Virus record (IMG/VR): IMGVR_UViG_2778261513_000009
Span: 1 to 33,995 of that record
Source of the DNA: a virus
Taxonomy: Duplodnaviria; Heunggongvirae; Uroviricota; Caudoviricetes
Strand: one strand, 5' to 3'
Length of the DNA: 33,995 bases
Below, one piece after another: positions 1 through 33,995 of this stretch (within the stretch, counting starts at the first letter, position 1; each line of letters starts with the position of its first letter). The notes under the pieces were generated by a model. That model saw only the letters and a program-made list of their open reading frames with translations. It was not told where the DNA came from and searched no databases. Both the position numbers and the translations under genes were made by a program.

Positions 1-1362
1 ATGTTTAAACCGGAACTCCTTTCCCCGGCGGGAACGCTGAAAAATATGCGTTACGCTTTCGCTTATGGCGCAGATGCTGTTTATGCGGGCCAGCCGCGTT
101 ATTCCCTGCGTGTGCGCAACAACGAATTCAACCACGAAAATCTTCAGCTCGGCATCAATGAAGCCCACGCGCTGGGGAAAAAGTTTTATGTCGTGGTCAA
201 CATTGCACCGCACAACGCCAAGCTGAAAACCTTTATCCGTGACCTGAAACCGGTGGTGGAAATGGGGCCGGATGCGCTGATTATGTCCGATCCAGGGCTG
301 ATTATGCTGGTGCGTGAGCACTTCCCTGAAATGCCGATCCACCTTTCGGTGCAGGCTAACGCCGTGAACTGGGCGACGGTGAAATTCTGGCAGCAAATGG
401 GCCTGACCCGCGTGATCCTCTCTCGCGAGCTGTCGCTGGAAGAGATTGAAGAGATCCGCAATCAGGTGCCGGATATGGAGATCGAGATCTTCGTTCACGG
501 CGCGCTGTGCATGGCCTACTCCGGTCGCTGCCTGCTCTCTGGCTATATCAACAAGCGCGACCCGAACCAGGGCACCTGCACCAACGCCTGCCGCTGGGAG
601 TACAACGTCCAGGAAGGGAAAGAAGATGATGTTGGCAACATCGTACACAAGTACGAGCCGATTCCGGTGCAAAATGTTGAGCCGACGCTGGGTATCGGCG
701 CACCAACCGACAAAGTGTTTATGATCGAAGAGGCCCAGCGTCCGGGCGAGTATATGACCGCGTTTGAAGATGAGCACGGCACTTACATCATGAACTCGAA
801 AGATCTGCGCGCCATCGCCCATGTAGAACGCCTGACCAAAATGGGCGTGCATTCGCTGAAGATCGAAGGCCGTACTAAATCTTTCTACTATTGCGCACGC
901 ACCGCACAGGTTTATCGTAAAGCTATCGATGATGCCGCTGCGGGCAAACCGTTCGATACCAGCCTGCTGGAAACTCTGGAAGGTCTGGCGCATCGTGGCT
1001 ATACCGAAGGTTTCCTGCGTCGTCATACTCACGACGATTATCAGAACTACGAATACGGTTATTCGGTTTCTGACCGCCAGCAGTTTGTTGGTGAGTTTAC
1101 CGGTGAGCGCAAGGGGGACCTCGCGGCGGTAGCGGTGAAAAATAAATTCTCCGTTGGCGACAGCCTTGAGCTGATGACGCCGCAAGGCAACATTAATTTT
1201 ACCCTTGAGCACATGGAAAACGCCAAAGGCGAAGCTATGCCGATAGCACCAGGCGATGGTTATACTGTGTGGCTCCCGGTCCCGCAGGATCTTGAGCTCA
1301 ATTACGCGCTGCTGATGCGTAATTTCTCCGGGGAAACCACGCGTAATCCCCACGGTAAGTGA
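1..1362 (+). CDS. yegQ: Peptidase U32-family protein YegQ (RlhA, 23S rRNA 5-hydroxycytidine synthase), host gene
   Basis: Full-length 453-aa ORF whose translation (MFKPELLSPAGTLKNMRYAFAYGADAVYAGQPRY...) I recognise as E. coli YegQ; GC-rich host-like composition; lies immediately upstream of cyaR as in E. coli. Confidence 0.9.
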   Translation: MFKPELLSPAGTLKNMRYAFAYGADAVYAGQPRYSLRVRNNEFNHENLQLGINEAHALGKKFYVVVNIAPHNAKLKTFIRDLKPVVEMGPDALIMSDPGLIMLVREHFPEMPIHLSVQANAVNWATVKFWQQMGLTRVILSRELSLEEIEEIRNQVPDMEIEIFVHGALCMAYSGRCLLSGYINKRDPNQGTCTNACRWEYNVQEGKEDDVGNIVHKYEPIPVQNVEPTLGIGAPTDKVFMIEEAQRPGEYMTAFEDEHGTYIMNSKDLRAIAHVERLTKMGVHSLKIEGRTKSFYYCARTAQVYRKAIDDAAAGKPFDTSLLETLEGLAHRGYTEGFLRRHTHDDYQNYEYGYSVSDRQQFVGEFTGERKGDLAAVAVKNKFSVGDSLELMTPQGNINFTLEHMENAKGEAMPIAPGDGYTVWLPVPQDLELNYALLMRNFSGETTRNPHGK

Positions 1363-1396
1363 TTAATTTCGATTATTTTTCCCGGATGGAAAATTC

Positions 1397-1412
1397 TTAG
1401 AAACCGATCACA
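1397..1412 (+). promoter_or_regulatory. Putative CRP half-site pair (TTAGA-N6-TCACA) upstream of cyaR, with -10-like TATCAT at 1434-1439
   Basis: Sequence ttagaaaccgatcaca is centred about 42 bp upstream of the inferred cyaR 5' end; cyaR is known to be CRP-activated. The left half-site is a weak match. Confidence 0.4.
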
Positions 1413-1446
1413 TACAGCTGCATTTATTAAGGTTATCATCCGTTTC

Positions 1447-1533
1447 GCTGAAAAACATAACCCATAAAATGCTAGCTGTACCAGGAACCACCTCCTTAGC
1501 CTGTGTAATCTCCCTTACGCAGGCTTATTTTTT
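1447..1533 (+). ncRNA. cyaR: CyaR (RyeE) Hfq-dependent small RNA
   Basis: Sequence gctgaaaaacataacccataaaatgctagctgtaccaggaaccacctccttagcctgtgtaatctcccttacgcaggcttatttttt matches the cyaR sequence I recall, including the terminal hairpin and U-run; sits between yegQ and ogr as expected. Confidence 0.85.
1512..1533. repeat. attL core: left copy of the 22-bp imperfect direct repeat (cccttacgcaggcttatttttt) inside the cyaR terminator
   Basis: Matches 33498-33519 (cccttacacgggcttatttttt) at 20 of 22 positions. The right copy is the reverse complement of the P2 core AAAAAATAAGCCCGTGTAAGGG as I remember it. Confidence 0.7.
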
Positions 1534-1581
1534 GTCTGTAATTCACTGAAATAAAGGGATTTATTTCTTCCAATGTCCACA

Positions 1582-1598
1582 CATTGACCACATCGATA
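1582..1598. repeat. 17-bp perfect direct repeat cattgaccacatcgata, copy 1 (inside prophage, between att core and ogr)
   Basis: Identical 17-mer at 33552-33568; similarity extends upstream (tcttcca) with an 11-bp indel. Confidence 0.6.
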
Positions 1599-1600
1599 CA

Positions 1601-1631
1601 AAAAGCCCCGCAATTGCGGGGCTTTTCTTTT
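1601..1631. terminator. Bidirectional rho-independent terminator (stem gccccgc / gcggggc) at the 3' end of ogr
   Basis: Perfect 7-bp GC-rich inverted repeat with a 4-nt loop, flanked by A-run and T-run; lies just past the ogr stop. Confidence 0.6.
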
Positions 1632-1634
1632 GGC

Positions 1635-1856
1635 TCACAGCCAGGGCATTTGATGCTGACCGGTCATCGTCGGGTGCGGTGGAGCCGGTACGACTTCCCC
1701 CGGCGAAACGATGAAACGCTCAACGGTTTCAGTCGTGACAAAAGTACAACTGCAGTTGATGTTTGTGCACTGATGATACCGCTCTTTTGTGGTGTCAGAA
1801 AAATAGCGACTCGTGCGGGCATGGGCGGCGTAATGGCATTTCGGGCAGTGAAACAT
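1635..1856 (-). CDS. ogr: Ogr zinc-finger late transcription activator
   Basis: Translation MFHCPKCHYAAHARTSRYFSDTTKERYHQCTNINCSCTFVTTETVERFIVSPGEV... shows the Cys4 zinc-finger pattern and close similarity to P2 Ogr. The ORF track begins at an upstream GTG; ATG at 1856 is taken as the start. Confidence 0.9.
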   Translation of the reverse strand: MFHCPKCHYAAHARTSRYFSDTTKERYHQCTNINCSCTFVTTETVERFIVSPGEVVPAPPHPTMTGQHQMPWL

Positions 1857-1931
1857 GATGAGCACCTCTGAGCGTTTTCAATACAGTAATTTTACTCATT
1901 TTAACCTTATAAAACAAATACATATAGTAAA

Positions 1932-3101
1932 TTACTGCGCTATTTCTTCGCTCTCATACTCCACATCAGAAACCTTAACCTCAAGCTCTAAGCCCGTCGT
2001 GAAGCCGCTCCCGTTAAGGCTGTGCACCACACGGCTGATTATCCATGCCTGCTCGTCTATCACGCGCTTAAAGCCTTTCACGGCCACCGGCGTTTCGGGA
2101 AATAAATCAGCCCGGCCAGTGGCAAGCGTAATGGAAAACTCCGCCACGCCCCGCTGTATCTTGTCCCACTTTGCCTGAGCCGCGCGCATGGCCTGCGCAT
2201 TTGTGGCATAGATGGTCGTGAGCTCAAGAACGTTGTCCGACTCTCCGGCCATATACTCACCTTCCCGCGCTTCCTGCTCTTTTTTCTTCTTAGCCTTTGC
2301 TGATGTTTTGGTAGCTTTCGGGTGCTGCAGCGCGCGCAGGTGCTGCTCTTTGGGTTTACGTTTGAGCTTCACCTTTTGCTTTTGTGGTTTCGGGTCTCTG
2401 GTATGTAGCCATTTCGCCGTCACGCCGGTGTAAACCTCCCGGTCTGCAATGGCGAACTGATGGCGGTCGCCGTCGCCACGCTCGACGGTCATTTGAGGGA
2501 TCGGCTTACCACTGGCCGTCATCGCACTACCGGCTTTAAGGAATAATAATTTCCCGGCTTTCACCGACACGGATGCACCGTTACGCTCAGCAAGTCGGGA
2601 CAAAAACGCCGCGTCGGATTCCTGCGTCTGATCGATATGGGGAATGGCAATGGCTTTCAGGGCGTCAGCAACACTGGCCGTCAGCTTATTACGCTGCGCG
2701 ATGGTCTCCACAATCACCCCGAGCGTGGTGTCGTGCCATGACTGCTCGCGCCGCGAGTTTAGCGAGCCGCGAAAATCGGCGCTACGTCCCCGGATGGTCA
2801 GTGTATCAGGCGCACCCCGATGCTCGATTTCATCGACCGTGAAACTCCCCTTGTTGATCAGTGCGGAGCCCTGCCAGCCCAGCCACAGCGTCAGTGATGC
2901 CCCGCGCGGCGGCAGCTCAACCAGCCCGTCGGTATCATCGAGCGCGATATCGAGCTGGTCAGCCTCGAATCCGCGATTGTCGGTCATGGTCAGACCGATA
3001 AGCCGGTCGCTGAAATTCTGCGTGATATCCTCCCCGTCCAGCGTGAGCATATACGCAGGGGCAACACGCGCCCCGGCCTGAATATTCATTCCCGTTATCA
3101 T
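1932..3101 (-). CDS. D: Tail protein D (late control gene D family)
   Basis: About 388 aa, matches P2 gpD in size and position downstream of U. Start taken at ATG 3101, which overlaps the U stop (ATGA); an upstream in-frame start at 3122 is possible. Confidence 0.85.
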   Translation of the reverse strand: MITGMNIQAGARVAPAYMLTLDGEDITQNFSDRLIGLTMTDNRGFEADQLDIALDDTDGLVELPPRGASLTLWLGWQGSALINKGSFTVDEIEHRGAPDTLTIRGRSADFRGSLNSRREQSWHDTTLGVIVETIAQRNKLTASVADALKAIAIPHIDQTQESDAAFLSRLAERNGASVSVKAGKLLFLKAGSAMTASGKPIPQMTVERGDGDRHQFAIADREVYTGVTAKWLHTRDPKPQKQKVKLKRKPKEQHLRALQHPKATKTSAKAKKKKEQEAREGEYMAGESDNVLELTTIYATNAQAMRAAQAKWDKIQRGVAEFSITLATGRADLFPETPVAVKGFKRVIDEQAWIISRVVHSLNGSGFTTGLELEVKVSDVEYESEEIAQ

Positions 3102-3562
3102 CCTGCCAGCCCTCCCGCCCATTCACCGGCAGACGTGACCAGATTATCCGCCTGCGTTTTCAGGTCGCCATACATGGCCGCGAGCGACTCGTCGACGCGT
3201 TTCAGGGACAGAGTGAACTCGATTTTTCTCGCTGCACCGTCGCTGAAAAGCTCGGTGTGGTTATGAGTCACTTTATCGATAACGTACATCCCGTGGATCA
3301 TGCCGGTTCCGTCAATCAGTGGCCACGCACGCCCCTCGTCGGCCATCAGCTCAATCGCCTGCAACGACAGACGCCCGCCGGTGATTTCAGGGTAAAGCGT
3401 CCCCGACAGGGTGCGCGAGGTTTCCCCCTCCCCGAGAAACTGATAAGCCGGTCGTTTGCCGATACGGTCATTGGACACCCACCGGTAGTCCTTCGAATAC
3501 TGCATCGACTGATGCGGCAGGGTGCGCCGTTCAAACACAAAAAAGCCCAGCACCATTAACAT
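3098..3562 (-). CDS. U: Tail protein U
   Basis: 154-aa ORF between T and D, N-terminus MLMVLGFFVFERRTLP... resembles P2 gpU. Confidence 0.85.
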   Translation of the reverse strand: MLMVLGFFVFERRTLPHQSMQYSKDYRWVSNDRIGKRPAYQFLGEGETSRTLSGTLYPEITGGRLSLQAIELMADEGRAWPLIDGTGMIHGMYVIDKVTHNHTELFSDGAARKIEFTLSLKRVDESLAAMYGDLKTQADNLVTSAGEWAGGLAG

Positions 3563-3575
3563 TTTGCCCCCTCTC

Positions 3576-6014
3576 TCAGTCGAGTCTCATGTTGGATCGC
3601 TGACGCGCGCGCTTTTCACGGTCAAGTTTGTCGACGGCGTCGCGGAGCTGGCGGTCAAGGTCACCACCCGGCGCAACGCCACCCTGCAGGGTGATGTTGT
3701 ATTCGCTTTTGCTCTGGTCGATATAAGAGCGACCTGCAGGCGCAGTGACCGGCTGATACGCCTGATACCCACCATAACTCGCTGTCGCAGGGATATACCC
3801 GCCACCCGGTGAAGCCTTATCCGCGTTGGCTGCAGTCTGGTCGAGGTCGGTCGATTCTTTTTTGATAACGCCGAGTTTCTCCAGCAGCCAGTCAACCTTG
3901 CCGCTCAGGCTGTTAAACAGGTTGAGCGGCGTAATCAGCGCATCAGCCAGCGCCTGACCAAACGCCACGCCGACATTTTTGCAACTGTCGAGCGTGTCCT
4001 GCGTGGCTTTCACCGGTGCAAGCAGGTCTTTAAACCACTGGCAGACAACACCCAGCTTTTCCGCAATGGCATCAAACACCGGCGCAAGCGGGGTAAACAT
4101 TTCCCCCACCGGGGCAAAGGCGGCTTTTAGCCCCTCCACCACACCCGAGAAGAATGCGCCAATCGGCTCCCAGTATTTACGGATGAGCAGCGCACTGGCC
4201 ACCACCGCCCCGGCAACCGCCAGTACCGGCAGACTGATTGCGCCAATGGCCGTGACAATCGCGCCGCCGACCGTACTGAAAACCACACCGAGCACGCCAG
4301 CCGCCGCAATGATGGCATTAATCCCCATCACCACCGGCCATGCGATAAGGCCAATCCCGCCCATCACCCCGATCAGCGCCAGCGCGCCCCCGGCGACCAC
4401 GCCGAGGGTGGTCGCCAGCCCCTTATTTTTCTGGAGCCAGCCGTCAAGCCTGAGCACATACTGCGTGGCCGTCTGCGTCAGCTTACGCAGTGAGCCCTCC
4501 TGCTGGTCAAACAGGTCAGTCCCGACCGCCTCATAGGCTGACTGAAATTCTTTGAAGTCGCCGCCGAGGTTATCCTGCATAACCTTAACCAGCTCCTCAG
4601 TCTTGCCGTCCGAGGCTTTAAACGCGGCGGTGAGATTATCGAGCTTGCCGGTTGAGGCCGCCGTCATCAGCACGGCGGCCGCTGAGCTGGCCTCCTCCCC
4701 GAAAATGGTTTTCATGTATTCGGCTTTCTGGCCGGTTCCGAGATTATTTTTCTCAAAACTGCGCTGCATTTCTTTCAGGATGGAAAATATCGGGCGCGTG
4801 TTGCCCTTGCTGTCGGAGGTTTTGACCCCGAGCTCTTTGATGGCGTCGTAGGCTTTGCCGGTCGGTGCCTGCAGGCGACTCATGACCGCACGGCTTCCCG
4901 TTCCCGCCATCGAGCCGGTGATTCTGGAGTCGTGCAGCGCCCCCACCATCGCGGCGGTTTCCTCGATACTCACCCCGGCATTTTTCGCCACCGGCGCGGC
5001 ATAAGTCAGCGCATCGCTCATCCCGTCAAAATCGGCGGCGGTTTTGTTCATCGTCATCGAGAGAACATCGCCAATATGCGCGACCTTGTCGTTTGAAAGC
5101 TGAAACGCTGATTTCATCCCGGTCAGCAGCGCGGCGTTCTCTTCCATCGTGCGCCTGTTGGACAGCGCCATATTCAGCGTGACCGGCGTCGCCGCCTGAA
5201 TGGCCGCCGCATCCCCGCCACTTTTGGCGATAATAATCTGCGCCCCCGCCGCATCATCGGCAGAGGCCGCCGTATTGTCCCCGAGCTGGCGCGCCTGTTT
5301 GCGCAGCGCCTGCATTTCGGGTGACTGTTTGTCGACACCGAGCACCGCCTGCAGCTCTGAGTTCTTCTGCGCAAACTCATAGCCCGGCGTCAGCAGTTTA
5401 ACCCCGGCCATCGTTCCCGCCGTCGCAATACCGACACCGGCAGCGCCCGCCGCCGCGTTACCGGCCAGTGATTTACCGGCCTGATAACGTTCTTTCACCC
5501 GGCTTAACTTCGCCTGCTGTGCGCTGACTTTCGCCAGTGCCTCGCGCTGACGGTTGAGCTGGGCGGTGGTTTCACTGATACGGGATTTAAGCCCCCGCTC
5601 ATCATTTGCCAGATTACGGGTATTAATCCCCGCAGCACCGAGCTCGCGCTGCTGGCGCTTTATGGACTCCGTGAGGCTGTTGTATTTCGTCTGCAGCCCT
5701 TCGGCGGCACGCTTCGCGGATTCAAGTACCTGCGCCTGTGCGCGCGTCGGGCGCTCCGTATTTTTAAACTGCGTGGCGAGCGCTTCGGCCTCCTGTTTCG
5801 CTTTATCAAGCGCGTGACCGGTCACGGCAAGCTGTGCGCTGGCTTTTCGGAATCCGTCGATACGGGATGCCTGCGCATTCAGCTCGCGCAGGCTTTTCTG
5901 TGACGTGCGGATATCACCGGACAGGGATTTACTGGCGTTCTGAATCGCTTTGAGCGGTCGGCTTGCCCGGTCGACGGCATTCAGCAGCACCTCGATTCTG
6001 ACGTTATTGCTCAT
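3576..6014 (-). CDS. T: Tail tape measure protein T
   Basis: 812-aa ORF with a coiled-coil-rich N-terminal half and a Gly/Ala-rich hydrophobic segment; position after E/E' as in P2. Confidence 0.9.
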   Translation of the reverse strand: MSNNVRIEVLLNAVDRASRPLKAIQNASKSLSGDIRTSQKSLRELNAQASRIDGFRKASAQLAVTGHALDKAKQEAEALATQFKNTERPTRAQAQVLESAKRAAEGLQTKYNSLTESIKRQQRELGAAGINTRNLANDERGLKSRISETTAQLNRQREALAKVSAQQAKLSRVKERYQAGKSLAGNAAAGAAGVGIATAGTMAGVKLLTPGYEFAQKNSELQAVLGVDKQSPEMQALRKQARQLGDNTAASADDAAGAQIIIAKSGGDAAAIQAATPVTLNMALSNRRTMEENAALLTGMKSAFQLSNDKVAHIGDVLSMTMNKTAADFDGMSDALTYAAPVAKNAGVSIEETAAMVGALHDSRITGSMAGTGSRAVMSRLQAPTGKAYDAIKELGVKTSDSKGNTRPIFSILKEMQRSFEKNNLGTGQKAEYMKTIFGEEASSAAAVLMTAASTGKLDNLTAAFKASDGKTEELVKVMQDNLGGDFKEFQSAYEAVGTDLFDQQEGSLRKLTQTATQYVLRLDGWLQKNKGLATTLGVVAGGALALIGVMGGIGLIAWPVVMGINAIIAAAGVLGVVFSTVGGAIVTAIGAISLPVLAVAGAVVASALLIRKYWEPIGAFFSGVVEGLKAAFAPVGEMFTPLAPVFDAIAEKLGVVCQWFKDLLAPVKATQDTLDSCKNVGVAFGQALADALITPLNLFNSLSGKVDWLLEKLGVIKKESTDLDQTAANADKASPGGGYIPATASYGGYQAYQPVTAPAGRSYIDQSKSEYNITLQGGVAPGGDLDRQLRDAVDKLDREKRARQRSNMRLD

Positions 6015-6485
6015 GATGGTTTCCGCTTCGTTGCAGCGCCTTGTCGCGCCATGTCAGGAGCTCGGTCACGCTCAGGGAATATAACTCTGATGGCGGCCAG
6101 TGGAAAATCACCGCGATATCCGCCATCAGGTCATCGACCGACAGGTTTTTCGGAAAGGTCAGCGACCCGAAGCAGGCGACAAAAAACCGACCACCTTACC
6201 GGCCAGCGAAATCAGGTCAGAGGCATCGAGACGCGTGACCTCGTGCTCGGTCAGGGCGGGATACGTCATACGCGGCAGCACCTTAATCAGCGCATCAACG
6301 TCGGAATTCGCCAGCGAGGCCAGCGACACCCCGCGCAGGGTTCCGGCATTCGGTTTGGTCAGCGTGACCTGTTCAATTTTCTGCTCACCGCGCATCAGCG
6401 GGGTATCAAAAATCACCACATTCGGATTGACGGTTTCAGTATCAGCAACGGCAGTTTCATTGATATTTTTCATGGGTATTCTCAT
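6004..6485 (-). CDS. Tail assembly chaperone E+E' (fusion made by programmed -1 ribosomal frameshift)
   Basis: I translated the -1 frame by hand from the slippery site: it stays open through ...VACFGSLTFPKNLSVDDLMADIAVIFHWPPSELYSLSVTELLTWRDKALQRSGNHHEQ and stops at 6004-6006, overlapping the T start by 11 nt as in P2. Confidence 0.7.
6159..6485 (-). CDS. E: Tail assembly chaperone E (zero-frame product)
   Basis: 108-aa ORF ending ...GKVVGFLSPASGR; alternative start at ATG 6473 (MKNINETAV...). Located between FII and T. Confidence 0.8.
   Translation of the reverse strand: MRIPMKNINETAVADTETVNPNVVIFDTPLMRGEQKIEQVTLTKPNAGTLRGVSLASLANSDVDALIKVLPRMTYPALTEHEVTRLDASDLISLAGKVVGFLSPASGR
6180..6186 (-). 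other. Slippery heptamer T TTT TTG for the E/E' -1 frameshift
   Basis: Minus-strand sequence GGT TTT TTG read directly; 0-frame codons TTT TTG preceded by T, 7 codons before the E stop. This is the heptamer reported for the P2 E/E' frameshift. Confidence 0.75.
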
Positions 6486-6526
6486 CAGGAAAAGTGACCG
6501 GCCAGCCTCACTGACCGGGTAAGGGA

Positions 6527-7045
6527 TTACAGGCCAATCGCCCTGCGGTGTTCCGCCAGACGGTCGACGCCGTCGACTTTCAGCACCATGTTAACGACGT
6601 CAATCTCGATGACTTCGCGGCCATCAATCGTGAGCTGGTAATAGGCGCACTCGGTCGACATTTTGGTCGTGCCGCTTTCGCCCTGCTTGTTCTCACCGCC
6701 GTCATATTCTTTGTGACGGCCACGCATCACCACCTCGACGGCAGAAATCGCGCCGGTGTCATCACGCTGGAAAGAGCCGGTAAAGCGCAGCGGCACACTG
6801 TCAGCCCCCGGCGAGGCATACTGCGCCCACAGCTCAACGTCGGGCAGACCACCGAGCGTCCACTCCAGCGACAGCGCGTCGTCATCGAGGCCGAGGTCAA
6901 TTGACACCGCGCCCGGCATCCCGCCACCGCGATATTTCTCCAGCTTGCGGGTCAGCTTTGGCAGGGTGACGGACTCAACGACGCCCATGTGGCTGAGGCC
7001 ATCGTTGAACATATTCAGATATTTAAGTTTGCGGGGTAACGCCAT
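6527..7045 (-). CDS. FII: Tail tube protein FII
   Basis: 172-aa ORF immediately downstream of FI; size and order match P2 gpFII. Confidence 0.85.
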   Translation of the reverse strand: MALPRKLKYLNMFNDGLSHMGVVESVTLPKLTRKLEKYRGGGMPGAVSIDLGLDDDALSLEWTLGGLPDVELWAQYASPGADSVPLRFTGSFQRDDTGAISAVEVVMRGRHKEYDGGENKQGESGTTKMSTECAYYQLTIDGREVIEIDVVNMVLKVDGVDRLAEHRRAIGL

Positions 7046-7057
7046 GCTCTGAGCTCC

Positions 7058-8251
7058 TTAGCTGTTGACCGAGTCCGACAGATTCGCCAGATAGGTATCG
7101 GTGATGCGCTGGCGCAGGGTCAGGTTCTCCAGCGGCGGGACGGGGGTGTAGTCATAATCGATATACAGTTTCCCGACTTTCAGGGTCGCCGTCTCGTTTG
7201 ACTCCGGGTCATACCAACAGGAGCCGTCAACGATATACCCGTTATTTTTCAGCTCGCGGAATTTGGCATTGATACCCGATACGATGTCGCGAATGAGGGT
7301 CGGGGTAATGGGTTTATCCATCGCCCAGGCATGCGCCTCCGCCATTGTGTCGGCCAGTACCTGCGCGGTGCGGGTGTAGTTCTCATACAGGAAAAGCGGG
7401 TCATCTGAGCAGGTGCGGTTTCCCCAAAACTTGAAACCGTCATTGCGGATAAGCGTCGTAACACCGGCTTTGTTAAGCAGGTTGGCGTCGGTCGCGGGCT
7501 CCTGCAAATCCCACGACACCGAGGCGCTGACGCCGGTGACGCCATTCACGCCGACGTTTGACAGGGTTTTATGCCAGCCGACGGTCTGGTCAATTCTGGC
7601 ACGCAGACCGAGCGCGCGCGCCGTTGCCCAGGCTGTCGCAGTCTCATTCGCCGTTGTGTCCCATGCCAGAAAATCCGGGAAGATAACCATCAGCTCACGC
7701 TGGCTGAAATTCTCGCGGTAGTTAATGGCATCAGAAATGGTTTTGCAGCCCCACGCACTGACATAACCAAAGGCGCGCAGGCTCTGGCAGGTGGACGCGA
7801 GCGCCGTCGCCACTTCCTGTGAGTCCAGCCCCGGCACGCCGAGAATGCGTGGTTTCACGCCGGTGACGGTCTGCGCCGTCAGCAGCGCTTTCAGGCCGGT
7901 GTATTTGCCATTTTCGTCAGTCGTGCCGATGATGTTGGAAATGGTTTGTTTCTTCCCGGCCTCCGGATCATCCGGGTCTTCTGCGCCTTCGGCCACGCGC
8001 ACGGCCACAATGACCGGTTTGCACTGGTCAGCGATGGCCTGCAGGGATGTCGACAGCGTCCCCTTTTTGCCCGCCTTACCGATAGCGCTTTGCACGTTGG
8101 TAATGAGCACCGGCTCATTGAGGGGAAATGTCTTTTCGTCAGCATCGCTGGCCGTGCAGACCATGCCGATGATGGCCGTTGAGACGGTGGAAATGGTGCG
8201 CACGCCATCGTTAATCTCGATGACCTCTACGCCATGATGAAAATCACTCAT
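7058..8251 (-). CDS. FI: Contractile tail sheath protein FI
   Basis: 397-aa ORF (MSDFHHGVEVIEINDGVRTISTVSTAIIGMV...) matching P2 gpFI in size and position. Confidence 0.9.
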   Translation of the reverse strand: MSDFHHGVEVIEINDGVRTISTVSTAIIGMVCTASDADEKTFPLNEPVLITNVQSAIGKAGKKGTLSTSLQAIADQCKPVIVAVRVAEGAEDPDDPEAGKKQTISNIIGTTDENGKYTGLKALLTAQTVTGVKPRILGVPGLDSQEVATALASTCQSLRAFGYVSAWGCKTISDAINYRENFSQRELMVIFPDFLAWDTTANETATAWATARALGLRARIDQTVGWHKTLSNVGVNGVTGVSASVSWDLQEPATDANLLNKAGVTTLIRNDGFKFWGNRTCSDDPLFLYENYTRTAQVLADTMAEAHAWAMDKPITPTLIRDIVSGINAKFRELKNNGYIVDGSCWYDPESNETATLKVGKLYIDYDYTPVPPLENLTLRQRITDTYLANLSDSVNS

Positions 8252-8387
8252 CCGTTTAACTCCGTGGTTAAGGGTGAGTGTATTTTCTGTTGTGTGGTGG
8301 TGGCGGGCTATTTGTCAGGGTTGGATACGGTCTGACACAACCGGGGAGCAGGAAAGCGCGGGCAACCGCCCGCCTGAGTGATACCGG

Positions 8388-8966
8388 TTATGCGGGCAGT
8401 TCCGGCCATGTGATATCGGGTGCATCTTCGGGTTTGACCCTGTTGAGCATGACCCGATATTTTTTCCATTCATTAAGCGCGGTCGCTTCGTCTTCCGTTG
8501 CCATATCCAGATCAACGGCATCCTGCAGGGGGGCAATAGCCGATGTTGCAATCATCAGCAGGTTTGCTTTTTCCTGCGCCGCCAGCCCCTGACGAAATGT
8601 TTTTTCCGCTTCGGCATCGTGGATCCACTTAGCGCCATCCCATTTTACATACTCCCCGTCAGGAGCAACCGACACAACGTTATCAGGCAGAGCGCCCAGC
8701 TTTTCAATAACAACAGGCTGGCCTGTCTCGATGTCGTAGACAGTTGTCCCGCGATGGTCTTCAGTCTGCGACCACTTGCTGGCCTGTGCATCAAAAACAG
8801 CCACAAAACCCGCCGTCACTTTTGGGGGCGCAATATCGGTGCTGTATGCAGGCAGGCCTGTATTAGCCGGAATAAAGCCATCCCCTTTACCGATAAACTC
8901 ATTCGTGGCCGATGACAGGTTGTAAATCGTAATAACCCGGTTGGTGCTGGTCATTTTAAAAGCCAT
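8388..8966 (-). CDS. G: Tail fibre assembly protein G
   Basis: 192-aa ORF directly after the tail fibre gene; its ATG overlaps the H stop (TAATGG). Confidence 0.8.
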   Translation of the reverse strand: MAFKMTSTNRVITIYNLSSATNEFIGKGDGFIPANTGLPAYSTDIAPPKVTAGFVAVFDAQASKWSQTEDHRGTTVYDIETGQPVVIEKLGALPDNVVSVAPDGEYVKWDGAKWIHDAEAEKTFRQGLAAQEKANLLMIATSAIAPLQDAVDLDMATEDEATALNEWKKYRVMLNRVKPEDAPDITWPELPA

Positions 8967-10654
8967 TATGCAAGCCTCACTAAATAATTAAATGCGGTGT
9001 TTTTTACGGTGTTTTCTGCATTGCCCTCAGCATTGACCGTAATTGCGTGGTTGTGTGCGCCCAAAACAACATTATGGGTGTGAGCGCCGATGCCAACTGT
9101 ATGAGTATGAGCACCGATACCGACTGTATGGGCATGGTTGCCAGAGGTGCCTGTATTCAGGGTTCCCGTACCTGCCAATGCCTGGTTCCGGTCGCCATCT
9201 TTAACAGTCGTTGACGTTGGGGCTGTGTATGTATGAGCATGCGCCCCTGTGGTATTCGTTGTTTTTGTACCGTAGTCAAATGAACTGGTTGTTTTTGTCC
9301 CGTAATCAAATGCAGTCGCGGCCTTCGTACCGAGATCTGTATTTGCAGATGATGCTGAGTGCCCATGCGACTTAATACCATCCTGCTCCAGTGATAAAAC
9401 TGCACGACCGCTGGCTGGTTTGCCTTTGATGGTCTGACCGCGCATATCAGGAATCACCCCGGAGGGATACGCCACTGCAAGCAACGGATAGACTGATTTA
9501 TCAAAAGCCTGTCCCTGCATTAATCCATACCCTGCCGGGGGTGTATCAGACGGCCACGGAATCGGCGCCCCAACAGGAAAAGCATCATCGGGTGTCCACA
9601 TCGTCCACCGCTGCGTGGAATACTTGCTGCGTGAGTAGCTTCGTGAACTGCCATACACGCGATAAACCTGAGTCACTCCGGCACTTTTAAGTACCATCAG
9701 GGAGCCCGCTCTATTCTCCGGGTAATTCAGTGCTGCACTGGTATTCGCATTCATTGTCTGGTGATACAGACCCGGCGTCTGGTAATTATCCAGATTCTGG
9801 TCAGCACCAAGCTCGGTACACTGACCGTCAAAAATATCCTGTGAAGTGACGCTGATATCGCCCGTCAGCGGGTGTCCGTTAACGTTTCGCTCAGACGGGA
9901 CGCGACCATTCGCATTATCATTCACCGCCTTAACCGCTTTCGGCGTTGCGGCGAGCGCCTCAGACGTGCTGTCGGTGGCACTGCTGAGTTTCACCAGACC
10001 TTTCTGCGCTGTGCTCGCGTCCTGAGCCGTATATTTACCACTGGCAAGGTCATACACCGCCTTAACCGCTTTCGGCGTCGCTGCGAGACTCTCAGACGTG
10101 CTGTCGGTCGCATTGCTGAGTTGTACAAAGCCTTTTTCTTTCAGCGTGGCGTCAGGATGCCTGCGGGACTGCTCATGCTCTGCCAGTTTGTCGTCGACAT
10201 AATCCTGCGTCGCCATGACCGTTGTCGCGTCAATGGACAGCTCCACCGAGGCGATACTGCTGACAATAATCACCATGCGACAGGTCTGCGCACGCCCCGA
10301 GCCCTCCGCCAGCTCCGGCTTGTAGCTCTCCGCCATATTGGCAACGGCTATCAGCGTGCCTGCGTCATCATACAGACCCAGCTCACGCATCCAGAAGCCG
10401 CCCACCTCGGGAGGAATGACCAGCTCAGCCACGATATAGTTTTTATTTTTGTTGTCCTGGCTGATTTTATTCAGCGCATGACGCCAGACTTCATTGATGA
10501 GTTTTACCTGCCCGACGTTCGGCTCCGGCAGTGCGTCGCCGCCATCACCGACGGCCATCGCGGTAAGGTTCACTTTTTTACCACCCGGCACCGTCGCCGC
10601 CGCCAGTTTTGCAGCTCCGGCAGTGGTAATGATTGTTTTAAATTTCGTGCTCAT
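8966..10654 (-). CDS. H: Tail fibre protein H
   Basis: 562-aa ORF with a conserved N-terminus ([24 protein letters not shown]...), internal duplicated '[18 protein letters not shown]' segments and a C-terminal His-rich repeat ([30 protein letters not shown]). Confidence 0.85.
9923..9990. repeat. 68-bp imperfect direct repeat inside gene H, copy 1 (copy 2 at 10055-10122, offset 132 bp)
   Basis: caccgccttaaccgctttcggcg...cagacgtgctgtcggt...gctgagtt recurs with a few mismatches; encodes the duplicated [18 protein letters not shown] peptide. Confidence 0.7.
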
Positions 10655-10664
10655 TATTCCTCAC

Positions 10665-11195
10665 TCACCCGGGATAAACCGTAATAATGTCGCCGTCATA
10701 CACCACACCACCGACATACATATGACCGGGAATGTCCTGAATAATATTCAGACCAATCAGGTGACGGCTGGCGGGCTTCGCATCCGCAATCAGGCGCTCC
10801 ATTTCAAAATACATTTCCTCAGAAATACCGCTTTCCAGCACACCGATATCAAGCCGGAATGTGCCGGGCGGGTCGCTGGTCTCCCACCACTCCGTGACGT
10901 TGATGACATAGCCGAGCGGCTCCACCACCCGACGAACAGCGCCTATCGTCCCTTTGTGGCAGTGAATAAAGTACGCATCACGGATGACGGCGCGCTTCGT
11001 TTCCTCCGGCCAGTTCTCATCCCAGCGGTCGACAGAAAACGCCCACGCCAGCCACGGCAGCAAATTAGCCGGGCAGGTGTCAGGACTCCACAGACGACGC
11101 AGCGGGACGGGGGTGTTTTCTATATCCGCGCAGGCACGCGCCGCCGCCACCTCAAGCGGTGACGAGCCCACCGGCAGCAGACGGGTATCACTCAT
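10665..11195 (-). CDS. I: Baseplate/tail protein I
   Basis: 176-aa ORF between J and H; size and order as P2 gpI. Confidence 0.8.
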   Translation of the reverse strand: MSDTRLLPVGSSPLEVAAARACADIENTPVPLRRLWSPDTCPANLLPWLAWAFSVDRWDENWPEETKRAVIRDAYFIHCHKGTIGAVRRVVEPLGYVINVTEWWETSDPPGTFRLDIGVLESGISEEMYFEMERLIADAKPASRHLIGLNIIQDIPGHMYVGGVVYDGDIITVYPG

Positions 11196-12096
11196 CCGAG
11201 CCCCCGATCACAATGCTGTAATCAGTGCAAAATGACGCCTGCGCACTGCTGAGCACGAGGTCAGCCACCGGCGCGGCCAGTTCCACACGCTGGACACCCT
11301 CGACATGCAGCGCGGCATAAATGGCAGACAGGCGAATGTCACGCCCGAGACGATGCTGCGCACTGATATAGCCCTCCAGCTTTTTCACGGCAGCGGCGCG
11401 AATGGGTTCGCTTTCTGGACCGGGATAGAGATAAAGCGAGGCGGATATCTGGTAGTCAACAATGTCGGCTGACTGCACCGTCACACGGTCTGCGACCGGT
11501 CTGACATCTTCGGCGTTAAGCGCATTACGGACAACGGCGAGCAGCTCATCAGAGGCGACGCCGTTGTTTTCACGCGACAACACAGAAATCGTCACACAGG
11601 CGGGTGACGGGCTGGTCACTGAGATATCTGCGACCCGCCCGTCAGCGCTGCGGCCATGAAACTGATAAGCGCCGACAGACCCGGCCACGCTCATTCCTTC
11701 AAATGCCTGCTGAATACGCAGACGGTAATCGGTGTCCGACTCCATGACGGCAGGTGTGGGCGGCAGCGTGGTCTCATCGGCAGGGGTGATAACAAGACGC
11801 CCGACACTGAAATTTGCGCCGATATTATCGAGGTCTTTACCGGCGGCATACGCCAGCATGACCGCGCGCGCCGATTCATTCACGCGCTGACGCCAGATAA
11901 CCTCCCGGTAAGCATTCTCCTGCAGCAGCTTAACAATCGGCTCAGATTCAAGCGTCAGCGTGCGCGCAACCGCCTCCTGCTGTTCCTCCGGGTACAGTGA
12001 GACAAGCGTCGCCTTTCGCTCTGCCAGAATGGTTTCATAGTCCAGCTCATCCACCACATCAGGCGCAGCGAGCAGGCTCAGGTCAACAATAGCCAT
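11188..12096 (-). CDS. J: Baseplate assembly protein J
   Basis: 302-aa ORF; size and order as P2 gpJ. Confidence 0.85.
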   Translation of the reverse strand: MAIVDLSLLAAPDVVDELDYETILAERKATLVSLYPEEQQEAVARTLTLESEPIVKLLQENAYREVIWRQRVNESARAVMLAYAAGKDLDNIGANFSVGRLVITPADETTLPPTPAVMESDTDYRLRIQQAFEGMSVAGSVGAYQFHGRSADGRVADISVTSPSPACVTISVLSRENNGVASDELLAVVRNALNAEDVRPVADRVTVQSADIVDYQISASLYLYPGPESEPIRAAAVKKLEGYISAQHRLGRDIRLSAIYAALHVEGVQRVELAAPVADLVLSSAQASFCTDYSIVIGGSDE

Positions 12097-12101
12097 AGTG
12101 T

Positions 12102-12452
12102 TTAACTCAGTGGAATGGTGATAGAAAAAGGCTGGCCTGACGTCGACCGCGTGCCGGTGATATCGACATACATCGCGCCGTCATTCTCCCCGCGTTCAAA
12201 GGTGATGGTCGTCAGGCTGACGCGTGGCTCCCACTTCTGGATCGCGGAATAACACGCGGCCATAATCTGCAGGCGTAGCGCCGGGGTCTGCGGCTGGTCA
12301 ATAAGCGCCGACAGCAGCGAGCCGTAATCACGGCGCATGACGCGCGAGCCCACCGGCGTGACCAGAATGTCGCGCACACTCTGCCTGATATGCTCAACCT
12401 CAGAAATACTGAGTCCGGTCTGGCTGTTCATACCCAGATAGCGCGCCGTCAT
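12102..12452 (-). CDS. W: Baseplate protein W (gp25-like)
   Basis: 116-aa ORF; size and order as P2 gpW. Confidence 0.85.
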   Translation of the reverse strand: MTARYLGMNSQTGLSISEVEHIRQSVRDILVTPVGSRVMRRDYGSLLSALIDQPQTPALRLQIMAACYSAIQKWEPRVSLTTITFERGENDGAMYVDITGTRSTSGQPFSITIPLS

Positions 12453-13090
12453 TTTGTCCCCTGCGTCCAGTCATCCCCGCCTTTAACGCCGCCGTGGCCG
12501 TGGTCATCCACCTGCACGCCGTTTGATTTGAACGTACCGCCGTCATGCTCGATGTTGCCGCTCATCTTCCCGCCCTTTTGCACCTCAAGCGTGGCCGTGG
12601 TCAGTTTGTTGGTGCAGACCACCTCGGGGGTATCGAGCGTGATGCGGGTGGACGCTTTGACCAGTACCAGCGGCACCGTTGCGGTAATGGCGTCCGACGC
12701 GGTAACGTCAGCGGTTTTAATACCGCTCACCGTGAGCGCCCCGCTCTCGGGTTCGTACTCAATAACCGCCCCGTCAGGAAAGGAAACGTGAAAGGCATCA
12801 GGCGAGGTCGACGGCGCAGGATGGTCATCAGAGAAAATACCGGGCAGCACAAAGGCGGTATCGAGCTCGCCACCAATGGCAAGAATAAGCACCTGCTCGC
12901 CAACCGAGGGAGCCCACCAGACACGCGAGCGACCGGCGCGGCAGGTCAGCCAGTTTAACCAGGTGGTTTGCATCCCGCCGGTCTGGACACGACAGAGCCC
13001 CTCATCGGGATTGACTGCGGTCACAATGCCGGTGCGGATAAGGTTTCGGATCGCGCGGGCGATATCCTGAATGGAATTTAAAGTATTCAT
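12449..13090 (-). CDS. V: Baseplate spike/hub protein V
   Basis: 213-aa ORF; size and order as P2 gpV; start overlaps the W start region. Confidence 0.85.
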   Translation of the reverse strand: MNTLNSIQDIARAIRNLIRTGIVTAVNPDEGLCRVQTGGMQTTWLNWLTCRAGRSRVWWAPSVGEQVLILAIGGELDTAFVLPGIFSDDHPAPSTSPDAFHVSFPDGAVIEYEPESGALTVSGIKTADVTASDAITATVPLVLVKASTRITLDTPEVVCTNKLTTATLEVQKGGKMSGNIEHDGGTFKSNGVQVDDHGHGGVKGGDDWTQGTK

Positions 13091-13305
13091 AGATAAAGGA
13101 TGCCGAGGGGCAGAGAATCCAGCAACAAAATGGAGTTTGATGAGAGCTAAGACAACATACCCTAATACTATCTATCATTGATGAAAGCACATCAGAGCAA
13201 TGATGCTATTGTGAGCTAGCGCGAATTATCAACTTCCGCTTTTGCGGTAGGAATGCATATGTTTAAAATGTTATATTCAAGAAAAAATTGACTGAGAGAT
13301 CTTTA

Positions 13306-14502
13306 ATGTTTGATTCGATAGTATTAAAACGCTCAATAGATGGCCCAACATTGACGATTGGCGAAATTGCTGAAGCATTAATTTTCTATCAAAATGTTCA
13401 CGTTGTAATGGACACATCAACCCTCCTCGGCATCATTAGAGAAATAGGGAGCCATAATGTAATCAAGTTATTAACACTCCCTGGTATAAAAACTACTTTC
13501 ATTGAGGAGTTCGTAGGTGTGTATGGCCAAGACACGTACCATGGAAAAGAGTACGCATTAATAAGCGCTTACTTTGCCGGAAGTGAAACAGATGGGGAAT
13601 TAAAAAGCTGGAAAAAAAGATTGGCAAACATGATTTCACGCCAAGGTTATAGCAAAGTTGAATCTGACAATTTTGTCGAAAGATTCAAAAGATGCGTAAC
13701 GTTAAAGAAACTCTCCAGCGACTACTTCATTAAAGGCGGTATAATATCAGCTGCACGTAGTGATTTAAATGATAGTGATTTCGTTTCATCGGCCGCACTC
13801 ATTATCTTGGAAGATTTATTACCTAAAGAGGAAATTACGAGCGACCTCTTTTATAAAACATTCCCAACCAGAGAAACCTTCCAAATCTCGACAAATATTA
13901 ATTTTGAAAAAATAAACAACTATAATGCTAATAAATTCTCTGACATTGGTGAAACAACCCCTGCAAGCATTGCAGCGGGAATCCTTAGCGCTTCATACGG
14001 ACTTATTTTAGCTGCTCACTACGGTGGCGATTTCTATACATCAGCGACAGACTCAAAGATCATTCAGTTCAAAAATAAACAACTACTCACCAGAACTAAC
14101 GCAAACCGTAAAGAACTAGAAACCTTCAATGAGGTGATTTTGAAGGATTGCCCAAATATATCCTCAATCATAAATAAAAAAGAACGTTCCTTTGAGGAAT
14201 TTTTAGAGTTACTTTCAAAAGCTAATAAATTTAAAAACTGGCTAAAAAACAAATCCCCAGATAAAAATCTTCTATCGAACTATGTTGATGATATTTCGAA
14301 AACAGGATGGATGGGAAGTAGTTATGGGAAGGCCTTACGTTACATTGTAAGTACTGGTGCAGGAATCATTAGCCCAGCGAGCGGACTTGCCATATCCGCA
14401 CTAGATACATTTTTATTAGACAGACTTAGCGCAGGCTGGAAACCAAATCAATTCGTCACATCAAAACTAAAACCTTTTGTTGATGTTAATGATGAATTTT
14501 AA
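13306..14502 (+). CDS. Hypothetical 398-aa protein of unknown function (AT-rich cargo gene between V and S, opposite strand)
   Basis: Long uninterrupted ORF in a markedly AT-rich segment (GC-rich backbone on both sides), antisense to the late operon and followed by its own hairpin terminator. I recognise no family. The ORF track starts at TTG 13288; ATG 13306 is the likely start. Confidence 0.6.
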   Translation: MFDSIVLKRSIDGPTLTIGEIAEALIFYQNVHVVMDTSTLLGIIREIGSHNVIKLLTLPGIKTTFIEEFVGVYGQDTYHGKEYALISAYFAGSETDGELKSWKKRLANMISRQGYSKVESDNFVERFKRCVTLKKLSSDYFIKGGIISAARSDLNDSDFVSSAALIILEDLLPKEEITSDLFYKTFPTRETFQISTNINFEKINNYNANKFSDIGETTPASIAAGILSASYGLILAAHYGGDFYTSATDSKIIQFKNKQLLTRTNANRKELETFNEVILKDCPNISSIINKKERSFEEFLELLSKANKFKNWLKNKSPDKNLLSNYVDDISKTGWMGSSYGKALRYIVSTGAGIISPASGLAISALDTFLLDRLSAGWKPNQFVTSKLKPFVDVNDEF

Positions 14503-14507
14503 ATGCT

Positions 14508-14533
14508 CCTAGAGGCTCAATTGCGCCTCTAGG
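14508..14533. terminator. Hairpin (cctagagg / cctctagg) between the convergent cargo gene and S
   Basis: Perfect 8-bp inverted repeat with a 10-nt loop, 6 nt after the cargo gene stop. Confidence 0.5.
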
Positions 14534-14562
14534 TACTTCTTAACACTCACATCACTTTAAAA

Positions 14563-15009
14563 TTAGCTCAGCTGTTTTATAGCCATCTCATAAATAATAT
14601 TTTTATCCACTGGGCTTAACCCAATCAATTGCCGTTCTGCATACTGTACCTCATGTGCGTGTTGGTTTGGTCGGTCTTTAAGTCCGTACTGATGAATCCG
14701 CGCGATACGTTGCACCTTCCCGGTAAACTCCACCACAGCAGCATCATTACGGCCACTGGCTTTCATGTAGCGGCTTGTTCTCAGCTTCTGAAACATCGTC
14801 CGTTTTATTCGACCTCTTTTTGCCCTGAGCGGCTGTGGCTTTCGCGCCTGATACGGCGTGCCATCAGGCGCTTTTTGCTGTTTTATGCGTTGCTGTTGCG
14901 ATTTGCGCAGTTCCTTCGCAATCTCTGCGGCCAGCTTACGTCGCGAAGCCGGTGACAATGCCCCGATAAGTCCCGCTAGTTTGTCGTCAAAAGGTGTTAA
15001 TTCACTCAT
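14563..15009 (-). CDS. S: Tail completion protein S
   Basis: 148-aa ORF after R; size and order as P2 gpS. Confidence 0.85.
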   Translation of the reverse strand: MSELTPFDDKLAGLIGALSPASRRKLAAEIAKELRKSQQQRIKQQKAPDGTPYQARKPQPLRAKRGRIKRTMFQKLRTSRYMKASGRNDAAVVEFTGKVQRIARIHQYGLKDRPNQHAHEVQYAERQLIGLSPVDKNIIYEMAIKQLS

Positions 15010-15469
15010 CCCATTTACTCACCAGCTCACCATTGATATAGAGTTCGGTCGGACGGGGGACTGGCTCTGGCAGTGGCGGCTCCGGGGCATAGCTGACGTG
15101 TAGCGCGCCGTTTTCTTCCCGGACAAGAGCGCGCTCGGTCAGTTGCAGGCTGATACTGATATCAACATTATCCCCGTCATTTAAATCCATCTGGAATCGA
15201 TAGCCCTTTTTACGCCCCTCATCGAGCGTGCAGATATCCGGCTGATTTTCTCGCAGCCATGCAGCCACCGGCACAAAAATCAGGTCGGGGTCGCCTACAA
15301 AATCACACACGATCACATTCAGCGTGTATTTCTTTTCATGGGACAGCGAAGCAGCGAGACGCGCATCGATATTCCCCTCATCGGCAAAGATACGCATCAT
15401 CTCGGGGTTATTCAGAAGCTGCGGGACGGCGTCATTCAGCGCTTTGCGCAGGCTTTTCATTTTCTGCAT
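15002..15469 (-). CDS. R: Tail completion protein R
   Basis: C-terminus ...PVPRPTELYINGELVSKWDE closely resembles P2 gpR; start taken at ATG 15469 (MQKMKSLRKAL...) rather than the upstream ORF start. Confidence 0.85.
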   Translation of the reverse strand: MQKMKSLRKALNDAVPQLLNNPEMMRIFADEGNIDARLAASLSHEKKYTLNVIVCDFVGDPDLIFVPVAAWLRENQPDICTLDEGRKKGYRFQMDLNDGDNVDISISLQLTERALVREENGALHVSYAPEPPLPEPVPRPTELYINGELVSKWDE

Positions 15470-15722
15470 CGATTTTATCCTGACAGTCTTTGATGGTTTC
15501 GACCTTAATCGCACAGGCGGTGAGCGCGTGCTCAAGCCTGCGAATATCTACACTCAAATCACCGTTATTGACGGGGTCGCTTCCCGGCATCGGGCAGAGG
15601 CTCACCTTCGGGCAGGCGTTGTAAACAACGGGCAGCGGAGGCGCAGCCTGTTCGGATGTGCAACCGGCGCACAGCATCAGGCAGCTTATCGCTGTACCAG
15701 CGGCGTAACGTCTCGTTTTCAT
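15432..15722 (-). CDS. lysC: LysC / Rz1-like outer-membrane spanin lipoprotein (starts inside lysB in another frame)
   Basis: 96-aa ORF with lipobox-like LMLCAGC; begins within lysB and runs past its stop, the P2 lysB/lysC arrangement. Confidence 0.6.
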   Translation of the reverse strand: MKTRRYAAGTAISCLMLCAGCTSEQAAPPLPVVYNACPKVSLCPMPGSDPVNNGDLSVDIRRLEHALTACAIKVETIKDCQDKIDAENEKPAQSAE

Positions 15723-15990
15723 TCATCAGCCTCGTTATGGTTTCTTCGCGCCTTGCCGCCTGCTCACCGGCAACGGCCAGCTCATCACCGAGCCTGACCT
15801 GCGCATCTTCATTCGCCCTGGCGATTCGCCGCGATACGGCAAGCTGATTTTTCAGCATGCCAATCGTCATCTTTTGCTCACTTGCGACGCGGTTCGCTTT
15901 CTCAAATGACCGGGATAAGTTCGCGTTATCGTGGCGCAGCCACAGCACCGCGGCGAGCAACCCGGCCAGCAGAATTATCAGCACTTTCAT
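15565..15990 (-). CDS. lysB: LysB / Rz-like inner-membrane spanin
   Basis: 141-aa ORF with N-terminal TM segment (MKVLIILLAGLLAAVLWL) and coiled-coil remainder, directly after the endolysin gene. Confidence 0.75.
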   Translation of the reverse strand: MKVLIILLAGLLAAVLWLRHDNANLSRSFEKANRVASEQKMTIGMLKNQLAVSRRIARANEDAQVRLGDELAVAGEQAARREETITRLMNENETLRRWYSDKLPDAVRRLHIRTGCASAARCLQRLPEGEPLPDAGKRPRQ

Positions 15991-16496
15991 TGCATCCCCT
16001 TTACGCAGTAAGCCCGTTCCCGCGCGCGGCGGTTCTCCAGCCCTTTATTTTTTGTACCATTGACATACACCCAGCGGGTGAGCTGGTCGCACGCCTGCCA
16101 CCACTGGTGACGTTTGATAAACGAGACCAGCGTCGACCGGCAGGCCGCACCGGCTCCGACGTTAAACGCAAAACTGACCAGCGAGTCATAGACGCGCGGT
16201 GGCATATCCACCGGCACACAGACCGCGAGCCGTTGCTCGACGTTGAGCACATCGGCAACGAGATTCTCCGCCGCCTGTCGCTCTGTGATATCCCCTTTCG
16301 GGACCACCCCGGCAGTGTGGCCGATACCTGACGTCCACACTCCCGCGTTGCACTGGTAAGGTGTCAGGCGACATCCTTCGAGGTCGGCAATCAGCGCCAG
16401 CCCCTCGGGCGAGGTGTTAAGCAGACGAAAGTCAGGCATCAGTGCCGCCAGCGCCAGCACGGCGGCCACACTGCAGCGTTTAATGATTGAGCTCAC
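15987..16496 (-). CDS. K: Endolysin K (phage lysozyme)
   Basis: 169-aa ORF in the lysis cassette between holin and spanins; size as P2 gpK. Confidence 0.85.
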   Translation of the reverse strand: MSSIIKRCSVAAVLALAALMPDFRLLNTSPEGLALIADLEGCRLTPYQCNAGVWTSGIGHTAGVVPKGDITERQAAENLVADVLNVEQRLAVCVPVDMPPRVYDSLVSFAFNVGAGAACRSTLVSFIKRHQWWQACDQLTRWVYVNGTKNKGLENRRARERAYCVKGMQ

Positions 16497-16701
16497 GGGC
16501 AGCCCCCTTATCGAGTCCGAGTGAGGTCAGGTAGCGGTAGGTTTTGCGCTTAAACCAGTAATTCGTCAGCGCGGTAAAAATGGCGCAGGCACTCCCCACA
16601 TAGAGCGCCATCTTTTCAGGGGACATCGCCCCGAAATACGCCAGCCCCACGGCCAGCCAGTAAGCGATAAACGTCGTGATTTTTTCCACACTCAGTCCCA
16701 T
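16480..16701 (-). CDS. Putative holin (Y-like), 73 aa with two predicted TM helices
   Basis: Two hydrophobic stretches (ITTFIAYWLAVGLAYFGA and ALYVGSACAIFTALTNYWF) and a charged C-terminus; located between X and K. Shorter than P2 Y, so the assignment is positional. Confidence 0.55.
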   Translation of the reverse strand: MGLSVEKITTFIAYWLAVGLAYFGAMSPEKMALYVGSACAIFTALTNYWFKRKTYRYLTSLGLDKGAARELNH

Positions 16702-16895
16702 AAATTCACCGTCTCGGTTTTCGGGGCGCTGTCAGTTTCGGGCAGTTCTATTGCCGTGCCGTGCGGCAGAATAACGCCCAGCTCCGACAGCCCCGGATTC
16801 GCCTGCAGCACCGTTTCAACGACGCCCCCAGTGCGCCCGTAATACCGGGCGCAAATCGCATCGAGGGTGTCGCCCTGCATAGCCCTGACCTTCAT
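16692..16895 (-). CDS. X: Tail protein X
   Basis: Translation from ATG 16895 (MKVRAMQGDTLDAICARYYGRTGGVVETVLQANPGLSELG...) closely matches P2 gpX; the upstream ORF extension is not used. Confidence 0.85.
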   Translation of the reverse strand: MKVRAMQGDTLDAICARYYGRTGGVVETVLQANPGLSELGVILPHGTAIELPETDSAPKTETVNLWD

Positions 16896-17401
16896 CAGAT
16901 TTGGCCGACAATACAGCGCGGCTTGTCCTGAATACGCGCCACAGACCAGCGCATGTCCCGCCACAGCTCATCGATAACCGCCTCGGTGCTTTCCGCCTTA
17001 CGGTCGCCTTTCGCCGTCGCATCGATGCCGCGATAACGCTCAAACAGCGTGGCACTGGTCATGGCGCAGACAGCGCGGAAATAGTGGAAACAGCGCACGC
17101 TTTCGCCATCGATGTCATCGGCAGGCACATCAGCCAGCGTGTCATGCCCTGCGGTCATCTGCTCAACCCGCCACAGAGCAAGCTCCGCATTGGTTTCAGC
17201 CATACCGGCTTTAATCGCATCATTCAGGCGTAGCGCAGAAACGGTCTGCTCCAGACGCATCAACTCGCGCACACGCTTCGGATCCACATCAGGGAAAAAG
17301 AAGGTGTTTTTTATTACCGGCTCGCTCACTTCCGGTGGCGGAATGACCACGCCCGGCACGTCCTGCGGCTCTTTTTTTGGCTCAATAATCACTGTCGTCA
17401 T
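16895..17401 (-). CDS. L: Capsid completion protein L
   Basis: 168-aa ORF after M; size and order as P2 gpL. Confidence 0.85.
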   Translation of the reverse strand: MTTVIIEPKKEPQDVPGVVIPPPEVSEPVIKNTFFFPDVDPKRVRELMRLEQTVSALRLNDAIKAGMAETNAELALWRVEQMTAGHDTLADVPADDIDGESVRCFHYFRAVCAMTSATLFERYRGIDATAKGDRKAESTEAVIDELWRDMRWSVARIQDKPRCIVGQI

Positions 17402-17500
17402 GACAACCTCGGATAATGGGTGGGCGGTGGACGCCGGTCGCAGTCAGGGCAATCAATACCCGCATTGACCGGCGTGCCGCCCGGCTCGGGGAGCGCTCAG

Positions 17501-18256
17501 TTAACCTGCGGCTTTTGCCGCTTTCGGGGGACGCCCGCGCCGTGCCGCCGGTTTAGCGGCAGGTTTGCGCGTGCGCGGTTTATTCTGTTTTGGTGCGGGT
17601 TCTGCTTTGGGTTTCAGCGCGCGCTCGAGCTGTTCAATATCCTTTTTCACACCGACAGTTCGCTCTAACTGGATCGCACGCTGCAGGTGCGCCAGCGCAT
17701 CAGTCAGGCGGCCAGCCTCACGCAGCACGTAGCCGGTAATTTTGTGCAGCTTCGCGCGCACGATATCCGGCATGTCTGCCCGTTCGGTCAGTGCAATGGT
17801 GTCGAGCAGGAGCAGCAGCCCGACAGGCTGTTTCGCATCGAGCAGGCGCTGCGCTGACAGGGCGACTTCTTCGGCCAGCAGATACGGCGTGGTGCGCCGG
17901 TGGCCGCCGGTCGGCATGGTCAGGCCATAGGTCATCGCATAGCGGGCAATCTCCAGCGCACCGGCGATATCATCCGCATCGAGACGCCACAGCATGACGG
18001 TCATGACAATGTCATCCTGCGCCCCTTTTCCGGCGCTGAGGACACCCGACACCCACGGCAGATAGAACGGCAGCAGCTCACGCTTTTTGTCTGCCTTGCG
18101 TTCATTGGAGCGGATTTGTTTTAACGTGCGACAGTCTGCGGCCAGCTTGACGAGCATCTGCTCATAGGCAGTTGCATTGCGCAGCGGAGCAGCAGCCCGC
18201 CGCGCAGTTTCAGAGGCCGAGACCCGCATCATGTGACGCGCTGCGGGACTCGTCAT
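17501..18256 (-). CDS. M: Terminase small (endonuclease) subunit M
   Basis: 251-aa ORF with a basic C-terminal tail; follows N as in P2. Confidence 0.85.
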   Translation of the reverse strand: MTSPAARHMMRVSASETARRAAAPLRNATAYEQMLVKLAADCRTLKQIRSNERKADKKRELLPFYLPWVSGVLSAGKGAQDDIVMTVMLWRLDADDIAGALEIARYAMTYGLTMPTGGHRRTTPYLLAEEVALSAQRLLDAKQPVGLLLLLDTIALTERADMPDIVRAKLHKITGYVLREAGRLTDALAHLQRAIQLERTVGVKKDIEQLERALKPKAEPAPKQNKPRTRKPAAKPAARRGRPPKAAKAAG

Positions 18257-18259
18257 GGC

Positions 18260-19327
18260 TTATTCCCCGCTTTCCGGTGCGGCAGGTGCAGTGAAGTCAC
18301 CGAGATTGATGTTTTCAATCAGGCAACCGGCGGCGTAAGCCTCGACCACATAGTCAATATTCATCGACTCGTAGTTTTCGACGCGGTCTTTCTTCGGCTC
18401 CTCGATGATGGCGCGGCGGTGTGCGTCATCCATGAAGTAAATCGACAGGTTATCGAGACGCGTCACCATCAGGGCATTCGCCGGGAAGTACGGCACACGC
18501 ACAGCAGGCAGGTTGCCGATACGCTTCTGGCTGATGATGATGTCAGCGGCCAGCGTTTCGCTGTTTTCCTGCGCCTTGTTAACCAGCGGGAAATATTTAT
18601 CTGCCATCAGCTTACGGCCAGTGATAACGACGAGCTCCGGGTCATCCTGATAAATCTCATCAATCAGGTTGGTGGTCGAATCCATCACCAGCGCATCGAG
18701 GTTTTCATAGTCACCGTTTTTACCCACGCGGATCACATCGGAAATGACCTTGCCGTCATCATCAGTGACTTTCGACATCACACGCGCGGCAGCTTCATTG
18801 CGGTATTTCTGCAGCCAGCCCACCGCGACATCCTGCAGCATCGGGTTCGTTTTGCGGTTGGATGTCTCCGCGCGGGTGATACCGTTGAAACCGGCCATGA
18901 TGTAATCGAGCGACTGACGCTTGATAATCGCGTCACGGATACGGGTCTGAAAGTCCTGGAAACGCGCCCACAGGTCGAGCTGTTTGTAACGAATATGGAA
19001 ATCAAAGTTGATTTGTGCGCATTCGTATTTGTTGGATTCGAGCGCAGTGAAATCAGCGGTCTTACGCTCGTCATCGGCGGCGGTGTCCGTGGTGCTCGCA
19101 ATCGTACCGTTGACGCCGACCCCGACTTTTTCGCCTTTCAGCTCGTCGACCGGCACGATATTGATTTTGGTCAGAAACGCGGATGACGCCTGCAGGGTGG
19201 TCATCAGGGTCTGCGTCACGGACGGCTCAACGGTGAATTTTTTCGCCACGTCATCGGTGTCGACGCCGTTCAGCTCCGCCACGCGGGACAGGTAAGCATT
19301 GAATTTAAAGCGGGTATCTTTACGCAT
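18260..19327 (-). CDS. N: Major capsid protein N
   Basis: 355 aa from ATG 19327 (MRKDTRFKFNAYL...), preceded by an AGGA ribosome-binding site. Confidence 0.9.
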   Translation of the reverse strand: MRKDTRFKFNAYLSRVAELNGVDTDDVAKKFTVEPSVTQTLMTTLQASSAFLTKINIVPVDELKGEKVGVGVNGTIASTTDTAADDERKTADFTALESNKYECAQINFDFHIRYKQLDLWARFQDFQTRIRDAIIKRQSLDYIMAGFNGITRAETSNRKTNPMLQDVAVGWLQKYRNEAAARVMSKVTDDDGKVISDVIRVGKNGDYENLDALVMDSTTNLIDEIYQDDPELVVITGRKLMADKYFPLVNKAQENSETLAADIIISQKRIGNLPAVRVPYFPANALMVTRLDNLSIYFMDDAHRRAIIEEPKKDRVENYESMNIDYVVEAYAAGCLIENINLGDFTAPAAPESGE

Positions 19328-19388
19328 TGTTATTCCTGTTTTTCTACAAAGGGGCATCAGGCCGGGTGACGCGCACCCGGCAGGTCTG

Positions 19389-20243
19389 TCAGCAGTTGGT
19401 CAGCAGCTCGTCGCCCGTTCCGCCTTTCGACTTCTCGCGGCGCGGCTGGCGATAGCTTTCAGTGTTATCGAGGGAGCTTTTCAGGGCGTTAAGCGCCTGC
19501 GCGCTCTGCGTGGTCTGGCTGGTCACGTCCTGCTTTAGCTGTGCAAAGGCGGTTTCCAGCTCAGTGACGCGCGTTTCGGTGGCGGTCAGGTTGGTCTGTA
19601 CCTGCTCAGAGACGGCGGTCACCGCCTCATGCACATCAGCAAGACGGGCGTCATCGCTGACCTGTTTGCGGCTGAAAATCGATTTGACCTTGTCGGTCAG
19701 GCTGTTGAGCATGGTCTCGGGAACATCCTCGAATTCCAGCTCAGCAAGGGAGGCCACAGAGAAGAGGTCGCCCGGCTGGTCTTTTTTACCGGCGAGCGGG
19801 TTCTGCACCGCACGGCTGCAGAATTCGAGGTATTCCGTGCCGAGGCTTGCCGGGTCATCGGTCACGGCGAGACCAATCAGATAGCATTTACCGGTATTTG
19901 AGAAATTCGGGCGAATTTCCATGGAGGTGTAAACCTTCTGACCGGCACGCACCATGCTCACCAGTTCATCGAGCGGTGCAATCTTGCCGAACAGCGCTTT
20001 TTTGCCGTTCAGCGCAGAGTCATCACTGATGATTTCCGCTTTCACTTCGGTCACGTCGCCATAGCGTTTAAACGGACTGTCAGGCCAGAGGCTTTTGATG
20101 TGTTCGAGGTTAATGCGGCAACCGTAGACGCGCGGGTCAAAGGTATCCGCCATGTCCTGAATGTCATCCCCGTTGATGACACGGCCATCGCAGGTGTCAC
20201 CCTCGACGCCGATGCGAAACCATTTAGAAACTTTCTTTGCCAT
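19389..20243 (-). CDS. O: Capsid scaffolding protein O
   Basis: 284-aa ORF, same length as P2 gpO; first gene of the O-N-M-L operon, divergent from P. Confidence 0.9.
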   Translation of the reverse strand: MAKKVSKWFRIGVEGDTCDGRVINGDDIQDMADTFDPRVYGCRINLEHIKSLWPDSPFKRYGDVTEVKAEIISDDSALNGKKALFGKIAPLDELVSMVRAGQKVYTSMEIRPNFSNTGKCYLIGLAVTDDPASLGTEYLEFCSRAVQNPLAGKKDQPGDLFSVASLAELEFEDVPETMLNSLTDKVKSIFSRKQVSDDARLADVHEAVTAVSEQVQTNLTATETRVTELETAFAQLKQDVTSQTTQSAQALNALKSSLDNTESYRQPRREKSKGGTGDELLTNC

Positions 20244-20409
20244 TGTTCAGGTGTCCTGATGTTGGGTTTTAGGTTCGGGTGTAGTTTCCCGACTCCGCCC
20301 CGCATCAGCCACCGCTTGCAGACGTGTCCCCCCTGACACAACAGGGGGTTAGCGATAATGCCCCGCTATTTCCTTAGCCTTGCCCCGTATTCACTGACAC
20401 GAGGCAACC
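20244..20409. promoter_or_regulatory. Divergent intergenic region between O and P, expected to carry the Ogr-dependent late promoters
   Basis: Location by analogy to P2. Contains a dyad tgtcccccctgacacaacaggggg at about 20325-20348, but I did not find a canonical TGT-N12-ACA. Confidence 0.4.
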
Positions 20410-22179
20410 ATGACCATTTCAACTGACCTCTCCCTTTTGCACGACCCGCGACGACAGGCGCGCCTGCTGTTCTGGCAGGGGTTTTCCGTGCCACAAATCG
20501 CCGACACGCTGCAGGTCAAGCGCCCGACCGTGCAGAGCTGGAAACAACGTGACGGCTGGGAGGAAACCGCCCCGCTTAACCGCGTGGAATCCACGCTCGA
20601 GGCGCGCCTGATTCAGCTTTATGCAAAGCCTGACCTGACGCCGCATGATTTCAAGGTCGCTGATTTTCTGTCACGCCAGATGGAACGGCTCGCGCGTGTC
20701 AGCCGCTACGGCCAGACCGGAAACGAGGCAGATTTAAATCCCAACATTGCCAGCCGCAAAAAAGGCGACCGCCGCAAGCCAAAACGTAATTTTTTCAGCG
20801 ATGAGGCTATCGAAAAGCTCGAAGAGATTTTCTTCGATCAGTCCTTTGAGTATCAGCTCAACTGGCACAAGGCCGGTATCGCGCACCGTATTCGCCACAT
20901 CCTCAAATCGCGCCAGATTGGCGCAACATTCTACTTTGCCCGCGAGTCACTGCTGCGCGCCCTGAAAACCGGGCAAAACCAGATATTTTTGTCGGCCAGT
21001 AAGACGCAGGCTTACGTGTTCCGAAAGTACATCATCGCCTTTGCGCGCATGGTCGAGGTTGACCTGTCAGGCGACCCGATTGTCATCGGCAACAACGGCG
21101 CAGAGCTGATTTTTCTCGGGACAAATTCCAACACAGCGCAGAGTCATAACGGCGACCTGTATGTCGATGAAATCTTCTGGATCCCTAACTTTCAGAAACT
21201 GCGCAAAGTCGCCTCGGGGATGGCGTCACAGTCGCACCTGCGCACCACCTACTTTTCAACCCCCTCGACGCTGGCACATGGCGCCTATCCGTTCTGGTCA
21301 GGCGAGCTGTTTAACCGGGGACGCAGCAGCGCCGCCGAGCGTGTCGACATCGATATCAGTCATAAGGCGCTGGCCGGGGGCGTGCTGTGCCCGGACGGAC
21401 AGTGGCGGCAGATTGTCACCATCGAGGATGCGCTCGCCGGGGGATGCACGCTGTTTAATCTGGATCAACTGAAACAGGAAAACAGCGCCGATGATTTCCG
21501 CAACCTCTTCATGTGCGAGTTTGTCGACGACAAGGCGTCGGTATTCCCGTTCGAGGAGCTGCAGCGCTGCATGGTCGATGCGATGGAAGAATGGGAGGAC
21601 TTCGAGCCGTTTTCTGACCGTCCGTTTAACTGGCGTCCGGTCTGGATTGGCTATGCCCCGTCACATACCGGCGACAGCGCAGGCTGCGCGGTACTGGCTC
21701 CGCCACTGGTTGCCGGTGGCAAGTTCCGCATCCTTGAGCGTCACCAGTGGAAAGGCATGGATTTTGCGACGCAGGCCGAGGCCATCCGCGAGCTGACCGA
21801 AAAATACTGCGTCGAGTATATCGGCATCGATGCGACCGGCATAGGCCAGGGTGTTTACCAGCTCGTGCGCTCGTTCTTCCCGGCGGCGCGCGCCATTCGC
21901 TACACGCCGGAAATGAAAACCGCGATGGTGCTGAAAGCGAAAGACACCATCCGACGCGGGTGTCTGGAATACGACACCGGCGCAACCGACATCACACAGT
22001 CATTTATGGCTATCCGTAAAACCATGACCAGCAGTGGGCGAAGCTCCACCTATGAGGCCAGCCGCAGTGAAGAGGCCAGCCACGCGGATATTGCATGGGC
22101 AACCATGCACGCCCTGTTAAACGAGCCGCTTTCCGCCGGTAGCGGTATGCATTCAACGTCAATTCTGGATATTAACTGA
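20410..22179 (+). CDS. P: Terminase large (ATPase) subunit P
   Basis: 589-aa ORF, size as P2 gpP; divergent from O and followed by Q. Confidence 0.9.
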   Translation: MTISTDLSLLHDPRRQARLLFWQGFSVPQIADTLQVKRPTVQSWKQRDGWEETAPLNRVESTLEARLIQLYAKPDLTPHDFKVADFLSRQMERLARVSRYGQTGNEADLNPNIASRKKGDRRKPKRNFFSDEAIEKLEEIFFDQSFEYQLNWHKAGIAHRIRHILKSRQIGATFYFARESLLRALKTGQNQIFLSASKTQAYVFRKYIIAFARMVEVDLSGDPIVIGNNGAELIFLGTNSNTAQSHNGDLYVDEIFWIPNFQKLRKVASGMASQSHLRTTYFSTPSTLAHGAYPFWSGELFNRGRSSAAERVDIDISHKALAGGVLCPDGQWRQIVTIEDALAGGCTLFNLDQLKQENSADDFRNLFMCEFVDDKASVFPFEELQRCMVDAMEEWEDFEPFSDRPFNWRPVWIGYAPSHTGDSAGCAVLAPPLVAGGKFRILERHQWKGMDFATQAEAIRELTEKYCVEYIGIDATGIGQGVYQLVRSFFPAARAIRYTPEMKTAMVLKAKDTIRRGCLEYDTGATDITQSFMAIRKTMTSSGRSSTYEASRSEEASHADIAWATMHALLNEPLSAGSGMHSTSILDIN

Positions 22180-22180
22180 C

Positions 22181-23188
22181 ATGAAAAAACAACAGAATAA
22201 ACCCGCCACAACGACCGCCAGCGCGCCGCAAAAAATGGAGGCGTTCACCTTTGGCGAGCCCTCCGCCGTTCTGGATCGCCGCGATATCCTCGATTATGTC
22301 GAGTGCATCAATAACGGGAAGTGGTACGAGCCGCCGGTCAACTTCTCTGGTCTAGCAAAAAGCCTGCGAGCCGCCGTGCATCACAGCTCGCCGATTTACG
22401 TAAAACGAAATATTCTGACGAGCACCTACATCCCGCACCCGCTCCTGTCGCGTCAGGATTTCAGCCGCCTCGTGCTGGATTATCTGGTCTTTGCCAACGG
22501 CTATCTTGAGAAACGCATGAGTGTTACCGGCCAGCTTTTAAAACTGGAAACATCACCGGCTAAATATACCCGTCGTGGCGTCGAGGATGGCGTTTACTGG
22601 TACATATCGAGCTTTAACAACCCCCACCAGTTCGCACCCGGCTCGGTGTTTCACCTGCTGGAGCCTGACATCAATCAGGAGCTGTACGGCATGCCGGAAT
22701 ATCTGAGCGCATTGAATTCGGCATGGCTAAATGAATCCGCCACCCTGTTTCGTCGCAAGTATTACCAGAATGGCGCGCACGCGGGTTACATCTTGTATGT
22801 CACCGACGCTGCACAAAGCAGCACTGATGTTGAAGCACTACGCAAGGCAATGCGTGACTCAAAAGGACTCGGCAATTTCAAGAACCTATTTTTTTATGCA
22901 CCGAATGGAAAAGCTGATGGGATCAAAATTGTGCCACTCAGCGAAGTAGCAACGAAAGATGATTTCTTTAACATCAAAAAGGTTAGTGCAGAAGATTTGT
23001 TGAGTGCTCATAGGGTACCTCCACAAATGATGGGAATTATGCCTAACAATGTTGGCGGTTTTGGTGATGTTGTAAAAGCTGCACAAGTTTTTGTCCGAAA
23101 TGAGTTAACTCCTTTACAGGAACGGTTCAAAGAACTAAACAACTGGTTAGAAATGGACGTTATAAGATTTAAAAAATATTCACTTTGA
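22181..23188 (+). CDS. Q: Portal protein Q (3' third encoded by AT-rich DNA)
   Basis: 335-aa ORF starting 2 nt after the P stop; composition shifts to AT-rich near 22800. Confidence 0.9.
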   Translation: MKKQQNKPATTTASAPQKMEAFTFGEPSAVLDRRDILDYVECINNGKWYEPPVNFSGLAKSLRAAVHHSSPIYVKRNILTSTYIPHPLLSRQDFSRLVLDYLVFANGYLEKRMSVTGQLLKLETSPAKYTRRGVEDGVYWYISSFNNPHQFAPGSVFHLLEPDINQELYGMPEYLSALNSAWLNESATLFRRKYYQNGAHAGYILYVTDAAQSSTDVEALRKAMRDSKGLGNFKNLFFYAPNGKADGIKIVPLSEVATKDDFFNIKKVSAEDLLSAHRVPPQMMGIMPNNVGGFGDVVKAAQVFVRNELTPLQERFKELNNWLEMDVIRFKKYSL

Positions 23189-23253
23189 TTTTCGAAATAA
23201 ACATCTCAACATTATATTCAGCCCTGTAACTCAAGAACCACATATAATAACGT

Positions 23254-23278
23254 CACAGCCCACTTTATCGGGGCTGTG
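23254..23278. terminator. Bidirectional hairpin (cacagccc / gggctgtg) between convergent Q and the 370-aa cargo gene
   Basis: 8-bp perfect inverted repeat with a 9-nt loop and A/T-rich flanks. Confidence 0.5.
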
Positions 23279-23283
23279 ATAAT

Positions 23284-24396
23284 TTAACCAACCCTTGCTT
23301 TTTTATATGGACCACAACTCCAACTAAAGAAATTCTTACCTAACTTATACCATTTATCAGAAAGCACTGGTGTTAGGTGAGGATTATATTTTTTTAAACT
23401 TCCCTTTTGTATATATTTCAATGTATTGCTGAGCAAATTCTCTCCAAAACCATCATAACTTACACAAGCAGTGTTGCAGCTACAGCGTTTTGAGTCGATA
23501 TACTCACAATCATATTTTATATCAAGCTTCTTTAATATCGGACGCCAATATGCACCATGTTTTCGATCGAGTTCAAGGGCTGTTTTAAAATCAAAACCTT
23601 TTTTATGGTCAATGTAAAATTTTACTGATTCATCTACGGAGCAAAGATGCTTAAAGAAAATGAGAGATTTTTCTTTTTGTTGAAATTGACTTTGACTTCT
23701 TAATACATCTTCAATTGTCGATAAAGGAACTAGAGATTCTATTTCATGTACATCTAAAATCTCAACGAAACCTGAGCGAGTGATTTGTGAGCCCAAAAAA
23801 TGTGAGCAAGTACCCCCGAATGGGGCTCTAGGATGTTTTTTGTCATTATCCACAATACAAAAAACTATCTCATTATTTTGAATTGCACGCTCGAATACAT
23901 CCTTAGTACTACCCCCACCGCCATTTAGAGCGATAAAACCCATTTCGCAGCGAGATAAGTTAATACCTTCGGCATAATGAGCCGCTATAACTCTAAAAAA
24001 ATCAGAATCCAAAGGATTTTCACATACTATTTTCGTTTTTTGCAATTGTGCCGAGTCATTAAAATACAATGGACCACAAACAAATTTAAAAGATTCACCG
24101 TTCTGAACCCATCTAAATGATTTATCACTAATATTAAAGTCGACAGTTACATAAAATGAGACCTGGTTCAAGATAGCATAGTACTCTGTTAGACCCGACA
24201 AAGCCTCTTGCGCGTAACTTTTTGATGAAAGGCTATAAAGCCCGCTTTGATCATTGATAATAGTTTTAAAAAAAACCCTTGTCCCTATAACCAAGTGTTT
24301 TTGTTCAGCAAATGCCCGAAGTATATTCTCAACCGCTATGGCAAATGAATTATTTAGCACCTGCTCAGGTGTCGCATTTTCGATATGAATCAACAT
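23284..24396 (-). CDS. 370-aa protein with Toprim-like E...DxD core (putative nuclease effector), partner of the upstream ATPase
   Basis: Start codon 2 nt after the ATPase stop. Motifs read by eye: KIVCENPLDSDFF (E126), Gly-rich LNGGGGS, IVFCIVDNDKK (D183/D185) about 57 residues after the Glu, and a Cys-rich C-terminus. The Toprim assignment is unverified. Confidence 0.7.
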   Translation of the reverse strand: MLIHIENATPEQVLNNSFAIAVENILRAFAEQKHLVIGTRVFFKTIINDQSGLYSLSSKSYAQEALSGLTEYYAILNQVSFYVTVDFNISDKSFRWVQNGESFKFVCGPLYFNDSAQLQKTKIVCENPLDSDFFRVIAAHYAEGINLSRCEMGFIALNGGGGSTKDVFERAIQNNEIVFCIVDNDKKHPRAPFGGTCSHFLGSQITRSGFVEILDVHEIESLVPLSTIEDVLRSQSQFQQKEKSLIFFKHLCSVDESVKFYIDHKKGFDFKTALELDRKHGAYWRPILKKLDIKYDCEYIDSKRCSCNTACVSYDGFGENLLSNTLKYIQKGSLKKYNPHLTPVLSDKWYKLGKNFFSWSCGPYKKARVG

Positions 24397-24398
24397 AA

Positions 24399-25955
24399 CT
24401 ACTTACCAGAGAAAAAGCCAACCGGCCAATTTTGTAGGAAACCATTCTCGTCAAAATAAGATTTCTTAACTATGGTCTGCTGCTTTTCATCTTTTTCAAA
24501 TACCAGTATTGAAATATCATCCTGTGAAAGATTTTCATTTTCCTCAATATATTCACCAAGTGCTTCAATCATGGTCTGGCTATGTGTCTCAAAAATTATC
24601 TTCAAATCCACATTGTTTTCTTTTGCTTTAGTTACTACTTTTGCAAAAATACTTGCTAAATTATGTTGATATGACGGATGTAAATGCAATTCTGGCTGCT
24701 CAATGATAAATGTTATAGGTTTTCTAACCGTGGTAGCACGACGTTCTGTCTCAAGCCAAATGGCTGTAACTATCGGCAAAACCTGAGAGTAACCAAACCC
24801 CATATCACTAACATTATAGTTCTCACTATTTTCACCGGTATTTATTAAAATTGCAAAGTGAGAGCCACTTTGTTCAACCTTAATAATGAAATCAAAATTT
24901 AACTTTGTCCAATCTTCAAATTTTGATTTATCAGCCGGCCTTAATGAATTCAAAAGCATTGCAAGATTGGAACCAGTATGATCTATCTCATTAACCTGTA
25001 AATCTTGAAAGCGATAAAATCTTTCTGATGTAGCACGCAGTGGAGCTATGTACTTTACATTTCTGAATGAATCTGACAAGGATGTATTTATTATATCTAT
25101 AAGATTATTAATATTCCATCCAATTATAAATGGATATAACTCATTCATTATTTCATCATGTTGAAGTTCAAAGTTTCTACTAAAAACTTTTTGTTCCTTG
25201 AATAGAAAAGCAACTAATTTACTGGCGTACGCTTTGGGTATAAAGCCAATTCTTTTGAATGCCTCTGTCACTTGATTTATATCAGATTTAGTATGGAAAT
25301 ATTTCTTTATATATTTCGCTGCTGAATCAATAAATGACAATTCTAATGCCCTGTCATGCCTAGAATGTCTCAAATAGAATGATGTGCTTGGAGGAGGACT
25401 ATCTTCCTTACCCTTCAAAATTAGATTGGGTATGAACTGCCCAAGATTTTTAGCTATTATCCCATCACGCTCTATTGTTTTATCATCTGATTCAATGAGT
25501 AACTTAACATTACTGTTCTCATCCATTGAAATAAATATTGTTAAATCAGCCAATATAAGCTTAATCGTTTTTGTTTTTGTTTTTTTATCTTTAGAGTAAA
25601 CAGTCAACTCTGCTTCAACATCTGTTGGTTGCTTTGCTAAATCAGTAAAACGATAATATGTATATCTTTGTGAAACCTCTGGCGGAATTGAGAGTGAAAA
25701 ACTGAACGTAATTTCTTTTTTTTCAGAGTTTCGGGAAAGTACATCTGTAAAATCGCCAAAATCCACATATCGCCCATACCATAGTATTGGACCAGTAGTA
25801 TTTTCTTCTACAGATTGACGAAGTAAAGGAAATGTACGCAATAGGGAACTTTTACCACTGCTGTTCTTACCAACAAATACTGTAATTGGTTTTAAATCAA
25901 TAAAAGTTTTGTTGACAAAGCTCCTGAAGTTTTGAAGACCTATACCCTTAATCAT
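24399..25955 (-). CDS. ABC-type (AAA_15/AAA_21-like, OLD/AriA-like) P-loop ATPase, 518 aa
   Basis: Walker A VFVGKNSSGKSSLL; Walker B-like FIIEQPELHLHP; H-loop-like IFETHSQ. Start taken at ATG 25955 (MIKGIGLQNFRSF), which has GGAG 8 nt upstream; the ORF track extends to 26042 across the GC/AT junction. Confidence 0.8.
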   Translation of the reverse strand: MIKGIGLQNFRSFVNKTFIDLKPITVFVGKNSSGKSSLLRTFPLLRQSVEENTTGPILWYGRYVDFGDFTDVLSRNSEKKEITFSFSLSIPPEVSQRYTYYRFTDLAKQPTDVEAELTVYSKDKKTKTKTIKLILADLTIFISMDENSNVKLLIESDDKTIERDGIIAKNLGQFIPNLILKGKEDSPPPSTSFYLRHSRHDRALELSFIDSAAKYIKKYFHTKSDINQVTEAFKRIGFIPKAYASKLVAFLFKEQKVFSRNFELQHDEIMNELYPFIIGWNINNLIDIINTSLSDSFRNVKYIAPLRATSERFYRFQDLQVNEIDHTGSNLAMLLNSLRPADKSKFEDWTKLNFDFIIKVEQSGSHFAILINTGENSENYNVSDMGFGYSQVLPIVTAIWLETERRATTVRKPITFIIEQPELHLHPSYQHNLASIFAKVVTKAKENNVDLKIIFETHSQTMIEALGEYIEENENLSQDDISILVFEKDEKQQTIVKKSYFDENGFLQNWPVGFFSGK

Positions 25956-26327
25956 TCCTAGCTCCATTAGTTCAATAAAATCAATCGATTTTGAGACAAT
26001 CTTAATATCTTTGACAGGCGCGCGCAATGCTATCCCCGCCACGCCTGCCCGCTTAACGGGTCGCTTTTAATGCAGTTGCATGACCACACAGGATCCGCGC
26101 CAGCTCTGGCGGCGCGCGGCCAGAACGGGCAACCCTGACGCATGCAAAGCAATGCACCTGTTGCATGCGCGGCTAAAAAACCGGGAAATTGTGGGAAAAT
26201 GGCATAATAAAACCGGCTTTAATCGTGCCGGTTGAGGTTGGTCTCTACGGGACAGGCTAACGCCTCGCGGGGCTCGTTGTTCAACCCCGCAGGCACTGAA
26301 AACAAGTTTCAGCACCGGCGGCGTTTG

Positions 26328-26576
26328 CTAAGGTCGACGCGGTGGTGGCTTCGACATATTTGGTTGCCGAAACGCCTCAATTTTCGGATTGCTGATATCG
26401 CTGTATTTGCGGTGATTATCCCGGACGACACCGGCACATCCGACCAGTTCGTCAGGGGTCAGATTCTCGTTGATCATAATTTGCTGCAGGCGATGCACGA
26501 CGGCCATCAGCTTAATGTTTTGCGTTGAATGTACCGGCGGCACTGGCATCATTCGCATATGACTCATTTTAACCAC
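26328..26576 (-). CDS. Hypothetical small protein (82 aa) downstream of the ASCH-like gene
   Basis: ORF only; position corresponds to small early-operon ORFs of P2-like phages. No motif recognised. Confidence 0.3.
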   Translation of the reverse strand: MVKMSHMRMMPVPPVHSTQNIKLMAVVHRLQQIMINENLTPDELVGCAGVVRDNHRKYSDISNPKIEAFRQPNMSKPPPRRP

Positions 26577-27028
26577 CCATTTTTTTTAGCATATGCGACC
26601 ATCTTGTCGGAATATTGCCAGACACCATCATCAGCGACGTAAGCCCCACCCGAAACGCCGTTAAGCGTTTCATATCCAATAGCCAGCCCTAACGGATGTA
26701 GAATTTCGTGATTAATTCTGAAAACAAGCCCTTTCTCGCTTAACTCTTTCCAGTTCATTAGTGACATACCGCACTGGACATCTGGCATCATTAACTGAAA
26801 ACTCAGCATCACATAATTTTCCGCCCATTCAGCTAAATCAGTAACGTTTGTCACCCTCACTGATACACGTTTCCCGGTATATCCGTTTACCGGTTCCCAT
26901 TCATGCAACCCGAGAATATCACCACTAGAATAATCGCGGTCATTGAAACGAAATTCAGCACGTTTTTCCTGAGATATCACCGCTTTAAAATGCTCAGGTG
27001 CAATTTTTAACTGATGGATTTTGCTCAT
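26564..27028 (-). CDS. Hypothetical protein with N-terminal ASCH/DUF3850-like domain and a C-terminal extension
   Basis: Start ATG 27028 with AGGAG 8 nt upstream, 5 nt after the A stop. N-terminus MSKIHQLKIAPEHFKAVISQEKRAEFRFNDRDY resembles DUF3850-type proteins as I recall them. Confidence 0.5.
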   Translation of the reverse strand: MSKIHQLKIAPEHFKAVISQEKRAEFRFNDRDYSSGDILGLHEWEPVNGYTGKRVSVRVTNVTDLAEWAENYVMLSFQLMMPDVQCGMSLMNWKELSEKGLVFRINHEILHPLGLAIGYETLNGVSGGAYVADDGVWQYSDKMVAYAKKNGWLK

Positions 27029-27033
27029 TAACT

Positions 27034-29319
27034 TTACTCCTCTTGCATTGAGAATCCCGGCCACTCATCAGCAGCCGCGTATTTGAATTTTTTATCGCCA
27101 TAAATCACCGTTGCCCCACGCGCCAGCGCTTCAAGCTCCCACCGTTCCGGGGTAATGCTCTCCTGAGCCAAATCGAAACGAATTTTCGCTATGCGATCCC
27201 TTTCTGGTTTTGTCATCCTGGCTGATGGCGCTTGCTCGCTCGTTTTGAGTGGAGCATGGCTTCTTTGCTGGCGATTTTTGCGAGGGATACCAGCTTTTAA
27301 CGCGCCGTTAAGCACCTTCATGACGTCTGGCTCATTCCAGCCGATAACCCCGCGCTCAATCAGATTTAACACCGCTGCGGCTTGCTCAGACGGTGTGGGT
27401 GTCATAACTGGAGCATCACCGCCGGTGAGCTTTCCACAGTTATTGACAGGACTCCGAGGCGCGGCAGAGCCGCTTTTTAAGGTCAAAGGCTCAACGGCCA
27501 AAATCTTTGGAACAATGCGCCATTCGGCTGTACGGGTTACATGTATGCGACTCGCCCCGAGGTGAGGGGCATAAATGCCGACCACTCTCTCGATATCTTC
27601 CTCATATTCGTTGACCTCATCAGTCACCTTACGGGCGACCCTAACGGCCTGCGCATCACGCGGCATGTTTGCCCCACCCTGTGCGATGATATACAGGTTA
27701 AATTCACCTTCATCAGCAGCAGCCCGGACAGCCTCGACCCGGTCGTCAAACTCACTGGCGATACTCACGCCGCGCGGCAGCTTGCGCAGTTCGCGGTAAG
27801 CGCCCATTGTCGGTAGGCCAATTGGTTTAAACTGCGGGATGCGCCATGTAGACGCCCATGCAGTTACGGCTGCGGCGGTATCTTTCAGAGGCTTTCCGGT
27901 GTCGTGGTCGATCTGGCCGTCGAGTGCGTAGCCGTCGATATTTTTGGCAATGTATTTAGCGATATAACCCGCCGCACCGCCCTGATTAAGATGACGTGAC
28001 TCAAAGCGCTGTTTTGCCGCTCCCTTTTCGTGCCCGTCCTCTTTGAGAGCATAACGACGCATAATTTCGTTAATAGCTTTACGCTGACCGGGTTTGCAAA
28101 ACAGCATCATGTGCCAGTGTGGCGTCCCGTCGTGGTGCGGTTCGACAACACGCATCCCGTAAACCTCTAAATCGTTATCTTTGAAAGCGGTGCGTATCAG
28201 GCTCCAGATTCGGCACAGATAGCGCTGGCCGTCTTTGGGGGTAAATGCGGTTTCATTCCAGCCATGATTGAGCTACACAGTTTTGTTTTCACCTTTGCCG
28301 ACCTGTCGGGTCGGGTGATACTTCGATGGCGTGGTCAGCGTGATAAACATCCCCACGTCACCAACGCAGGCCGCGTAGCGTTCAATCCCGGCGATAGTGT
28401 TCATCAGTTCCATACGCCGTATTTCAGGGTTAGAAATACTCCCCATTACCTTACTGATGAGGTCGATACGTTCGCCGGTGACTTTGTTTTCCAGCTCGCA
28501 GGATTTCAGGTATTCGAGATTAGCCAGGCGGCGCGCGTGCACATCGCGGATCGCCATTTTGCTTGCGTAAGGTGAGCGGTCTTTGTTGACCTCGCCAGCC
28601 GCAATAAGCAGCGCCTCGCGCCAGCGCATCCGCTGCGCCTTGAGCTGGCTGACCCACCACTCATCTTTTATCAGACGGGAAATAGCAGAAAATGCCATGC
28701 GGATCGTCATCTGACCCTTACGGTATTTTTTCCAGTACATCGGGGTGAAGTTAAAAGCGCGAGCAATACCGGCCACCTGACCGTATAAATGCGCCTGCGC
28801 CTCATCGGTGAATAAAGTGTCTTTCCCGCCGTGCGCCTCCTCCCATGCGTCGCTTAACTCCTCGTATTTGCTCCAGAGTTGAGAAGCAATTCTGGCCGCA
28901 AACTTCTTAAGCTCTTTGTCATTCATATCCGGCAGGCGCACATACTGGTCACGCTCGGACAAAAAACCAATCGAGGCGGATTCATTCATTCCGCACAGCT
29001 CATTAACACGCTCAAGACGCGGCAGCAACTTGCGCTCAAACGTGTTTTTGAGGAAATACAGCCCACCCAAGGGGCTCTTTGTGCGGCGGATGAAGTTATA
29101 ACGCGAGGTAAACAGCGTTTGCAGGAAAAACGGCAGGCGATCAATCCGGTTTAAAACACCTTGCACCTGACGGAGTTCGGCACGTGTAAGGGGTCTGTCG
29201 CGGCCAACTGCCTCGCGGGATTTATTCCACGGATAAGCACCGACGAAATTATCACCGGTGCTTTTTGGTAGTGGCGGAGGTGGCGAGGGGGCAACGCGCC
29301 CCCGAGTTTCAACGGCCAT
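27034..29319 (-). pseudogene. A: Replication initiation protein A (rolling-circle HUH endonuclease) interrupted by an in-frame amber codon at 28273-28275
   Basis: ORFs 28273-29397 and 27034-28155 are in the same frame; the 117 nt between them has no stop other than TAG at 28273-28275. The joined product would be about 761 aa from ATG 29319, carrying the HUH motif (HWHMMLF) and a tandem-tyrosine motif (YIAKYIAK). Confidence 0.8.
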
Positions 29320-29584
29320 CTGCAGCAAACGCAATCTGACATTGCTGACCAATGCGCTCGACCTGCTCGCCAATGTCCGCAAAACTAGCCGCCTCACCGG
29401 TCAGAATGCCATGTAATATCAGACCAGATACGAGTCTGGAAACTGTTGGATAATAGCCAATTACACCGAGCCACTCTTTACCGGCGCTCTTTCCTGATTT
29501 TGCGGTTTTCTTTTCCTGCAAAATAAATTGAAACTGGTCACTAGTGACGACGAAACGGTCGCCCACCTCAATATAAATTGACAT
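29309..29584 (-). CDS. Hypothetical early-operon protein (orf82/83-like position)
   Basis: 91-aa ORF immediately upstream of A, overlapping its start by 11 nt. Confidence 0.55.
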   Translation of the reverse strand: MSIYIEVGDRFVVTSDQFQFILQEKKTAKSGKSAGKEWLGVIGYYPTVSRLVSGLILHGILTGEAASFADIGEQVERIGQQCQIAFAADGR

Positions 29585-29883
29585 TATTTACCACCTTTCC
29601 GATTTAATTTTTTTAGCTCACACGCACAATATGTAGATTGTTCAGCCATGAATTGTATTAATTCATCCACAGTGGTTATTTTCTTGCGATAAATAGCACG
29701 TTTGACAATTAGGTCGACAACATCAGAAAACAGATTTAACTCATTCGAATAAATAGCGATAACTGACCCAACCATCAAGCCAGATTCTTTATCACTTTTG
29801 AGGTCAGACAGAGATAAATCACCATTTTTGAGAACGGCAACTTTTAACCAGCCATTGAGAATCACAGATTTCAGCACAGACAT
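29584..29883 (-). CDS. Hypothetical early-operon protein (99 aa, AT-rich)
   Basis: ORF tightly packed in the early operon; about 38% GC. Confidence 0.5.
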   Translation of the reverse strand: MSVLKSVILNGWLKVAVLKNGDLSLSDLKSDKESGLMVGSVIAIYSNELNLFSDVVDLIVKRAIYRKKITTVDELIQFMAEQSTYCACELKKLNRKGGK

Positions 29884-30140
29884 TAAACAGCCTCCCCACG
29901 GGCGAGACCTGCGTTATGAAGTACCGTTGATTCCTGGCTGAGTAACTCGACAATCTCAACACGCCCCAACTCCTGCGTAACGATATGTTGAATCAGTTTA
30001 TCCAGATGAAATGAGAATATAGTCGCTGCGTCGGCCTGCGCTTCTGCTCTGGCCTGCTGAAGCAATAAAGAAAAATTGCTGCTTTGCTTTTCCGTTCCTG
30101 TAAGCATGACTTTCTCCAGACAAAAAGAAGTCCCGCACAA
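29883..30140 (-). CDS. Hypothetical early-operon protein
   Basis: 85-aa ORF between B and the downstream small ORFs; start uncertain. Confidence 0.45.
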
Positions 30141-30170
30141 TCAAGTGCGTTTAAAATTTAGATTATTTAA

Positions 30171-30671
30171 TTAATGCAAATATTGCTCAGGCTTGACCGA
30201 TGTTAATATCGTCGGCGCGTACTCAAACAGGCTAAACAACTCACGTAAAGCACGAAATAAATTTTCACGCCAATAACATGATTCTTCATTAATACGCCAG
30301 TAAGGCTGATTAAATTCAACCTCACTTAACCCTGCATGTAAAAACAATGACCGCCGTTGGCTAACCGTTAGAAAACTAATATATGCGGACTCACTTGAGC
30401 CAACCTGACGACGTTTTGAAAATGCAGCACGTAGCTCGTCGATAGCGCACACCAGACGCTCCCGGTCTACATCGTTCATTTCTTCAAGACGCATCGTCGC
30501 ATGACGCTGTTTTAATTGAGCATGAAAACAGACCGTCAGGCGGTCGCGTTCCATCATTTGATTATAGAAATCACAGCTATCCTGCCAGCGGGGCGCTGCA
30601 AGATATTTACCAATCAGACTACGTAATCCTTCTGGCTGCTTGTCCACAATGGCAAGGGTCATAACCGTCAT
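30171..30671 (-). CDS. B: Replication protein B (helicase-loader-like)
   Basis: 166-aa ORF, same length as P2 gpB, with an N-terminus (…TLAIVDKQPEGLRSLIGKYLAAPRWQDSCDFYNQM…) that I recall as resembling P2 B. Confidence 0.7.
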   Translation of the reverse strand: MTVMTLAIVDKQPEGLRSLIGKYLAAPRWQDSCDFYNQMMERDRLTVCFHAQLKQRHATMRLEEMNDVDRERLVCAIDELRAAFSKRRQVGSSESAYISFLTVSQRRSLFLHAGLSEVEFNQPYWRINEESCYWRENLFRALRELFSLFEYAPTILTSVKPEQYLH

Positions 30672-30838
30672 AACGATACCCCTATGGATTTTATGAAGCG
30701 TTTAGTCATGGCAAAAAATCCCGGCTTACGGGTGCGGATGATGATGCCTTTACGTCCCTTACCGTGAGTAATCTTGAACGTCATCGGCTGGGGACTTTCC
30801 TTACGAAGTAGCTGCGCAATACAACGTGGTTCTTGCAT
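30668..30838 (-). CDS. Small basic hypothetical protein (56 aa)
   Basis: ATG 30838 preceded by a GGAGG ribosome-binding site; translation MQEPRCIAQLLRKESPQPMTFKITHGKGRKGIIIRTRKPGFFAMTKRFIKSIGVSL. Confidence 0.5.
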   Translation of the reverse strand: MQEPRCIAQLLRKESPQPMTFKITHGKGRKGIIIRTRKPGFFAMTKRFIKSIGVSL

Positions 30839-30937
30839 AAATCCTCCATTAAGTAGCCGGGTTTTGCCCATGCCCGGCACATGGTCTTGTGGTAGGATTG
30901 AATCGCCAAAAACAACTCCACCACTAAGAGGTAAAAA

Positions 30938-31129
30938 GTGAACAATCAAAAACTTAATGAATTAATTACCACTCTTGAACAAGCCGTAGCATTAATTGAG
31001 TCTCTACCAACCCCAATGGGTGACGTGGAAAAATCGAATCAAGTCGATGTATTGACAATTAAGTTAAGAGAATTAGCTCACTCAAAAAAACCAAATCATC
31101 TTCAAGGGTTTATTGATATAAACGACTAA
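30938..31129 (+). CDS. Small 63-aa predicted helical protein, convergent with the 139-aa gene (AT-rich cargo)
   Basis: GTG start with AAGAGG 6 nt upstream; AT-rich; stop overlaps the stop of the convergent 139-aa gene. Confidence 0.45.
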   Translation: MNNQKLNELITTLEQAVALIESLPTPMGDVEKSNQVDVLTIKLRELAHSKKPNHLQGFIDIND

Positions 31130-31545
31130 GCGTCTAATTCATGTGGTGCGGCTTTTTTGGGACGATGCGACCGCACCATCACATTAAAAATGTCATCCCA
31201 ATCATCTTTGCTCATTAGCGTAATACCCAGCTCCCGAGCCTTTTCTCTTACACAGCGCGCCAGATATAAACGATTATCAATACTTATCCCTATAGCCCTT
31301 TCTTTCATGCGGCCGTAGTTATCAGAAAGAAGCTGTATCAAGTCAAGGCGTAGTATTTCAACTGAGCCATCAGTGCTGCGAAAAACTAAATCATCACCAT
31401 CAATAAACACTGGTTCACTTTTGAGCTCTTCGCTACTCACCCACTTACGCAGACTTCGTGGAACAACAAGACTATTTGAAGGTGTCATTTCGTCTAATTC
31501 ACCACTGAATAAAGCCACTTTTATGGTTTTCAACTGATGTTCCAT
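31126..31545 (-). CDS. 139-aa hypothetical protein directly downstream of cox (AT-rich cargo)
   Basis: ATG 31545 with AAGGGGG ribosome-binding site; about 38% GC against a roughly 55% backbone; N-terminal segment LVVPRSLRKWV is faintly AbrB/SpoVT-like. Confidence 0.6.
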   Translation of the reverse strand: MEHQLKTIKVALFSGELDEMTPSNSLVVPRSLRKWVSSEELKSEPVFIDGDDLVFRSTDGSVEILRLDLIQLLSDNYGRMKERAIGISIDNRLYLARCVREKARELGITLMSKDDWDDIFNVMVRSHRPKKAAPHELDA

Positions 31546-31609
31546 TTCTACCCCCTTATGCCGACTGGTCAGCTAGCCATTCACAAACTGAGCGATGTAT
31601 TTCAACCGG

Positions 31610-31879
31610 TTAAGACCCTAAGCCCAACCACATTAGCCACCCTTCCCTAATTTCTTTCGGGCGACTTTCATATGCGAGTTTCATGCCGTTGTTCCATGCT
31701 GGGAGGTAAACCCAGTATTCACCTACTGTTCCGCTGGTTGACTGCGGATCAGTCATTTTAATAATGGGTAGCTTCCCTTTATCAATCATTCCCCGAACAG
31801 CCATGGGAGTCTTACCAATAAGCCTTGCGAACTCTTGATAAGGGACTGCATCAGTTACACTTACAAGCTGTTTGCTCAT
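31610..31879 (-). CDS. cox: Cox (excisionase / repressor of Pc)
   Basis: 89-aa translation MSKQLVSVTDAVPYQEFARLIGKTPMAVRGMIDKGKLPIIKMTDPQSTSGTVGEYWVYLPAWNNGMKLAYESRPKEIREGWLMWLGLG is near-identical to P2 Cox as I recall it. Confidence 0.85.
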   Translation of the reverse strand: MSKQLVSVTDAVPYQEFARLIGKTPMAVRGMIDKGKLPIIKMTDPQSTSGTVGEYWVYLPAWNNGMKLAYESRPKEIREGWLMWLGLGS

Positions 31880-31904
31880 CTGTTACGATTCTCCTTTAGT
31901 GCTA

Positions 31905-31941
31905 TTAATTGCTCTTAATGGGGTTTAATTGCTCTTAATGG
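31905..31941. promoter_or_regulatory. Two 17-bp direct repeats ttaattgctcttaatgg spaced 20 bp apart (putative operator at the early promoter)
   Basis: Perfect copies at 31905-31921 and 31925-31941 in the cox-C divergent region; P2 C repressor is known to bind direct repeats flanking the early promoter. Confidence 0.55.
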
Positions 31942-31971
31942 TGATTCACCCATCGGAAAGATAAATCTACG

Positions 31972-32000
31972 ATAGGTGATAATATTCAACTATAGGTGAT
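31972..32000. promoter_or_regulatory. Two 9-bp direct repeats ataggtgat spaced 20 bp apart, just upstream of C (putative Cox or C binding site at Pc)
   Basis: Copies at 31972-31980 and 31992-32000, ending 3 nt before the C start codon. Confidence 0.45.
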
Positions 32001-32003
32001 TTT

Positions 32004-32303
32004 ATGTCAATAGAGATTCATGAAAAAATCAAGCTCATCAGAGAGTCTGAAAGACTAAATAGAAGAGAATTCAGTGAGTTAACAGGGATCGTTTACGGTT
32101 CTTTTTGTAGCTATGAGGCTGGCGATAAAAAACCAGGTGTGGAGCAAATAATGAAAATCCTTCAACACCCGCGCTTCACCAAGTACACGATGTGGTTTAT
32201 GACTGATCAAATAACACCTGAAGCTGGGCAGATTGCACCGGCTCTCGCGCACTTTGGGCAGCCGACAACAACGTCACCCCACTCAGACCAGAAAACTGGC
32301 TAA
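32004..32303 (+). CDS. C: Immunity repressor C
   Basis: 99 aa, same length as P2 C; C-terminal ...FTKYTMWFMTDQITPEAGQIAPALAHFGQPTTTSPHSDQKTG strongly resembles P2 C. Confidence 0.85.
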   Translation: MSIEIHEKIKLIRESERLNRREFSELTGIVYGSFCSYEAGDKKPGVEQIMKILQHPRFTKYTMWFMTDQITPEAGQIAPALAHFGQPTTTSPHSDQKTG

Positions 32304-32399
32304 CAATTTACGGCGCTTTTTTGTGCAGTAAATGCACTGTGAGTTTTTGTTATTTAAATCAGGAAATTGAAGTACGCAGTAACATCATCGGGAGGCTTT

Positions 32400-33413
32400 A
32401 TGTCTGTTAAAAAGCTCGATGATGGTCGATATGAAGTGGACGTCAGACCTGCAGGGCGCAACGGAAAGCGCATCCGCAGGAAGTTCGATAAGAAAAGTGA
32501 AGCTATCGCTTTTGAAAAATATACTCAGTACAACCATCACAACAAAGATTGGTTGGCTAAACCGACAGATAAGCGGCATCTGTCAGAATTAACAAAAGTC
32601 TGGTGGGATTTGAAGGGCAAGCATGAGACTCATGGTCGAGATTATCTAGGAAAAATTGAGTTATTCACAAGGATTACAAGTGACCCATGCGCATTTCAGA
32701 TTACTAAATCATTGATTAGCCAGTACGGCACGGTGCGCCGTTCTCAGGGCATCAAACCATCGAGCATCAACCGCGATTTGACTTGCCTTAGCGGAATGTT
32801 TACCTCGTTGATAGATGCAGAGCTATTTTTCGGTGAACACCCTTTCAGAGGTGTTAAGCGACTGAAAGAGGACAAACCTGAAACTGGCTACCTCACGCAA
32901 GAGGAGATCGCTGATCTACTGTCGAAAGTCGATGGGGATAATAAGAAAATAGCGATTCTTTGTCTTAGCACCGGCGCGAGATGGAGTGAGGCTGCAAAAT
33001 TGAAAGCTGAAAACATCATCCAAAATCGCGTCACGTTCGTTAAGACAAAAACCAACAAACCGCGAACCGTTCCGATATCCGAGGAGCTGGCAACAATGAT
33101 CACATCAGGAAAGCGTGGCTATCTGTTCACGAACGCTAACTATCCTGCATTCAGACGATTAATGAAAGAGTTGAAACCGGACTTGCCACCGGGTCAGGCG
33201 ACGCACGCATTGCGTCACAGCTTTGCCACTCACTTTATGATTAACGGAGGCAGCATTATCACGCTTCAACGGATACTCGGGCACTCACGAATTGAGCAGA
33301 CAATGACCTATGCACATTTCGCCCCTGAGTACCTGCAGGACGCGGTAACGCTTAATCCTTTACGCGGTGGCACTGATGCTCTGAGTGTCCACACAATGTC
33401 CACGCTTGAATGA
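32400..33413 (+). CDS. int: Tyrosine integrase (P2 Int family)
   Basis: MSVKKLDDGRYEVDVRPAGRNGKRIRRKFDKKSEAIAFEKY... and C-terminal ...HALRHSFATHFMINGGSIITLQRILGHSRIEQTMTYAHFAPEYL match P2 Int as I recall it, including the catalytic R/H/Y region; GGGAGG ribosome-binding site. Confidence 0.9.
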   Translation: MSVKKLDDGRYEVDVRPAGRNGKRIRRKFDKKSEAIAFEKYTQYNHHNKDWLAKPTDKRHLSELTKVWWDLKGKHETHGRDYLGKIELFTRITSDPCAFQITKSLISQYGTVRRSQGIKPSSINRDLTCLSGMFTSLIDAELFFGEHPFRGVKRLKEDKPETGYLTQEEIADLLSKVDGDNKKIAILCLSTGARWSEAAKLKAENIIQNRVTFVKTKTNKPRTVPISEELATMITSGKRGYLFTNANYPAFRRLMKELKPDLPPGQATHALRHSFATHFMINGGSIITLQRILGHSRIEQTMTYAHFAPEYLQDAVTLNPLRGGTDALSVHTMSTLE

Positions 33414-33497
33414 TTTATAGTGGCTTTCAGTGGTCTTGCGTGCCGCGCAAACCCGCATTGCACCGCTGAAAGCCCCTGTTGTAGGGGTATAAAAACG

Positions 33498-33519
33498 CCC
33501 TTACACGGGCTTATTTTTT
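33498..33519. repeat. attR core: right copy of the 22-bp att core (cccttacacgggcttatttttt)
   Basis: Direct repeat of 1512-1533 with 2 mismatches; lies 85 bp past the int stop. Confidence 0.7.
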
Positions 33520-33551
33520 ATGCATAAGCCCTATCCCTGGTCACCGTCTTC

Positions 33552-33568
33552 CATTGACCACATCGATA
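33552..33568. repeat. 17-bp direct repeat cattgaccacatcgata, copy 2 (outside prophage on the yegR side)
   Basis: Identical to 1582-1598. Confidence 0.6.
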
Positions 33569-33677
33569 GAATCTCCCTTCATAGCACGATGCCTTTCACG
33601 TAACGGCATCGTGCTCGCACAGGTTCCGGCTAAGCACAACCAGAACGCGCATGTTTGACGCTTACCAAAAAATATTC

Positions 33678-33995
33678 TCACTCTCCACATTTGAATGTCA
33701 GACGAGCGACGCCATGTAATCCTGCACCTTCTGTCTTCAGGTCAACTATCTGCATTTTTTTGCCCTGAGTAACACAGAAATGGGCTGCATCATTTTTTAC
33801 TATATTTTCTGCACCAGATATTCTGCCCCTGGCTAAAGAAGCTTCGGCTTCGGTGTAGTATTGGTTATCGAGTTTACGCTGAATATTACTTTTATATGCA
33901 AGACCAAATTTACCGATACTTGTCTCATCATTATGCACAGCACAACCAGACATAATAAAAATACTAATTAATGATATAGCAGCTATCTTTTTCAT
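33678..33995 (-). CDS. yegR: Lipoprotein YegR (host gene)
   Basis: 105-aa ORF with signal peptide and lipobox (ISLISIFIMSGC); matches E. coli YegR as I recall it, and the cyaR...yegR synteny fits. Confidence 0.8.
   Translation of the reverse strand: MKKIAAISLISIFIMSGCAVHNDETSIGKFGLAYKSNIQRKLDNQYYTEAEASLARGRISGAENIVKNDAAHFCVTQGKKMQIVDLKTEGAGLHGVARLTFKCGE

Follow-up and report, generated by a model that had tools for sequence, protein, structure and literature searches.

The question raised by this locus is which of two sets of direct repeats, both lying between a cox-like and a C-like gene, sets the immunity of the phage, and what the other set would be for. Immunity class decides which P2-like phages superinfect a lysogen and, to our knowledge, operators have been mapped experimentally for three C classes only, i.e. 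those of P2, P2 Hy dis and WPhi. The DNA analysed here, a stretch of 33,995 nucleotides referred to as the window, comes from a P2-like prophage, and an identical prophage is found in E. coli UTAK-6.

According to the ORF coordinates, positions 31880-32003 make up the whole 124-bp spacer between the two genes. The cox gene (31610..31879, minus strand) encodes a protein of 89 aa that carries the Pfam domain Phage_Cox (PF10743, E=5e-41), matches the P2 Cox structure PDB 4LHF over residues 1-88 (E=2e-47) and shares 80% identity with P2 Cox and 40% with WPhi Cox; its product is predicted to be a Cox-type repressor of Pc and an excision directionality factor. On the other side, the C immunity repressor gene (32004..32303, plus strand) was assigned by homology to P2 C and encodes a 99-aa helix-turn-helix (HTH) protein with YGSFCSYEA as its helix 3. 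Its residues 1-99 align by phmmer with residues 1-99 of the P2 C structures PDB 2L49 and 2XCJ (E=2e-36), at 62% identity with P2 C and 49% with WPhi C. The integrase gene (32400..33413, plus strand; Pfam Int_N and Phage_integrase) follows 3' of C in the Pc operon, a gene order as in P2. The cox and C ORFs are divergent, and homology to P2 places the promoters face-to-face, with Pe adjoining C and Pc adjoining cox.

Judged by its sequence, the locus belongs with the P2-type C/Cox switches (Peduoviridae), since the hallmarks of a P2 switch are present, i.e. a C homologue, a divergent Phage_Cox gene, a predicted Pe at the C start, a putative C half-site pair, cox-box-like units and a predicted att-side Cox region; among the hallmarks that can be tested in sequence, a recognisable Pc consensus is the exception. 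The spacer matches no Rfam family and no tRNA, and its reading as a structured RNA or hairpin was dropped on these grounds, together with a fold z-score of -1.65.

The longer of the two repeats, TTAATTGCTCTTAATGG, is found at 31905-31921 and 31925-31941, i.e. 20 bp start-to-start with a 3-bp gap, and the match between the two copies stretches to 18 of 20 positions. No third copy with two or fewer mismatches was found in the 34-kb window, for which the chance expectation is 0.09 matches at three or fewer mismatches, and a direct repeat of this length arose in none of 20,000 local shuffles. Because the 17-mer is itself made of TTAAT cores 10 bp apart (starting at 31905, 31915, 31925 and 31935), the true period is 10 bp, not 20 bp. 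The shorter repeat, ATAGGTGAT, occurs at 31972-31980 and 31992-32000, again 20 bp start-to-start and with an 11-bp gap, and a pattern search returned these two as the only exact copies in the window. This pair was missed by a general repeat finder and was recovered both by the exact pattern search and by our own direct-repeat scan; a direct repeat as good, at a spacing of 12-40 bp, was seen in 0.3-0.8% of local shuffles. A preliminary description of this DNA had reported two perfect 17-bp repeats and two 9-bp repeats, each pair 20 bp apart, between divergent cox and C genes, and all of this agrees with our data.

We consider first the side of the spacer that adjoins C. A consensus promoter scan predicts Pe as a strong promoter on the minus strand at 32010..31981 (TTGACA-18-AATATT, 10/12 matches), with the -35 hexamer TTGACA at 32005..32010, overlapping C codons 1-3, and the -10 hexamer AATATT at 31981..31986, in the position of the P2 Pe -10; GAATAT at 31987..31982 is an alternative -10 with a 17-nt spacer. 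The two 9-mers lie around this -10. The putative promoter-proximal C half-site O1 (31992..32000) occupies the spacer between -35 and -10, ends 3 nt before the C ATG as does P2 O1, and overlaps the Shine-Dalgarno sequence of C, while the putative promoter-distal half-site O2 (31972..31980, core ATAGGTGA), placed as in P2, lies directly downstream of the -10 and covers the expected Pe start site. The GenBank annotation of P2 has Pe -35 at C bases 2-7 and O1 ending 3 nt before the ATG, followed by Pe -10 and then by O2, a layout that the window repeats base-for-base as regards Pe -35, O1 and -10, with O2 displaced by no more than 2 bp.

The same pair emerges when no position is assumed. In an unbiased search, the best direct repeat within the 75 nt upstream of the C ATG was ATAGGTGAT for the window, at a spacing of 20 bp and ending 3 nt from the ATG. 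As a control, the search recovered the mapped operators of P2 (ATCTAAAC, 22 bp) and of WPhi (GTCACCAATA, 34 bp), the published values being those of PMC1904268, where C is described as recognizing direct-repeat half-sites (PMC1904268). P2 C reads DNA via helix 3, residues 31-39, in which the proposed base contacts are poorly conserved between classes (PMC2995052). The window C differs from P2 C at positions 33, 34, 35, 36, 39 and 41, where it has S33, F34, C35, S36, A39 and D41 against T33, L34, S35, Y36, S39 and R41 in P2, and the differing residues include the proposed base contacts 33, 35, 36 and 41.

The decisive evidence comes from comparing the 9-mer with the repressor encoded next to it. 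The exact pair ATAGGTGAT-N11-ATAGGTGAT was found by pattern scan in 38 IMG/VR contigs, and in 36 of the 38 pair-bearing loci C is 89-100% identical to the window C; the Cox proteins of these loci are 81-84% identical to the window Cox and their cox-proximal array is different. Four pattern matches (L041, L079, L084 and L096), which encode neither C nor Cox, were treated as chance. To remove selection on the repeat itself, 80 loci were gathered via the C protein. All 39 of the protein-gathered loci with the recognition region IVYGSFCSYE(A/S)GDK carry ATAGGTGA-N12-ATAGGTGA, and the sole recurrent change in their O2 is that of the 9th base from T to C. Protein-gathered loci of classes with other helix-3 residues lack the pair, its place being taken by other sequences. 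The sister class IAYGSFCGYEAGDK, for instance, shows CTTATAAGAG / CTTATGGAGG at that position, 19 bp apart, and in the LVYGSFCSYEAGDK class, with the same helix 3 as the window, O1 is kept and the second site, 19 bp away, is degenerate.

Among 17 distinct spacers of the class, the O1 core does not vary, and the O2 core is almost as constant. Conservation within the C class, however, takes in the entire Pe module (31962-32001) and goes beyond the half-sites, and O1 is independently constrained because it overlaps the ribosome-binding site of C. Within-class conservation therefore cannot single out the 9-mers, and the argument for the half-sites was built on between-class covariation instead.

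The overlap with the ribosome-binding site also gives rise to another explanation, according to which the pair is not an operator at all, O1 serving simply for ribosome binding at C (AGGTGAT) and O2 being a second copy that arose by chance or by hitch-hiking. AGGTGAT can pair with the 3' end of 16S rRNA and stands 4 nt before the C ATG, an AGGAG-like sequence is found at the O1 position in other classes too, and a local chance probability of about 0.3-0.8% for the 9-mer repeat is not vanishing. Nevertheless, O2 is not followed by a start codon, yet its core is kept in 39/39 protein-gathered loci of the class, and both 9-mer positions change together when helix 3 of C changes. Considering also that the pair brackets Pe -10 exactly like P2 O1/O2, and that the same repeat search recovers the proven P2 and WPhi operators, we hold this explanation to be very improbable. 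The 9-mer pair is best explained as the predicted C operator O1/O2 on Pe, which would set the immunity type.

The 17-mers lie on the other side of the spacer, towards cox. P2 Cox protects at least 70 bp containing at least six cox-boxes with the consensus TTAAA(G/C)NC(A/C), spaced 10-11 bp start-to-start and overlapping the -10 and -35 of Pc, and these boxes are thought to nucleate a DNA-wrapping Cox filament (PMC3936717). Matching to this consensus gives an array of five cox-box-like units in the window (31900..31948, minus strand), all in one orientation and in an exact 10-bp phase. On the cox-sense strand they read TGAATCACC (31948..40), TTAAGAGCA (31938..30), TTAAACCCC (31928..20), TTAAGAGCA (31918..10) and TTAATAGCA (31908..00), with scores of 6, 6, 8, 6 and 6 of 8, respectively. 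Counted from the cox side, copy 1 of the 17-mer (31905..31921) spans units 1-2 and copy 2 (31925..31941) units 3-4. At 32/40, their phased sum exceeds that of any other place in the 34-kb window and was reached by none of 1000 whole-window shuffles, 1000 random sequences of spacer composition and 5000 spacer shuffles, although this score is inflated by the internal duplication. Single 6/8 matches to the cox-box are common, about 26 per kb, and the most repeated unit, TTAAGAGCA, scores just 6/8. By eye, a possible sixth box may be seen at about 31890-31899, over the cox RBS, where the literature gives at least six.

When one spacer from each C class was aligned together with that of P2, all aligned classes proved to be conserved in the part next to cox (the RBS and the first three or four units), and the best P2 boxes, TTAAACGCA, TATAAGACA and TAAAAGGCA, share alignment columns with units 2-4 of the window. 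The exact 17-mer is present in 57 IMG/VR contigs, beside at least six different C helix classes, so that the long repeat is not class-specific; 55 contigs other than those of the window lineage have a single copy and belong to several C classes. A perfect second copy is restricted to the window lineage (L008 and L029, with C and Cox 100% identical), the second unit of relatives being imperfect (16/20-type) at an unchanged spacer length of 124 bp.

The P2 annotation puts the -10 and -35 of Pc near cox. In the alignment, TTTAAT (31924..31929, plus strand) falls on the annotated P2 Pc -10 TATAAT and is the predicted Pc -10 of the window, and L048-class relatives show a perfect TATAAT in these columns. 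A weak -35-equivalent, ATTAAT (31904..31909, plus strand), is predicted by homology only from its alignment with the P2 Pc -35 ATGAAT, while the consensus promoter scan returned no match for Pc on the plus strand; the annotated -35/-10 spacer of P2 Pc is itself unusual, at 14 nt. The distance from Pc -10 to Pe -10 is 51 nt in the window and 49 nt in P2.

Being the most conspicuous direct repeats in the spacer, the 17-mers might themselves be taken for the C operators that define immunity, the 9-mers then being secondary or incidental. C-family repressors do bind direct repeats, and the 20-bp spacing of the 17-mers resembles the two-turn operator spacing of P2. However, the exact 17-mer stands beside at least six C recognition-helix classes and is absent from 18 of 20 distinct spacers of the window's own main helix class (IVYGSFCSYEAGDK). 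Moreover, the 17-mers adjoin cox, at the place of Pc and the cox-boxes in P2 and about 45-80 bp from Pe, and they align with P2 sequence despite the different immunity of P2, all of which makes a role as C operators hardly credible.

It is somewhat less far-fetched, but still improbable, that the 17-mers have no protein-specific role and reflect local duplication or homogenization in AT-rich promoter DNA, with Cox binding elsewhere or non-specifically. They could then represent two TTAAT-type, -35/-10-like Pc hexamers 20 bp apart, or intrinsically curved DNA. The restriction of the perfect second copy to the window lineage, with relatives having imperfect, 16/20-type units, would fit such an origin, as would the coincidence of the TTAAT cores with the predicted Pc hexamers, the frequency of 6/8 cox-box matches and the inflation of the phased score by the internal duplication. 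The spacer is nevertheless 124 bp long in relatives with imperfect units too, which speaks against a recent insertion, and for this reason a recent tandem duplication was dropped as the origin of the 17-mers. Furthermore, the array keeps its 10-bp phase, its single orientation and its match to the consensus over five units, which no shuffle equalled, the P2 boxes fall in the same columns as the array units, literature footprints put the P2 boxes over Pc, and a further, P2-like Cox site has been retained at att.

The latter is predicted by P2 homology at 33421..33475 and contains P2-type boxes TGAAAGCCA (minus strand) and TGAAAGCCC (plus strand), each scoring 7/8; the P2 annotation likewise has a Cox site at attP just beyond the int 3' end. 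It is adjoined by Int P'-arm repeats (GTGTCCAC..TGTCCAC) at 33385-33403, and over 33385-33490, on the downstream side of int, the identity to the Int P'-arm of P2 plus its annotated Cox site is 81%. As this region is P2-like and has 7/8 boxes, a Cox with P2-like recognition fits. The window Cox has P25, M26 and G30 where P2 Cox has T25, G26 and R30; these are proposed DNA-contact residues, T25 being a proposed specificity residue, so that its exact box preference may not be that of P2 Cox.

Taken together, the 17-mers are best explained as part of a predicted cox-box array over Pc and not as an immunity determinant. The preliminary description had seen in the long repeat the sign of a distinct immunity, and this part of it has to be given up, as the long repeat aligns with the Pc/cox-box region of P2, matches the cox-box consensus and stands beside at least six C classes, while it is the 9-mer that covaries with C. 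Its broader proposals held up better: both repeat sets, which it had taken for operators of the Pe/Pc switch, are best explained as direct-repeat protein-binding sites, and the predicted specificity does set the window apart from P2, WPhi and P2 Hy dis. Of the checks it had named, promoter prediction yielded Pe (10/12) and not Pc, at least by consensus scan, and comparison with known operators set half-site and spacing apart from those of both P2 (ATCTAAAC, 22 bp) and WPhi (GTCACCAATA, 34 bp).

We therefore read the spacer as a P2-type bistable switch, in which the 9-mers would form the C operator on Pe and the 17-mers part of a cox-box array over Pc, and put the probability of this reading at roughly 0.8. 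It is built on the anatomy of the sequence, the positional homology to P2 sites, the covariation of the 9-mer with C and the independence of the 17-mer from C; from these we infer that the sites are bound, where transcription starts, which hexamers make up Pc, and heteroimmunity. In such a switch, Pe would drive cox and the early genes, and the weak Pc would drive C and int. In the lysogen, C dimers would bind O1 and O2 cooperatively and exclude RNA polymerase from Pe, thereby keeping lysogeny and immunity, while Pc would go on expressing C and int. Once Pe fires, Cox would build up, oligomerize along the phased array, wrap the DNA and silence Pc, leading to lytic growth; by also binding the P2-like site by the int 3' end (33421-33475), it would promote excision. 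With predicted starts at about 31974 (minus strand) and about 31936 (plus strand), the convergent transcripts would overlap by approximately 35-40 nt, as in P2.

The spacer behaves as two modules with a hypervariable linker between them. The Pe/operator module (about 31962-32003) is specific to C, whereas the Cox/Pc module (about 31880-31940) is common to different classes, and our data show that the C/operator and the Cox/array modules recombine independently. The fifth unit of the array (31940-48) falls in the class-specific part of the spacer and, because it includes the half-site core of C, GGTGATT, may be a third site for C instead of a cox-box.

Among the closest known systems is P2 (class I), with which the window shares the gene order int-C / cox-orf78-B, a Pe -35 TTGACA over the C start, half-sites bracketing the Pe -10 and the Cox/Int-arm region at att. 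The two differ in the half-site and its spacing (ATCTAAAC at 22 bp in P2, ATAGGTGA(T) at 20 bp in the window), in the helix-3 region of C as given above, in the length of the spacer (114 bp in P2, 124 bp in the window) and in the predicted Pc -10 (TATAAT and TTTAAT, respectively). In addition, the array of the window is more regular than that of P2, with its exact 10-bp phase and the perfect 17-bp duplication.

In WPhi (class III), direct-repeat C half-sites also span the Pe -10, and the Pe -35 TTGACA also overlaps the C start, but the half-sites are 10 bp long (GTCACCAATA) and 34 bp apart. A GGTGA core is common to both, albeit in opposite orientation, i.e. Pe-sense in WPhi (TATTGGTGAC) and C-sense in the window (ATAGGTGAT), and since the orientation relative to Pe is reversed, this likeness may be coincidence. 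P2 Hy dis (class II), which was compared by its description, has a C-family repressor, two 8-bp direct repeats and a P2-compatible Cox as well, whereas its half-sites lie around the -35 with a spacing of 26 bp (2.5 turns), against a pair flanking the -10 at 20 bp in the window.

Further likenesses are found in coliphage 186 CI/Apl and in the Xis/Cro-type factors of lambda. These systems also have face-to-face lytic and lysogenic promoters, and a small dual-purpose excisionase/repressor that binds direct repeats spaced by one helical turn, at the switch as well as at att (PMC7498355). Phage 186 differs in having a larger CI of another family together with CII, and an Apl that is not a Pfam Phage_Cox protein, while the window encodes the P2-type C of 99 aa and no cII.

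Since half-site, spacing and helix 3 all differ, the window probably does not belong to the immunity class of P2 or of WPhi. Immunity classes VIII-X were reportedly defined from sequenced E. coli genomes, and as the spacer was found in only one of 5426 complete E. coli genomes, the next best match being 76.5%, these classes are argued against. Among annotated phage records nothing was closer than about 75% identity, so that these supply no operators of the same class, and a literature search for work after 2011 on P2-like half-sites found none. Set against the P2 and WPhi sequences and the description of Hy dis, the immunity class, with its 8-9-bp half-sites at 20-bp spacing, is apparently uncharacterized.

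It is tempting to go further and speculate, though we think this rather unlikely in all its parts, that the window represents an undescribed class common in Citrobacter, Enterobacter and Klebsiella and near-absent in E. coli, with the tightest known spacing (20 bp), an O1 that doubles as the C RBS, a third partial half-site (GGTGATT, 31941-47) by Pc for autoregulation of C, and an unusually regular, perfectly duplicated cox-box array. If true, the locus would offer a clean natural substrate for the reading of direct repeats by a symmetric C dimer and for the nucleation of the Cox filament. Regardless, the accepted picture of the P2 switch is left unchanged. What our data add is a likely operator for one more class, two copies of ATAGGTGA at a spacing of 20 bp, and this is of use when the immunity of prophages is annotated and when test cases are sought for how symmetric HTH dimers recognize direct repeats.

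Regarding the distribution of this repressor, the exact C protein is encoded on about 207 public contigs, and both it and the members of its protein cluster, which come from Citrobacter, Enterobacter, Klebsiella and E. coli, carry generic names only. Searching with C in a contig collection with one genome per species returned four enterobacterial relatives only, and the same operator is found in a prophage of Enterobacter bugandensis.

The operators appear to follow the class of the C repressor, as sorted by the helix-3 recognition region. A sister class (L149-L156 and related IMG/VR loci) carries the helix region IAYGSFCGYEAGDK and shares 80-87 of 99 C residues. Its candidate operators differ: at the same position, in the 45 nt preceding the C ATG, CTTATAAG(A/G)G is paired with C(T/G)TATGGAGG at a distance of 19 bp. 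In the LVYGSFCSYEAGDK class, O1, the predicted C half-site nearest to C, is retained, and the second half-site, O2, is degenerate (ATAGGTTTA) and found at 19 bp.

O1 is contained in a 14-bp near-palindrome with the halves TCAACTA and TAGGTGA (within 31986-32003). Since its AGGTGAT motif is complementary to the 3' end of 16S rRNA, it is likely also the Shine-Dalgarno sequence of C, and ribosome-binding site and operator half-site would therefore overlap. A partial third copy of the half-site core, GGTGATT (31941-31947, within GGTGATTCAC at 31940-31949), is located around 34 bp from O2 and a short way downstream of the predicted -10 of Pc, the C/int promoter. It belongs to the class-specific part of the spacer: relatives with the same C have it, and the other C classes lack it. 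A partial third copy, CTAAACA, is also seen in P2, 15 bp past O2. GGTGATT may be a weak third C site with a role in Pc autoregulation.

On the Cox side, the window protein (31610-31879) has P25, M26 and G30, whereas P2 Cox has T25, G26 and R30, with T25 being a proposed DNA-specificity residue. Like the window, most relatives with the TTAATTGCTCT array of cox-box-like units encode P25, (A/M)26 and G30, and WPhi Cox shares P25. These changes may be the reason for the TTAAGAGCA-type box variant.

Some 770 bp (30839-31609) separate cox from the orf78 homologue (phrog_273, 30671-30838) and lack a P2 counterpart. The stretch holds a 139-aa ORF on the minus strand (31126-31545) and a 63-aa ORF on the plus strand (30938-31129); because neither was matched in Pfam, PHROG or PADLOC, it may represent a cargo insertion.

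Although the switch looks intact, the prophage may be replication-defective, since the homologue of the replication gene A (27034-29397) is split by one stop codon (around 28273-28275, context ...KTV*LNHG...) into two in-frame ORFs, both of which match Phage_GPA (Pfam).

At the position of P2 old/tin (23284-26042), a known P2 hotspot, a 547-aa AAA_15 ATPase is followed by a 370-aa protein for which no family was matched. The ATPase matched NsnB (7e-55) and AriA (4e-31) in PADLOC, and Old and GajA weakly. The pair is a candidate two-gene anti-phage defence system. A 404-aa ORF with a TTG start (13288-14502, plus strand) runs opposite to the neighbouring tail and baseplate genes; it was without a match in Pfam and PADLOC, and its stretch contains no rival ORF of at least 110 aa.

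No tRNA was found anywhere in the window. The left end (1-1530) is host DNA, in which a gene for a U32-family peptidase (1-1362) precedes the CyaR/RyeE sRNA (1445-1530; Rfam, 100 bits). This is the yegQ-cyaR locus, at which P2 remnants are found in E. coli K-12.

Follow-up and report, generated by a model that had tools for sequence, protein, structure and literature searches.

The window analysed here (33,995 nucleotides, the whole of the stretch taken from the viral record IMGVR_UViG_2778261513_000009) carries a P2-like prophage between the host genes yegQ and yegR, and a sequence of 17 nucleotides that lies next to the attachment core inside the prophage is encountered again on the host side of the opposite junction. 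This raises the question of why a piece of a phage arm should be present in chromosomal DNA beyond the end of the prophage. A sequence-only reading of the window had regarded the outer copy as a fragment of the end of an earlier P2-like prophage, implying that the site had been used repeatedly and that an older element had decayed there before or after the present integration.

Layout of the attachment site and the resident prophage

The upstream end of the window is occupied by yegQ (1-1362), which is followed by the gene for the small RNA CyaR (RyeE) at 1445..1530 on the plus strand (Rfam RF00112, 100.2 bits, E 4e-19). The terminator of cyaR is at the same time the attachment core of P2-type phages, and a P2 prophage site at cyaR has been listed for E. 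coli W, K-12 and B in the report of the E. coli W genome (PMC3032704). The left copy of the 27-nt core, aatctcccttacGCAggcttatttttt, spans 1507..1533 on the plus strand and corresponds to the 'attP core' of 27 nt in the annotation of P2; it marks the cyaR/ogr-side junction, which is attR in the P2 convention. Past this core comes the ogr-proximal arm ('P arm') of the resident prophage, in which 1569..1596 on the plus strand corresponds to the segment that the P2 record marks as bound by Int, and which holds two arm-type repeats matching TGTGGWCA on the minus strand (tgtggaca at 1574-1581 and tgtggtca at 1585-1592). It is succeeded by the terminator hairpin of the ogr/F operon at 1600..1633, gccccgcaattgcggggc between runs of A and T, in the position homologous to the terminator of the P2 record, and by ogr itself, the late-gene activator, at 1635..1865 on the minus strand (Pfam Ogr_Delta, E 7e-20). 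Gene D and the remainder of the P2-like prophage come after ogr, and the prophage is complete from ogr to int.

At the other end, the integrase gene (32367..33413, plus strand) encodes a protein 83% identical to P2 Int; given that the alignment with P2 Int starts at residue 12 of the listed reading frame, the true start of int may lie at about 32400. The int-proximal arm ('P' arm') displays the Int repeats tgtggaca and cgtggaca on the minus strand at 33386..33403, and the homologous feature of P2 is annotated as the Int P' arm. The right core, aaacgcccttacACGggcttatttttt, at 33493..33519 on the plus strand, constitutes the int/yegR-side junction, attL in the P2 convention. A flank of 158 nt (33520-33677) separates it from yegR, a small lipoprotein-like gene on the minus strand (33678..33995). 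This is the arrangement of att core, ogr, int and yegR that the sequence-only reading had assumed, save that it had given the name attR to the int-side junction.

The left and right cores (1507-1533 and 33493-33519) are identical at 23 of 27 positions. The core beside cyaR is the phage variant (ttacGCAggc) and the one beside yegR is the usual E. coli variant (ttacACGggc), and the strands were therefore exchanged further left than these differences, in CCCTTAC or ahead of it. Lysogeny also gives the terminator stem of cyaR a different 3' half, with the G-U wobble being moved, and the phage variant of the core is identical to the cyaR terminator of Citrobacter, Klebsiella and Kosakonia. We take the attachment site at the 3' end of cyaR to be the locI of P2 genetics (reported by Barreiro and Haggard-Ljungquist 1992), for which homology that goes beyond the core may already have been described.

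A repeat shared by the phage arm and the host flank

The window contains the 17-mer, CATTGACCACATCGATA, exactly twice, both times on the plus strand (1582-1598 and 33552-33568), and no third copy is seen even when 2 mismatches are permitted. Chance would provide 0.01 matches to a 17-mer in the window, and none of 100 shuffled sequences contained two or more copies. The sequence-only reading had further claimed that the similarity extends upstream of the two 17-mers, and this too is correct: once an indel of 10 nt is permitted, both are preceded by 'cttcca'. This upstream similarity is weak in relation to the resident phage arm, and the flank (ctggtcaccgtcttccattgaccacatcga) is closer to the arm of P2 itself (ctggtcacgtccacacattgaccacatcga) than to the resident one.

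The P2 record (NC_001895) annotates a protein_bind feature for Int, the 'P arm', at 24293-24320, which reads ggtcacgtccacacattgaccacatcga in the orientation of the window, along with an IHF site, the core and the ogr terminator. The 17-mer corresponds to the distal half of this annotated Int footprint plus a few adjacent bases. It contains the arm-type Int repeat tgtggtca, followed by 'cgata', and this repeat fits the consensus tgTGGaCa reported for the Int arm repeats (PMC3448106). The pattern TGTGGWCA is found at 7 sites in the window, as against 1.6 expected, and 4 of these sit in the two phage arms and the flank.

The flank in E. coli genomes

The 158-nt flank was found in 5372 of 5426 complete E. 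coli genomes. With a synthetic query composed of the last 50 nt of cyaR and the first 50 nt of the flank, we recovered the empty-site junction, in which cyaR, the core and the flank with its 17-mer are contiguous, from 4204 E. coli genomes. Moreover, at least 28 nt of the 31-mer that surrounds the outer 17-mer (33543-33573) are exactly preserved in 5224 of the 5426 genomes. The outer copy forms part of the normal E. coli chromosome, where it flanks the P2 attachment site on the side of yegR, and it is not specific to the strain of the window. The notion of an older element peculiar to this strain falls with the empty sites that carry the 17-mer, and its time scale was wrong. Conserved host sequence with the 17-mer in empty sites is also precisely what the sequence-only reading had named as the observation that would refute it. 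An ancient relic is not thereby refuted, because every E. coli appears to be descended from the lysogen (see below), and to this extent the criterion would have led to a false negative.

A BLAST search of the flank against phage genomes, which had been suggested as a check of the relic, would mislead. Its full-length matches are limited to AY639599 ('Phage TP') and ON470606 (vB_EcoM-720R8), and we rejected them as indications of a phage sequence because both records run into host DNA: yegR is present in AY639599.1 and ON470606.1, and the latter additionally includes yegS and a gat repressor. Phage records of this kind, which contain the host flank, cause searches of host flanks against phage databases to yield false 'phage' matches. 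A match of 49 nt with 78% identity to phage 186 (E = 0.5) was taken as chance. Pairwise alignment with MAFFT also paired positions 33636-33668 of the flank with the region of the ogr stop codon (~1634-1660), and we placed no weight on it.

The more distal part of the flank (33570..33677) includes a perfect hairpin with an 11-bp stem at 33583-33615 (agcacgatgcc ... ggcatcgtgct, with a loop of 11 nt, -22.6 kcal/mol, z = -3.7). We rejected it as a terminator, for it has no T-run, and as a known RNA, for it belongs to no Rfam family. Across strains, the changes in the stem are disruptive rather than compensatory, and the loop varies.

Homology of the flank to the P arms of P2-like phages

When 12 P2-like arms and 4 E. 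coli flanks are placed in one multiple alignment, they correspond collinearly over the whole distance that begins at the core and includes the Int footprint. The homologous segment is the start of the normal E. coli flank (33520..33569, plus strand); it sets in right after the T-run of the core, on the ogr side and in the same orientation as in 11-12 phage arms, and it contains the equivalent of the Int footprint at 33539-33566. In the common type of flank, a 16-nt gap falls over the conserved block of the IHF site, tgaaataaaaggattt, and the first Int repeat is degraded from gtccaca to cgtcttc (gaagacgg on the strand of the repeats). The second Int repeat and the adjoining cgata are intact in this type and constitute the outer 17-mer, with tgtggtca at 33555-33562. 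A rarer type of flank, seen in locus L087, keeps ggattgatccc at the place where the phage arms have ggatttatttc.

Even when the 17-mer was left out, the 32-44 nt between it and the core surpassed shuffled sequences in the comparison with 11 P2-like arms, both in the common type of flank (z = 3.5, with 6 of 3000 shuffles as good) and in the L087 type (z = 3.9, with 2 of 3000 as good). This bears out the extended similarity independently of the repeat that had drawn notice to it, and, taken with the shuffles of the window, it excludes a chance match as the origin of the 17-mer. We consider it probable that 33520-33569 represents the fossil ogr-proximal arm of a much older P2-type element, which entered the chromosome of an E. 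coli ancestor at the same core. A functional arm of the P2 type is expected to have at least two direct repeats like tgTGGaCa, with an IHF site on their core side; the flank offers 1 intact repeat, and the IHF site is missing from it. Given the loss of the IHF site and of the first repeat, the fossil arm is most likely inert at present.

Fossil origin and function are compatible, and a perfect block of 17-31 nt in an otherwise decayed arm is somewhat unexpected under neutral decay. The 31 nt at 33543-33573 form the longest invariant run among 11 diverse flanks, in which 28 of 158 sites vary (P ~0.03, a value drawn from a small, non-random and phylogenetically structured sample). The preservation of this block in the 5224 genomes mentioned above points in the same direction, as does the intact tgtggtca, which fits the arm consensus (PMC3448106) and occupies a position equivalent to the footprint. 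The repeat might, going by these features of its sequence, still act as a putative binding site for the N-terminal domain of a P2-type Int, which would bias the choice of the integration site or alter excision, and the 31-nt block would then be under selection. Were this so, the attB of E. coli would not be 'core only', which would help make the cyaR locus the preferred one; the int-side junction of a lysogen would have arm-type sites on both of its sides, with a changed geometry of excision; and the near-invariance of the block within a decaying relic would be explained. We regard this as unlikely: only one of two repeats is left and the IHF site is gone, the spacing from the core is 16 nt shorter than in the phage arms, the benefit to the host from selection for a phage-binding site is not obvious, and about 150 of the genomes bearing the flank have no exact match to the block.

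The far boundary and the content of the E. coli insert

Upstream of yegS, the homology of E. coli to the spacer of the outgroup species restarts at CGACTTTCATCC. The 27 nt that end 6 nt before this point, AATCCTCCATACTTGAACTGACTTTTT, can be aligned with the attachment core, AATCTCCCTTACACGGGCTTATTTTTT, ungapped and in register, and in 11 E. coli they share 16-19 of their 27 positions with it (binomial P ~3e-5); in the K-12 locus, 18/27 to the core is reached at only 3 of 10,262 positions. The next 27 nt upstream of this decayed core match the corresponding sequence of cyaR at only 5 of 27 positions (counted by hand), and the duplication is therefore confined to the core, as in site-specific integration. 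From the end of the decayed core to yegS there are 81 nt in K-12. The insert between cyaR and the ancestral spacer measures ~0.8 kb in E. coli, and an insert bounded in this manner by a duplication of the core alone bears the signature of site-specific integration. The 125 nt that precede the decayed core are collinear with the int-side arm of P2, with a score of 15.5 as opposed to 9.8 +/- 1.5 for shuffled sequences (10 of 2000 as good, p ~0.005), a similarity of moderate significance.

The GC content is 39% in yegR and 37% from yegR to the decayed core, compared with 52-54% in the neighbouring genes. A Pfam scan of the yegR protein of the window gave no match, the family PF27694 (YegR) being precomputed on its homologues. 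These homologues are nearly restricted to E. coli and Shigella. In other bacteria, homologues with 68-82% identity are located beside a second small lipoprotein gene and the nitroreductase and ivy genes, and remoter ones (47-66% identity) occur at further unrelated loci. Neither the 17-mer nor any core-like sequence was found alongside the yegR homologues at these other loci, and hence the flank does not travel with yegR. Searches for phage relatives found no genuine phage homologue of YegR, no match of the DNA between yegR and the decayed core to phages, and no recognisable phage gene within the E. coli insert. In view of the atypical GC content of the insert and of the different and stable home that the yegR cassette has in other bacteria, we interpret yegR as cargo of the fossil element that was acquired horizontally.

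A separate observation pertains to the end of yegR. Some E. coli have ~170 extra nt before its stop codon (window ~33674), at ~1355-1528 in locus L102 and at ~3155-3328, in the host part, of locus L004 (the record ON470606.1). These nucleotides encode the first ~40 codons of the second lipoprotein gene, which in other enterobacteria is intact after yegR and adjoins the nitroreductase and ivy genes.

No direct link ties yegR to P2-like phages, and K-12 shows that partial deletions ending inside the second core have taken place at the cyaR site. Both facts would suit a history of two events, in which the yegR insert stems from some other integrative element and the arm-like 50 nt from a later P2-like prophage that was almost wholly deleted, in the manner of ogrK-yegZ in K-12 but with more decay. 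Such a history is distinctly unlikely in our estimation. One more event would have to be assumed; the arm relic directly adjoins the intact core, and no third copy of the core separates the relic from yegR; and the far end of the insert is somewhat similar to the int-side arm of P2. The single fossil element, with its arm at one end and its decayed core at the other, remains the reading that we prefer.

The cyaR locus in other Enterobacteriaceae

For comparison with outgroups, we used the region downstream of yegQ from 80 species of Enterobacteriaceae among the matches listed, a sample that is without E. fergusonii, E. marmotae, E. ruysiae and Salmonella and in which 2 species stand for Escherichia other than E. 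coli. The cyaR core is recognisable in 78 of the 80 loci among the matches listed. In 47 of these 78 species, again among the matches listed, yegS begins 73-143 nt past the cyaR core, with no flank or yegR between them; Escherichia sp. E1V33, Klebsiella, Kosakonia and Citrobacter amalonaticus are of this type. YegR is encoded at none of the 80 cyaR loci among the matches listed. When the insert-free arrangement of E1V33 (cyaR, spacer, yegS) served as a query, no E. coli genome matched it over at least 80% of its length, a result to be taken as suggestive since megablast might not extend through the divergent second half. That the insert was lost in E1V33 rather than gained in E. coli is conceivable but less likely.

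Sequences like the 17-mer are also encountered after cyaR in other genera, for instance in C. youngae (L055) and Scandinavium (L084), and these lie within the arm of a P2-like prophage, with a terminator and phage genes behind them. Arms with the full layout of Int and IHF sites occur in prophages of Citrobacter, Enterobacter, Trabulsiella, Scandinavium and others. We also noted inserts of 0.5-2.7 kb in six loci of Enterobacter and other genera (L062, L073, L067, L033, L078 and L065), bounded by a second cyaR core (16-23 of 27) whose end lies 76-81 nt before yegS, much as in K-12. In four of them the second core is fresher than in E. coli (L062, 22/27; L073, 23/27; L067, 20/27; L033, 19/27). 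The 3' end of cyaR is a recurrent hot spot of integration with fossils in many genera.

Two further loci merit separate mention. In E. albertii NBRC 107761 (L008, 4534-7100), a P2-like arm, cut off past the first Int repeat, and an IS fragment come after cyaR, and beyond them lie two ORFs that we read, from their sequence alone, as putative cdtA and cdtB; the cyaR site of E. albertii would then be occupied by a decayed P2-type element with the toxin genes cdt. The record CP169086.1 (L006), labelled Enterobacter hormaechei B17-3, combines a YegQ with 100% identity to that of E. coli (best segment) and the E. coli variant of the core with Enterobacter-like DNA downstream of cyaR and a YegS of 73% identity, and it could be a recombinant or a chimeric record.

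Repeated use of the cyaR site, as the sequence-only reading had put forward, is supported by the outgroup genomes, by the decayed second core near yegS and by the homology along the whole arm. The same three lines favour its proposal that the outer copy derives from the end of an older P2-like prophage, on condition that the relic is that of the species; as a relic at the level of the strain it is contradicted by the 5372 genomes with the flank.

The direction of the transfer could also be imagined in reverse. Aberrant excision is a known mechanism, and, with the phage arm and the flank adjoining the same core, an ancestral P2-like phage would have taken up the E. coli flank in this manner and its arm would be derived from the host. 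This is very improbable in view of the restriction of the flank to E. coli among the species listed and the presence of full Int/IHF arms in prophages of the several genera named above; furthermore, the host copy is the degenerate one, and the insert has its own second copy of the core. That the repeat, which does flank the prophage, is a recent relic of a previous prophage in the strain of the window, or a chance match, can scarcely be entertained, since 99% of E. coli carry the flank, 4204 of them at an empty site, and the shuffle tests exclude chance.

A proposed history of the locus

From the relationships of the sequences, their distribution among genomes and the boundaries of the insert, we infer the following order of events. 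The ancestral layout would have consisted of cyaR with its core, a spacer of ~80 nt and yegS. A P2-type element, probably with a yegR cassette, would have integrated here through Int-mediated recombination, and the 27-nt core would have been duplicated in the process. Deletions would subsequently have taken nearly everything and spared part of the ogr-side arm by cyaR, the cassette with yegR that had been acquired horizontally, the second core and a residue of the int-side arm. The second core would have decayed and the cyaR copy would have been kept, because only the cyaR copy was needed, as the terminator of the sRNA. The remnant would then have been fixed in E. coli. The present prophage would finally have re-integrated into the intact cyaR core, as a consequence of which the 17-mer of its arm lies 32 kb upstream of the fossil copy. 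The 'empty' attB of E. coli looks, in structural terms, like an old attR.

Three forms of the locus are observed. Strains with an empty site possess no more than the fossil; in K-12, the fossil comes after cyaR, the core, an arm, ogrK, a fragment of gene D and a partial second core; and in the window it comes after a complete prophage. The 'empty' preferred P2 site of E. coli, together with yegR, appears to have been left by a former P2-type lysogeny and to have become fixed; K-12 would hold two nested generations of remnants, and the strain of the window a live prophage over the oldest layer. There are also consequences for annotation, in that the 17-mer repeat is not to be used for delimiting the prophage or for calling a second element, 'phage' records with the cyaR flank are host-contaminated, and yegR can be handled as horizontally acquired cargo.

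Comparison with known systems

The 17-mer resembles the P-arm Int site of the P2 attP (NC_001895) in that it comprises the distal repeat of the footprint and adjacent bases, on the same side of the core and in the same orientation. The host flank departs from the P2 arm in its single intact repeat, its want of an IHF site and its position 16 nt nearer to the core, and it would qualify as a putative Int site at best.

The ogrK-yegZ region of K-12 is a cryptic P2 remnant at the cyaR site, reported by Barreiro and Haggard-Ljungquist 1992. It is like the fossil in being of P2 type, in sharing the same core and in having the ogr-side arm beside cyaR. It is unlike the fossil in that it retains ogr, part of gene D and a nearly whole arm, that its partial second core can still be recognised, and that it occurs in some strains only, whereas the fossil has no phage gene, shows decay of both the arm and the far core, and is present in essentially all E. 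coli. In K-12 the fossil lies on the downstream side of this remnant and constitutes the older of the two layers. The K-12 remnant at cyaR has been listed as 'ogr-D'' (PMC3032704).

In K-12 (L001, 2470-2500), the gene D fragment yegZ is fused to the partial second core (ctgc joined to tacacgggcttattttttt). The deletion in K-12 thus ended inside the int-side core, which suggests that it was Int-associated or core-targeted. At the position of ogrK-yegZ, E. coli HS-01 (L088, 2531-2865) has ~300 nt that are almost free of G (21 G in 335 nt) and, apart from the last ~40 nt, unrelated to the K-12 sequence; this stretch looks like an artefact of assembly or sequencing, or an odd replacement.

Integrative elements pile up at the 3' ends of tRNA, tmRNA and sRNA genes and leave degenerate att repeats behind. 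The cyaR locus is like such serial accretion in that the intact att lies in the RNA gene, decayed repeats downstream of it stand for older insertions, and the site has been reused. It is unlike the usual accretion in that its oldest layer has shrunk to ~0.8 kb, which annotations treat as normal chromosome (yegR).
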